Positions 1 to 64,000 of a stretch of DNA of 64,000 bases are shown here, piece by piece (position 1 is the first letter of the stretch; the number at the start of each line of letters is the position of its first letter). A program made the translations under genes and the position numbers. This stretch comes from Haliotis rufescens. Its lineage: Eukaryota. The DNA is taken from contig NW_025963791.1 in the NCBI RefSeq assembly GCF_023055435.1, positions 7,440,001 through 7,504,000 on the forward strand, given 5' to 3'. A model generated the notes under the pieces. It saw nothing but the letters and a program-made list of their open reading frames with translations, made no database searches and was not told the origin of the DNA.

Positions 1-247
1 TAGATTTTAGTATGAAGTTGACATATACAACCACAGTAATACATGCATCCATATAGGCTGTTTTGATATAGCTGGAAACTGAACTATTGCTGTGGCCAAT
101 GGTGGCATGAACAAAATACAATCACATTGAAATAAGATCTATTACTCTGATATGATATCTCAAGAGCTGAAGATCTGTTGACACCTATAGGCGGCCGCAT
201 CAGGTGAACTAGTAAGCCAATCAGTGTGGAGGCTTCTAAGTTCTTGG

Positions 248-1340
248 TGTAACAGCGGTACTCTGGTCCTCTCAAAGATAAGAGAGTACTTGTTGGGTTC
301 AAGGGATTTATTTTCAATGGGCGTAGAGAACTACACGGTAGTCCGGATTTGCCCTAAAACATACATAATTTGATATAAATATCATGGGTATCATTATAAA
401 GGCACTATATAACAACAATACTAATTATACATTTAAATCTATAATTCCTTACTTTTGGCATATATATATATTAACAAATCCTTCCAGATAAAACAAATTA
501 CACTCTCTCTATATATATATAGTTAATCATACATAATTAATAAAACATAAATAGCATACCTCGTCTCAGGGACGCAGGCTGGAAACTCTCTTATATAGAG
601 ATGTGCAGTGAAATAGCCCTGCACAAATAAGTATACTACATATAAGTATACTACATATAAATATATCACATAGCCACAGTTACACTTGCATGTATGGAAT
701 ACAAGCATTATAAATTCTACAAAATACTATACATATATACATAATACATATACATATATCACTTCTAACCAGTTTAAGTCTATTTAATTAAATGTACATT
801 TGGCTATTATCTCAGTAAAATACACAGTTAAGTTGAATTAAGAATACATTAAAATGTCATAATACAATGCTAGCCAAAATACTATATCCAACAACAATGA
901 TTAAAATACATAACCTAAGCTTCCAGATAAATAAAGTAATAATTAAATGAACTTACCCTATATGATTCAGTGCAGAGAACGTGTTGAGAACGTGTTAAGA
1001 AAGTATGTCCTGACTGCTCAGTAGAAGTGTGATCAGTGTCCCCACATAATTGCAGAGAACATGCAACAAAGCTAGATCACAAAGAGCACCTAATCACAGG
1101 CCAAGCCTGTGACCAACCCATTGACAATAGCCAAGAAAGAAATGGCTGAACTACCCAAGCTATATACAGAACTAGCTTACCTGTGAATTAGTAGTTTTTG
1201 TGCAAGTGTTGAAGTTAACACAAGTATTTAGTAAAATAAATGTTAAATATTTAGGTTAGCTTATTAATTTAATTCATGTTTGGTTACTATGATCATACTT
1301 TAAAATCTAACAATATTCTATTTACAAGCATACTGCTACA
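248..1340 (-). repeat. 3' LTR (1093 bp)
   Basis: Element-sense termini TGTAGCAGT...GCTGTTACA (TG..CA with imperfect inverted repeat); preceded in element sense by the PPT. Confidence 0.95.
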
Positions 1341-1354
1341 TTCTCCCCTGCCAC
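1341..1354 (-). promoter_or_regulatory. Polypurine tract of the Gypsy element
   Basis: Minus strand GTGGCAGGGGAGAA directly abuts the 3' LTR start. Confidence 0.85.
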
Positions 1355-1379
1355 AGAAAATGGCGTCCCGAAATATATT

Positions 1380-4300
1380 CTATGTTACAGCAGAACCAGT
1401 TATCAGAAATAACATAGCCTTGTAGGCGTCTTCTGGGAGGTCCTGCAAAAGTCTGCCTTCAGCTAGAGTCTTAAGAAATGATGCTCTTGTTTTCCAATCT
1501 GTCAACAATGTTGGTGCTTGACTCATACAAAACTCTCCTCTTCCCATCCAGGCTGGCGGCTGACGCTGTCTTGTAGATCGCCTAGGTGGTAGAGTTGGTA
1601 GAACTCTCCTAGGCACCCTAATAGGTTCTGGATCTGGTTCTGGTTCTGGTTCTGGTTCCTGTTCTGGCTCTGGCCCTGGTTCTGGTTCTGGTTCTGGTTC
1701 CTGTTCCGGTTCCTGTTCTGGCTCTGGCTCCTGTTCCGACTTTGCCACTCCTTCTTCCTCAGCTTCCAGTTGAGGACTATCACCAGCTGTGGAATTACCT
1801 CCTTCTTCCCCCTCTTGAACCATTGCAGCAGTGGAATCTTCTAATTCCACATCTACATAGGTTTCATGTCCATCTGCTTCAGCTTGTGGGGCAGCATTTG
1901 ACGGAATGCTAACCACTGAAGACACATCAGTGAGGTCCACAGGTTGTGACTCAACCAGTACTATGGGATCATCGTCAGACTCGCTGTCTGATAGTGATTG
2001 GGTTGACTCTTGTTCCTTCACTATTGGTCCCAGGTACTTCGTTCTTGGCTTTGGAACGGGAACAGTCCTAGTCATGTCAGTGTCGATCTCTAGTGAACCC
2101 ACTGGCAGCAACAAGTTTCGATGAAGTGTCCTTAGTCGTCCATCTCCATCTTCCTTTTGTACACAGTACACTGGGATTTCTGGGTTGGGCTGGTCCCTCA
2201 CAACATAGATGCTTTCTTCCCACTTGTCTGCCAGTTTGTGCTTTCCATCAAATGCCAGCTGCTTTACTAAGACTCTGTCTCCAATGTTGAGAATAGCTCC
2301 TCTGACCTTGATGTCATACCTACTCTTCTGTCTCTCCCGGGCTCTATGTGCAGCAGCTGTTGCAAACTTGTAGGAGTCAGCAAGCCGTTGGCGCAGATCT
2401 TTGATGTAGGTGGTCTTAGATTGTCTACCTTGTGGAGAGCCTATTCCAAATGCAATGTCAACAGGTAAACGTGGCTGTCTACCAAACATAAGAAAAAAAG
2501 GACTTTCTCCGGTCGATTCATGTCGTGTGGCATTGTAAGCATGAACAAGTGGTGCTACATATGACTTCCAGTTGGTCTTCTGGGATGGTTGCAAAGAACC
2601 TAACATACTTATCAGTGTCCGATTGAATCTTTCTGTCATTCCATTTCCTTGTGGGTGGTAAGGTGTGGTGGTGCTTTTTTCTATTCCTGCCAGCTTACAT
2701 AGTTCCTTGATTAGGTTACTCTCAAAGTTGGCGCCTTGATCTGCATGTAGTCTTTGTGGAAAGCCATAGTGTACAAAGAAGTTGTTAAATAGGACTTCTG
2801 CAGTGGTCTTCGCAGTCATGTTCCTAGTAGGGTAGGCCTGAGCATATCTTGTAAAATGGTCAGTCAGAACAAGAATATGTTGATATCCTCCCTTCGACAT
2901 CTCCAGTGTAAGGAAGTCAACGCAAACTAACTCAAGGGGCTGGCTGGTAGTGATGGAGAGAAGAGGAGCTCTGGCTTCTGCTGGTGTTCTTCTGAAGCAT
3001 CTGTCACAGTTTTTTATCCACTGATCCACATCTTTAGCCATTCCAGGCCAGTAAAATCTATCCCTGCAGAGAGATAGAGTCCGATCTCGGCCGAGATGTC
3101 CAATCTCATCATGAAGTCCGTTTAATGTTCTTTTGATGAATTCTGCCGGGAGAACTAGTTGCTTCCTTTCTTCTCCATCCATGGTAGTAATTCTGTACAA
3201 CACTCCCTGTTGTAATTGGAGATGACTGAATTCTCTGAGAAGACCAGTAGGAATATCCTCTGGTATCTTGTGGTGATGTAGTCCGTCAATGACTCTGTTG
3301 AGTACTGGATCCCTGTCTTGTGCTTTCCTCCAATCCCTTAGAGTGAAGCTAGCTATGTTGTTGCTGTGTTCAACGTCGTCATCTGCAATAACTTCAGCTG
3401 CAAAGCATAAACTCTCAATGTAGTTAGATGTCTGACAACTATTGCAGATCGCCTTTACAGATGTAGTAGCTATAGTATCTGTCTCGTCTTCTTGTGGCAA
3501 CCTTGAGAGCGCATCAGCATCTATGTTACCTTTACCTGGACGATACTTAATATCAAAGTTGAATGCGGAAAGAGCTGCAATCCACCTGTGTCCAGTAGCA
3601 TCCAATTTGGCTGTAGTCAAAACGTATGTGAGAGGGTTGTTGTCTGTCAGTACAGTGAACTGATTTCCGTAGAGATAGTCATAAAATTTCTCTGATACTG
3701 CCCATTTTAATGCTAGGAACTCCAACTTGTGTGCTGGGTAGTTCTTCTCTGCTTTATTCAGACCTCTGCTGGCATAGGCGATGACTCTCTTTTGTCCTTC
3801 TTGTTCTTGGTAGAGAATGGCACCTAATCCGAGTGAGCTTGCATCTGTATGAACCTCAAAAGGAAGACCATAATTCGCATATCCAAGAATAGGTGGCTTT
3901 GACAAAGCATCTTTCAGTTGCTTGAAGGCTGATTCCTGATCCTTACCCCAAGTCCATTTAACTTTCAAGTCTGTTTTCTTCTTGAAGCGATTATTCTTCT
4001 TCACTGTGGGAGGGAGCAACTGTGAGAGAGGCCAAGCGATATTAGAGAAATTCTTAACAAATTTTCTGTAGTATCCGGCAAACCCAAGGAATTGACGAAC
4101 TTCCTCTGGACTCTTAGGAGTTGGCCAATTCAGTACCTTCTCAATCTTTGTAGGGTCAGTTTGAACTCCATTTGCTGATACAATGTGGCCGACAAACTTT
4201 GCTTGTTCTTGTAAGAAGTTACACTTCTTGGGTGCCAACTTTATTCCACTTTTCCTCAGACGTTGGAAAATCCTTTCTAATCGAATGAGATGCTCTTCAT

Positions 4301-5843
4301 AAGTATCAGAAAACACGATGAGATCATCCAGGTATATCATACAAATTTCCAAATGAAGATCTCCTAACATATGTTCCATCTGGCGTTGATATGTAGCTGG
4401 AGCATTTACGAGTCCAAAAGGCAAGCGATTGTACTCATAAAACCCAAGAGGTCCAACTGTAAAGGCGGTTCTTGCTTTGTGACCTTCCTCTATTTCTATC
4501 TGATGGTAGCCGGACTTCATGTCCATAACAGTGAAAAACTTGGATCCTGCAAGTCTATCAAAGATTTCTTCTGCGCGTGGTAAAGCGTAGGCATCTTTAA
4601 CCGTGCGACGGTTGAGTGATCTAAAATCTATGCACATACGCAGAGATCCATCAGCCTTGCGTACAAGGACTACATTAGATGCCCATGGGCTATAAGAACG
4701 TCTGATGATTCCACAAGCAAGTAACTGTTGGAGATGGTCCTTCACCTCTTGAAACATAGATGGCGGTATGCGTCGATGTCTTTCCTTGAATGGGGTAGGG
4801 TCTGTCAATTCAATCCGATGTTTCACATCAGTGTAGTGGCCAACATCTAAATCTCCTGTTGAAAATACATCGCTGTATTTCTGAATTAACTCTTCACCCA
4901 TCTTCTTCTGTTCCTCAGTAACTTTATGAGATATGTTCACCTTGTCCAGTGGGTGCTGTTTTACTTCAGTGGCAATCTGTTCCAAGTTGATGGGTGCAAC
5001 TTTCTCAATTTGGACTGGTTGTATCTCACAGATGATTGTCCTAGGGGAAACAACTATGGTCTGGTTGGTCAGGTTTGACAATTGAACAGGAATTTGTAGT
5101 GATCGCTTGTACTGGTAGCGGAATAATGCAGGAGTTATCTCTATCCCCGGTGATATAGATGTCTTCTTGGCTGGATGAAGCATAACACAAGTTTCTCTAT
5201 AAGGCAGTTCCTTGTAGAGTGAACACTTGACTGTTACAGTTCTGTTGGGAGGTATAACTACTTTTGACACCTCACAGCTACGCATAAGTCCAAGGGTCCC
5301 ATCTTTCCTTTTAAGTTCCTTATCCTGCAAAATGATACTCCTAAAGGCAAGATACCAAGGTGTGTGCATTTTGCTGACTTGAAGAAAGTTAGGTCCAGTT
5401 GCCTCCCTACAGCTCTCAAGAGCTGGGATAAGGTAATTAGTCCCCAGTAAAACAGGTACACTCTTGTTGTACTCACTATCTGGGATGACTAACAATAAAC
5501 AATTACTTTTGAGACCTGGAGATAACCCAGTAGTTTCAACTGGAACTTCCACATATCCCATATAAGGCAATGTCTCACCATCAGCACATTCAATACGAAT
5601 GAAATCACCTAAGGTCTTAATCTCCAATGATGATAAACACTCCTTATGGAAACTTTCCGGGATAGTTGACACTGATGATCCTGTATCTAGGAGGGCCTTA
5701 TGTGAAACACCATTGATGATGACATTTGTCTCGTTAGCTGTTCCAATCAATCCAGCTGGTATCTTGAAATGGACGACTTCAGTGGAGCTCTGTCTGAAAG
5801 AACCTAATGTCTGCCCCTTGACATTGGTCCTCTGCCATTTAAA
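1380..5843 (-). CDS. pol: Pol polyprotein (protease, RT, RNase H, integrase), probably translated as Gag-Pol via -1 frameshift
   Basis: LLDTGS protease; YLDD RT; VHTDAS RNase H; H-x3-H...CDRC zinc finger; DDE core (CVDF, HADQG, MTERFNRT); acidic Pro/Glu tail. Uninterrupted 1509-codon ORF (1380-5909). Confidence 0.97.
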   Translation of the reverse strand, partial: FKWQRTNVKGQTLGSFRQSSTEVVHFKIPAGLIGTANETNVIINGVSHKALLDTGSSVSTIPESFHKECLSSLEIKTLGDFIRIECADGETLPYMGYVEVPVETTGLSPGLKSNCLLLVIPDSEYNKSVPVLLGTNYLIPALESCREATGPNFLQVSKMHTPWYLAFRSIILQDKELKRKDGTLGLMRSCEVSKVVIPPNRTVTVKCSLYKELPYRETCVMLHPAKKTSISPGIEITPALFRYQYKRSLQIPVQLSNLTNQTIVVSPRTIICEIQPVQIEKVAPINLEQIATEVKQHPLDKVNISHKVTEEQKKMGEELIQKYSDVFSTGDLDVGHYTDVKHRIELTDPTPFKERHRRIPPSMFQEVKDHLQQLLACGIIRRSYSPWASNVVLVRKADGSLRMCIDFRSLNRRTVKDAYALPRAEEIFDRLAGSKFFTVMDMKSGYHQIEIEEGHKARTAFTVGPLGFYEYNRLPFGLVNAPATYQRQMEHMLGDLHLEICMIYLDDLIVFSDTYEEHLIRLERIFQRLRKSGIKLAPKKCNFLQEQAKFVGHIVSANGVQTDPTKIEKVLNWPTPKSPEEVRQFLGFAGYYRKFVKNFSNIAWPLSQLLPPTVKKNNRFKKKTDLKVKWTWGKDQESAFKQLKDALSKPPILGYANYGLPFEVHTDASSLGLGAILYQEQEGQKRVIAYASRGLNKAEKNYPAHKLEFLALKWAVSEKFYDYLYGNQFTVLTDNNPLTYVLTTAKLDATGHRWIAALSAFNFDIKYRPGKGNIDADALSRLPQEDETDTIATTSVKAICNSCQTSNYIESLCFAAEVIADDDVEHSNNIASFTLRDWRKAQDRDPVLNRVIDGLHHHKIPEDIPTGLLREFSHLQLQQGVLYRITTMDGEERKQLVLPAEFIKRTLNGLHDEIGHLGRDRTLSLCRDRFYWPGMAKDVDQWIKNCDRCFRRTPAEARAPLLSITTSQPLELVCVDFLTLEMSKGGYQHILVLTDHFTRYAQAYPTRNMTAKTTAEVLFNNFFVHYGFPQRLHADQGANFESNLIKELCKLAGIEKSTTTPYHPQGNGMTERFNRTLISMLGSLQPSQKTNWKSYVAPLVHAYNATRHESTGESPFFLMFGRQPRLPVDIAFGIGSPQGRQSKTTYIKDLRQRLADSYKFATAAAHRARERQKSRYDIKVRGAILNIGDRVLVKQLAFDGKHKLADKWEESIYVVRDQPNPEIPVYCVQKEDGDGRLRTLHRNLLLPVGSLEIDTDMTRTVPVPKPRTKYLGPIVKEQESTQSLSDSESDDDPIVLVESQPVDLTDVSSVVSIPSNAAPQAEADGHETYVDVELEDSTAAMVQEGEEGGNSTAGDSPQLEAEEEGVAKSEQEPEPEQEPEQEPEPEPEPGPEPEQEPEPEPEPDPEPIRVPRRVLPTLPPRRSTRQRQPPAWMGRGEFCMSQAPTLLTDWKTRASFLKTLAEGRLLQDLPEDAYKAMLFLITGSAVT
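5784..5843 (-). promoter_or_regulatory. -1 ribosomal frameshift signal (slippery heptamer plus stem-loop or pseudoknot)
   Basis: U UUA AAU in gag frame at 5837-5843; pol lies in the -1 frame; hairpin GGACCAAUGUC/GACAUUAGGUUC starts 6 nt downstream. Confidence 0.8.
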
Positions 5844-6949
5844 GGTCCACGCCTCATATGATCTATGTTGACACGACAGCCTCTCATAAGGTGACCATAT
5901 TGTCCACACCTATAGCACTGGACTCCAGACTGTAGTTCAAAATCATGAGGTAGTTGTGCAGGATTATCAGGATTACCATGATGATGTTGATAATGATATT
6001 GTCCCTTGTGTTGTGCCTGGGATGCGGTAGGAGTGAACTGATTCATCCTTGCCTCCAGATTATCAATCTTGGATGACAGCTTGTCAATGACTCCCATCAA
6101 CGTTGATACTTCAGAGGTTGGTTGAAGTGAAGCCATGACCTTGGCTGGTACAGGTTTCTTCTGTACTTCCAGTTTCCTTTGCTCCTGGTCATATTCAATT
6201 CTCCTAATAGCTACTCGGAGCTGGTCGAAATCCTGTATGGTGTCAAATTTGTGTCCTGTTGAGTCCTTCAGTTCCTGCCTGAGTCCTGACCAGAAGACTG
6301 TCCTGAGAACAGAGCTTGATCTATCCTGTTGGATGAAACCTTGTAAGACAAGCCTGTCTAACATGTCCTCAAGTCTGCAACCCCATGCTGTAGCATCCTC
6401 CTTTTCCCCTTGGCGTGCACCATAAAACTGGGCCATAAGGACTTCACCTTGCTCCATGACTGATGGACTGAATACACTTTTCAGTTTATTAAGAACTGAA
6501 GTGAGTGATGCAGTGTGACCTAACCTCATTATGACACGGGCAGCTTCACCCCTAAGGGCTCTCCTGAGCGCCTGTAAGATCTCATCCTCAGAATGAGTCT
6601 TACTGCAAACGAAACTTTCAACCTCGTAGTGCCACACATCAAATGAAGTTTCACCTTTGGCCGTTGGATCACCAGAAAAACAAGAAAAACGAGGTGCTTG
6701 TTTAAAACTAAACGAACTGGGCAAACTTTGGGTTGGTGGAATGGCATGATGCTCTGACTCCTCAGATTTAAACTGTGGACTACCAGTAGCGCCCTGCAAC
6801 TCCTGTATTGCTACCATACCTGCTACCCAATCCCTGAGCTCATCCTCAGTCTTACCTTTTGGTGTAACACCTAGCTTCTCAAATCCCGCAAGAAAAGAAG
6901 CCAACTCATCAGAAGATAATTGGGACATGATGATAATGTAGGTATACAA
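5804..6949 (-). CDS. gag: Gag (PNMA-like capsid with CCHC zinc knuckle)
   Basis: FSG...F..W..E capsid motif, LRGEA, CYRCGQYGHLMRGC knuckle. The true start may be the second Met (MSQLSS). Confidence 0.93.
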   Translation of the reverse strand: MYTYIIIMSQLSSDELASFLAGFEKLGVTPKGKTEDELRDWVAGMVAIQELQGATGSPQFKSEESEHHAIPPTQSLPSSFSFKQAPRFSCFSGDPTAKGETSFDVWHYEVESFVCSKTHSEDEILQALRRALRGEAARVIMRLGHTASLTSVLNKLKSVFSPSVMEQGEVLMAQFYGARQGEKEDATAWGCRLEDMLDRLVLQGFIQQDRSSSVLRTVFWSGLRQELKDSTGHKFDTIQDFDQLRVAIRRIEYDQEQRKLEVQKKPVPAKVMASLQPTSEVSTLMGVIDKLSSKIDNLEARMNQFTPTASQAQHKGQYHYQHHHGNPDNPAQLPHDFELQSGVQCYRCGQYGHLMRGCRVNIDHMRRGPLNGRGPMSRGRH

Positions 6950-8015
6950 TTATGAATGAATCCGAAGTGAAGGTAATAGCTTGACCTTAAATGAACACGA
7001 ACAAAAAAATGTAAAGCTTATAAGACCTACATGGAGAAACAATGCATAATTAACGTAAATGTAATCCTGTATACAACTTAAGGGTTAAGAGTTTATAGTT
7101 TAGTTTTGCTTTATCAACTATCAAGTTTACGATAGTAATGGTTTAGGTTTAGTTAGGTAACAAAATTAGTTTAGTTTACCAAGTGTTGTGGGTTAGTAAC
7201 CTTTACCTGACAACTTAATCCATACTGTACTGATACAACTGACTCACAAGACCACACTCAAAGATTAAACAGGATAGGACAGGTGTGCTGAAAGAAGTGT
7301 AGTGCAAACTTACCTCATATAATATTAATTAAATACTAATATAATATTAACTATATATAATATTAAGTAACTATGTATAATATTAATTAACTATGTATAA
7401 TAGTAATTAAATGCTGAGAATTAGTGACAACACAACTGAACAGTAACTTAACAATATACTCTTTTATGGTATATGCCAAGATTAGCTAAGTCTTAAATAA
7501 TAACACTACCTAACAGTTCAATCAATAGGTCTGTGTTCTTGCAAAAGATGTCAACTAATAAACCAAGTAATGAATCAGTTAATTACAGTAGAATGTATAA
7601 ACAAAGTAGTCTGTCTAAAACTAACTAAACTAAACTAACTAATACAAACTAAACTAAGGGCCCATAATACTAATTATGTACAATCACCGCAGCAGAGCTC
7701 AATATGGCTGCACAAAAAAACATACCCATTCTCATGCGCACATAAACAACATGGGTGAAAAAAACATGTCTGTTAAACAATAATGGCACCAAAGAATTAT
7801 CAAAAATATGAAATACAGCTGTAAATATTAAGCATATCCAGTGTCAAAAGCCTGTATACAGACGCAAGTGTCTCTGATCACCAATAGGGAGAGTTCATGT
7901 ACACATATTTACACATGTTCACTTCATAATAGTGTGGGGCACAACTTCATACACTGTCACTGCAGGGGCTGCTCATGATGTTCCTCTCACTCTCCTGGAT
8001 CCATTGAAAATCAAG

Positions 8016-8033
8016 ATCCCACCAGGGATGCCA
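8016..8033 (-). promoter_or_regulatory. Primer-binding site of the Gypsy element (tRNA-Arg(TCT)-like; Asn not excluded)
   Basis: TGGCATCCCTGGTGGGAT lies 1 nt after the 5' LTR and starts with TGG, complementary to tRNA CCA. The tRNA identity is from memory and uncertain. Confidence 0.8.
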
Positions 8034-8034
8034 T

Positions 8035-9117
8035 TGTAACAGCGGTACTCTGGTCCTCTCAAAGATAAGAGAGTACTTGTTGGGTTCAAGGGATTTATTT
8101 TCAATGGGCGTAGAGAACTACACGGTAGTCCGGATTTGCCCTAAAACATACATAATTTGATATAAATATCATGGGTATCATTATAAAGGCACTATATAAC
8201 AACAATACTAATTATACATTTAAATCTATAATTCCTTACTTTTGGCATATATATATATTAACAAATCCTTCCAGATAAAACAAATTACACTCTCTCTATA
8301 TATATATAGTTAATCATACATAATTAATAAAACATAAATAGCATACCTCGTCTCAGGGACGCAGGCTGGAAACTCTCTTATATAGAGATGTGCAGTGAAA
8401 TAGCCCTGCACAAATAAGTATACTACATATAAGTATACTACATATAAATATATCACATAGCCACAGTTACACTTGCATGTATGGAATACAAGCATTATAA
8501 ATTCTACAAAATACTATACATATATACATAATACATATACATATATCACTTCTAACCAGTTTAAGTCTATTTAATTAAATGTACATTTGGCTATTATCTC
8601 AGTAAAATACACAGTTAAGTTGAATTAAGAATACATTAAAATGTCATAATACAATGCTAGCCAAAATACTATATCCAACAACAATGATTAAAATACATAA
8701 CCTAAGCTTCCAGATAAATAAAGTAATAATTAAATGAACTTACCCTATATGATTCAGTGCAGAGAACGTGTTGAGAACGTGTTAAGAAAGTATGTCCTGA
8801 CTGCTCAGTAGAAGTGTGATCAGTGTCCCCACATAATTGCAGAGAACATGCAACAAAGCTAGATCACAAAGAGCACCTAATCACAGGCCAAGCCTGTGAC
8901 CAACCCATTGACAATAGCCAAGAAAGAAATGGCTGAACTACCCAAGCTATATACAGAACTAGCTTACCTGTGAATTAGTAGTTTTTGTGCAAGTGTTGAA
9001 GTTAACACAAGTATTTAGTAAAATAAATGTTAAATATTTAGGTTAGCTTATTAATTTAATTCATGTTTGGTTACTATGATCATACTTTAAAATCTAACAA
9101 TATTCTATTTACAAGCA
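8035..9117 (-). repeat. 5' LTR lacking its outer 10 bp
   Basis: Matches 248-1330, then CGAGTAAGCA replaces TACTGCTACA. Confidence 0.93.
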
Positions 9118-9165
9118 CGAGTAAGCAAAACACCCAGATCATCATATCTGATTTCTGTATCTCGA

Positions 9166-9348
9166 GGGGCGGTCGGGTAGCCTAGTGGTTAAAGTGTTCG
9201 CTCGTCACGCCGAAGACCCGGGCTGATTCCAGACAAGGGTACAATGTGTGAAGCCCATTTCTGGTGTCCCCTGCCATGATATTGCTGGAATTTTACTAAA
9301 AGCAGTGTAAAACCATACTTACTCACTCACTCACTCACTCACTCACTC
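9166..9348 (+). mobile_element. tRNA-derived SINE, family A
   Basis: A-box TAGCCTAGTGG, body TGTGTGAAGCCCATTTCTGGTGTCCCC, (ACTC)n tail. Related minus-strand copies at ~20302-20460, ~39045-39220, ~43108-43283, ~46940-47100. Confidence 0.85.
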
Positions 9349-9548
9349 TATCTCAAATTAAAGCTTCAACGACCTTTTCCGAAAATTATAAATAATGAAG
9401 TCCTCTCTATTATATTGTTGTGGATAGTTCATACACCCTGTTGTTTTTGAGCACCATGGCATCTACACCCAAAAGGCCACACAAGCAGTGTGTTTACATG
9501 CTATCGCAGTGACAGAACTTTTCTTGTCAAGGGCAGTTAATTCACATA

Positions 9549-10060
9549 CAATCTCATTAAAATCAGATCTAAATTTTCGTTACCGCTAAACAAAGATCTG
9601 AGGACATCCCATTACGGGTCACGTAAGAACGACCTTTCACGCATTTTGACCAACCAAGAAATGACTGATAAGTAATCAACATTGGCAAATCAGAAGGTAG
9701 CTTTCTCGAGCTTTACGACACTAGTTTCAAACTGGCGACTACGCTTCGAAACATATTTTGACGTATTCTCAATAAAAGAAATTTAAAACTGATAAGATGA
9801 ACATTCTGGAATGGCTAATAGATGGCTTAGATTGTATGGATATAATCATAAAGCCTGTAACTGTCGTTCGGAATACCCCGCGTTAAATATATATTGTGGT
9901 TGCATGATTAGAAAACACAATCTGACTGTCACTTTCATCATCTGGTAAGCGACGCTCTGACTGGTTGGATGAAAGGTCGTTCTGACGTGACCCGTAATGG
10001 GATGTCCTCAGATCTTTGTTTAGCGATAACCAGAACTAAGATCTGATTTTAATGAGATTG
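9549..10060. mobile_element. MITE with ~90-bp TIRs and 9-bp TSD (Mutator-like)
   Basis: CAATCTCATTAAAATCAGATCT... / ...AGATCTGATTTTAATGAGATTG; TSD ATTCACATA at 9540-9548 and 10061-10069. Confidence 0.9.
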
Positions 10061-10763
10061 ATTCACATAGAGAGTGAGAGTGGTTTCCCTTTGACTACGA
10101 ACAATGAAACATCTGATGAAGTGAGCACCATAGCATGTATAGCCTTGATGGCATACTGTTTGGGAATCATTTAGTCCATGAATAAATATTCCATTAGGAA
10201 TAATAACGGAAAACAATCCAAGTTTATTCTTCAGTGTCAGTGACTGTTGTGGACAAAATACTTAAGATATATAAGGTTGGTTTACAATCTTGGTCAAAAA
10301 CCATTGTGTCAAACTTTGATTTGTCGAACTTATTGTTATCTCGAAGTAAAAGCTTGTTCCCAGCGTACTCCTTCTTTATTCATCATTTTCGGTTATGTCG
10401 AACCTCGATTAACTTGAATTATTTACATTGGTCCCTTCAACAGGTTCAACTTTGACACAATGCTGTTTGACTGTAGGTTGAATCCCATTACATTACTTCC
10501 CAAATCATCAGTTTTGCTATGCTTGTTGTAAGTGGCCACAAACAGGATCAGGTGGTCAGACTCGCTGACTTGGTTGATGCATGTCATCGAATCCCAATTG
10601 CGTGTGTATTTAGGCATGAGGTTCAGTTCTCATTCAATGTGTTTCGAGATGGACTTAGACACAAAACAACATCATGTCTAATGCTTGAAAACATGATTAC
10701 ACATTTTCATTGTGAGTATATGTTCAGGATTTCCTTCAAACATCTACCAAAAGGATGTTTGTT

Positions 10764-11109
10764 CAATCTCATCAAAATCAGATCTTAGCTTTCTGATTGG
10801 CTAATGGTGACTTCGTGTCTGACGTGACACGTAATATGATGTCTTCATATCCTTGTTTAGCAGTAGAGAGAGCTAAAATCAGATCTTAGCTTTCTGATTG
10901 GCTAATGGTGACTTCGTGTCTGACGTGACACGTGATATGATGTCTTCAGATCCTTGTTTAGCAGTAGCGAGAACAAAAATCAGATCTTACCTTTCTGATT
11001 GGCTAATGGTGACTTCGTGTCTGACCTGACACGTAATATGATGCCTTCAGCATGTTCAGATCCTTGTTTAGTAGTAGCGGGAACTAAACGCCGATCTTAA
11101 TTAGATTGG
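10764..11109. mobile_element. Rearranged member of the same MITE family with three ~104-bp internal tandem units
   Basis: Same CAATCTCA..AAAATCAGATCTTA terminus; unit repeated three times; degenerate TSD ATGTTTGTT/ACGTTTGAT. Confidence 0.75.
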
Positions 11110-11639
11110 ACGTTTGATCAATGTGTTTGATGCAATCTATCTGACATATGGCCATACCGAGATGATGCACATATTTCTTTCCCTGGTAGATAGTTTATCT
11201 TTCGCTAGATGTGATATCCTACATAGTGACAGTTTGCAGGAGATTGCTTAACATGCTTCAAGTGCAAGTCTCGTGGGTCTCGCTTTGCAGAATTGGATAG
11301 ATCATAACATTGTTAATGAAAATATCACATTCAAAACATAGAAAGCAGAGAGTAAATAAAGTCAATTTGCACTTCAGTCCTGCCTATCAATTGTTCAAAG
11401 ATTGAAACAAATGTACAGCAGAACCTGAAGACACATTAAATCATCCCCAAACAAAAAGCAATCTGTCACTTACTATGGATTAAAACAGGTTGCCAGTGTT
11501 TGATGCACTGAAGAATTTCAACAGTCAGGCCAGCTCCCAGTCTGGTTGTATTTGCCTTGGATTTCTCTTAATAGCATTAATGGGTTTCTTCTGTCTGCTC
11601 ATTTGTTTGATTACTGTGTCCACAACTTATGTCAAGTTC

Positions 11640-12247
11640 CAATCTCATTAAAATCAGATCTTAGTTCTCACTATCGCTGAACAAAGATCTGAGGACATCC
11701 CATTGCGGATCACGTCAGAACGACCTTTCATCCGACCAATCAAGGCGTCCCTTACCAGATCATGAAAATGACAGTCGGAATGCATTTTCTTATAAATGCA
11801 ACCTCGAAAACGTTAACATGGGGAATTCCAAATGTCAGTTAAGGCCCATACGACTGATTCCGTCAAAATCATCATCTATCTCTCGCTTCCATGGGATAAA
11901 CATTTGAACGGAAGAGGCGTTGCATGGTATGTGGGAAGCACTGCCATACAATCTCAACCATATATTAGATATTCCGGAATGTTCGTTTGTTCAGTTTTCA
12001 AAATTTTAATCGAGAAATGTGTCAACATATTTTTCAAGCGTAGTCTGAAATGGATGTCGCCAGGTTGAAACAGGTTCTGTAAAGCTCGAGAAAGCTGCTT
12101 TCTAATTGGCTGATGTCGACTTCTTGTTAGTCATTTTAGAAGTCGGTCAAAGTTCGCCAAAGGTCGTTCTCACATGACCCGTAATGGGATGTCCTCAGAT
12201 CTTTGTTTAGCGGCAGAGAGAACTTTGATCTGATTTTAAGGAGATAG
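11640..12247. mobile_element. MITE of the same family, opposite orientation, 9-bp TSD
   Basis: Same TIRs; TSD GTCAAGTTC at 11631-11639 and 12248-12256. Confidence 0.9.
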
Positions 12248-12587
12248 GTCAAGTTCTGCCTTATTAGTTGTGTCATTATAGCTGTTAAGCATCACAAGAT
12301 CACACATAGTAGATAGACGCTGCCAACCAATCTACATATCAACCAATCTACATATCAGCCAATGACAACAATTGCCATGCACCCATGCACCGATAGCTTT
12401 AGGCCACGCCCCTAAATAGTTTTGTTTGGGAATCTGAATACGGAGTTCTGTAATGTTATGACTTTTTCTTAAAATATACTTGCGACGTATTTGCGACACC
12501 CTGCAACTGCAGTGGGGTTAATCGATAGCCGGTGCGAATCAGGCATTGTGAAGATGGTTAAGGATGTATGCTGGTATGACTTGTAAT

Positions 12588-12748
12588 TGTAGCGGCCACA
12601 AAATTTCCAAGTCCCGTGATGGGATTCGAACCACGGACCTTCCGATCAGAGGTCGGACACCTTGTCCACATGACCATAGAGGTTAACCCCGTCAGCAAGC
12701 TGACAAGGTAAGGATGTCATCTGTAGGATGACTCCACACCCTGCTACA
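12588..12748 (-). mobile_element. Solo LTR of the tRNA-containing TRIM
   Basis: 161 bp, TGTAGC...GCTACA, near-identical to 21504-21664, TSD TAAT on both sides. Confidence 0.92.
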
Positions 12749-13031
12749 TAATCATAACTTCGTGTGTGAGGGTGTTCCGACGACATAACAAAAGTCAAAG
12801 GTGACACAACATAATAATATTTTAAATCGTAAAATACTATTAGTCATACTGTAAGGCAAAACTGTAACCAAGGTAACACAGCGAATGATTTGCCTACATG
12901 CATCTACAGTAAAGTAAGAATTCAGTGCAGTGGTCATCAAGTACCCCAAGCACAATAACATGCACACTGTCACCTATTATTTTCATTTTGAAAATTAAAT
13001 AAAAAGATAGATTTTAGAAATACTATTTTAG

Positions 13032-13800
13032 AACAAGAGTCATCAGAAAATGACAAATCACCCTGTCCCCACAAATCATCTGTCTCTTACAGTAAGTCCA
13101 ACTTGAAGAGAGAATTTCTATCTACTCTGTCTTTCCGTATACAAGAGTTAAAGTTAGAGTTATTGAGCTATAATAATAATACCATGGAATTGGGATTTAT
13201 AGCATTGTATTTCTATGTCAGGTACACCCCAATATGAACAGTCACTGTCAAATTTGTTGTCGTGGAAACGGGGATTTTTTTTTAGAAAAATCCCTAAATC
13301 ATGTAAATAGCAAAAGGCACCAGTTGCCAACTTGGAAGTGAGTGTGTAAAGTTTCATGATAGAATACCTTTCAGTTTCAAAGATCAGGTCCGGACTAACA
13401 CACCACTGTGAACAGAGTCAAAGTCAATTTGTGGCCATGGAAACGGAAAAAATAAAAATTCTATCAAATAGCAAAAGGCACCACTTTATCCCCTTATTAA
13501 TACACATACAGGTACCAAGTTTGGGTGAAAAATCTTGAATAGTTTTTTAGTTCTGTTCCGGAAACAACACCAACCTCTGTTTCAGCTATGTCTAACTTGT
13601 TTCCATGGAGCCAGGGAAAAATAAAAGTTTGAAAAAGGTGCCACTTCAGCTCCTCGTTAAAACATGTACTAAGTTGGTTGGAAAATCTTTCACGGTTTTC
13701 AATTTATGCTCTGGAAATTAAATACAGATGGACAGACAGACAGACAGATAGACCAGATAATGACTAGATCCCCTCAATTATATGCCGGGGAATAGAAAAA
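13032..13800 (+). mobile_element. Non-autonomous Helentron/HINE (pearl/DINE-like) element
   Basis: AACAAGAG start, degenerate internal repeats (AAATAGCAAAAGGC), (GACA)n microsatellite, short terminal TCCCC...GGGGA palindrome, A-rich end. Confidence 0.55.
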
Positions 13801-14699
13801 TTAAAAACTCTTAATAAAACCTGTGGACATCTTTAGGCATGGTTTGATGCATGCTAAATTTGGTGAGTAGTATGTGGTGTTGGAAACATCTGCTAACCTG
13901 CTATCCTGTGGCCATTAATATTTCAGAAGGACCAGTAATTGTTCAAGCCTCATGTGTATTAAAATAATGACAACCTACATCACAGGAATTTTGCTAAATT
14001 TTGTAGCAGATTCCTGTCCTTAGACACCGGACGACCCATGTCCGCTCCTCCTCCTGATCAAACCGAGATTTTCCCCTTCTGCAGTTTTTTACTCCTTTTC
14101 AACCTTTTTTAACATTGTCAAGATTAACTTAATGTACAAGACAGTTATCTCTTCAAACTATTCTGTTCTTTACAATATGAATTCAAACTCTTAGTTATAT
14201 TGTCACAAATAACAAAGTATTTGTTGCGAAAAGAGTAATGATAGACAAAAAACAACAAGCATGGGACATTTCACTGATACAGGAAAGTTAAAACATACCT
14301 GAACATGACATAATGCTATATCCTCCTTGCTGACATCCATCTATGGTTATTGTCATTAGATGATCACAATACAGTCATACAAGCTCCTAATCCCATTTGT
14401 CAGTCACACGGACAATAAACTCAACAAATATGAAGTTGATACATTGAAGCAAGCAGTACTGTTATTATCCTATGTTCAACAGATACAGCTGTAAGCTATG
14501 CTGCGCTACTTTCTACAGTTCTATCCCTTGCATTAAACTTTATATGGTGTTATTGATTACCATGATCACTATCATGGTAATAGTTCACCAGATATTTGCA
14601 TGGTTAGAAGTAGTTCGTGGGGAGTCCTGTTTTATGCCAGTCAGCAATATTCAAGCCTCTGTAAATCCTTGATCAAAGCCTGTTTTGAACAATCATCTG

Positions 14700-15590
14700 C
14701 TTTGAATAAATGTCTGCCTTCAAGAATGCCTGTCTTCAATAAGTGTCTGCCTTGAATAAGTGTCTACCTTGAATAAGTGTCTACCTTGAATAAGTGTCTG
14801 CCTTGAATAAGTGTCTACCTTAAATAAGTGCCTGCCCTCAATAAACATATGCCTTTAATAAGAATTTGCCTTGAATAAGTGTCTGCCCTCAATAAGTGCC
14901 TGCCCTCAATAAACATATGCCATGAATAAATGTCTATGTTGAATAAATGTCTGCCTTGAATATGTGTCAACCTAGAATAAGTGTCTGCTCTCAATACACA
15001 TAGGCCATGAATAAATGTCTACATTGAGTAAGTGTCTGCCTTGATGAGTGTGTGCCTTGAACATGTGTCAACCTTGAATAAGTGCCTGCCCTCAATAAAC
15101 ATATGCCTTGAATCAGTGTCTACCTTGAATGAGTGTCTACATTGAATAAGTGTCTGCCTTGAAAAAGTGTCTGCCTTGAATAAGTGTCTGCCTTGAATAA
15201 GTGTCTACCTTGAATAAGTGTCTACCTTGAATAAGTGTCTACATTGAAAGCATGTCTGCCTTGAATAAGTGTCTGCCCTCAATAAGTGCCTGCCCTCAAT
15301 AAACATTTGCCTTTGATAAGGGTCTGCCATGAATAAATGTCTGCCTTGAATAAGTGTCTACCTTGAATAAGTGTCTGCCTTGAATAAGTGTCTGCCCACA
15401 ATAAGCATATGCCTTTGATAAGTGTCTGTCTTAAATAAGTGCCTGTCTTCAATAAGTGTCTGCCTTGATGAGTGTCTGCCTTGAATAAGTGTCTACCTTG
15501 AATAAATGTCTGCCTTGAATAAGTGTCTGCCTTGAATAAATGTCTGCCTTGAATAAGTGTCTACATTGAAAGTGTGTCTACCTTGAGTAA
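14700..15590. repeat. 17-bp minisatellite (TTGAATAAGTGTCTGCC)n
   Basis: About 50 degenerate tandem units. Confidence 0.95.
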
Positions 15591-17508
15591 GTAAACAATG
15601 GAGTCATGGCCAGGAAAACCTGTGGCTGAAAGCATCTGCAACGATCCATGGTGTCGGCAGAGACCATATAATATTATATGGTCTCTGGTGTCGGATACAA
15701 TGACAAGTCAGCCAGGTCACACATTGTGACCACCCAATCCTCATTCTACACACTTCCTATGATAAGCATGGTGCGCTGGGGACCTATTCTGACCAGGAAT
15801 CCACAAACAGCAGAGCAAAACTTAGGATACATCCACACATTAAATACTGTATCTGCCCTATGAAGCTGTGACCCTTCTCCAATAAGCACCCCCTGACCCA
15901 ACTTCTAGACCAATCTGTAAGTCTTTTTCATATATTTATACAATGTTTACATGACAGTCAACATTTTCTTGTGTATTCAACTGAAAAAAGCAGCGTGGTA
16001 GGGTACACAATTGCCTCGAAACTATTACCATGGTAACCCAAAAAATATTAGTTTCATTAACGTTTGAACTAAGTTTGTTCACTAACACTCGATAACTTAC
16101 AAAAGATGCAAATTGTTGTGTATGGATTAAATTTCCTAAATTTTCAAGCTCCCTAGGTGCTTATTATGGAGAATATGTTAATCACAATAATGAATGTTAT
16201 CAATCATAATATGTTATGCGAAATGAACATGGTGAACGAGGTCATAATTTTCATATTATCTGTAACATTGTCCACACTTGAGTACACAAACCATAACCTT
16301 AAAGTGCTTTTGCATACACATGACTATAATACTGGTTTCTGAACAAGCAAATGTGTGCTACAAGTGTATAAATAGTTGCTTCAAACAAAGGCTATATTGT
16401 TTCATATCTCTTGTTTCTAGATAATGTTGTACAAAGGAATAAAAGGTTTCTATTGATATTTGGCCAACTGTTGTACAGAATGATCCAGCATTGTTCAAGG
16501 TAGAGATTTCAGCATTGTCCGGTCTGATAAGGATGTGCATTAAATTTGGAAACCATGCAAGTGTTCAAAAAGTGATGCGAAAAGTGTAATGCCCAAATTG
16601 TAATCATACTCTTCAAGATACTACAACAACAAATATAAAAAAAAAGAACCCTTTCTTCAACAGTCAATTTTACCGGTAATTTCTGTTAGTGTTGACTGAG
16701 TGTGAACCATGGTAACATGTTTGATAAATGGTTGAACATTTCAAATAATTGTTGCTTAATACCAACATTGTTTCTCACAATCAGTTGTTACTGACACCAT
16801 TCATTGTTGATTGTTTGTTATTTAACACTGCACTCAGCAATATTCCAGCTATATGACAGGGTCTGTAAATAATCGAGTCTGGATCAGACTATTATTATTC
16901 CACTGCGAATATTTAAAAATATTAGCATTAGTATCAACTAAAATATACATTAGGATTTATATTTCTGTTCATTGTCTACTCTAGGAGAAAATACATTTAT
17001 ATTTATGTATTTCAGTTCATTGTCAACTTTAGGATGAATTATTTGCGAGAACAATTATAGCTAAGGCATGTTTACCACGATCAGCTGTTCATTTTGTTGA
17101 CCTGCAGGGAACAAACAATTTCTAGGTCTTCGACAATGTCTGTTAAGATCCTAAATTAATATATTCAGAGCGATGACATGAAATGGCGGCAGTTATGAAT
17201 GGTGTTACAGTTTGTTGGCCAAAAATATATTATTTACAATACAGTGCGTTCGTCAATTTCACTGTCTTGTAGTGTCTGTAATGTGTACTGTATCAAAGAC
17301 CGGGTCTCTGACCGTATCAAATGAAATCTTATCAATATGGCTTTTTTAATTAATTAGAAGTTACAGTTCGTTATACATTGATTTTTGCTCCAGGTTCACC
17401 CTTTTGTTTAAATTAGCAACAATTAAGTCATTTATTTTCTGCACAAGACGGCATGTTTTCCATGTGCAGCAGCCAGAAAATGTTTATGAGTAACCTGAAG
17501 TTGAAAAG

Positions 17509-17768
17509 TGAGTGAGTGAGTTGGGTTTTACGCCGCTTTTAACAGTATTCCAGTTATATCACGGCGTGTCAGCTTAATGTGGGAGGAAAGCCCGAAGTGA
17601 TGCAGGTCTCAGACGTTTACCACTTCGGTGAAACCCACGAGCACGGGTATGGTGCTGACAAACCTAGAAACATAATCGGGGTGAACCGGGATTCGAACCC
17701 ACAATCATAGGTTTCTGGCGTGTCCAGGGCATGCAACGCGCCTTAGACGACTGGGCCACCCGTGCCCC
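17509..17768 (-). mobile_element. tRNA-derived SINE, family C, full length
   Basis: A-box TGGCCCAGTCG, B-box GTTCGAATCC, (ACTC)n tail, TSD CCTGAAGTTGAAAAG (17494-17508, 17767-17781). Partial copies ~19000-19150, ~33290-33460, ~36095-36270, ~37210-37370, ~56535-56654. Confidence 0.9.
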
Positions 17769-20700
17769 TGAAGTTGAAAAGACTATTGACATTCACAATG
17801 TTTATGAGTTACATTTCAATGATTAAGTCACAGTTTTCAATAAATACATGTATGGACAAATCTGGAAGCAAACATATCACCAACTTGCTGTTTGGCCACT
17901 AGAAATAGTTCAAAATTCATTTGTAATTCATGCATGTTGGCCATTCTTGCAAGAGGGTATACGTTCATGAAAACCAGTGCTGTCTTATCTTAAGTCCAGG
18001 CGAATCTCATCTAAAATATGATCATTTGTGATCTGAAATTTGTATATTCTTATGGAGAAAGAGTTGTATGCATATTTATTAATGTTTGGTTTTGTCATTC
18101 CAAAATCGAAATTTGCTTGTGTTTTGAAACTTTACCCATGATTGCATTTTTTCTCTTGATTTCTGCACGGATGCACATACATATATGTCTTTATTTTCTG
18201 CTAGGATTTAAGTGACAAAAAAATATGGCTAATGACTTAGCAGAATACAAATTGACAATCAGGTATTAAAAAATGTAGTGCAAAGCTCCATGCAGTGCTA
18301 TAGGAATCATTAAAGCACAGTAAGAGATGGCATGTAGTGTTGCGAGTGTTTCGATTGACAACTTTTAATTGAAGAAACTATTGAGTAAGTTTTTTATTGA
18401 CAGTTTTAGATACAGTAGATCAGGGTTCACTCAAGGAATTTTCTGACATGGGCCCTTCATGTGAAAATTTCAAATATTCCCAAGGTACAGCACAATGTTA
18501 AAATGCCCATTGTATTTGAAAATGTGGGCCTAGAATTCTCCCTGGTAGATAATTTTATTCAAGCAATATGACTTTTCAATGTTAGTAGGTGAAAATGAGA
18601 GTGTCAATGCAGATAAAACTATTGAAAGATGTATGCTATTTTCAATCGCGTTGAATTAATGTTGATGCAATATCTATGACAACTATGCGAGAATAAAGCA
18701 GAATCGCAGCCTAAGTCAACCCCGGACTGTCCAATGATGGATATCCACTCACTGACAGGTGATAACAATACCTCACTGATGCAAATGTGTCCATAACAGA
18801 CTGGAGACATAACAGCTGGATAATCAAGGATGTTCATCCCTGGAATTGCCACTAAACCCTAGTGGATACTGGGAAACTGATGAAGTAGAAATAACAGCCA
18901 TTTGTCAGAACATCAACACGTTTATCAAGACACAGTAACTAATAAAAGTGGCACAGGTGGATGTGTGGCCAGCAGGGTCTAAGGTGTCATGATTCTCTAT
19001 GAAGAGTTGCCTCCCTTAGGCATGTCTCAACCCCATGATTTTGGGTTCAAATCCCAAACTCAACCTGACTATGTTTCTAGGTTTGTCGTCTTCAAACCAC
19101 ACTTGTGGGTTTCACCAAAGAGGTAACTGTCCAAGATCTGCATCACTTTATGATAAAGAAACTGTTCAAGACATCTATACATAAACTGCCCATTGATATA
19201 AGTCACATGAAGCATGAATCTTTGGCAGGCCTTATTTGGTGCATTTCATAAGGTAAGGATACAAAGGAACACACATCTCAATTTCTTCAACTGTCAATTC
19301 TTTGGAAGTCTGTCTCACAGTTCCTGAATCATATTATATTCCCTTTCAACCAACCCATACTGTCGCGCTATAGCACTAAATGAAGCAAGTCTAGATTTTC
19401 CACAGGTTCAGGATCTGAACCTCCCATCTCACAGGGGCTCCTTTTCAGTTGAATGGAGTTGCTTGTTTCTATCAAAATTTTATGTTTTCAGAGACTAAGC
19501 ATTAGTCCAATACTTTGGGGCAATAGAAAGATGTGATGCAGGCTGTTTTGTAGTGAAGCATGCAGGAATAAAAACCTAATAATTAATTTTATCATAGTCA
19601 TAAGATACATCTACTCTGAATATAAAATGCTGTGAATGTTTCATAACCAATCTCTGACAAAGAGAACATAGTTCAAATGAAATTATATTTGCTTCAACTA
19701 AATAAACACTGATTGGCGTATAGTCAAGGTATTGACATGGTGATTCTAAAACGCTGCAGCTGTTGCTGAGGGCAGCATCACATGCCTTATTGTTACGCTG
19801 TGCGAATGATATCGCACATCACGTGTGGGGAATCAATCACTCATCTCTACAACATCGGCAAACACCTGTTACTTTGATCACATTAGACCCGAAGCAGCCT
19901 GTCTCATCTCTGTAGCACTATGCTGATGTGGGAAAATGTTGATATTCTGTTTTGTGACATAAGGACCTGCGTCTGCTCTTCTCTAACCAGGGATAAAAAT
20001 GTTTCCATTTTCAAGTGTGCCACAGGCTTTCATTAAGATGTTTAGTGTGCCCTTTGGAAGTTAAGAGTATATATTATGATCACATTTTGTAATCATCATA
20101 TTTGCAGAAATAATAACATTATGATAACTGTATTCATTGTAATGTTGTTTATAGATTTTCCATGCTAAAATACATTTGCATGGACAAACAAATATCCCAA
20201 AACTAGTTCCCCTTTAAAGATATCTGTGGGTGTTTTGTAATCACTGCATGACTCCATGTTTCTGTTGTTTAACAAATGATGGCGGCCTGTAAATAATCGA
20301 GTAAGTTAGTGAGTATGGTTTTACACCACTTTTAGCAATATTCCAGGAATATCACAGCGAGAGACACCAGAAATGGGCTTCACACATTGTACCCATGTCG
20401 AGAATCGAACCTGGGTCTTCGGCGTGACGAGTGAACGCTTTAACCACTAGGCTACCCGACTGCTCCTGTAAATAATCGAGTCTGGACCTGCGAAACCAGT
20501 GGTCATTACTGTGAGCAATATTCCACAATGGAGGGTAGGATGACATGCCGTCATCCTAGTCACTGAGTCTGACCACCTGATCCATTCGGTCACCTCATAT
20601 GACCAGTATAGGTTGCTGGGGACCTAATTTAACCCAGTATTCCTGTGTGCGCTATTATTATCATAAAGTAGTATTAAGAACACTAAACACAAATAACCTA

Positions 20701-21503
20701 TCTTTTCACAACTGATACACAGAAAAGTGTTTTAACTGTATATTTTAAGTCATTAAGTTGCAGACAAAGCATCAAAGACAGCATCATATATTACAAAAAG
20801 TACATTGAAATTCGATCTTAGGACTAGTCATGTATTTCTCATGGAATTTCCCGAAGTGAATGAAAGTACGCCTGCAACGTCCATTAACTAAAGCTTTCAA
20901 GACTAATCTGCCAACAGCTATTACTTTTAGTACTACATGTGGTTAAGCTGTTGGTAGGGCCAGAGACTCTTCATTTTCAGACTGAAACTGCAGTACTCTA
21001 GACTTGCAGACTATTACAGACTTGCATGGGCTGTATTGGGTATATTTGTTTCAGGGTCTGTATGACAGACTAGTAGGCTTGATGTGAAATGTTCACATTA
21101 AACCCACTAAAAGCATCGCTACCAACCAGACTTTGCACACAAACAGTAATTACTACTGTTAAAGAGACCTCAATGAGTGAGACTGACATGTCCGAAGTAG
21201 TTGCAAGGGTGACCTGAGACAGTGTCCTGCACATGTCCTGCACATGGCTGCCAGTTGTGCATATTGTGCACGTCTTGCCTGCAAAGGCAAACTCCCTGTC
21301 AAAAATATTAAAATCTTCCCACGCCAACCTAGCGCCTACAAATGTGCCCCTGCACATCTTCAACATGATCAGCACATCTGAGTTTCTCTGTAACTTAAGA
21401 GGTGGTTGGATAGCCTATAATGGTTACAGTATTAGAAGAACCTGGTTCGATTCCCCACCCCAGTGTACAATGACTTAAGCTCATCTTGTCTGTGCTATGA
21501 TAT

Positions 21504-21930
21504 TGTAGCGGCCATAAAATTTCCGAGTCCCGTGATGGGATTCGAACCACGGACCTTCTGATCCGAGGTCGGACGCCTTGTCCACATGACCAAAGAGGTT
21601 AACCCCGTCAGCAAGCCGACAAGGTAAGGATGTCATCTGTGGGATGACTCCATGCCCTGCTACACACTCCCTCGTCAACTGAAGGCATGTCCCGGCCGCA
21701 TAGAAGGGTACTGAGGCTTATTTTGCTCAAATTTAAAATGAACGTGCTCAGCCCCACGTTGGGCGCCAATGTAGTGGCCATAAAATTTCCGAGTCTGGAG
21801 ATGGGATTCGAACCACGGACCTTCTGATGCGAGGTCGGACGCCTTGTCCACATGACCAAAGAGGTTAACCCCGTCAGCAAGCCGACAAGGTAAGGATGTC
21901 ATCTGTGGGACGACTCCACACCCTGCTACA
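21504..21930 (-). mobile_element. TRIM (miniature non-autonomous LTR element) with tRNA-Arg-derived LTRs, Helenus-like
   Basis: LTRs 21504-21664 and 21770-21930 (161 bp, TG..CA); 105-bp interior; PBS TGGCGCCCAACGTGGGGC (tRNA-Lys) at 21751-21768; purine tract GAGGGAGTG before the 3' LTR; TSD ATAT. Confidence 0.95.
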
Positions 21931-21959
21931 ATATAATGGAATAAACGCGAAAAGCATTG

Positions 21960-22817
21960 TAACATGAGTAAAGTTTCCCACGGTAGTAACAAGAGTAAAG
22001 TTTACCAGGGTAGTTACATGAGTAAAGTTTACCAGGGTAGTTACATGAGTAAAGTTTACCAGGGTAGTAACATGAGTAAAGTTTACCAGGGTAGTTACAT
22101 GAGTAAAGTCTACCACGGTAGTTACATGAGTAAAGTTTACCACGGTAGTTACATGAGTAAAGTTTACCACGGTAGTTACATGAGTAAAGTTTACCAGGGT
22201 AGTAACATGAGTAAAGTTTACCAGGGTAGTAACATGAGTAAAGTTTAGCAGGGTAGTAACATGAGTAAAGTTTACCAGGGTAGTTACATGAGTAAAGTCT
22301 ACCACGGTAGTTACATGAGTAAAGTGTACCAGGGTAGTTACATGAGTAAAGTCTACCACGGTAGTTACATGAGTAAAGTTTACCAGGGTAGTTACATGAG
22401 TAAAGTTTACCAGGGTAGTTACATGAGTAAAGTTTACCAGGGTAGTAACATGAGTAAATTTTACCACGGTAGTAACATGAGTAAAGTCTACCACGGTAGT
22501 TACATGAGTAAAGTTTACCAGGGTAGTTACATGAGTAAAGTCTACCACGGTAGTTACATGAGTAAAGTTTACCAGGGTAGTAACATGAGTAAAGTTTACC
22601 AGGGTAGTTACATGAGTAAAGTTTACCAGGGTAGTAACATGAGTAAAGTTTACCAGGGTAGTTACATGAGTAAAGTCTACCACGGTAGTTACATGAGTAA
22701 AGTTTACCAGGGTAGTTACATGAGTAAAGTTTACCAGGGTAGTTACATGAGTAAAGTTTAGCAGGGTAGTAACATGAGTAAATTTTACCACGGTAGTAAC
22801 ATGAGTAAAGTTTACCC
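21960..22817. repeat. 27-bp minisatellite (CATGAGTAAAGTTTACCAGGGTAGTTA)n
   Basis: About 32 highly homogeneous units with a few toggling variant sites; no spacers. Confidence 0.97.
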
Positions 22818-23297
22818 TGTTCACACAAACACTGATAACTGATTGGTTATGGGGGATAATACGTGTCTACTTTGATGAAACACACTCCTGTCAAAAACTG
22901 TATGCATATTGTATATCAACCGTGTCAATCGCTGATAATAACTGAAAAATCTTCAAAGAAAATAAATAGATATATCTTCAATGGGAATATCTATTTTCGA
23001 ATATATGCTAAATGTCATTAACTGAGGAGTAAATTTTCCATGTCATTTACATCGAAATGTATCGATTGACGTTGTGACACACTGACATGACACTGTGTGC
23101 CACCCCCAGTTGTGTAAAGACGTGTCGCTGAAATAAAAATGAAACTGCACTGGTTATTTAGGTGGTAATCAACAATTCAAACAAATTGATAAATTGACTT
23201 ACATGTGTGGCAAACATTGCTTCTGTGTTTAAGATCCATTCGTACAAATATCTGGGACATCTTTACCGCAATCAGATTGACCCCGCGGTTCGGTCTA

Positions 23298-23318
23298 GTC
23301 ACATGAGAGTCATGTGAC
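23298..23318. promoter_or_regulatory. Inverted pair of M-box/CLEAR-like sites in the SGSH promoter
   Basis: GTCACATGA-GAG-TCATGTGAC, about 125 bp upstream of the ATG of a lysosomal enzyme gene; YY1-like CAACATGGAGG follows. Confidence 0.7.
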
Positions 23319-23441
23319 CTAGTACAACATGGAGGAAATGGGAGTTCGGACTTCGTACTTCCCTCCTTCTCGTGCGCTATGCATGGTTTCTGTTCTTGAC
23401 ACAATTATGTGCGTGTGGACGGATTAGATAAAGACGTCAAA

Positions 23442-26400
23442 ATGTATACTGTCACCAGATATGTCTTATTTTTTATGTGTGTGTTGCCGAAAGTCCTAAG
23501 TGCAAAGACAAGGAATGTTTTGGTGATTGTAGGTAAGCTTCAAACAATATATACATCACCACTTTGTTATGGAAATGACGTTGATGATTGAATAGATTGT
23601 AGTAATTCTACTCAGCGTGGTTTATTCATTTCTAGTACATTTGTAGACACATTTCAAAACATCGTGCTTCATTTGGAGGAAGTACATACAGGAGAGTGGC
23701 AGTTAACCCTCTACTCTGGGCATCCGGTATACCACTTAATTTGTCTTGGCATCCAGTTTAAACAACACCAGGGTCTTACCAGTGCTCACAGCTAGCACAA
23801 GTAAATTAGATTTGGATTTCCACGTAGAATGCATGGCCATGCGTCCTCATACATGGAGCTTAATTATGACTAAATAATGTATTGTTATTCACTCTTTGCA
23901 AAAAAAGTGAAGAAATTTGAGCATTGAAATATTGGCATCTGTGTAGCAGAAAAACATTTCATGGCATCCAGCGTACTGCACTGCAGCATCCATAATACCA
24001 CAGTTCGGCAGGGGGGTTGATATCTTCATAGAGGGACTATATGATCTACAGTCTGCTGCTAGGGCTGGGACGAGTCCAAATTTACTACCGGCGTACCCAA
24101 CCCCCTATTACCCGACCCTATCTGGGTACCCGCTGTAAATCTCAAGAGCTAGGTACAAACTGTCCGATTGGGAAAAGTTTGACTGTAGCCCTGGCAAAAT
24201 GTGTTTAGATACACGTATAAAACAATCTGGTGTATACACTAAACTTGACTTAAGTTTTATTTTTTTCAAACATAAAAAAGTCAGAAGGAATAGGTTGCTG
24301 GGGACCAATTCTAACCAAGAATCGCCATGGGAACACTATCCAGTGTAGATATAGAACTATTTATGTTTGAAACTGAGGGCACAGTCACTGTGTAATATTA
24401 GAGTAATCGTGGATTAATATATTTACCCCTCACTGTATGTTTCCTAGGTGATGATGCAGGTTTTGAGACACAGGTCTACAACAACTCAGTGTGTCGCACC
24501 CCCAATATCAACAAACTAGCCGCCCAGAGTGTCGTCTTCAAGAATGCCTTCACTTCCGTCAGCAGCTGCTCACCTAGCAGGTACCTTCACAGAGACATAA
24601 AGATATTCCCAGAGACATAAAGACATTCCCAGAGACATAAAGATATTCCCAGAGACATAAAGATATTCCCAGAGACATAAAGATATTCCCAGAGACATAA
24701 AGATATTCCCAGAGACATAGAGACATTCCCAGAGACATAAAGATATTCCCAGAGACATAAAGATATTCCCAGAGACATAAAGATATTCCCAGAGACATAA
24801 AGATATTCCCAGAGACATAAAGACATTCACAGACATATAAACAGACAGACAGTTTATTCAGTATTTTAGGCATCAAGGCCCATAGTTCAATGCAGATTGG
24901 ATATTATCATTGTCACGTGATGTACATGATCAGATTTTATATCAAGTTACACATTCCTCATTTTAAGGACATGTTTTAAGAATACAGAAACAGCATGGAT
25001 CATATCAGGATTTTCAGAGTTTAGCAGATTTATCATTAACTGATGGTCTTTAAAAGTACCTTGCAACATGGGGAGAAATTTATACCTTAAATGGGAATAC
25101 TTTTCACATATATGAAGGACATGGTATTCATTCTCTACTTCTCGGGATGAACATTTTGTACAAATAGAATTCACAATATCACCGTCTTTGGACCTGCGAC
25201 ATATATTTACATTAAAATTATGCAATGAAATTCTAAGTTTACAATAAGCTCTGATTAAACGTTTATCATTTAAACAAGTTAAATATCTTTCAGTTTGTAA
25301 CAATGATTTTAATTTGCTGTAATTGCTGAGATAAAGTGATTCAGAAATACTTTAAGACAATTACAGATACATAAACATGATAAAGACAATCACACACAAA
25401 TATATACATTCGCAGACACATAAAGAGATTCACAGAGACATTCACAGACACATAAAGGCTTTTACAGACACATGTATGAATTCCTTGACACATATACATT
25501 CACCAGCACATATGCATTCACTGACACATAATTCATATGTTAAATCCAACTCACTCACTCACTCCCTTTTAGATTTATTTTGGAAACAGAACTGCCTCCA
25601 GGGTAATTGTACCTATGTGGGGAATCAAATCTGATCTCCAGCATAACAAGCAAATCTACTACATGTAATACTTACTACTTGTACGAGGCTACCAAGCGTC
25701 AATCATCGTAGTATGTAATAGTACTTGTGTTCAGTATACGACTGTTGCTGTAAGTGTAAGTGTATAACAGATCCGCCATCTTGATTAAGGTAAGGATATG
25801 TATCATTCCACTCGGGATGGGGTGGAAGTGTTGCATTGGTATTGAGTCGCATTTTTGGCAAGGTGTCAATCAGCAGTGGTATTAATTTGGAGACGCATTA
25901 ATTTCAAGATTTACAGAATTAAGTATACGACTGTTGCTGTAAGTGTAAGTGTATGACAGATCCGCCATCTTGACGGGTCTGCCGCAGCACCAGAACGGCA
26001 TGTACGGCCTGCATCATAGCGTGCATCACTTCATGTCCTTCGACGAGGTGCAGAGTCTGCCAAGGATTTTGACTAATGCTGGTATCAGGACAGGTGTGTA
26101 TAGCAAGGAAACACAGTTCACTGACATTGGAAGTACTGTCTTGATTATAGTAGGCCAAACATATTTGTTGCTTAATCATGCATCTGCTTGTTTCCAGTAT
26201 TTTAAAAGTGAAAGATAAAATATGAATTAGAATTTCTTTATTTCTGGTAAAGTTTTATTTTAACATTAGGATAAGCAAAGACGTATGACAACATGATGTA
26301 TAAGGTTTATTTGCAACTACTGTAGAATGTGTAAAAATAAGAATGTTTGGAATAAAAGAAAGGGATATTCTATATTGCATTATAGCTAAAATGGATAGAA

Positions 26401-29400
26401 TTATCATTAAACCGCCCGCACGTTATCAGAAATGAGTGGGCCACTGTAACTTGATAATGCCCTCATAATGCTTGACGACGGGCCATTATCAAGCCTGTTG
26501 TGAGGTGACGTCATAAGGTAGAGAAAGTGACGTCACGTATTGTAGTGACGTCATCTGGTTTGTTCTATGACGTTTCCATGTTTGTAAAATGGGGTCAGTG
26601 ACATTCGTGTTGATTGCAAAAATTTTAAAAACCGATGTTGTTGTTTCTTTTTATTTGATAACAAATTCCATCCATTTTAGCTATAATAACGATAACGCTA
26701 TTTTTCAGGGCATTATCATATGCAGAAGCCCTTGGTCTTTTCAACTGCCCTCCTTCGTCGGGCAGTTAATGGAAAACCTCGGGCTTCTGCAAATGATAAT
26801 GCCCTGAAAAAAAGCGTTATCCTTATAGTAACATCTTTATCTGAAGAAAAGCTGTTTGTGTGTTAAAAAGGCCAATTATGAAAGCATTTATAAAGGCCAT
26901 GCTAGAGTACAGTTGTGTATTATAAGTGTGAACTATCCAGGGTATAATTGTCATTTGTATTGTTTTTCTTTAAAATCCAAGTTTTCAAATCAAGAGATGG
27001 AGCCAATTGGTTTCAGAAAGCTGATACAGTAGAACATGGATATAACAAACTACAAGGGACTGGAGAAATCAGTTTGTTATACACATTGTTCGTTATATAC
27101 GTTTCCACTCGGAAACGACCGCCATCTTGGCTAAAACAAAACACGAGACACATACACGTTTATACACGTGTCCTTCTGCATCTACCAGTGATTCAGTTAA
27201 AAAGTACCCAATGATTCAACTTAAAAACAAATAAATGCACAGCTCGGAAGAAATTGTATATGAAATTATTACTTTATGAGAATAATATATTCCAATATCG
27301 TGTTATTTTAGTTACAGCTTTCACTATATATATTTAGAATTATAAGAACCCTAAGCATAGCACTTTGGGATTGTCGGGGATCAGATATCAGTTCACTATA
27401 TATGTTAGTTCACTGTAGAGAGTTTGTTATCTACGTAAATTTTATATGATAATATATAGGAGATAAATCAGGGATTTTTTAACAGTTCGTTGTATCCGTT
27501 TTTTTCGCTCTATCCATGTTCGTTATATCCGTGTTCTACTGTACCTGGATTGGCTCAAGAACCTGTGCATCCTTCCTTTAGATTGGGTTCAAACTTTGCT
27601 TGGAGCTCACCCTCCTATGGAAGCACTACTTTCAACATTTTTTATGTTCATCTCTTGTGTTTGTTTCACTACAGGCATTGTGGGCAAGAAGCATGTAGGT
27701 CCCGAGCCAGTGTACCCGTTTGACTTCTCCCAGACGGAAGAGAACCACCCGATCCTGCAGGTTGGACGTAACACCACGTTCATCAAGCAGTACGTCCAGG
27801 AGTTCCTGGCAGTCAATGACACAAGGTGGGTTACGAAATAATACCCATGTACCCTTGAGGCCTAGTAATGTTTGATATTTGAAAATGCGCATTTCATTGA
27901 TTCTCAATGACCCCAGATCTCAGTCTGATCTCTATCTGAAGGTATCGTATTGGAGTAAAGGATCTGATGTTAATGTAGACACTACTTCCTTACATCACCT
28001 ATGAATAATTACATTTTCGTTGTGTTCATTGAAATTCCTGCATTCTGATTAGCTGAATTGGTCACTTGTTCTTGCATTCATTTCCCAATGAATGCAAAAG
28101 ATTAAGCTACGCCCACCTAGCACACTACTTTTATTACTGAGGAATGTCGGGGAATCCCAATATTACAGTAGAGGGAATTCCCTTTCTGCTCACTTGTAAT
28201 GTCATGCACAGGACATTTAGCAACATTCATGCATATTCATTGTCCAAACTACCCTTTGAAACCGAAGGCTGAGAATGAATGAAACACCAAAGGTGCAGGC
28301 TCGCTCACCTGTTTTTTCCCCGCTCGCCTCGGTTCAACTTTCATGTCTTCAGATTTCATTTCTGACTAGCATTTTTCCAACTGTGTTTTCCCGTTTTCAG
28401 CAAAGTAATGTTTGAATCTGGTGGTAACTTACCATGTTATTTGAAACAGCTGCCTACTCCCGGACTTATTTCTTCCCGTTCATTACAGTCTGACTGTTGT
28501 AGTTCTTCTCGCCTCTTGCCTTAATTGACAGGTTCAATGAAAATTGTTTTGATCCTACTCTCCCTTGATTGGCTACTGACTGTGTAGGCATGTCAAGTTA
28601 TGTGCATAAATTAATCGATCAGCTGATTCATGTCACGCCACAGTAGATATTCCTATACATCTCGTCATTTTTGTCTGTTTTGATATATACAACAGTTTTT
28701 GGTTAAACTATTTTAGATAAAACATGTTTTACGTTGTCGAATTTAATCATAAGCATTGACTGTATTTTTTTTGGTTCATATATACACGGATTCATACAGT
28801 TTGCACATTGGTTTTTCGATTCATACCTCAATGAACCGAAAAAATACAAAGTCAATCCTTAAATGCATTCAGGCGAAATGCAGTGGTAGTAGTGAATCAC
28901 GTCTATTTTTAGTCAAGTAATGACATGAGGCTGTGGTAGTCAAACTCAGTACAGGAATATTGTGCGAACCCTACCTTTGCCCGATCCTGATACTGAAGCA
29001 ACGTACAAAGAAGGTGGATGCAAGAAATATGCATGAAATATGCATGTAATCTGAGACCTCAGTGTGTGAGAGCACATGCTGGTTTCCCCTTCGCTAGAAC
29101 CAGGCTGTAGCTTGGTTCGTCTATTAAAAAAACCGACAACACAAAGTGTCCATATGTATTCATGGGTGATAGAGGAATGCAGTGTATACAAACCTGGGAA
29201 GTACTGACAATGTTGAAAGCTTTGTGTTTGAATTTCAGACCATTCTTTCTGTACATTGGTTTCCATGACCCCCACCGTTGTGGCAGCACCCAGCCTCAGT
29301 ATGGGCAGTTCTGTGAGAAGTTTGGTAATGGGGAACCAGGAATGGGTTTGATCCCAGACTGGAAGCCCGTGAAGTACTCTCCTGATGAAGTAGTGGTGCC

Positions 29401-31620
29401 CTACTTTGTACAAGACACACCAGCTGCTCGGGCAGACATAGCTGCACAGTACACTACTATCAGCAGACTTGATCAGGGTAAGTAACTCTTTGGCAGCAGG
29501 CCTGGATCAGGGAAGGTAACTCTTGGAAGGAGAAAGTATCAGGGTAGGTAACTGTTTAGCAGTAGACTGGATCAGGTTAGGCAACTCCTAGTAGTAATAT
29601 GGATCAGGGCAGGTAACTCTTGGAAATAGAAGGCATAAGGGTAGGCAACTTGGAAATAGACTAATTCAGGGTAGGTAACTCTCAGTAGTAACCTAGATCA
29701 GGGTAGATAACTATTTCACAGAAGAGTAGGTAACACCTGGCAATAGACTGGATCAGGTATGTAATACTTAGTAATAGACAGGAACAGGGCATGTGACTCT
29801 TGGCACTAGACTGGACCAGGTTAGGTAACTCTATGCAATAGACTCGATCAGGGCAGGTAACTCTTGGAAATAATAAGCATAAGGGTAGGCAACTTGGAAA
29901 TAGACTAGATCAGGGTAGGTAACTCTCAGTAGTAACCTTGATGAAGGTAGATCAGGCAACAGACTCAATCAGGTATGTAATGCTTAGTAATAGACTGGAC
30001 CAGGGTAGGTAACTCTTGGCACTAGACTGGACCAGGGTAGGTAACTCTATGCAATAGACTGGGTCAGGGTATGCAATGCTAGTAATAGACAGGAACAGGG
30101 TAGGTGACTCTTGGCACTAGACTAGATCAGGCTAGTTAACTCTTGATAGTAGGCTGGATCAGAGTAAGAAACTCTTGTGTAGTCTTGGTCAGGGTAGGTA
30201 AGTCTTTGGTAGAAGGCTTGATAGATTTAGAATGAGTATATAACAAGCCCTCTCTCCACTGTGTAAGTATCAGTATAATACAAGCCCTCTCTCCACTGTG
30301 TAAGTATCAGTATAATACAAGCCCTCTCTCCACTGTGTAGGTATCAGTATATAACAAGGTGTATCTCCACTGTGTAGGTATCAGTATATATCAAGGTGTT
30401 TCTCCACTGTGTAGGTATCAATATATAACAATCCTTATCTACACTGTGTAGTTATCAGTATATAACAATCCGTATCTCCACTGTGCAGGTATTGGCATGC
30501 TGATGAAGGAGCTCCAGGAGGTGGGCGTGGCAGATGACACTCTCATCGTCTACACATCTGACAACGGCATCCCCTTCCCCTCTGGCCGCACCAATCTCTA
30601 CAACCCCGGCATGGCTGAACCAATGTTGGTGTCATCCCCGGCACACAGGGAGCGCTGGGGTCAGGTCAGTCACACCCCACTGCACATGTTACGAGGTTTA
30701 CAACCATCACTGAAACATGTTTGCCAGTGTATGTGTTTTCTTTAAAATATACTGAAATGTTTCAAAATTCCAATATACTTTTCATCCAGGAAGGTAAAAA
30801 TTACTATTACTGCTCACCTCACTGTTTTTATTAAAGGTCTCTTGTTCACAACAAATTTTGAGTTCTGAAAATATTGAAAACTTCGCAAAGTGGTCCAGTA
30901 TTGTGTTGTGGTCCTCAATAGCACCACATTTGTACCACAACCCTGTCTCTGTTTCAGGAGAGCAATGCTATGGTCAGTCTGGTAGACATTGTTCCGACTG
31001 TGCTCGAGTGGTACGGCTTACAGTACCCCAACTATGTCCTCAACAAGCAGCCCGTCAAGCTGACAGGGCGATCTGTCCTCCCCATCCTCCTGGCAGAGCC
31101 ACCAACAGGCTGGACCTCAATCTACGCCAGTCATGACCTGCATGAGGTCACCATGTATTACCCAATGAGAGTTGTCCAGACTACCCGCTACAAGCTCATT
31201 CAGAACATCAACTTCAAGATGCCATTCCCAATCGATCAGGACTTTTATGTCTCACCATCATTCCAAGATATCCTGATGCGTACCAGGCAAGGCCAACCCC
31301 TACCATGGATAAAGACATTGCGGGAATATTATTACCGCAGTCAGTGGGAGCTGTTTGACCTTGAACTTGATCCAAAGGAAACCAAGAACATGGCTAAAGA
31401 TGCAGGATATGCAGAGGTCCTGAAGCAGCTGCAGATGGATCTGACTCAGTGGCAGAACGTGACTGCAGACCCCTGGATATGTGCCCCTGGCGGGGTTCTG
31501 GAGGCTAAAGGTGCCCACAAACTCAACCCTCAATGCATGCCTTTAGACAACATGCTTGATGAGGACATTCCACAGTTGAGAACAGAGGACCTTTATAACG
31601 TCAAGCAGTTGGACACATGA
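23442..31620 (+). CDS. SGSH: N-sulphoglucosamine sulphohydrolase (sulfamidase), 7 exons, 528 aa
   Basis: Exons 23442-23532, 24448-24580, 25960-26093, 27675-27825, 29239-29477, 30489-30664, 30958-31620; all GT-AG and phase-compatible (1587 nt). Signal peptide, GDDAG, sulfatase signature [48 protein letters not shown]. Confidence 0.96.
24590..24845. repeat. 20-bp minisatellite (CCCAGAGACATAAAGATATT)n in SGSH intron 2
   Basis: About 12 tandem units; degenerate copies near 25365-25520. Confidence 0.95.
24947..25303 (-). pseudogene. 3' fragment of a non-LTR retrotransposon ORF2
   Basis: KLRISLH...CTKC...[15 protein letters not shown]-terminal CCHC motif typical of LINE ORF2 ends. Confidence 0.75.
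27027..27541. mobile_element. Tc1/mariner-pogo type MITE
   Basis: TIRs CAGTAGAACA(T/C)GGATATAAC flanked by TA on both sides. Confidence 0.85.
29461..30210 (+). repeat. ~32-bp minisatellite derived from the SGSH exon 5 donor junction
   Basis: Unit ~AGTAGACTGGATCAGGGTAGGTAACTCTTGGC; the first unit is the real exon/intron boundary. Confidence 0.9.
30236..30493 (+). repeat. ~37-bp minisatellite derived from the SGSH exon 6 acceptor junction
   Basis: Seven units ending CACTGTG(T/C)A(A/G); the last unit is the real acceptor. Confidence 0.9.
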
Positions 31621-33009
31621 CTTGACCTATGGTTTCCACAACATCTACTGGGTCATGGTTCCAAGCCCATCTGTACTCTTGGATTTCACAGAAGTACCAA
31701 AAATCTTTCACCTGCATCACCTTCTGTTAATCTTCCCAAGGCAAGGGAGTTATCTGACTAAAAAATTCCAGTTTCCACCCTTGACAAATTAGACTGGAAT
31801 TCCGGAAGTTATATTTTGGCTGGACTAACAAATCTAAACATAGTTCAATCCTAATCATGTTATGAAATCGACATCCATACGTAAACTGCCATGCAGATTT
31901 CTTGTTGATTGTAGGATTTGCAAAGCATTTGTACCAACAGAATATTTTCTAAATCTTTCCACATTTTTAATCAAGGTGCTCAAGCAATTTAATAAGCTTT
32001 GCAAGGTAAAACACATTTTATAGCAATATAGATCTATATTATCTGTGAGATCGTCTTGACAGGGAGCAAGCCATTTCGTTTGAAGCAAATGCAATAATGT
32101 GATCGGTGGAATCTGATTGGTCAGTTGGAGGGACAGAGAAGGGATATATCCACTTGTAATAGCCACTGGTGGTGTTACAATCGAGCCGCGAAATTCCAGC
32201 CTAGTTCGGCAAGGGTGGAAACTGGACCTTTATAAATACTATTCGACACTTGTCCAAGAAGCTGACAATTTCTTCCATACAATCGGGTTGCATATATACC
32301 ATTATTTTATTTTCATTTGGATGTAAAAATGTTAAAAAAATGTTTCCTGGTGTGGGGTCATGGGTGGACCAGTTGTTAAAGGTGCTGCAGCTTGTTATGT
32401 GGAGTTGCATCCCTTAGACGTGTCAGGAATCTATCACCATGGGATACATAGATCTTTTACAATGTACATACTGGTGTATTTTTAAATAAAAAGCAATGAA
32501 AATACATCTTTATCATTTGTGTGCAGGTAAACAAACTGGCCGACTTGTCGTAAGAGGCAACTAACAGGATCAGGTAGTCAGGCTCACTGACTTGGTTGAT
32601 GCATGTCATTAAATCCCAATTGCGTGGATTGATGCTCATGATGTCAATCACTGGATTGTCTGGTCCAGTCTCGATTATTTCCTGACCACCATCATTTAGC
32701 TGGAATATTGCTGAGTGTGGCGTAAACAAAAAACAAACAAAAAAAACAAACAAAAAAACTGATCAAGTAAACAAAGTGACAAAGTCAAACTGGTGACCTA
32801 CTGGTCAACAATTCACTGTGAATAAATGCATCATTTTCACATGTGTAAATGTGAAATTTGATGTACAACGGTGCTAACAATAACCTTATGTTTTGTTGTA
32901 TTATGATTTTTGTCACAACTTCAACCTTTATGTATGGATGCCAGTAGTTCATCATGAACATGTAACTTGCCCTCTTTAACCATTTATGCATGTATCATGT
33001 AATTTAATT

Positions 33010-33268
33010 TGTTTGTTTGTTTAACGCCCCCCTCAGCAATATTCCAGCTATATGATGGCGGTCTGTAAGTAATCGAGTCTGGACCAGACAATCCGGTGAT
33101 TGATATCATAAGCATCGATCCACGCAATTGGGATCGATGACATGCATCAACCAAGTCAGTGAGCCTGACCACCCGATCCTGTTAGTTGCCTCTTACGACA
33201 AGCATAGTCGCCTTTTACGGCAAGCATGGGTCGCTGAAGACCTATTCTACCCCGGATCTTCAGGGGTT
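33010..33268 (-). mobile_element. SINE family B (Nin-domain-like), (AAAC)n tail
   Basis: Core CTTGTCGTAAGAGGC(G/A)ACTAAC. Other copies ~32540-32750 (+), ~35103-35360, ~51759-51960, ~59143-59372, ~60127-60372, plus decayed pieces. Domain name assigned from memory. Confidence 0.8.
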
Positions 33269-33470
33269 GTAATTTAATTTCTACAATCTTGCAACCCCTA
33301 TTATGTTTCTTGGTTGGTCAGCACCATACTGTTCATGGGTTTCACTAAAGTGGTAAACTTCTAAAACCTGCATCAATTCAGGCTTTCCTCTCAAATCAAG
33401 CTGACACACCATGATTTAACTGGAATAATGTTCAAAGAGGTGTTAAGCTAAACTCACTCAATCTGGCAAT

Positions 33471-33799
33471 CGATCGCCTCTGTTGTCTAGCGACAGAGCG
33501 TTCGCCCAGAGAACAGAAGGTCCGGGTTCGATCCCGGCAATATCATACCTAAAAACGTTAAAAGATAGTACTTGGTATCCTGGGTATTATGGGGCTAAAC
33601 CAAGGACTGGTCGTCTCGGAGTCAGTATGCTGTGTCTGAGTGGGGTAGTCATGTTACACTGATTCATGGTATCTCAATGAGCTAGCACTATAAAATCGGC
33701 ATCTGTCCTGACTAGTACAAGCACCCACGCGAGACAAACGTTGCTATATAGGTGCAACAATCTTAGAACCAGCATTAAACCCCATTTCACCTCACCTCA
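33471..33799 (+). mobile_element. tRNA-headed SINE family D (Meta-domain-like)
   Basis: B-box GGTTCGATCCC, core GTCAGTAT..TGTGTCTGAGTGGGGTA, (CACCT)n tail, 15-bp TSD ACTCAATCTGGCAAT. Confidence 0.85.
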
Positions 33800-34066
33800 A
33801 CTCAATCTGGCAATAAGGAATATAGTGTTGTCAGTTCTTCCTGTTTTTTTCTGCCAAGTAAGCATTCTGATGCTTTAATGGAGATGAAGCTGGGGAAAAT
33901 CGTGACTCACACACCACCAATTTGTTAGCTAGGCACATTGTTTGACCTTGAAATTGATGATAACATTAATGTTCAAATAGACCATATGCACCTCGACTAG
34001 ACATGGGCACCGTGGAGAGTAGTTCCCCCTTTAAGTGGAACCTCCCCATCCTCATGTTCCATAAAA

Positions 34067-36770
34067 TCATTGTAAGGAACAAATTCTTGACTTTCCACAC
34101 GTGTTGTTTGTAGTTTCTTCCGAATCCGCACGGAGTAGTGACTTCTTGTCATGACAATAAACGCATGCTTCTCCGACAGACTCATGAACCGTCGGTAACT
34201 TGTATGAATTGTCTTTACAACGTTCCATCTTTTCAAAGTCTGTAGCAAGACCACGCGTTCCTTGTTCCTCAGGGGCTTGTGACGTGTGTTCATCTCCGGG
34301 TGCTGTTTTAGACCTCGAAGACGTATTCAAAATTCTCTTTTCTTCGGAATGGTCGTGGGAATCGACTGGTTCTTCAAAATGCTTTAAGCCATTTGTCAGT
34401 TTCCTTTCTGAATTCAATTGTTCATAAACCGTCTCTAAGTCGTGTTCAACATGAACCTGAAGCCGTTCTTCCGTTTCAATCACGTTTTGGTGCAATGTAT
34501 TGAGGATAGACCGGTCGTGAGTCGTTCGTTCTGGTGACTGTTTTTGAACCCGACGTCGCTCTTTCATTGCAGTGGTTGGTTTTGCATTGCAGGTCTTCTT
34601 AATTATTTTCCTTACAAGGGTTGTTTTTGATGAGAGTGATGGTCGCACAAGCTCGCCGTTTTTGAATATGGGTGGTGGTAGAAGTTGCGAGAGGCTGTAG
34701 TTGTCAGCAGCCGTAGTGACGGCGTTGTAGATGGAGATGAGACAGTCACGAACGCTTGTGGAATGGTCACCACTGAGGAACAGTCTCGATGTCTGGCCCC
34801 ATGACCGGACGACTTCATCATGCAGTTTCCAAAGATTCTGAAGAGTTTCATAGACCCCTGTAACCTGTTGAAAATTACCAATTATTTTCATGTATTTATT
34901 AACTATCACATCACTATTTTAGAGTAACAACGCGTCAACATCTTTGGTACCAGATGAGATTTTTGTAAAATTTCAATTAAAGTATCTTCATCCAAAACCA
35001 CAGATCTGTATGGCCAACGCTAAAATGGTACTTAATACGTTTGCATGGATGGTTATAAATATATGGATTCTATATAGTTACAAAAATCATCACATTAAAA
35101 GATTGGTTGGTTGGTTTCTTGTTTAACGCCACACTCAGCAATATTCCAGCTGTATGGCGGCGGTCTGTAAAATAATCGAGCCTGGACCAGACAATCCAGT
35201 GATTGATATCATGAGCATCGATCCATATAATTGGGATCGATGACATGCACCAACCAAGTCAGCGAGCCTGACCACCCGATCCCGTTAGTCGCCTCTATAG
35301 TCTCATTTCACATCAAGCATGGGTTGCTGAAGACCTATTCTACCCCGGATTTTCAAGGGTGATAGCGAATTGTGACCCAGGGCTGACTTGGCTCCCTATG
35401 CCCACATCATAGTTATGAGAATCGTGAAATGGAACAGATCGATCATGATATTACATGTGTGACGTTGCTGAATCAAGTCATATACATAACAATAAGATAT
35501 AATAAGGTTGTAACGAACGACGAATTGTATGCATACAAAATTATAACGAACAGTTGTGCATGATCAATATCCACGCATTAAGTCACAACTGAGGTTTTCT
35601 CACCTTCACCTCGTGGAGAATGACATTCCTCAGTAGAAACAACCACATTCTCATGTCGTCAAATTCTTCTAAGATTTCATTACTGAACAAGTACTCCAAG
35701 TCTGAAGAGAATGAGTGAATTGAATGAATTGTTGGTTATCGCCGTTCTGTACAGTATTTCATCTATATCAGGGCGTGTAAGACAGTTATCACTTTGGTGA
35801 AATTACTAGAACGGTAAAACTGGACAAACCATGGATCATAATCGGGGCGAATTTGAGTTTCGATACAAAGATCAGTGGATCCTGGCACAACTAAGGAACA
35901 TAACTCTTCAGAACGTATTGCAGCGCCCGAGACAACTGCATGAACATGAACAGTTACAAGCACAGGCCATTTACAGAATATGTTCGATGTTATAAGTTGA
36001 GAAAGAATGCGCAATTCTTACTTCACCTTTGCCTAAGAATGAGTGTCTATAACCCAAAGCCATGTATAAAAGATAGTGATCTCATTGTAATATGCGAGCG
36101 AGTTTGGTTTTAAGCTGCTTTGAACTGTTTACAGTATTTCAGTTATATCACGGGGTGTCAGCTTGATGTGGGAGGAAGTGATGAAGGTATTAGACGTTTA
36201 ACACTTTGGTGAAGCCCCCGAGCACAGGTTTGGTGAGGACATATTTACCAATAAACATGATCAGGGAGAATCTGGGCATTGTAACTAAAGATAACAATTC
36301 ATATTGACTTGCAATGCAGCTGTCAGCATGAACACAGTGGCCTACTGTGTTTAGAGTCATTCAGTATAAATTCGTTAAAACGGGGAAGTAGTAACTCAAA
36401 CTCCATTACTATACGTATGGTTTAAGATACATCCGGATTCTATAGATACACCATGGTCTGCATCGACACTCCGCCTTTCTCGAAATACGGATAACTCGAA
36501 CCCTTTTAGAACTTCGTGGAAATGTTTGTCGTAAGATCCGACCGAAATGAGGATCGGGTTGTTATGATGCGGTATCGCTAATCACGGACAACGTGGAACG
36601 TTATTCAAACCGATTTGCTATTTTCAGACTACCGTCATTTGGTGAGAATATTGCTGACCGCGGTGCCGAAAGACAGTCACTCAAACTAACCAGATTACAA
36701 TGTCCAAACAAAACATCTTACCTTTTCTGTGTCTGGCGCCACGCAGCCAGTCTTCTCCACAGTATGTCAT
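34067..36770 (-). CDS. Uncharacterised 3-exon gene, 314 aa (orphan family X, copy 1)
   Basis: Exons 36770-36722 (49 nt), 35701-35604 (98 nt), 34864-34067 (798 nt); GT-AG, in frame. Homologous exon by exon to the 50862 gene. Ends CSLQ*. Confidence 0.72.
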
Positions 36771-37602
36771 ACTGGCCTACACGCAGGCATTGCACACATG
36801 CGTGTATGTACTCACTTCCCGGTTGATCAGTGCTCCGTGCCCAGGGCGACAGAGGCATGGCTTGTGAATGACGTGCATGTGTAAACTGTCAACCAGAATT
36901 CAATATTATCGATCCTACTGAACACTTTTCCAACAGCCGTAGAATGTACCCGTCTCCGTTTCATTATAATTTTACGTACAAAAATATACATTGTAATTAT
37001 AACACCATGTGAATAGTGTATCAAATACCTAATCAAACCAATATTTGTTTCCAGCGAGTATATCACACAACACGCCACAGTGACGCTGGTCGTTAAAGTC
37101 CCCAATATTGATTTGCAATAAGGGCACGCAGTGTATCACATATACCGTTTGTTTGAATGCATTAACACCGTCATTGTTCACCATCTTCTCCATATGTACT
37201 GAACATATCACAGAAACCTATGGTTGTGGGTTCGAATCCATGTACGCTCCGATTTTGTTTCTAGGTTTGTCAGCATCATACTCGTTCTCGTTGGTATTAT
37301 CAAAGTGGTTAACGTCTGAGACCTGCATCATTCGGGGTTTCCTCCCATGTTAATCTGACACGCCGTGCCGGAATGACACGAGTCAATTCGTCACCACCCG
37401 CCCCATTCGACCAACTCGTGTTATTCCGGGACAAGCAGGTTACGGAAAGGGGCGAGTGGTGACAAAAGCGACATCTACCGGCTAGACGTCGCTATGACGT
37501 CATTAGGCGATATTGTGACGTCACGCCATTGTCTGACATTGTCTCAGCTAGCTACAGCAGCACTGCAGTACGCTCTTCATTTATCGAGATTATCTAAGAA
37601 TT

Positions 37603-38866
37603 ATGCGAGACAACAGACATCTGACCGTGTCCGAGTGTGAGGGGTTTGATTCCGAGGTGGCAGAGTGTTTTTCACGTACAAAACCGACAGGTATGCGCCG
37701 TTATATATCATAACAGCATTACCCTTTTTGGAAACCATACAATCTGTTATAGATTTTTTGAAAGCTCTTGGAAATGTGCATTCGACAGTATCAGTAAAAT
37801 AAATAAAATTCACCAAAGCTATCACTTTATGGCCATTAGAAGCTATGTAACAAATCAAAATATTCGGTGATTTTCAAGTGTCTATCAGTAGGCCTTTATA
37901 CCTCAAGACCAATATCCAAAACCTCAAACAGTATGGTATCTGCGGAAAGAGCAGACCATGGGCAGTAATCTGAATACAAGGAAAGGCCTAATTGGGAAAT
38001 GGGACAAAGAGTAAAAAATAAAAATAAATAATAATTCACGCGCAGACATTGAACCTGACCGAAGTGTGCGCAGAACGTTCCAAATACATTGTTTAGATCC
38101 TTGTGGTATTACCTGTGACTCCATACTAGAAACTTGTAATCTGACCTATTTCAAGGGATTGATCCAAAAGGACCCAATTTCCAAACGTGCTTGTTGTAAC
38201 CCCCAGTTAATTGGATTGATTGGTTATATACCAAATTCGATTATTGCGTTTTCAGAGTTCCACGATTTGGCTCCCAAACACGTCACAATAAAACCAAGCC
38301 CTATTCGTCCCGAGCCACCATTCCAATGGGACTGTAGTAAAAAGGACAAACAACTTGGCAAAGAGTTCGAGCTCCACGTGCATCTTACGGCTGTCCTGGT
38401 TGAGGTGGACATTCTCCGGGCTGACCTGCGAGATGCACGACTCCGTTCCCAATGTCTGAAACTGAAGAACCAACATCTTCAGAGACAAGCCAGACAACTC
38501 TCGGAGGAGAAAGACTCCCTCAGGGAGCAGGTGGATCGCTTGATGAAAGAGGTGGACATGTTGAGTGTTGAAAGACTGTGTGTACATTCAGGAGAGGGAG
38601 AGGGTGTTGGACTTGTTCAGAGATCAGGGGCTACACAGACCACGTGCTTTGACCACATTATCCAATCAAAGAATGGAATGCCTCGTGAACAGGACAAAAG
38701 GTCAACAAGACATCATGAACTCTCTCAAAGTAGTCTGTCATCAAAGAAACATATGTCATCAAGCACAACCAATTTGATAGAAACTTGTAATCAGAAACAA
38801 AATGTACAAAAGTCCAAATCTTTCTTTGGTCGTTTTACAAAACTGTTCAGAAGGAACAAATCATAA
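37603..38866 (+). CDS. Uncharacterised coiled-coil protein, copy A (2 exons, 232 aa)
   Basis: Exons 37603-37690 and 38256-38866, phase-1 GT-AG intron; heptad-rich centre; basic amphipathic C-terminus KSFFGRFTKLFRRNKS. Confidence 0.7.
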
Positions 38867-41099
38867 TGTAATTCAATCCTTTTTAATGATGGTAATAACA
38901 ATTGTTTCAGTTCAAGAGCATTGTCTTCGTTATTTGTTAACAATGGTTGGTTTTCACTAGTTACAAGAGATCTGCCAACATGTATTGGACATGTGTTCCA
39001 TTAATTTTAACATATTGACATTGACACCATACAGTCATTCATTCAATCATGAGTAGGTTTTACGCCGCTTTTATATTCCAAGTTTTACGCCGCTTTTAGC
39101 AATAATCCAGCAATATCACAGCGGGGTACGCCAGAAATGGGCTTCACACATTGTACTCATGTGGGGAATCGAACCCGAGCCTTCGGCGTGACGATGCAAA
39201 CGCTTTAATCCACTGGGTTATCTCTATGGACAGTACTTTCGACTGGTTTGACTTGTGTTCGGCGCTATTCTCGCTGCGCTTTGCGACGCAACTCCTATCG
39301 GAGGATTGAAGAATGAAAAGCCGAATATCGTATCGAAGAATATACTAAAAGGGCTTCTGTTCTGCTAAAGGCATTGTTATTTATGCAGAAATAAAGATTA
39401 CCGTGCGTATTTTTTCGTAAACTAACCCGGAAATAACAATCAGCTGTACACACATTTCCTACCAGTCTACAGCGATGATTCGGTTAAAAGATGCCCAATA
39501 ATATAACTTCAAAGAAAAGTACATTCCTCCAGCAGTTGACATGTCATGGGCCAGTTTTCGGTCAGTTTGAAGAAAACTGCATACAAGGCTTTTGCTACAC
39601 GTGGTGTTGTAATGGATGGTCTTATTATATTATTATGCTGTATTATACTGTTATATTCTTTGTTCTGTTTTTCTTAATCACCTACAACTGTACAGTTATT
39701 ATTAATCAAGCGCGAACGCCTTAACCACTAGGCTAGTCATTTGAACCTAATGCATTCAGAACAAGAATACAATACAACATACAAGATATGTTCAACAACT
39801 TTAGATGATCCGAGCACTGTGGGGGCATACCATTAGTACTGGCCTTGGTGCCAGTTGAATTGATGCCCACACAAAACATATACATATATATCTTTCATAA
39901 ATAGTGGACAAAACTCTTTCCATAATCATAAGAAGGTTCTGCTGAAAGCAGAGTCCATTGTACGATTTCGAATGTATTATAAAAATGTATTTCTGAATCA
40001 CTAATAAATAGTGATGACACCAGATGATGGCGAAAAGGGGAGTATATCCTGCCTCACCGGTCACAAACACACACAAAGGCAAGTCAAGCGTTCTCCTGAA
40101 CAAAAACGGGAACATATTCATATGTTATCATAAGCTAAGTGAGAATTCTCCAGCCTATTGTATGGTGCTGACAAATCAAGAACCAACGACCAGAGAATTC
40201 TGTGTATGGTACGTCTAAGAAGGACGCATGTCTGCACAGCGTGTTGCCGCGCCCTAGACAACTGGTCCATCTGCTATAATCATGAACAGTGCATGTCGTA
40301 AAATACCAAGAAAAACGGTTGGAAATTTAAAAGAATAACTGGTCCATGTAATTTTTACTGTTTAAATTGAGACATGAAAGAGTGATTTGGAAGGATGTAA
40401 AAGTTTCCATATTTGAGTCACTCAGTGACGTGTATGGAACTAAGAAGTTTGAAGCGATGCTGAGTTTTCATCCTCACAAACGTTTATGAAAAAAAATTTT
40501 TTTATCTGACACGCCGCTATTTAACCGAAATTATGTTTAATGCGTCCTTAAAACCCAACTGAATCACTCATTTTACCTGTAACACAGAAGGGACTTTTCA
40601 ACCCTTAATGGGGTTTTTCAACACTTTCATCTGGCCTTGACCAAACTATTTCCCTGTTGCTTTCCTGCGCAAGCACATGTTTACAGATATAAATACAATT
40701 GTGAAATGCCACTGATAGCTCAAAATAAAAAAAAATCTCTTCCAGAAAAGAAATACATTTGAAAAAACACATGAAAATATCGCCAATTCCTTTTACAGCT
40801 TTTGGATTGATATTGTTAATAATGATTTGATCTAAGCCCATGATATTATACTAAAGAACAAAGAGCATCTCATGATCATGGTATGTTTCGGCTGTGTACC
40901 AATTGGAACACACTCAAGACGAAATATGCCGATATCTTCCGAAGGTATTTTCGCCGAACGGACAGCGACATCTACCGACTAGACGACACTATGACGTCAT
41001 TAGGCGATATTGTGACGTCACGCCATTGTCTGACATTGTCTCAGCTAGCTACAGCAGCACTGCAGTAGGCTCTTCATTTATCGAGATTATCGAAGCATT

Positions 41100-42929
41100 A
41101 TGCCAGTTACCAGACGTCTGACTGTGTCCGAGTGTGAGGGCTTTGATTCCGAGGTGGCGGAGTGTTTTTCACGTACAAAACCGACAGGTGTGTATGCCCT
41201 TATATATAATAACAGAGTTCAACTATACAACTTCAATTCTTTAAAACGAAAAGGATTTAAGAACCAACCACTTCATTTGCATCACTTCCTTAATTTTATG
41301 CCATAGTTGTATATATGACATCTGATTTACACTTGCCAGTTGGATTGATTCTATACTAAATCCGGTTATTGCTATTTCAGAGTTTCATGATTCGGTTCCC
41401 AAATACGTCACAATAAAACCAAGACCAGTCGCCAGGCGTCTGACCGTGTCCGAGTGTGAGGGGTTTGATTCCGAGGTGGCAGAGTGTTTTTCACGTACAG
41501 AACCGACAGGTATGTGCCGTTACATATCATAACAGCATTTGACTCTACAACTTTAATTATTTCAATTGAAAAAGTTTTCCGAATAAGCCACTTTATGTTT
41601 ACCATTTCCTTCATTTTATTCGGTAGATGTATATAATCTGCATGTCCAAGCCTGGTCCAAGCGTTTCCGACCATAATGCTTAGGGGCTGCTCAAGTTACC
41701 CTTTTTGGAAACCATACAATCACTTATAGATATATTGAAAGCTCTTGGAAATGTGCATTCGACAGTATCAGTAAAATAAATAAAAACCACCGAAATAATG
41801 ACTTTATAGCCATTAAAAGCTATGAAAAAATCAAAATATTCGGTTGGCTTTCCAATCTCATTAAAATCAGATCTTAGTTCTCACTACCGCTAAACAAAGC
41901 TTTGTTTAGCGGTAGTGAGAACTAAGGTCTGATTTTCAAGTGTCTATCAGTAGGCCTATATACCTCAAGACCAATATCAAAAACCTCTAACAATATGGTA
42001 TCTGCGGAAGGAGCAGACCATGGGCAGTAATCTGAATACAAGGGAAGGGCCAAGTGGGGAAATGGGACAAAGAGTAAAAAATAAAGATAAATAAAAATCC
42101 ACGCGCAGACATTGAACCTGGCCGAAGTGAGCGCACAACGTTCCAAATACATTGTTTAGATCCTTGTGGTATTACCTGTGACTCCATACTAGAAACTTGT
42201 AATTTGACCTATTTCAAGGGATTGATCCAAAAGGACCCGATTTCCAAACGTGCTTGTTGTAACCCCCGGTTAATTGGATTGATTGGTTATATACTAAATT
42301 CGATCATTGCGTTTTCAGAGTTCCACGATTTGGTTCCCAAACACGTCACAATAAAACCAAGCCCTATTCGTCCCGAACCACCATTCCAATGGGACTGTAG
42401 TAAAGAGGACAAACAACTTAGCCAAGAGCTAGAGCTCCACGTGCAGCTTACGTCTGTCCTGGTTGAGGTGGACATTCTCCGGGCTGACCTGCGAGATGCA
42501 CGACTCCGTTCCCAATGTCTGAAACTGAAGAACCAACATCTTCAGAGACAAGCCAGACAACTCTCGGAGGAGAAAGACTCCCTCAGGGAGCAGGTGGATC
42601 GCTTGATGAAAGAGGTGGACATGTTGAGAGCTGAAAGACTGTGTGTACATTCAGGAGAGGGAGAGGGTGTTGGACTTGTTCAGAGATCAGGGGCTACACA
42701 GACCACGTGCTTTGACCACATTATCCAATCAAAGAATGGAATGCCTCGTGAACAGGACAAAAGGTCAACAAGACATCATGAACTCTCTCAAAGTAGTCTG
42801 TCATCAAAGAAACATATGTCATCAAGCACAACCAATTTGATAGAAACTTGTAATCAGAAACAAAATGTACAAAAGTCCAAATCTTTCTTTGGTCGTTTTA
42901 CAAAACTGTTCAGAAGGAACAAATCATAA
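41100..42929 (+). CDS. Uncharacterised coiled-coil protein, copy B (3 exons, 275 aa)
   Basis: Exons 41100-41187, 41381-41509, 42319-42929; both introns phase 1; open frame. Confidence 0.7.
41853..41936. mobile_element. Collapsed MITE remnant forming a loop-less palindrome
   Basis: 37-bp arms 41863-41899/41900-41936 made of the TIR of the 9549 MITE family; absent from copies A and C. Confidence 0.85.
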
Positions 42930-45162
42930 TGTAATTCAATCCTTTTTAATGATGGTAATAACAATTGTTTCAGTTCAAGAGCATTGTCTTCGTTATTTGT
43001 TAACAATGGTTGGTTTTCACTAGTTACAAGAGATCTGCCAACATGTATTGGACATGTGTTCCATTAATTTTAACATATTGACATTGACACCATACAGTCA
43101 TTCATTCAATCATGAGTAGGTTTTACGCCGCTTTTATATTCCAAGTTTTACGCCGCTTTTAGCAATAATCCAGCAATATCACGACGGGGTACACCAGAAA
43201 TGGGCTTCACACATTGTACTCATGTGGGGAATCGAACCCGAGCCTTCGGCGTGACGATGCAAACGCTTTAATCCACTGGGTTATCTCTATGGACAGTACT
43301 TTCGACTGGTTTGACTTGTGTTCGGCGCTATTCTCGCTGCGCTTTGCGACGCAACTCCTATCGGAGGATTGAAGAATGAAAAGCCGAATATCGTATCGAA
43401 GAATATACTAAAAGGGCTTCTGTTCTGCTATAGGCATTGTTATTTATGCAGAAATAAAGATTACCGTGCGTATTTTTTCGTAAACTAACCCGGAAATAAC
43501 AATCAGCTGTACACACATTTCCTACCAGTCTACAGCGATGATTCGGTTAAAAGATGCCCAATAATATAACTTCAAAGAAAAGTACATTCCTCCAGCAGTT
43601 GACATGTCATGGGCCAGTTTTCGGTCAGTTTGAAGAAAACTGCATACAAGGCTTTTGCTACACGTGGTGTTGTAATGGATGGTCTTATTATATTATTATG
43701 CTGTATTATACTGTTATATTCTTTGTTCTGTTTTTCTTAATCACCTACAACTGTACAGTTATTATTAATCAAGCGCGAACGCCTTAACCACTAGGCTAGT
43801 CATTTGAACCTAATGCATTCAGAACAAGAATACAATACAACATACAAGATTTGTTCAACAACTTTAGATGATCCGAGCACTGTGGGGGCATACCATTAGT
43901 ACTGGCCTTGGTGCCAGTTGAATTGATGCCCACACAAAACATATACATATATATCTTTCATAAATAGTGGACAAAACTCTTTCCATAATCATAAGAAGGT
44001 TCTGCTGAAAGCAGAGTCCATTGTACGATTTCGAATGTATTATAAAAATGTATTTCTGAATCACTAATAAATAGTGATGACACCAGATGATGGCGAAAAG
44101 GGGAGTATATCCTGCCTCACCGGTCACAAACACACACAAAGGCAAGTCAAGCGTTCTCCTGAACAAAAACGGGAACATATTCATATGTTATCATAAGCTA
44201 AGTGAGAATTCTCCAGCCTATTGTATGGTGCTGACAAATCAAGAACCAACGACCAGAGAATTCTGTGTATGGTACGTCTAAGAAGGACGCATGTCTGCAC
44301 AGCGTGTTGCCGCGCCCTAGACAACTGGTCCATCTGCTATAATCATGAACAGTGCATGTCGTAAAATACCAAGAAAAACGGTTGGAAATTTAAAAGAATA
44401 ACTGGTCCATGTAATTTTTACTGTTTAAATTGAGACATGAAAGAGTGATTTGGAAGGATGTAAAAGTTTCCATATTTGAGTCACTCAGTGACGTGTATGG
44501 AACTAAGAAGTTTGAAGCGATGCTGAGTTTTCATCCTCAAAAACGTTTATGAAAAAAAAATTTTTTATCTGACACGCCGCTATTTAACCGAAATTATGTT
44601 AAATGCGTCCTTAAAACCCAACTGAATCACTCATTTTACCTGTAACACAGAAGGGACTTTTCAACCCTTAATGAGTTTTTTCAACACTTTCATCTGGCCT
44701 TGACCAAACTATTTCCCTGTTGCTTTCCTGCGCAAGCACATGTATACAGATATAAATACAATTGTGAAATGCCACTGATAGCACAAAATTAAAAAAAATC
44801 TCTTCCAGAAAAGAAATACATTTGAAAAAACACATGAAAATATCGCCAATTCCTTTTACAGCTTTTGGATTGATATTGTTAATAATGATTTGATCTAAGC
44901 CCATGATATTATACCAAAGAACAAAGAGCATCTAATGATCATGGTATGTTTCGGCTGTGTACCAATTGGAACACACTCAAGACGAAATATGCCGATATCT
45001 TCCGAAGGTATTTTCGCCGAACGGACAGCGACATCTACCGACTAGACGACACTATGACGTCATTAGGCGATATTGTGACGTCACGCCATTGTCTGACATT
45101 GTCTCAGCTAGCTACAGCAGCACTGCAGTACACTCTTCATTTATCGAGATTATCGAAGCATT

Positions 45163-46763
45163 ATGCCAGTCACCAGACGTCTGAACGTGTCCGAGTGTGA
45201 GGGCTTTGATTCCGAAGTGGCGGAGTGTTTTTCACGTACAAAACCGACAGGTGTGTATGCCCTTATATATAATAACAGAGTTCAACTCTACAACTTCAAT
45301 TCTTTAAAACGAAAAGGATTTAAGAACCAACCACTTTATTTGCATCACTTCCTTAACTTTATGCCATAGATGTATATATGACATCTGATTTACACTTTCC
45401 AGTTGGATTGATTCTATACTAAATCCGGTTATTGCTATTTCAGAGTTTCATGATTCGGTTCCCAAATACGTCACAATAAAACCAAGACCAGTCGCCAGGC
45501 GTCTGACCGTGTCCGAGTGTGAGGGGTTTGATTCCGAGGTGGCAGAGTGTTTTTCACGTACAGAACCGACAGGTATGTGCCGTTACATATCATAACAGCA
45601 TTCGACTCTACAACTTTAATTATTTCAATTGAAAAAGTTTTCCGAATAAGCCGTTTGAGCCGGGTTCAAATGTGCACGCGACAGTATCAGTAAAATAAAT
45701 AAAATTCACCAAAGTTACCACTTTATAGCCATTAGAAGCTATGTAACAAATCAAAATATTCGGTGATTTTCAAGTGTCTCTTAGTAGGCCTTTATACCTC
45801 TAGACCAATATCCAAAACCTCTAACAGTACCGTATCTGGGGAAAGAGCAGACCATGGGCAGTAATCAGAATACAAGGGAAAGGCCTAGTTGGGAAATGGG
45901 ACAAAGAGTAAAAAATAAAAATTAAAAATAATTCACGCGCTGACATTGAACCTGACCGAAGTGTGCGCAGAACGTTCCAAATACATTGTTTAGATCCTTG
46001 TGGTATTACCTGTGACTCCATACTAGAAACTTGTAATTTGACCTATTTCAAGGGATTGATCCGAAAGGACCCTATTTCCAAATGTGCTTGTTGTAACCCC
46101 CGGTTAATTGGATTGATTGATTATATACTAAATTCGATTATTGCGTTTTCAGAGTTCCACAATTTGGTTCCCAAACACGTCACAATAAAACCAAGCCCTA
46201 TTCGTCCCGAGCCACCATTCCAATGGGACTGTAGTAAAGAGGACAAACAACTTGGCAAAGAGCTCGAGCTCCACGTGCAGCTTACGGCTGTCCTGGTTGA
46301 TGTGGACATTCTCCGGGCTGACCTACGAGATGCACGACTCCGTTCCCAATGTCTGAAACTGAAGAACCAACATCTTCAGAGACAAGCCAGACAACTCTCG
46401 GAGGAGAAAGTCTCCCTCAGGGAGCAGGTGGATCGCTTGGTGAAGGAGAGGGACATGTTGAGAGCTGAAAGACTGTGTGTACATTCAGGAGAGGGAGAGG
46501 GTGTTGGACTTGTCCAGAGGTCAGGAGCTACACAGACCACGAGCTTTGACCACATTGTCCAGTCAAAAAATGGAATGCCTCGTGAACAAGACAATAGGTC
46601 AACAAGACATCATGAACTCTCTCAAAGTAGTCTGTCATCAAAGAAACATATGTCATCAAGCACAACCAATTTAATAGAAACTTGTAGTCAGAAACAAAAT
46701 GTACAAAAGTCAAATTCTTTCTTTCGTCGTTTTGCAAAACTGATCAGAAGAAACAAATCATAA
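45163..46763 (+). CDS. Uncharacterised coiled-coil protein, copy C (3 exons, 275 aa)
   Basis: Exons 45163-45250, 45444-45572, 46153-46763; open frame despite many substitutions. Confidence 0.7.
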
Positions 46764-47725
46764 TGTAATTCAGTCCTTTTTAATGATGGTAATAACAATT
46801 GTTTCAGTTCAAGAGCATTGTCTTCGTTATTTGTTAACAATGGTTGGTTTTCACTAGTTACAAGATATCTGTCAACATGTATTGGACATGTGTTCCATTG
46901 ATTTTAACATATTGACATTGACTCCATACAGTCATTCATTCAATCATGAGTAGGTTTTACGCCGCTTTTAAAATTTAGCAATAATCCAGCAATATCACGA
47001 CGGGGTACACCAGAAATGGGCTTCACACATTGTACTCATGTGGGGAATCGAACCCGAGCCTTCGGCGTGACAAAGCAAACGCTTTAATCCACTGGGTTAT
47101 CTCTATGGACAGTACTTTCGACTGGTTTGACTTGTGTTCGGCGCTATTAACCACTAGGCTACTCATTTGAACCAACTCGTGTTATACCGGGACAAGCCGA
47201 ATAGCGACTCGTGCCCCTCTCGTGGCCATTTTTTCCGACTGGGTTCAGTCTGAGCGTAAACGGGCATAGCTGAAAGAATTGTCAACTCGTTGCGTAAGGA
47301 TACACGTCATTCGTGACCAACTCGTTTTATTCTGGGACAAGTGGAAAGTGAGTTTCCAAAGGGGCGAGTGGTATCTGATGATGTAAATTTTACTGCAAAT
47401 ATTAAACCGGTTTGAAAACAAGACACTGCTAACTGTTGTCTGAGAATGTATTCTGCCGATAAAAGTACTGTGCGACAATGTTTTTAGTAAGCAGCTTTAC
47501 GGAAACTGTGAGCGAACACAATGCTGCCCAATACCTGAACGACATAAATGTATAAAAAATGGATTTATATGCTTATGTATAACGTTATGCATTCGATACC
47601 AAAAAAAATAACGTGCCTTATATGACGAAAACTGATTTTCCTCGATGACGTCAAAAGATGACAGAGGTTACACACGTACACATAAAAGGGTCATAACTCC
47701 GCTATTCTTGGGTGCGCGAAATACG

Positions 47726-47864
47726 TGTAGCAGGTTATGGAGTCATCCCGCCCCTACTTGAGGGGTTAGCCTCTTTGGTCATGTCGACAAGACGTCCGAC
47801 CTCTGATCATCAGGTCCGTAGTTCGAATCCCATCACGGGACTCGGAAATATTATGGCCGCTACA
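47726..47864 (+). mobile_element. Solo LTR of the tRNA-containing TRIM (internally shortened)
   Basis: TGTAGCAG...GCCGCTACA, 139 bp, B-box GTTCGAATCCC, TSD TACG on both sides. Confidence 0.88.
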
Positions 47865-48110
47865 TACGCATATGTCGGAATGTGCACGTTTTTGTGTTTT
47901 GTTAAAGAGGAACCAAACTATTCCAACACAAATATCGATATTGAAACTGCATACATTTAGGTATATAAAAAACATAAGAAATTATGAAATCGTACTTTAT
48001 AAAAAAAGAAGTAATAGCGAAATGGATGGCCCTATCTAACCTACTAATTAGTCCTCAGACTCCAACATTCCCCTGATGGTGCAAGTGTAATTTGACATAT
48101 GTTGCACCAT

Positions 48111-48872
48111 TTAAAATGGGGCACTGGCCTTTTCATTAAATGTAATGAATTACTGAAAAAAATGACACCATTTTATTTGACGTCGTGGCCAAGTTTTACG
48201 TCTTTGACAACGTCGGAGAAAGACGACATTGGTATTTTGATTAATATATATCGCCCCTACATTTCGTTCGCGGTATGGAAAATGTCGATGAGTAAAACGG
48301 AATTTGATGCTTTTTCGACGCATAAAATGACTGCTTTTACCATGAAAATAATGTCTTGAATAAATGAAGCATTAGATTGTTTACCATGTATTTTAATTGG
48401 ACAAGATACGCACCTGTTTGGCATAAATCTTACGTATCAAATACCCAAAATAATATTTCGAAACAAACAAAATCATCTTCAATATTGGACATGTCTTTGT
48501 TCATGATTATGTGATTATTTCTGGGTATCTCATCTCAGAATGATACAATAAAAGGATGCGAAGAAAGCTCCTTTGGTACAGAATTATCAGGATAATCGTA
48601 TAAGGTTCGGCCAACGGGGTACATGTCACTTTTTTCATATATCTTATACTTTTTACAATTCTTGGAGAAAATGAAATCGTTTGTGACTATAACGCGCACA
48701 ATGCGAATCGTTAGACATCACCGTTCTATCAAGCGACATAAAAAAAACAATTCCAAGCCCAAGACAATTCTTCTAAAAATCTGTGCATATATTTTAACAA
48801 AAATATAACCAATTTGTTAAATTAATGTATTCAGTTTTAGTTTTAAAATAAAATGAAACGGCTAGTCATTAA
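48111..48872. mobile_element. Possible decayed TTAA-flanked DNA transposon (Kolobok-like)
   Basis: Degenerate TIR ACT(G/A)GCC(T/G)TTTCATT near TTAA at both ends. Confidence 0.35.
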
Positions 48873-51800
48873 CCTGTTTATATGGAATTACCATAATTGA
48901 CTATGACACTCCAAAGTAATAAGTACATGTGTCATTTCACCTTCTAACACCTGTCTAAAGGGAAGAAATATCGAATACAACCCAATAAACTTCTTATGTA
49001 AACAGTGTTCAAACAAACACTAGATTATCAGAGGTTTATACATTTTGCGGCCTATATCTACGTATATCAAACTGAACATTGACAAATATCCATGGTGGAA
49101 TTAACTGAAATGTATAAAATATATGCAAAATCTACATCATAATAGAAACTTTAAACAACAGGATACAATGAACTTGTGTACTTTCATTCAACATGTTCCA
49201 GGACCTTCACCTCAAGGAAATTACGTACACATATGTACAACAAAGTTGACGTATGACATCACTACCGGTCACCGACTTTAATAAAATCGCGTGTTCACTG
49301 ACAACACTAGGCGGGATTTAACGAGGGGACATTCGTTGATTCAGGGACTGTTAATGCATATAACTGTGACATTAAGTAATCAGAAACATTCTGACAATCT
49401 GTGTACTGTTATTTATTTTATGTTTTTCATTGAAACCAAGAGGAATAGTCGAGATTCCGATAAATACCGTTGTCGTTGTGCGTGTTTTGCGTCAGTCATG
49501 ACGTCACGTCGTGCGGTGGATGGAAACTTTGACAATTTCTGTTGAATTTACCAAGTCATTGCAATGTATCTACATGTATTTTTTAATTCCCTAATTCTTG
49601 CTACGATTCTCTCCCCATGCATATTCTGAAAATGTTGAGCTAATGTATGCAACGGATAGACGAATGGATATATTCCAGCTCAAAATAGGAGAAAATGCTA
49701 CACAGTGTAAAATATGACTTTTGCTTTGTTTACATTTCAAACAAGTGCAGTTTTCCGACCGCAGCGTTCATTTTCACACCTAATTTATATTTCATGGTTT
49801 CATCTAGACACTCTTAAGGTGACAAAGATCATTTGTCATTTGATTCTAAAATGTATGAGGAACTCAAGGATGTATGTATCGCAGCTGAGTTTGAAATATA
49901 CGTGATGTTTTAGGCGTCTCATTACCGGCATACGTGAAACGTGATTATGTGAACACTATCCAATATGGCGGAAAGTTCACTTCGGCGTTCGTGTTTGCGT
50001 ATTTTCGAAAAAACATTCTAAACGATTCTTGGGTTATCGTCAACGTTTTAGAAGGATCCTTGGTGGTTTGCTAAAAGACAGATACCCGTGATCACTGATA
50101 TGCTATTTGTAAAATTCATTTCTCTGAGTAAATATCCGAAATTTAGATTTCGAAACATGCTGTAAATAACACCGTGAATGGTGATTTAGCAATGTGTAAA
50201 CAATGGCGACATTTACGATGTACCCAATTTTCAGTACTTTTGCTTTGCCTAGAATGACAGTGGATGAGATCATAGAACAGGGAATTTACCACAGAATTAA
50301 AAACTATGTCGTGTATTTGTGTGCATGGTGTATGTTGAATTGTATTCGCCTTCAAAGTGAGGGTTGAAGAGGTGGGACATCTCTGGCATCCAGGGTGGGG
50401 ATAGTTCCCCCATTTATCGTATATATTCCAAATGCTATTGAAAACACATCGGAACTTTCAGTATTATACAGTATGATTGGCCACATTTAACTGTATCTTG
50501 GGCATATTTTTAAAAGAAACACATATGTTAAATCAAAAATTATTCCTGAGGGATTCTTTGACCGAAGTACTTGAAGTCATACGCGCATTCTGATTGTATG
50601 TATTTTCGCACATTACGTTCATCGATAGGGGGACGAGTCTTCTTGCAGGTTACGGAAAGGGGCGAGTGGTGGCGAATGCACCCGCCCCTTTCCGTGAACG
50701 CCATTCGTTCCGGACTGGCCCGAGTGATCACGACACATATACCGCTACTATGACGTCACAGAAACATGACGTCATAGACAGTCAATATGACAGCTTGATT
50801 GACTTGTAAATACGTCGCGTCACGTATCTCTACTATTTGTCACGTCCGACAACGCTCCTAAATGCCTGTTTGTAAGAAAGTCAACTCGGGCGTGGCACCG
50901 CCTCGGTCAGGTAAGATGAATGTCATGATTTTAGTCTTTATTCATCAAGGGGACAATTATGTAAATGTAAAATCTAAGTATGTTTTTTGTTAAAACCTAT
51001 TTCATTCAGAAGTAACAGATTCGTAATAGCTATCGAAATACATAGTATGTAGTATACTTGATTCTAAAAGAATATTATCATATATCCACTGTTTGCCCTT
51101 TCCATCACCCACACCCCATTACCAGTTAAAACAATATGCATATGTGTCAAATTATTTTAGTTTTGTTATATTTATCGTCACCCTAAGATTGTATAAGTTC
51201 AACATTACGTATGAGACGTCATACAGTTTCTAGTTATTCCGGGTTAGGAAACTACATTACGTGATGTACCGATTAATCAAACTCTCAATACATCACAATA
51301 GTCCACTTCCCGATGACAAATTAAAACATAAATATACTTCTGGAAAAAAAGGAAGCATACCCCCATGTTTGATGGCGGCTAAAAATAAAACAAACAAGAA
51401 ATGGTTATTCGATGAAGATGTATTTGATAGAGGGATCATATGCTACATCACTTGCATCATGTCAATAAGTCTCTTACAACAGGTCATCAAAATAACGTAT
51501 TTCTTTACGTTTGTAATTTTATGGTCAAACATATTTTTTAAATGCACACTTTGTTTTGCTAGGCAAATTCATTAACGTCGCTGCTGCGCAACAATATCGA
51601 TAGTATGGACAGACGGAATAACATGAAAAGAAAAAAAACTTTCATTCGTTTACTTTTAATTTCGTTTCGAGCCAAAGGACACTTTGCTTTAAGAGACTCG
51701 TGGGTATCCGTCCAGCAATGATAACTCACTACTTAACGTCCCAAGCTAGGTCTTTAGTATGTTTGTTTGTTGTTTAACGCCGCACTCAGCAATATCCGAG

Positions 51801-51915
51801 CTAGATATCGACGATCTGTAAATAATCGAGACTGGGCTAGATAATTATACCACGCAACTGACATACGATGACATGCAATCAACCAGGCCTGACCCTATCC
51901 ATAAAGTCGCCTCTT

Positions 51916-53326
51916 ACGACCAGCATAGGTTTCTGGGGACCTATATTCTTACCTGGAATCCCCACGTTGTATACGACCAGCATAGGTTGCTGGGGACCTT
52001 TATTCTTACCTGAAATCCCCACGTTGCATACGACCAGTATAGGTTGCTGGGGACCTATATTCTTACCTGGAATCCAAACGTTGTATACGACCAGAATAGG
52101 TTGCTGGGGACCTATATTCTTACCTGGAATCTCGACGTTACGACCAGGATAGGTTGCTGGGGGCTTGTATTCTTACCTGGAATCCCCACGTTGTATACGA
52201 CCAGCATAGGTTGCTGGGGACCTATATTCTTACCTGGAATCCCCACGTTGCATACGACCAGTATAGGTTGCAGGGGACCTATATTCTTACCTGGAATCCC
52301 CACGTTACGACCAGCATAGGTTGCTGGGGACCTATATTCTTACCTGGAATCCCCACGTTGTATACGACCAGTATAGGTTGCAGGGGACCTATATTCTTAC
52401 CTGGAATCCCCACGTTGTATACGACCAGTATAGGTTGCTGGGGACCTATATTCTTACCTGGAATCCCCACGTTACGACCAGCATAGGTTGCTGGGGACCT
52501 ATATTCTTACCTGGAATCCCCACGTTGTATACGACCAGTATAGGTTGCTGGGGACCTATATTCTTACCTGGAATCCCCACGTTACGACCAGCATAGGTTG
52601 CTGGGGGCTTGTATTCTTACCTGGAATCCCCACGTTACGACCAGCATAGGTTGCAGGGGACCTATATTCTTACCTGGAATCCCCACGTTGTATACGACCA
52701 GTATAGGTTGCTGGGGACCTATATTCTTACCTGGAATCCCCACGTTACGACCAGTATAGGTTGCTGGGGACCTATATTCTTACCTGGAATCCCCACGTTA
52801 CGTCCAGCATAGGTTGCAGGGGACCTATATTCTTACCTGGAATCCCCACGTTACGACCAGCATAGGTTGCTGGGGACTTATATTCTTACCTGGAATCCCC
52901 ACGTTACGACCAGTATAGGTTGCAGGGGACCTATATTCTTACCTGGAATCCCCACGTTACGACCAGCATAGGTTGCAGGGGACCTATATTCTTACCTGGA
53001 ATCCCCACGTTACGACCAGCATAGGTTGCTGGGGACTTATATTCTTACCTGGAATCCCCACGTTACGACCAGTATAGGTTGCAGGGGACCTATATTCTTA
53101 CCTGGAATCCCCACGTTACGACCAGCATAGGTTGCAGGGGACCTATATTCTTACCTGGAATCCCCACGTTACGACCAGCATAGGTTGCTGGGGACTTATA
53201 TTCTTACCTGGAATCCCCACGTTACGACCAGCATAGGTTGCAGGGGACCTATATTCTTACCTGGAATCCCCACGTTACGACCAGCATAGGTTGCTGGGAA
53301 CCTTTATTCTTACCTGGAATCCCCAC
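51916..53326. repeat. 53/57-bp satellite amplified from the end of a family-B SINE
   Basis: About 26 units of ACGACCAGCATAGGTTGCTGGGGACCTATATTCTTACCTGGAATCCCCACGTT(GTAT), contiguous with the SINE at 51759. Confidence 0.95.
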
Positions 53327-54241
53327 TTAACCCCAATCAATAGGGGTGAATCTAGAGGTTATGTCATATGTGAGATTTTGCCATCGTATCTAATATTGCC
53401 TGGACTCTATACTGAGAGCAATACATAGAGGTACTTACTTACAAACTATGGCAATACTATTTCAACCGTAAAATACCCTCAATATACGCCCCCATTGAAT
53501 TGGTCCCTTGTCCCACAATTTCAGTCCGGACTGAAGGAAGTCCGAATTTGTGACGTTTCACTTACTGTTCATGTGTTTCGGTATCGAGTGGGCACTATAT
53601 CAGTTGGTGTTTGAGTGAGGTGTGGGCAGTGGATGGTGTTAAAAAGTGGATCTAATATTGTTTTAGTGTTATGTATGAAAACGCTTCAGTTTGAATCATC
53701 AGATTGTTCTTAGCGTGTATTCCTCATGACCTGATGTATAACATGAGAGATTGGTCGTGGTAATCAGTTGTATTTTCCTTCCAGCGTCCCAGAGCGAGGC
53801 AAGTCATGAGCTCCAATGGAAGATTTGTACCCTGCGCCTGTGGCTGGACAAGATCAAGTCTTCAGCAATCTCGGAAGAAAAAGGTCTATTATACGTTAAA
53901 AATACCCTTCTTAAAATAGTATTTGGGCACGTATGGCCCTGTGCAATTCACAATGCGGTGTTAAGCTTCAGAGACTTTATAGTCTATATTTGTATCAACG
54001 CCGTACTCAGCAATAGTCATATGACCGCGGCCTTTAAATAATCGCAGCTTCACCGGACAAACCAGTGATAGATATTACTGCAACGACTCACGCCGTCGGG
54101 GTAGATGACTCGCAATGTCACCGAGTCTGACCAGCCAATCGCCCCCAACGACAAATATAAAATACTGGATACCTATTCCCAACGTGGGCCATCATTATCC
54201 TTAAGCAGTGTGTAAAGTAAATATAAGTTACAATTTCCTGT

Positions 54242-54594
54242 GGTCCGCCTCCATGGCCTAATGGTAAAGCGTCCGCCCGGAGAGCGGAAGGTCCGAGGTT
54301 CGATCCCTGGCCGCGTCATACCAAAAGACGTTAAAAGATGGTACTTGTTGTTACCCTGTCAGGCGCTCGGTATTAAGGGGCTAAAACAAGGACTGTTCGG
54401 CTCGGGGTCAGTATACTGTGTCTGAGTGGGGTATTCGTGTTAAACTGCGGCATGGTATCTCAGTGTTTTAGCACTATAAATCGGCATTAGTCCGGACTAG
54501 TACAAGCAGCCACGCACACATACACGTGCATGCACGGCGCTATATAAGTGCAATAATCTTGGACGCGACGTTAAACCCCATTTCACCTCACCTC
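54242..54594 (+). mobile_element. SINE family D, full length
   Basis: A-box TGGCCTAATGG, B-box GGTTCGATCCC, TSD ACAAT(T/A)TCCTGT. Another copy at ~59540-59870. Confidence 0.88.
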
Positions 54595-55423
54595 ACAATA
54601 TCCTGTTTTAATATGTGAATAGAATCTGTATTTTCCTATTCCAGGTAGCGATCAATGTTATTGAGAGAAAGAGGTTCTTTCTTCTGAGAAGAGAGATCGA
54701 TCGCTGCAACGACCTCCTGACCAAACTCTGCTTCCTCACAGATCGTTCTTCCACGGTCCTCAGGTCCCTCTATAATATACACAGAATCGTCCACAAGGTT
54801 GCTCGGGTACTCCAAGTGTCACAGCACCTCCCGCCGCCACTCGTCATGCAAGGAAGGTTCCTCCCACCACCAGGAAAACTTCCTCAGTCGAGTTTACAAA
54901 CGCTGTAGTCTGACACGTCGGAACGCGACGATCCAGAACGAAGAAGAAACGAAGTCAAATAATCACGAAACGTTACTAGCAATAATACGTGAGAAAAGGG
55001 CACCAGAGAAACCAAACAGGATGTTATTATACTCGCCACAGAGATATATTAGCCAGGCTTAAAGACAGCCATGGAAGTCAGATCCACACCAAAAGTCTCC
55101 TCCATGCCTGCCAACTGTCCGATGTACAGGAAGATGAACTGCTTGAACAGAATGACCGGTCAACCTGCTCCTTCGGACCTTGTAATTCTACTGAGCTTGT
55201 TCTATCAGAACAGCGTTCGTTTCATGAGCTTTTGGCTGTCAAATAATCCAGCTGTGAACGTGATGCCCCTTCTGAAGAAGTTATATTCAAATTAGAAAAT
55301 GTAGCAGACACATCATCGGGTGGCAACATTGCTGGTGAATCATCTGGCCCTGATCCTAGACCAGTGAGGTCGTCCAGGGCAACACTACCACCATTACAGA
55401 TTTCCTCAAGGTCGACCGTTTCG

Positions 55424-55729
55424 AGCGGAACAGTGTCAAGGCATCTAGGTTCAGGTTGTCATGAACTTGATGCACTTGGATCTACATCTGCACTACCACC
55501 ACTTTGTGTATCTCCAGTTCTAGCTAGCGGAACAGTGTCAAGGCATCTAGGTTCAGGTTGTCATGAACTTGATGCACTTGGATCTACATCTGCACTACCA
55601 CCACTTTGTGTATCTCCAGTTCTAGCTAGCGGAACAGTGTCAAGGCATCTAGGTTCAGGTTGTCATGAACTTGATGCACTTGGATCTACATCTGCACTAC
55701 CACCACTTTGTGTATCTCCAGTTCTAGCT
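55424..55729 (+). repeat. Three perfect 102-bp (34-codon) tandem repeats
   Basis: Units start at 55424, 55526 and 55628; frame-preserving. Confidence 0.97.
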
Positions 55730-56654
55730 CCACTAAAAGTATCACCAAGGTCGACAGCAAAACAAAGTATTGTCACAACATCGTCAGACAGCCCAACACG
55801 TGGAACCTCTGAAGCTGATTCAAAGCCAATGAGATCTCCTATAAGGGTCACCCCACAGTGGTCCTCCCATGATCTACTTACTGTCGAAATAACATGTGGA
55901 AACGATACCGCCTCGGACACAGTTATGTCACAATTGGAGATTACACCGGCCAATACAACCCCAGATTGTCAGGATACAGTTTCCGCTGAAACTGGTCCAA
56001 AGCCGGTGAGATCTCCCAGGAGAACCGCACTACCACCACTAAAGATTTCTCCACGGTCGACAGGAAAACCAAGCATACCTGCGGTCAAAGAAGTAGAAAC
56101 AGACATAGCCTCTAAGCTGGAGACTCTTGTGAGACTAGGGTCTCTATATGCCCTCCCGCCAATCAAGGCGTCCAAGTCATTTACCAATGATGGCAACGAT
56201 ACTACCAGCGACCCCATCAGCCCCTACGCTCAGTCAGAGAATGCGCTAGAGAAATCTGACAATGGATCAATGGCTGCTTCTCCCTCCGATGACCTTTCAT
56301 CTCAGATGTCACCTTTTCACATCTGCCACTGTTCCGTATCAGTGGTTTCCAGCAGACTGGACACACCAAAGAAATCCATTTTCGTCCGTGCCTGGAGTCG
56401 CCTACGAAACTTCTTCTGTATCAAGAAGGTGGCACCTCTGTAGACTAGCACGCTGAATAACACCATAATATCCCAACCTCTACAAGGAGCACAGTGCACG
56501 GATGGGCCTACGGCAACATCACATGGCACCCTGCGAGTGAGTGAGTTGTGTTTAACGTTGCTTTTAACAGTATTCCTGTCATATCGCGGCGTGTCAGCTT
56601 AATGTGGGAGGAAAGCCCCAAGTGATGCAGGTCTTAGACGTTTACCACTTCGGC

Positions 56655-57786
56655 TGATTCTGACGTCGTCTATCACTTCTGTCCAAAGAGTCCCACAAAG
56701 AGGCCAAGGCATAAAATTCACGTGGTTAGTCTGCAGGAAGTCCCGTGAGATGCGTGCGGTGTGACTTGCATTGGCGTTGTCTTGCATTGGCGTTGAGGTA
56801 AGGGACAACATGCTGAGCAAGAATCTCGTCTCTGTAGCGCATCGCTTTCAGATTTCGACGAATAGGAACAAGAGCTGTACGATGACCGTGTGCAATTCCA
56901 GCCCATACCATTACAAATCCAGCTCCTCCAAAACGATCTCTCTCAGGAACACAAGCGTCAGCATAACGTTCATTCATCCGTCTGTACACCCGATGTCTGG
57001 AGACATCTGGAGTTTGGAGAGTGAACAACAGGATCATCACTGAAGAGCAATTCCTGCCATTCACGTGGAGTCCAGCGCAGATGCTCACGAGTCCACTCTC
57101 GACATTGACGTCAATGACGTTGGGTAAGAACTTGCCCAGCGTATGGCCCCTTGGCTCCCAGACCATATTGTCGCAGCCGATTGCGAACAGTTTGAGCACT
57201 GATTCTGTTGTTATGAGTTCCTTGAGTGGTCTGTGCAGTAACAGTTGCTGGGAAAAAACGATTGCGTAAATGTTGCGTCACAATACAGCGGTCTTGAACT
57301 GGTGTTGTTACACGTCCACTTCTCGGACCATCATTGGTTACCCCAGTTGCATTGTAACGCTTCCTCAGACGTTGTACTGACCTCGCGGACGCACCAACTT
57401 GTAATGCAACATCTGCAGTACGCATGCCTGAGTGCAACATTCCGATGGCTCTGTCACGAACATAATTTGGGGATTCTTGGCATTTATTTTAAAGGTAAAC
57501 GTGGGGAAAAGAATGTAATTACGGTGTTTTCTCGTGTGTTCTAACGATTGCCTTCAGTGATAACCAGTAACTCAAACATTCACGCACACAACATGTTACA
57601 CGTGCGACGATCGTGTGTTTTGCATGTTTTTAGGATTGTGGTTGTAACGTTTCATAATGCTCAGTTAACTGTGCGGGCTTGATACCCGAACACGCTTGTC
57701 TTATCTATCAATAATGTTATCGCAGAAAAATATGGTTCAGTTGAGTCATTTTAAAAAATCGTACGTTTCTTTTTTGGTTCAATATA
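56655..57786 (-). mobile_element. Decayed Tc1-like transposon (frameshifted transposase, 3' end lost)
   Basis: HTH region with PRSGR linker (57111-57440); VMVWAGI (56726-57199); QDNA..HTAR..PWP (56599-56820); TIR-like TTGAACCAAAAAAAGAAACG beside a TA run near 57786. Confidence 0.9.
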
Positions 57787-58019
57787 TATACATGATGAAC
57801 AAGCTGCTCTTCATCTTTTTCAACCGAAGAGTTGCCAATATGCTATAACCACGTGGTCATGTGTCTCCTGCACAGCCATTTGGTTCCTCTCTGACGACAA
57901 CCATATACTCAAAATGGCATGCTTTACGTGTATATATGATTCAGTTATCGTTTATATTTGCCAACAAATACGAGTTTTCTGTCGTGATACGTTGGTGTAT
58001 GCCTACAACCATGTTCGCG

Positions 58020-58490
58020 GTTTCGCTTTCCCCTTGCCTACAAGCACATTTATGCTTTCCCCTTGCCTACAAGCACATTTATGCTTTCCCCTTGCCTACA
58101 AGCACATTTATGCTTTTCCTTTGCCTACAAGCACATTTATGCTTTCTCTTTGCCTACAAGCACATTTATGCTTTTCCTTTGCCTACATCCACATTATGCT
58201 TTCCCTTTGCCTACAACCATATGTAATTTTTCCATTGCCTGCGGCCATAAGCATGCCTTACCTTTGCCTACAACCACATTATGCTTTACCTTTGCCTACA
58301 ACCACATTTAAGCTTTCTCTTCGCCTACAGCCATACAATAAGCATGCTTTACCTTTGCCTACAACCACATTATGCTTTACCTTTGCCTACAACCACATTT
58401 AAGCTTTCTCTTCGCCTACAGCCATACAATAAGCATGCCTTACCTTTGCCTACAACCACATTATGCTTTACCTTTGCCTACAACAATGTT
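58020..58490. repeat. ~29-bp minisatellite (TTGCCTACAAGCACATTTATGCTTTCCCC)n
   Basis: Degenerate tandem units with a higher-order repeat in the right half. Confidence 0.92.
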
Positions 58491-61140
58491 GTCAAACCTC
58501 TTTATAGTCATTCCATTTGATGTTTCTTTCAGAAGTAATTTATCTGAAAATTATGTTGAATTCTCACGATAAAAAGAAAGCAAGTTATATGAAATTGACT
58601 TACGCTATTGCAAATGATTCTGCATGCAGTAATCTCAATAGAATGATTCTTTGCAAACTCATATTTTAATAAATAGTATGATTGTATGAATGTTGTGTTC
58701 TTAGAGTCTTGCATACATTGAATAAATATTTTTGTTCAAACAAAAATCAGTTTCGACGTTTATATATTTGTCATATCTATATAATAAGTGCACTTATATG
58801 TGCTACAGTCTTTTTACTTTTGTTTTACTTTATTGATTGGAAATCAGTACACGAGTTAGTGTTCGTTATTTAACGCCACATCCAGGAATCCACAATATCC
58901 CCGCTATGTGACGGTGGCATGTAAATATTCGAGTGAGTCACCGAGTCTGACAACCCGATCCATTTGAACGCCTCATACCTTAAACATTTGTTGCTGGCGA
59001 CTGATATTCTAACCAGGAATTCTCACGGGTCATATTGGAACTTGGAAAAGCCGTTTAAAAGCTCTATATTTAAACTTTCAACATTACCAAGATCCAAGTC
59101 GGGGCATATGGTTTGAAGTGAACCCGAGTTCCTTAATGAAGTTGTTTGTTTGTTTGTTGTTTGTTGTTAAAAGCCACACTCAGCGATATTCCAGCTATAT
59201 GACGGCGGTCTGTAAAAAAATCGCGTCTGGTCCAGACAATCCAGTGATTGACGTCATGAGCATCGATCTGCGTAATTGGGATACGATGACGTGACACGCA
59301 TCAACCAAGTCGGCGAGCTTACGACAAGCATGGGTTGCTGAAGACCTATTCTATACACGGATCTTCACGGGTCCCTTTTATGGTGCCCCCGCCGTGATGT
59401 TGCTGCATGGGATTTTACTAAAAGCGACTTAAAACCATACTCACTCAGTCCTTTATAAAATTAAATCATTTTGTGAAATGTGACTGGGCGAATTGAGTAA
59501 AACGCCTCTCTCTGAATAACTGGGGAAACACTAACTTTCTCGATTAGCGGTAGAATGTCTGCCCAAGAGCGAAAGGTCGGGGGTTCCATTCCCGCGGCCG
59601 CGTCATACCGAAAGATCTTGAACGATGGTACTTATTGTTACGTTACCCTGTCTGGCGCTCGGCATTCATGGGATAAAACAAGAACTGTTCGGCTCGGAGT
59701 CTGTATACTTTGTCTGAGTGGGGTATTTATATTAAACTGTGGCATTGTATCTCAGTGGGCTAGCACTATGAAATCGACATTAGTCCGGACTAGTACAAGC
59801 AGCAACACGCACACGCACGCACGTGCAAGCACTTCGCTATATAAGTGCAAAAATCTTGAATGCGACGTTGCAATTAGTTGTCAGTCCAGCTGCCTGTTGT
59901 CTTTGTGTTCACTGCACGGTTCGGTGTCACAAGGCTGGTTTATTTTAGGTTTAAGGGTGTTAACTCTTTTGGGGTTGATCTATTTTATGTCATTGTTTTT
60001 GGTGTCTCAACAATCGCCCAGGCCTAGCTTCTTAGTTGATTGGACCTATTTCCAATATACATCTCATCCGCCATGTTACTAATTAGCTGCTCCACACTGC
60101 CACTGCATGGGGACTGCACACAAGATTTGTTTGTTTGTTTGTATGGTGTTTAACGCCGCACTCAGCAATATTCCAGCTATATAGCGGCGGTCTGTAAATA
60201 ATCGAGTCTGGACCAGACAATCCGGTGATTAACAACATGAGCATCGATCCACGCAATTGGGATCGATAACATGCATCATCCAAGTCAGCAAGCCTGACCA
60301 CCCGATCCCGTTTATCGCCTCTTACGACAAGCATAGTCGCCTTTTACAGCAAGCATGGGTTGCTGAAGACTAGAATTGTCCAACTCAAAGGTTAGTTATT
60401 ATACATTTTAGTTATCATATACATTGTAAATTAAATTCTCATATAAATCATTGCATGAAATAGGTATATTATAAAATAAGTTCATGATAAACCTATCGTA
60501 AATACATACACAGTATGTCTTTTAACTTGTATGAATGTGCGTATGGTTTGTTTTGTGTGTTTAGTCTGGTCAATCTGGGCTTGGGACTGTTATAGTCAGT
60601 TAACTCCTTTGTCTCGGGAAGATGACAGTATCTATAGTCGGTTTCATTACCATGCCATGACTTATTATACGTGCCTTTATGTTAACTTTGTTATTATATT
60701 GTGTAATTATTGTTAATACAGAGCGTCTTCTACTTCTATTGGAATAAACGAATATCAACCCCACAACCCGTAGCCTGTGGTTTATGACTATCCAATGGCT
60801 GCAACATTTATTTGATAGGAACTAGCCTTTATTAAAATGAACTAGTGATGCAAAGTATGTATGTAGAATCCCTGCATGGACCACTTCTATATTTAGTGTC
60901 CTTGATAGTTTTAAATATTTTAAATATATTGTACTAATAATAGATATATTAACTACTTCGTACTAATTAAACCAATATTGACCAAACATAAAATTTTAAT
61001 GTAGATTTGTTCTTCGGACTAATCAAATTTGAATAATTAATTGATGGCGCGCTTGGGAAAAGTTATCAGTCGGTATCTGATCCAAGGGACGTAATTAATG
61101 TCGTTCTTCATGAAAGAAGGTATGAATCTTTAGAAGCGTC

Positions 61141-61219
61141 ATTGGTTCAAAATGGCGGCGTTCTGAATATAATAGAAGCAGTACGAAGAGAATTGTGTGG
61201 TGTTCTTCGTTCACAAGGG
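61141..61219 (+). promoter_or_regulatory. Probable LRRC45 promoter and non-coding first exon
   Basis: ATTGG (CCAAT box), YY1-type CAAAATGGCGGC at 61148-61159, donor-like GG|GTAATT at 61220. Confidence 0.5.
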
Positions 61220-63001
61220 GTAATTTAAGCGTTACTTCGAACTAGTATCACGAAAAATACAACTGCACATTTTCATTGTGATTTTTAAAGCGGATGCACT
61301 CACTCCAGTTGTTTTTCCCATGCTTCCGATGTTGGAAACGTGTCTCGACAAATCTTTTTGACAGTCAACGACGAGTTTATTTAAGTTTGAACTTTGCTCT
61401 AAGGTCTGTCAAAATGATGAGATTGCACTAATTGCTATTTGTTTTTTTAATACCTTGAAAATAGGTATGACTGATTCTGATGTTGTTTCTGGTGACGTTT
61501 TGAACAGGTGAAATGCTGGACCAACATAAAAACATGAGAAAGAAATCAGGTTGAAGGAAAAACGTGCAGTTATATTTATTACAGCATTTAAATGATTAAG
61601 TGTTGTTGTTGAGATTGGTTTATTACGTACATTAAACATAACGATTTTAACCTTCAAATCATGGCAGAGTAGAGGCCATATTTATATATATCGATATATC
61701 TTCAGTACCCTGTTTTAGAGTGACACCTGTTTTCAAACATCCATATTGATCGTGATTTGTCGCGTTATAACAACAGCTGTGATGTACTCAAATGTGCCCA
61801 CTTCACCAATAACTCATCATCAATAACTCTACGTAATTGTGTTATATTATTTCCATAATACACTTGTAGAGACATATTTGTGCAACATGCAGAAATCCAT
61901 GGTCCACTGACAGACCGCCATGCATACGAGTGACCCCTCTCAGGTGGTCACTTGAACGCGAGACGGGAGACCCATCTCGCGTACACGTTACGTCCTCTAC
62001 TGTTCACAGTGCACACATCAGACCTTTCAGTACTTGGTTCATGTGAAGTACAGAACAGCCCATCGTCATTCATGTTGGTACCTGTGTCATGATGAAAAGT
62101 GAAAGTAAAAAAGTGTAAAATACTCTAAAATATGTTATGATGTGACAAATATTCATATTGTGGGAATAGGTTTCAAACTTACAATTTCTTTTGGAGTTTT
62201 AATACTGACCTGCAAGAATCATGATGAGAACTGTGTGCCATACATAGCTGTTCATTCATGGAAACCCTGCTAAAGTACCAACCAATCAGGTTTCAAAACA
62301 GGTGATGTCACTCGAATGGAGTGAAAGTTTACAGACGAGGCAATGGAGGTCATGCCTTTTATCAAGAACTCATTTCCTATTGGGATTTTGCTGAATGTTC
62401 TGTTGAAGACATCACATACCAACTATGAACATGAATTGAAGATTTGATTCTTTCATCCCTCGAAATATTTGCAATCTTGTCAAACTGCAAACTGTTAAAA
62501 AATAGGGTGTGCAAGGATACTTGATGTGAAACATTGTTTCCATAACATTGGCTGTGCCATCAACAGACATACTGGTCCTATTTTCACTGTAAACATGTTA
62601 CCATGGTGAACATGAGCTCATATTTTGTACCCAAGACATTTGCTTAATTCTGCATACAACACCCTTTTGGCATGTCTGGTAGACAATTATTACTCTATTC
62701 TAATCATAGTTAAAACCTAGTATATGGGCAACATGAAAATGATGAGATCAGCATTGGTATCCACAGACCCAGTCCTCCATAGGAAAGAATAACAAGGGTC
62801 CATATACAAGCCAAAATTAGTTTCTCAGTTGGAAAATCATTTGTGAAGTTCTTTTATAGCTTTTACTCATGGTAAAGTGAAAAGCCAATGCAGTTCACTG
62901 AAAAGGGCAAATGAAACGTCTTTCCAATCACTGTGTTTGTCTGTTTTTTCCTGATCATGCTGATTGTGACCATCACTTATTCTGTTTTTGGCTTCAGTGA
63001 A

Positions 63002-63087
63002 ATGGATGACTTCAGGCAGGTGTATGTTCGTCTCTGCAAGGACAACCATGTAGAAGCCCAGGACTGTATTGTTGAGAAACTGAAAAG
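63002..63087 (+). CDS. LRRC45: Leucine-rich repeat-containing protein 45, first coding exon (gene continues beyond the window)
   Basis: MDDFRQVYVRLCKDNHVEAQDCIVEKLK resembles the recalled vertebrate N-terminus MEEFRRSYSRLC...EPQE.VL; acceptor ends at 62997, donor starts at 63088. Confidence 0.75.
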
Positions 63088-64000
63088 GTGCGTGAGAAAT
63101 TTACTCATTGATATATTTTATCACCGCAATCAGTTGGATCATTTGTGATGAAATGCATTATTTTGCCAAGAACCATTTGCCTTGTTTCCAAACCATTGTT
63201 AACCCAAAGCATATAACATTAATTCCTCCTTGTTTGGGATTAATTTGGAAGATTATCATGGTTTAAAGAAACGATAGTAGTAGCCTGATCAAAATGGCAA
63301 GTCGACATGTAGATTGCAACAGCACTGAACAATGATGAAACATCAGGAATTAATTGTCAATATCTGCTCACCACCAAAAGAAACGTGAACCATAGAAACA
63401 CGGAGAAGTATGTAAGTTAACATGGTGTAGAACAGATGTTTCCAATGTGTATCAATTAATGACAAACCTAACAATCAGTCAGTGTTACCACGGAGTGTCT
63501 TTATTCTTGTTCTAATATGCTGCACATTATTTCCCAACTTTACACACTAGTCCTGCATGAGACAAAGGTGCATCTCGAGTCATGGATCTATGACGTCACA
63601 TGTGCTGCGTTCATGAGCATCGGTTCACACAACAAACTAGTATGTTTGTTTGTGCATCAAACCAATCTGCATAATCTAATATCTCTTGAATATGAGTAAT
63701 TCTGTATATAATAACCAACATGTATGGTATTTGCATTTCTTTTGGTATTGAGTATAGTTAGTAATTGTTCAGTTGCAAGCCCTTGTAAACGGTAGTTATC
63801 ATTTTATCAACATTATCATGATTATACAAGTCTGCTTGGTCTTATTGCATTGCATAGAAAATATGTCTGCCTGTTAGCATGGTTAGTGTTAAATCAGTTG
63901 GTGTCCTAAAAAGATTTATCATTAACACAAGGCTTTAAACAATTGTGTTATTAGTATTAGCATATATACATAACAGAATGTATCAGTCTTCTTCACTGGC

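What the first reader, a model, noticed from the sequence alone, without database searches (positions are those of the whole stretch)
21504..21930. 427-bp LTR retroelement whose LTRs carry a captured tRNA-Arg Pol III promoter
Seen: two 161-bp LTRs, an 18-nt tRNA-Lys PBS, a purine tract, a 4-bp TSD (ATAT) and only 105 bp of non-coding interior. Each LTR (minus sense) contains TGGACAAGGCGTCCGACCTCG(G/C)ATCAGAAGGTCCGTGGTTCGAATCCC. Known: this tracks tRNA-Arg(TCG) (TGGATAAGGCGTCTGACTTCGGATCAGAAG, recalled) including the B-box. Small-RNA-derived TRIMs exist (plant Cassandra with 5S; the recently named tRNA-bearing Helenus group). Inference: a SINE/LTR hybrid that uses one tRNA as promoter and another as primer, transcribed by Pol III and mobilised by a Gypsy partner. 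This family may be undescribed.
Basis: partly seen in the sequence, partly recalled or inferred. Interest (0 to 1): 0.85.

Follow-up and report, generated by a model that had tools for sequence, protein, structure and literature searches.

The report
Abalone Helenus-type miniature LTR retrotransposon
This is a real 427-bp non-coding LTR retrotransposon whose two repeats each carry a decayed arginine-tRNA gene with intact RNA polymerase III promoter boxes. It is a new family, in a new host class (a sea snail), of the Helenus group described in 2024, so it is well formed but not a new kind of element.

Summary
Window 21504-21930 (minus strand) is a complete TRIM: two 161-bp LTRs (153/161 identical, TGTAGC...GCTACA), a 19-nt tRNA-Lys PBS, a short purine tract, 105 bp of non-coding interior and an ATAT target duplication.

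It belongs to a large family: about 1,800 LTR cores and 625 interiors genome-wide, with solo LTRs and tandem arrays. Of 12 independent two-LTR copies, 11 have perfect 4-bp duplications and 6 have identical LTRs, so the family was active recently.

LTR positions ~62-134 derive from tRNA-Arg(TCG); two old copies match the host gene's anticodon arm exactly. The segment is no longer a tRNA (ARAGORN and Rfam both negative). It keeps an A-box-like motif, a perfect B box at tRNA spacing, and one TTTT run downstream.

A multi-copy Gypsy family shares the LTR termini, PBS, PPT end and 4-bp duplication, and is the candidate partner.

Assembly statistics identify the host as red abalone, a gastropod. Helenus (Kojima 2024) was reported in molluscs only from bivalves, and no published Helenus sequence I could search has an Arg-type module.

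The scan noted the same family twice elsewhere in this genome (s1-811158, s1-813581).

Verdict: new member of a known kind.

The parts
21500..21503 (.). Target-site duplication ATAT (left on + strand)
   Evidence: identical 4 bases flank both ends.
21504..21664 (-). 3' LTR (161 bp, minus sense TGTAGC...GCTACA)
   Evidence: the repeat finder D2; 153/161 identical to the 5' LTR.
21531..21603 (-). tRNA-Arg(TCG)-derived segment of the 3' LTR (LTR positions 62-134)
   Evidence: Local alignment to the genome's own tRNA-Arg-TCG gene, z = 14 against shuffles. Not a tRNA by ARAGORN or Rfam.
21582..21592 (-). A-box-like motif TGGTCATGTGG in the 3' LTR (LTR 73-83)
   Evidence: 9/11 to TRGCNNAGTGG, the textbook consensus as I recall it; intact in 54/57 LTRs sampled.
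21538..21548 (-). B box GGTTCGAATCC in the 3' LTR (LTR 117-127)
   Evidence: 11/11 to GGTTCGANNCC; starts 44 nt after the A-box start, as in a tRNA; intact in 51/57 LTRs.
21516..21519 (-). Single TTTT run in the 3' LTR (LTR 146-149), candidate Pol III terminator and end of R
   Evidence: exactly one T4 per LTR in 49/57 LTRs, always at this place.
21665..21676 (-). Polypurine tract GACGAGGGAGTG abutting the 3' LTR
   Evidence: Younger copies read GACGGGGGAGTA, whose end GGGGGAGTA matches the Gypsy candidate's GGGGGTGTA at 8/9.
21665..21769 (-). Non-coding interior (105 bp)
   Evidence: 625 genome matches to a 27-mer of it at up to 2 mismatches.
21750..21768 (-). Primer-binding site TGGCGCCCAACGTGGGGCT (tRNA-Lys1,2 type)
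21770..21930 (-). 5' LTR (161 bp)
21797..21869 (-). tRNA-Arg-derived segment of the 5' LTR (A-box-like 21848-21858, B box 21804-21814, TTTT 21782-21785)
   Evidence: Same register as the 3' LTR.
21931..21934 (.). Target-site duplication ATAT (right on + strand)
12588..12748 (-). Solo LTR of the same family, 161 bp, 94% identical, TSD ATTA
47725..47865 (+). Solo LTR of the same family with an internal deletion, TSD TACG

Best explanation
Shown: this is an older, inert copy (LTRs 5% diverged) of a recently active, non-autonomous terminal-repeat retrotransposon in miniature of the Helenus type, in the red abalone genome. Inferred from its anatomy: it replicates like any LTR retroelement. tRNA-Lys anneals to the 19-nt PBS to prime minus-strand DNA, the purine tract primes the plus strand, and integration makes a 4-bp target duplication. 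The proteins must come from elsewhere. The best candidate is a multi-copy Ty3/Gypsy family with near-identical LTR termini (TGTAGCCGGG...CGGCTACA against TGTAGCAGGG...CCGCTACA), the same 19-nt PBS, a similar PPT end and a 4-bp TSD. Also inferred, not shown: the decayed tRNA-Arg(TCG) copy in each LTR acts as an internal type-2 Pol III promoter. Transcription would start around LTR position 55-62 in the 5' LTR, read through that LTR's T4 run, and stop at the T4 run (146-149) of the 3' LTR. That gives U3 of about 1-60, R as the tRNA-like stretch, and U5 as the last 12 nt. Because the promoter lies inside R, every new copy carries it.
For: Structure and family: (at least 60 full-length hits at 94-96%, tandem arrays of 267-bp period); 11/12 perfect 4-bp TSDs and 6/12 identical LTR pairs; 1,816 LTR cores against 625 interiors, which implies several hundred solo LTRs; two solo LTRs with TSDs in this window. 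tRNA-Arg origin. Promoter-like features: B box 11/11; A-box-like 9/11 (10/11 as TGGCCATGTGG in old copy L059, read off the sequence); A-to-B start distance 44 nt as in tRNA; no TATA, AATAAA or ATTAAA in the LTR. One T4 per LTR at a fixed site in 49/57 LTRs, and no T4 in 36/37 interiors. The tRNA-like segment is in the same sense as the PBS. Changes shared between subfamilies hit the anticodon loop (CCTCGGA, CCTCTGA, CCTCTTA) but neither box. tRNA-Lys primer. Partner: PR-RT-IN domains; 838-bp LTRs 98.9% identical, TSD TAGT, termini, PBS, PPT; at least 18 copies at 95-98%. Precedent: Helenus, Cassandra and TRIMp3 (PMC10886601); Cassandra LTRs carry Pol III promoters and terminators (PMC7215508).
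Against: The T4 run in the 5' LTR would stop much Pol III transcription about 90 nt after the start, before the PBS, so full-length RNA needs read-through. The A-box-like motif departs from consensus at two positions. Copies are so alike that intact boxes across copies show little beyond neutrality; per-site variation is about the same inside and outside the tRNA-like part. The Gypsy link rests on short cis-signals only. There is no longer similarity in the LTR or interior, and the one copy examined has its pol split into several frames. A T4 after the B box is not universal in published Helenus LTRs: it was absent in 7 of the 10 bivalve LTRs shown.
Confidence: 0.72

Rival explanations
1. An ordinary Pol II-transcribed TRIM. 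The tRNA-Arg relic would be a passenger, left by an old tRNA or SINE insertion into an LTR and copied along, with no promoter role.
For: The segment is no longer a tRNA. The A box is imperfect. A T4 run directly after it would stop Pol III before the PBS in the 5' LTR. Conservation across copies does not discriminate.
Against: The 161-bp LTR has no TATA box and no AATAAA or ATTAAA, whereas the candidate Gypsy LTR has both kinds of motif (sequence). The B box is perfect and the A-B spacing is exactly that of a tRNA. Subfamily changes fall in the anticodon loop, not the boxes. The same architecture recurs independently in Helenus, Ajax and Cassandra (PMC10886601).
Confidence: 0.17
2. Each LTR is an independent short Pol III gene making a roughly 90-nt tRNA-like RNA that ends at the T4 run, as reported for the 5S unit of Cassandra. 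The full-length template for retrotransposition would arise by another route: rare read-through, or transcription across tandem arrays.
For: The T4 lies 19 nt after the B box in both LTRs. [quoted passage not shown] Tandem arrays of up to 16 LTRs exist.
Against: It overlaps with the best explanation rather than excluding it. The RNA would have no tRNA fold (z = -1.1). There are no expression data.
Confidence: 0.1
3. Not a mobile element, but a locally duplicated or satellite-like repeat that happens to contain a tRNA pseudogene.
For: The family forms tandem arrays (267-bp period). Some copies sit inside larger tandem duplications (2.47-kb and roughly 7-kb periods). The window copy abuts a 27-bp satellite.
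Against: Dispersed copies on many scaffolds have different flanks and perfect 4-bp TSDs. There are solo LTRs with TSDs, a canonical PBS and PPT, and identical LTR pairs.
Confidence: 0.01

Closest known systems
Helenus (TRIMp3) of bivalve molluscs, Kojima 2024, PMC10886601
   Same: TRIM of about 350-500 bp; LTRs of 104-193 bp with a tRNA-derived stretch that keeps A and B boxes but is not a working tRNA; PBS for a tRNA 3' end (many use tRNA-Lys, TTGGCGCCCA...); 4-bp TSD; Gypsy partners proposed; solo LTRs and tandem arrays; copy numbers in the hundreds to thousands. The PPT end GGGGGAGTA and an LTR start TGTAGCNGG also occur in scallop families (by eye).
   Different: The host is a gastropod (red abalone); Helenus was reported in molluscs only from Pteriomorphia bivalves. 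The tRNA source is Arg(TCG): the Arg signature GGATCAGAAG is absent from all sequences in the paper's DataS1, and six family-specific motifs are absent too. The PBS is complementary over 19 nt, longer than any listed in its Fig. S2.
Cassandra (plant TRIM with 5S rDNA in the LTRs)
   Same: A small-RNA gene with an internal Pol III promoter and a terminator inside each LTR; non-coding; long LTR-interior-LTR tandem arrays.
   Different: 5S (type 1 promoter, boxes A/IE/C) rather than tRNA (type 2); plants; tRNA-Met PBS; 5-bp TSD.
Ajax (nemertean TRIM with a partial 5S promoter)
   Same: Only the promoter-bearing part of the small RNA survives in the LTR.
   Different: 5S-derived; 5-bp TSD; tRNA-Leu PBS.
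tRNA-derived SINEs of molluscs, e.g. MESC SINEs whose head derives from tRNA-Arg (PMC4758252)
   Same: A tRNA-Arg-derived head with A/B boxes used as an internal Pol III promoter; non-autonomous; short.
   Different: SINEs have no LTRs, PBS or PPT, end in a LINE-related tail or simple repeat, and are moved by LINEs. No SINE with this element's head was found in the genome: one search found 1 hit outside the TRIM context, and one search found 3 exact tRNA-Arg-TCG anticodon arms in all.
biv-TRIM (Satovic et al. 2019, PMC6934838)
   Same: A molluscan TRIM with solo repeats and tandem arrays.
   Different: biv-TRIM has 202-218-bp repeats, a 77-80-bp interior, no clear PBS, and no tRNA-like LTR segment reported.

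Membership tests
TRIM (terminal-repeat retrotransposon in miniature) | Two short direct terminal repeats with TG...CA ends around a short non-coding interior; total length under about 1 kb | tested here: met
   161 + 105 + 161 = 427 bp; TGTAGC...GCTACA. The only ORFs of 130 aa or more that overlap the element arise from the adjoining 27-bp satellite.
TRIM (terminal-repeat retrotransposon in miniature) | PBS next to the 5' LTR and PPT next to the 3' LTR | tested here: met
   19-nt complement of a tRNA-Lys-type 3' end plus CCA, one nt after the LTR. A purine tract abuts the 3' LTR.
TRIM (terminal-repeat retrotransposon in miniature) | Target-site duplications at independent insertions; solo LTRs | tested here: met
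   11/12 perfect 4-bp TSDs; two solo LTRs with TSDs; 1,816 LTR cores against 625 interiors.
Helenus (Kojima 2024) | tRNA-derived sequence inside the LTR, in sense orientation | tested here: met
   Alignment to the host tRNA-Arg-TCG gene over LTR 81-131, z = 14-18 against shuffles; control tRNA-Leu z = 5-7. Old copies L057 and L059 have the 22-nt anticodon arm identical to the gene.
Helenus (Kojima 2024) | Conservation around boxes A (TRGCY...YGG) and B (GGTTC) | tested here: met
   B box GGTTCGAATCC in 51/57 LTRs; A-box-like TGGTCATGTGG in 54/57, and TGGCC... in an old copy. Caveat: the copies are young, so this shows presence, not selection.
Helenus (Kojima 2024) | 4-bp TSD in animal families | tested here: met
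Helenus (Kojima 2024) | Sequence identity to a published Helenus family (is it already described?) | tested here: not met
   Six family motifs and the Arg signature are absent from DataS1.fa, while control motifs were found. Repbase and Dfam could not be searched.
TRIMp3 (TRIM transcribed by RNA polymerase III) | Transcripts made by Pol III from the LTR's internal promoter | not testable with these tools
Only sequence features support it.
Functional tRNA gene | Cloverleaf detectable by tRNA finders | tested here: not met
   ARAGORN finds none in the window or in old copies. The Rfam tRNA model gives no hit even at E up to 10 on the LTR alone. The MFE fold is not a cloverleaf.
SINE | tRNA-derived head followed by a body and a LINE-type or simple-repeat tail; no LTRs | tested here: not met
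   The tRNA-like part lies inside a direct terminal repeat, with a PBS and PPT between the repeats. No SINE shares the head.
Cassandra / Ajax | 5S rRNA-derived sequence in the LTR | tested here: not met
   Rfam finds no 5S match in the LTR. The segment aligns to tRNA-Arg.

The most novel reading that the evidence does not exclude
This would be the first Helenus-type (tRNA-promoter) TRIM from a gastropod, and the first whose LTR module comes from tRNA-Arg. The backbone signals (LTR start TGTAGCNGG, Lys PBS, PPT end GGGGGAGTA) are shared with bivalve Helenus and with a resident Gypsy family, while the tRNA module differs. That would suggest the Pol III module has been exchanged or acquired independently on a conserved Gypsy-dependent chassis. 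With many copies that have identical LTRs, and a single T4 that would define R, it would be a tractable animal system for testing Pol III-driven LTR retrotransposition.
Probability: 0.45. Interest if true: 0.5.

Novelty: new member of a known kind. Interest (0 to 1): 0.4.

Why it matters
It extends the Helenus/TRIMp3 group from bivalves to gastropods and to a new tRNA source. That bears on whether these elements arose once in molluscs or repeatedly. It gives a concrete Gypsy candidate for the partner, matched in termini, PBS, PPT and TSD; partners were proposed for animal Helenus only from PBS similarity. It also offers a simple testable layout for a Pol III-made LTR element: U3 about 60 nt, R as the tRNA relic up to a T4 run, U5 12 nt. 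On the practical side, about 1,800 tRNA-like LTRs in red abalone can mislead tRNA and SINE annotation. Young copies with identical LTRs may be polymorphic and usable as markers in a species of conservation concern.

Tried and rejected
I did not try to get around this.

2. A 'variant LTR' at C594 (L039) shares LTR positions 3-83 and 135-161 plus the PBS, but has a different tRNA-like SINE and a (CACT)n run in place of the Arg module. I considered it as a module-swapped sister family or a partner. One search shows the stretch after its PBS is unique to that locus and the rest is an abundant unrelated repeat. It is a single rearranged copy with a nested SINE, not a family.

3. L040 has a TRIM LTR and PBS followed by foreign sequence. 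That sequence is an antisense integrase fragment of another element, so this is nesting, not an autonomous relative.

4. PBS hits spaced 2.47 kb (C1) and about 7 kb (C2) apart are TRIM copies inside larger tandem duplications with no ORFs. They are not partners.

5. The window's own young Gypsy (248-9117) has other termini and a different PBS. It is not the partner.

6. Per-site variation among 57 LTRs is about equal inside and outside the tRNA-like part. Only three sites carry variants shared by at least 3 of 24 loci. This is too little divergence to test selection on the boxes.

7. A search for a donor SINE with the same head found essentially none.

8. A metagenome scan for the core 27-mer gave 0 hits. 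A paper search for family-specific strings gave none.

9. The protein atlas search on the window's Gypsy Pol gave no host clue. The host was then identified from assembly statistics.

Full report
WHAT IS THERE. Read on the minus strand, window 21504-21930 is a complete miniature LTR retroelement.
- The 5' LTR is 21930-21770 and the 3' LTR is 21664-21504. Both are 161 bp, begin TGTAGC and end GCTACA, and are 153/161 identical.
- One T after the 5' LTR comes TGGCGCCCAACGTGGGGCT (21768-21750). This is the tRNA-Lys1,2 primer-binding site as quoted in PMC8775094.
- The matching tRNA 3' end, GGTTCGAGCCCCACGTTGGGCG, occurs 197 times in a 297-bp tandem array in this genome. With CCA added, complementarity is 19 nt.
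- The 105-bp interior ends in the purine tract GACGAGGGAGTG next to the 3' LTR.
- ATAT flanks both ends.

IT IS A FAMILY, AND IT MOVED RECENTLY.
- A search of the window's own assembly returned at least 60 full-length matches at 94-96% identity from 1,935 first-look candidates. These include LTR-interior-LTR tandem arrays with a 267-bp period; one has 16 LTRs.
- Among 12 independent two-LTR copies, 11 have perfect 4-bp target duplications, all different. Six have identical LTRs, three differ at one base, and the window copy is the most diverged at 8 differences.
- Exact pattern counting gives 1,816 LTR cores (27-mer around the B box, up to 2 mismatches) against 625 interiors (27-mer, up to 2 mismatches). 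At least several hundred LTRs must therefore be solo or fragmentary.
- Two solo LTRs lie in this window: 12588-12748 (TSD ATTA) and 47725-47865 (internal deletion, TSD TACG).
- The family makes up roughly 0.03% of the genome.

THE tRNA-LIKE PART.
- The genome's own tRNA-Arg(TCG) gene (L058, ARAGORN) aligns with LTR positions 81-131. The score lies 14 standard deviations above shuffled LTRs. A tRNA-Leu control reaches only z = 5-7, which reflects the generic B box.
- Two old, diverged copies (L057, L059) carry GCGTCTGACTTCGGATCAGAAG. This is identical to the gene's D-stem and anticodon arm. The 22-mer occurs only three times in the genome: the gene and these two relics.
- L059 also keeps TGGCC at the start of the A box, as in the gene. 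The derived region therefore runs from about LTR position 62 to 134.
- It is no longer a tRNA. ARAGORN finds nothing in the window or in the old copies. The Rfam tRNA model gives no hit even at E up to 10 on the LTR alone. The minimum-energy fold is not a cloverleaf and is no more stable than shuffles (z = -1.1).
- What it keeps is promoter-like. TGGTCATGTGG at 73-83 matches TRGCNNAGTGG at 9/11. GGTTCGAATCC at 117-127 matches GGTTCGANNCC at 11/11. The two start 44 nt apart, as positions 8 and 52 do in a tRNA. The consensus motifs and tRNA numbering are textbook knowledge, recalled rather than tested.
- A single TTTT run at 146-149 follows.
- In 57 LTRs from 24 loci, the A-box-like motif is intact in 54, the B box in 51 and the T4 in 49. 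No LTR has a second T4, and 36 of 37 interiors have none; the exception is the window copy, through a mutation.
- The anticodon loop differs between subfamilies: CCTCTGA 21, CCTCGGA 16, CCTCTTA 12.
- The LTR has no TATA box and no AATAAA or ATTAAA.

HOW IT MOST LIKELY WORKS. The PBS, PPT, TG...CA ends and 4-bp TSDs show standard LTR-type reverse transcription and integration. The proteins must be supplied in trans, because the element encodes nothing.

For transcription I favour Pol III, at about 0.55-0.6. The start would be a few nucleotides upstream of the A-box-like motif in the 5' LTR, and the stop would be at the T run of the 3' LTR. That makes U3 about 1-60, R the tRNA relic (about 90 nt) and U5 the last 12 nt. 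Since the promoter lies inside R, it is regenerated in both LTRs of every new copy.

The weak point is that the same T4 in the 5' LTR has to be read through. This parallels the poly(A)-signal problem of retroviruses whose signal lies in R. Cassandra LTRs are likewise described as carrying Pol III promoters and terminators.

None of this is shown. The copies are too similar for a selection test.

CANDIDATE PARTNER. I searched for the PBS followed by any base other than the TRIM's G. This gave 10 hits, of which eight were TRIM copies or variants.
- One remaining hit (C334) is an 8.9-kb element with 838-bp LTRs (98.9% identical), TSD TAGT, and protease, reverse-transcriptase and integrase (H2C2 + rve) domains in Ty3/Gypsy order.
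- Its LTR starts TGTAGCCGGG against the TRIM's TGTAGCAGGG, and ends CGGCTACA against CCGCTACA.
- Its PBS is the same 19 nt.
- Its PPT ends GGGGGTGTA against GGGGGAGTA.
- The family has at least 18 copies at 95-98% over LTR end, PBS and leader. About 12 of the first 100 exact PBS+G hits belong to it.
- No longer similarity exists, as Kojima expects for a Pol III TRIM and a Pol II partner.
- The copy I read has its pol in several frames. I did not look for or single out an intact one.

HOST. The assembly has 615 sequences and 1,334,454,214 bases, and its contig C1 is 94,228,061 bases long. The red abalone primary assembly xgHalRufe1 is reported with 616 scaffolds, 1,334,471,355 bp and a largest scaffold of 94,228,061 bp (PMC9709998). 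Two earlier follow-up notes of this scan also call the genome red abalone. The host is therefore Haliotis rufescens, a vetigastropod.

COMPARISON WITH WHAT IS KNOWN. Kojima (2024, PMC10886601) defined Helenus as TRIMs with a tRNA-derived LTR sequence. He proposed the class TRIMp3 together with Cassandra and Ajax. Animal Helenus make 4-bp TSDs and were linked to Gypsy by PBS similarity. Many bivalve families use tRNA-Lys. Every defining feature is met here.

The differences are these.
- The paper lists molluscan Helenus only from five orders of Pteriomorphia bivalves, and no gastropod.
- Its molluscan LTRs were aligned to tRNA-Lys, and some are predicted as tRNA-Thr.
- The Arg signature GGATCAGAAG occurs in none of its supplementary sequences, on either strand. 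Six motifs specific to this family are also absent, while control motifs were found.
- By eye, scallop families share the LTR start TGTAGCGGG, the PBS TTGGCGCCCA and the PPT end GGGGGAGTA. One (Helenus-1_ArIr) has GGCCGCTACA after its B box. This hints at a common Gypsy-dependent backbone with a different tRNA module. I could not test it.
- I found no SINE with the same Arg head in the abalone genome. So the 'SINE inserted into an LTR' origin has no local support, although tRNA-Arg-headed SINEs exist in other gastropods (PMC4758252).

VERDICT. This is a new family in a new host class of a kind published in 2024, so it is a new member of a known kind and of moderate interest. The same family was noted by the scan at two other places in this genome (s1-811158, s1-813581). 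I could not search Repbase or Dfam.

Noticed in passing
window 248-9117 (minus strand): A very young Ty3/Gypsy element. Its 1,083-bp LTRs are 100% identical (248-1330 and 8035-9117). Open gag-like ORF (PNMA, zinc knuckle) at 5804-6949 and open 1,509-aa pol (PR-RT-RNaseH-IN) at 1380-5909. The PBS is TGGCATCCCTGG..., a form Kojima's Fig. S2 assigns to tRNA-Arg-TCT. It is a different family from the TRIM's candidate partner.
   Followed up: partly
window 21962-22816: A 27-bp satellite (31.7 copies, 94% matches) begins about 30 bp from the TRIM's end. It creates spurious long ORFs (21874-22824, 21926-22828).
   Followed up: partly
window 21398-21470 (+): A second, unrelated tRNA-like stretch with A- and B-box-like motifs (TAGCCTATAATGG ... 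GGTTCGATTCC) lies about 35 bp from the TRIM. A DNA search of the genome returned only itself; it is probably an old SINE relic.
   Followed up: partly
G000 contig C55:3856-58589 and beyond (L045-L056): A long tandem array of tRNA genes. Each unit of about 1,047 bp holds two tRNA-Arg(ACG) genes and one tRNA-Leu(TAA) gene. There are 195 exact ACG anticodon arms genome-wide (198 matches minus the three TCG arms), against one exact tRNA-Arg(TCG) gene.
   Followed up: partly
G000 contig C79:12688373-12803913 and beyond: 197 copies of a tRNA-Lys-type 3' end, 196 of the 197 at a 297-bp period on one strand. This is a large tRNA-Lys gene array, the likely source of the primer for this TRIM and its Gypsy candidate.
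   Followed up: no
L043 (C1:43918500-43925500) and L042 (C2:368000-377999): Complete TRIM copies embedded in larger tandem duplications (periods 2,469 bp and about 6.7-7.2 kb). The element has also been amplified passively by segmental tandem duplication.
   Followed up: partly
L039 (C594:1787402-1790421, minus): A TRIM 5' LTR in which the Arg module (positions 84-134) is replaced by a different tRNA-derived SINE (partly duplicated) with a long (CACT)n run. The PBS is intact and is followed by locus-specific sequence. It is a single locus, not a family.
   Followed up: yes
LTR position 101 (the G of the TCG anticodon, inside a CpG) across copies: This is the most variable site of the LTR (G 11, T 11, C 1, A 1 in 24 loci). 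It marks subfamilies, showing the anticodon is free to change while the boxes stay.
   Followed up: partly

What the first reader, a model, noticed from the sequence alone, without database searches (positions are those of the whole stretch)
34067..54908. Hidden orphan gene family: two very diverged paralogues with matching exon architecture
Seen: the minus gene (36770-34067) and plus gene (50862 onward) both have a 49-nt first coding exon ending G|GTAAGATG, a 33-codon second exon (SNEI..MRMWL..EVK versus SHEL..LRLWL..EEK), and a third exon that aligns without gaps for ~75 aa (LFLSGDHSTSVRDCLISIYNAVTTAADNYSLSQLLPPPIFKNG versus LCFLTDRSSTVLRSLYNIHRIVHKVARVLQVSQHLPPPLVMQG). The ORF track shows none of this linkage. 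I recognise no family. Inference: a ~120-aa helical domain plus disordered tail, rapidly evolving and lineage-restricted.
Basis: partly seen in the sequence, partly recalled or inferred. Interest (0 to 1): 0.75.

Follow-up and report, generated by a model that had tools for sequence, protein, structure and literature searches.

The report
Abalone three-helix gene pair, one broken
Two very different-looking neighbouring abalone genes are old copies of one undescribed family predicted to make small three-helix proteins that likely dock on membranes inside the cell; one copy is intact and already annotated, the other carries four breaks here and is likely a recent pseudogene, so this is a real but fairly ordinary case of gene birth and death.

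Summary
The paralogy is real. The spliced minus gene (49+98+798 nt, 314 aa) is letter for letter NCBI's uncharacterized Haliotis rufescens LOC124151767, with orthologues in H. rubra and H. asinina. The plus gene is the orthologue of H. rubra LOC124284100 (566 aa). The two H. rubra proteins align without gaps from Met1 (33 of 124 identical; 0 of 10,000 shuffles reach the score).

Against H. rubra it has three frame changes and one nonsense codon. The 54908 stop is premature and the homologous end is 56443.

A profile search of 1.84 billion proteins found five family members plus one repeat artefact; two members are unnamed. All named members are Haliotis. No Pfam, PDB or viral family matched. 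AlphaFold gives a generic three-helix bundle ending in LPPP.

There is no signal peptide or membrane-spanning segment. Basic amphipathic helices, a terminal VxPx (2 of 6 proteins) and docking-like repeats suggest an intracellular peripheral-membrane adaptor (inferred). Splicing and tissue were not confirmed. Verdict: an undescribed lineage-restricted family undergoing gene birth and death; modest interest.

The parts
36722..36770 (-). Minus gene coding exon 1 (49 nt, phase-1 donor GTAAGA)
   Evidence: spliced model equals P0005
35604..35701 (-). Minus gene exon 2 (98 nt; predicted helix 1; phase-0 donor GTGAGA)
34067..34864 (-). Minus gene exon 3 (798 nt): predicted helices 2-3, LPPP motif, basic helix, polar tail, stop
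50751..50774 (+). Paired TGACGTCA palindromes 88 nt before the plus-gene ATG; possible promoter element (inferred)
50862..50910 (+). Plus gene coding exon 1 (49 nt, donor GTAAGA); 9 of 16 residues identical to H. rubra P0008
53785..53883 (+). Plus gene exon 2; 99 nt to the first GT (weak GTCTAT), one base longer than the register of P0008 (break 1, in an A-run); 23 of 32 identical to P0008
54645..54880 (+). Plus gene exon 3, bundle part (predicted helices 2-3 and LPPP); 51 of 78 identical to P0008; second AG acceptor at 54649
54878..54908 (+). Break 2: frame change (about 8 bases missing relative to P0008, inferred from the protein alignment), giving the premature TAG ending at 54908
55025..55035 (+). 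Break 3: frame change (one extra base relative to P0008)
55244..55246 (+). Break 4: in-frame TAA where P0008 has Glu
55247..56443 (+). Rest of the plus-gene tail: 398 open codons, Ser/Pro-rich, repeated LPP[LI]x[VI]S motifs, a perfect 3x102-nt internal repeat (55424-55729), a C-terminal basic amphipathic helix and terminal VxPx; 205 of 308 aligned residues identical to P0008

Best explanation
The two genes are old paralogues of an undescribed family so far named only from abalone, predicted to fold into an antiparallel three-helix bundle ending in LPPP and likely working as intracellular adaptors that sit on membranes through basic amphipathic helices; the minus copy has an intact reading frame, while the plus copy carries four breaks in this sequence and is likely a recent pseudogene or null allele. 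Shown: paralogy, shared intron register, the intact minus ORF with orthologues in three species, domain-over-tail conservation in the minus gene, and the four breaks. Predicted: the three-helix fold. Inferred: the conserved bundle is a protein-binding module; the Arg/Lys-rich amphipathic helices after LPPP and at the C-terminus of P0008, P0009 and P0010 bind anionic membrane; and the plus-type tail recruits a proline-directed kinase through repeated docking-like motifs. Odds by step: paralogy 0.97; plus copy non-functional in this haplotype 0.75; peripheral-membrane adaptor 0.4; ciliary or germ-cell role 0.2.
Confidence: 0.5

Rival explanations
1. The plus gene is functional in the species: the breaks are assembly errors or a rare null haplotype, and most animals make a protein like the 566-aa H. 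rubra one.
For: The tail is still 67% identical to P0008 and 398 codons stay open after the last break, so any loss is recent. Break 1 lies in an A-run.
Against: There are four separate breaks, including a nonsense substitution and a roughly 8-base loss that are not homopolymer-type errors. No H. rufescens-named protein of 154 aa or longer with this domain was returned (1 hit among 31 candidates), although annotations of the same assembly would share its errors.
Confidence: 0.2
2. The plus gene survives as a short bundle-only protein (135 or 152 aa) through alternative splice sites, and acts as a tail-less competitor of its relatives.
For: Donor 53883 to acceptor 54649, and donor 53930 (CAC|GTATGG) to acceptor 54645, both keep the frame through LPPP. 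The domain frame has no internal stop.
Against: The plus domain is no better conserved than its broken tail (p=0.83) and is less conserved than the minus domain (p=0.023). Proteins of 48-152 aa were not searched with P0002.
Confidence: 0.12
3. The family is a diverged branch of a known three-helix-bundle family (spectrin-repeat, BAG, GAT or syntaxin-Habc type; names recalled) that has lost detectable sequence similarity.
Against: De novo designed bundles score as high or higher; identities are 13% or less in the top ten rows. No Pfam hit reaches its cut-off for any of the six members, PDB profile best E 0.68, Foldseek best E 0.77.
Confidence: 0.12
4. The similarity is chance between two unrelated helical proteins, or the genes are transposon-derived.
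For: Pairwise BLASTP of the two exon-3 products is weak (E 0.006, 25%). The window is rich in mobile elements.
Against: Leave-one-out profiles are significant at database scale, P0009 bridges the two types (50-52% to minus-type, 30% to P0008), and the intron register is shared. No transposon domain matched; viral fold best E 0.2.
Confidence: 0.03

Closest known systems
NCBI uncharacterized proteins LOC124151767 (H. rufescens), LOC124284130 and LOC124284100 (H. rubra), and an H. asinina uncharacterized protein
   Same: The minus product is identical to LOC124151767; the plus gene is 56-72% identical by region to LOC124284100. Both H. rubra proteins list the same longest-contig length (3,617,278) and close locus numbers, so they are probably neighbours there too (inferred).
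   Different: These records carry no precomputed Pfam domain in the listings; the three locus ids occur in 0 papers of the library searched. The plus gene is intact in H. rubra and broken here.
Abalone lysin/sp18 acrosomal family (PMC9022041; abstract and passages seen)
   Same: An abalone tandem family of very divergent paralogues with shared exon boundaries and one inverted member. That these proteins are helical is recalled, not from a call.
   Different: Lysin and sp18 have signal peptides, and lysin has five exons according to the passages; this family has three coding exons, no hydrophobic leader and no sequence match.
Generic antiparallel three-helix bundles (EzrA spectrin-like repeats, DOCK2 bundle, myosin VI lever-arm extension, designed bundles)
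   Different: No sequence signal; single copy; followed by LPPP, a short hairpin and basic helices.
VxPx ciliary targeting signal of rhodopsin (PMC10538646; passages seen) and MAPK D-motifs/KIMs (PMC13655128; passages seen)
   Same: Terminal VxPx in P0008, P0009 and the broken plus tail; repeats in the plus-type tail fit (K/R)1-2-X2-6-hydrophobic-X-hydrophobic.
   Different: VxPx is described there for an integral membrane cargo, and these proteins have no transmembrane segment. Both motifs are short, degenerate and absent from the minus-type tails.

Membership tests
Taxonomically restricted gene family | No detectable homologue outside one lineage | tested here: inconclusive
   4 of 4 named members are Haliotis. 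HMMER over 1,835,955,588 representatives gave 6 hits: three of those, P0009 and P0010 of unknown organism, and one repeat artefact. The origin of P0009 and P0010 could not be looked up.
Taxonomically restricted gene family | Real protein-coding genes (open frame and constraint across species) | tested here: met
   Minus gene open in three species, with the domain better conserved than the tail, p=0.0004 and 0.0003. Plus type intact in H. rubra only.
Duplicated (unprocessed) pseudogene, plus copy | Disabling breaks with introns retained and an intact orthologue | tested here: met
   Three frame changes and one nonsense codon against P0008.
Duplicated (unprocessed) pseudogene, plus copy | Breaks fixed in the species and no functional product | tested here: inconclusive
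   The one read lay did not cover the breaks usefully.
Abalone lysin/sp18 acrosomal proteins | N-terminal signal peptide | tested here: not met
   Hydropathy screen only, no SignalP: best 8-residue mean in residues 1-30 is 0.41-0.75 in five proteins and 1.75 in P0008.
Abalone lysin/sp18 acrosomal proteins | Sequence match to the family profile, and lysin's five-exon layout | tested here: not met
   No such Pfam or PDB hit at E up to 1 and up to 5; three coding exons here.
Abalone lysin/sp18 acrosomal proteins | Lysin fold | tested here: inconclusive
   Not among the rows shown; an unlisted family is not excluded.
Spectrin-repeat / BAG / GAT-type three-helix bundles | Antiparallel three-helix topology | tested here: inconclusive
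Spectrin-repeat / BAG / GAT-type three-helix bundles | Family sequence signature (Pfam) | tested here: not met
Transposon- or virus-derived gene | Transposase, gag, pol or viral domain | tested here: not met
   No Pfam hit for the family, while the same library detects the real elements in the window. The viral fold search was uninformative (best E 0.2).
VxPx ciliary cargo | C-terminal VxPx | tested here: inconclusive
   Present in 2 of 6 intact proteins (P0008, P0009) and the broken plus tail; absent from P0005, P0006, P0007 and P0010.
VxPx ciliary cargo | Arf4-dependent delivery to cilia | not testable with these tools
   Needs localisation experiments.
MAPK D-motif scaffold | Basic-X2-6-hydrophobic-X-hydrophobic motif in a disordered region | tested here: met
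   A related pattern, set after seeing the sequences, occurs 5 times each in the P0008 and P0003 tails and 0 times in the other five family tails and in P0004; consensus from PMC13655128 passages.
MAPK D-motif scaffold | Binding to a MAPK docking groove | not tested
   No complex prediction or assay was run.

The most novel reading that the evidence does not exclude
An abalone-specific family of membrane-docked signalling scaffolds: a three-helix head plus amphipathic anchors, VxPx-targeted to cilia or sperm flagella, with the plus type carrying an array of MAPK docking motifs. The locus would act as a gene nursery: the three unrelated coiled-coil genes between the paralogues share the plus gene's upstream segment, paired CRE-like sites and C-terminal amphipathic anchor, and may be replacing it as it dies in this lineage.
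Probability: 0.08. Interest if true: 0.6.

Novelty: new member of a known kind. Interest (0 to 1): 0.28.

Why it matters
It defines a small protein family with no Pfam model that predates the split between H. rufescens and H. rubra. PMC13544226 (passages seen) calibrates H. iris-H. rubra at more than 84.9 Ma and estimates H. iris-H. rufescens at 39.9 Ma, so the duplication is old (inferred). One paralogue has since been disabled in this lineage. If the genes prove gonad-specific, a loss that differs between abalone species would bear on reproductive divergence in a classic model for it. Without expression or function data, it is one more lineage-restricted family with a generic fold.

Tried and rejected
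No whole genome is held for this window, so copies elsewhere in the genome could not be counted. Within the window, a six-protein profile finds only five pieces among 2801 (minus exons 1-3, plus exons 2-3), so there is no third paralogue.

Sequencing runs (query 34067-36800): no RNA holder listed. 18 of 24 rows hold part of the stretch, but none is on record as RNA, and none was laid on the minus gene.

The single lay (53400-55420; runs X1, X15, X6, X10; 4 of the 24 listed) was swamped by a dispersed repeat at 54245-54596. The three guessed-RNA runs showed no cover of the plus exons, X15 showed patchy cover, and no exon junction appeared among the rows shown. This is no evidence either way.

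Cluster-member look-ups could not be made, so the organisms behind P0009 and P0010 are unknown.

P0011 (E 4.2e-5) was dropped before alignment A5: it is a tandem-repeat protein matching only about 22 residues.

ESM Atlas: no usable feature hit for P0005 residues 1-127 or P0010; structure rows TM 0.35 or less on a low-confidence model. Metagenome contigs: 598 pattern matches, none confirmed. PDB sequence profile: 4 rows, best E 0.68, rejected. Foldseek PDB and viral libraries: 0 matches at E up to 0.001.

The tandem coiled-coil genes are not members of the family (profile E above 1e8 for P0004; pairwise scores within shuffles). The minus tail does not align significantly with the plus tail pieces tested. 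Paired TGACGTCA sites (6 matches, 0 in 100 shuffles) are weak support for a promoter role: three are recent copies of each other, two lie in a sulfamidase intron, and the minus gene has none.

Papers: the three locus ids are in 0 papers. Searches listed 4, 4 and 3 papers; I saw listings and abstract starts only, apart from passages of PMC9022041 and PMC13544226, and none of what I saw describes this family. Two .doc supplementary tables of PMC9022041 could not be read and its zip was not opened; they could list these proteins. Earlier scan findings: nothing.
Full report
1. Observation. Both genes have a 49-nt first coding exon ending G|GTAAGATG. The minus model (36770-36722, 35701-35604, 34864-34067) translates to 314 aa. 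It is identical to stored protein P0005, which the source names uncharacterized protein LOC124151767 of Haliotis rufescens. That search returned 3 proteins among 17 candidates; the other two are from H. rubra (P0006) and H. asinina (P0007). Between the two window genes, exon 3 gives 20 of 75 identities ungapped and score 67, reached by 0 of 5000 shuffles. Exon 2 is weaker (9 of 5000) and exon 1 is not significant (914 of 5000). Plain BLASTP of the exon-3 products gives only E 0.006.

2. The plus gene is broken. A search with its exon-3 product returned 1 protein among 31 candidates of 154-2000 aa: H. rubra LOC124284100, 566 aa (P0008). tblastn of P0008 runs from exon 2 to 56440 over three frames and one stop. 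The orthologous splice gives 55 aa; two alternative site pairs give 135 and 152 aa and keep the bundle. Identity to P0008 is flat: 83 of 126 in the domain and 285 of 426 in the tail (p=0.83). The minus gene keeps 100 of 126 in the domain against 63 of 110 in the tail (p=0.0004). A tail still 67% identical, with 398 open codons, points to a recent loss (inferred). Whether the breaks are fixed, polymorphic or partly assembly errors was not resolved.

3. The family. The intact H. rubra pair aligns without gaps from Met1 to Pro124 (33 of 124; score 137, shuffle maximum 66 in 10,000), with the window's exon junctions mapping to residue 17 and residues 49/50 in both. A five-row profile against 1,835,955,588 representatives gave 6 hits: P0005, P0006, P0008, two further members P0009 (195 aa, E 1.7e-43) and P0010 (200 aa, E 1.6e-14) from unnamed records, and P0011, dropped as a repeat artefact. 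The word-indexed profile search returned only the four input proteins among 8000 scored candidates. Leave-one-out profiles recover P0008 at E 1.7e-6 and 1.7e-13, so the link is not circular. P0009 is 50-52% identical to the minus type and 30% to P0008. The tree has one well-supported branch (the minus orthologues) and leaves the placement of the long branches P0008 and P0010 open. Invariant columns include E25, R34, W36, L37, L79, L91, V98, A102, LPPP 111-114 and P124.

5. How it most likely works. None of the 6 proteins has a transmembrane stretch, and none has a clear hydrophobic leader by a hydropathy screen, so they are probably intracellular. After LPPP, five of six carry a helix-like 11-mer of net charge +4. 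P0008, P0009 and P0010 end in a basic amphipathic segment in the top 0.5-3.2% of their windows; P0008 and P0009 terminate in VxPx. VxPx is the C-terminal ciliary signal of rhodopsin (PMC10538646, passages). The plus-type tail repeats LP[PA][LI]x[VIM]S four times in P0008 and five times in the window's broken tail (three from a perfect 102-nt repeat). Several copies have basic residues upstream and fit the KIM/D-motif consensus (PMC13655128, passages). I therefore infer a peripheral-membrane adaptor: the bundle binds a partner, the basic helices anchor it, and the tails tune location and kinase recruitment. Against this: the intact minus type lacks the C-terminal helix, VxPx and the repeats; the patterns were set after seeing the sequences; and S/T-P sites are not clearly enriched. 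No binding, localisation or expression was shown.

6. Surroundings. A sulfamidase-like gene lies to the left (Pfam SGSH_C, E 5.6e-13), an LTR retrotransposon at 1383-6949 and a broken Tc1-like transposase at 56729-57488. Between the paralogues are three recent tandem genes (92-98% DNA identity) with open 232-275-aa spliced models, a probable coiled coil (inferred from weak Pfam rows) and a C-terminal amphipathic helix. They do not match the family profile. The first of them shares a 35-nt upstream segment with the plus gene, and all three, like the plus gene, have paired TGACGTCA sites 80-88 nt before the ATG.

7. Comparison and novelty. The arrangement resembles the abalone lysin/sp18 array (divergent tandem paralogues, shared exon boundaries, one inverted; PMC9022041, abstract and passages), but the leader, exon-number and sequence tests are not met. 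The three locus ids appear in 0 papers of the library searched, which lacks most subscription journals. The genes are thus catalogued but uncharacterised, and I found no description of their relationship. This is a new member of a known kind: a lineage-restricted family evolving by birth and death.

8. Verdict. Observation partly confirmed; interpretation partly supported; interest 0.28. The most novel reading (a ciliary or flagellar kinase scaffold family in a gene-nursery locus) has probability about 0.08 and would merit 0.6.

Noticed in passing
window 37603-38866, 41100-42929, 45163-46763 (+): Three recent tandem genes (92-98% DNA identity) with open spliced models of 232, 275 and 275 aa, a probable coiled coil and a basic amphipathic C-terminus. 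Copies 2 and 3 have an extra exon that fuses the start of the last exon to a copy of exon 1. No Pfam family at cut-off; not searched against the large databases.
   Followed up: partly
window 37435-37469, 47361-47371 and 50645-50679 (+): A 35-nt segment is shared upstream of the first tandem gene and the plus gene (91% identity); an 11-nt core of it recurs at 47361 with no gene model tested there.
   Followed up: partly
window 26506-26553, 37495, 40992, 45055, 50751: Paired TGACGTCA palindromes: 6 matches, none in 100 shuffles. Four lie 80-88 nt before predicted ATGs; two lie in an intron of the sulfamidase-like gene.
   Followed up: partly
window about 25965-31617 (+): Multi-exon N-sulphoglucosamine sulphohydrolase-like gene (last exon Pfam SGSH_C, E 5.6e-13).
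   Followed up: partly
window 1383-6949 (-): LTR retrotransposon with open gag-like (PNMA, zinc knuckle) and 1509-codon pol frames (protease, RT, RNase H, integrase); repeats at about 620-760 and 8410-8546 may be its LTRs.
   Followed up: partly
window 56729-57488 (-): Tc1/mariner-like transposase in two frames, just downstream of the plus gene's true end.
   Followed up: partly
window 54245-54596; related copies near 33497-33799 and 59549-59869: Very high-copy dispersed repeat in plus-gene intron 2; more than 100,000 contigs of one DNA-sized run were laid on this stretch, nearly all on the repeat.
   Followed up: no
window 51914-53326, 14696-15592, 21962-22816: Long minisatellites (53-, 17- and 27-nt units); the first fills half of plus-gene intron 1.
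   Followed up: no
window 41863-41936: 74-nt near-perfect palindrome inside the intron of tandem copy 2, with related arms at 9549-12248.
   Followed up: no
P0005 residues about 166-237 (window about 34520-34300, -): About 72 residues of the minus tail are absent from the H. rubra and H. asinina orthologues: a lineage-specific in-frame insertion here, or a deletion there.
   Followed up: no
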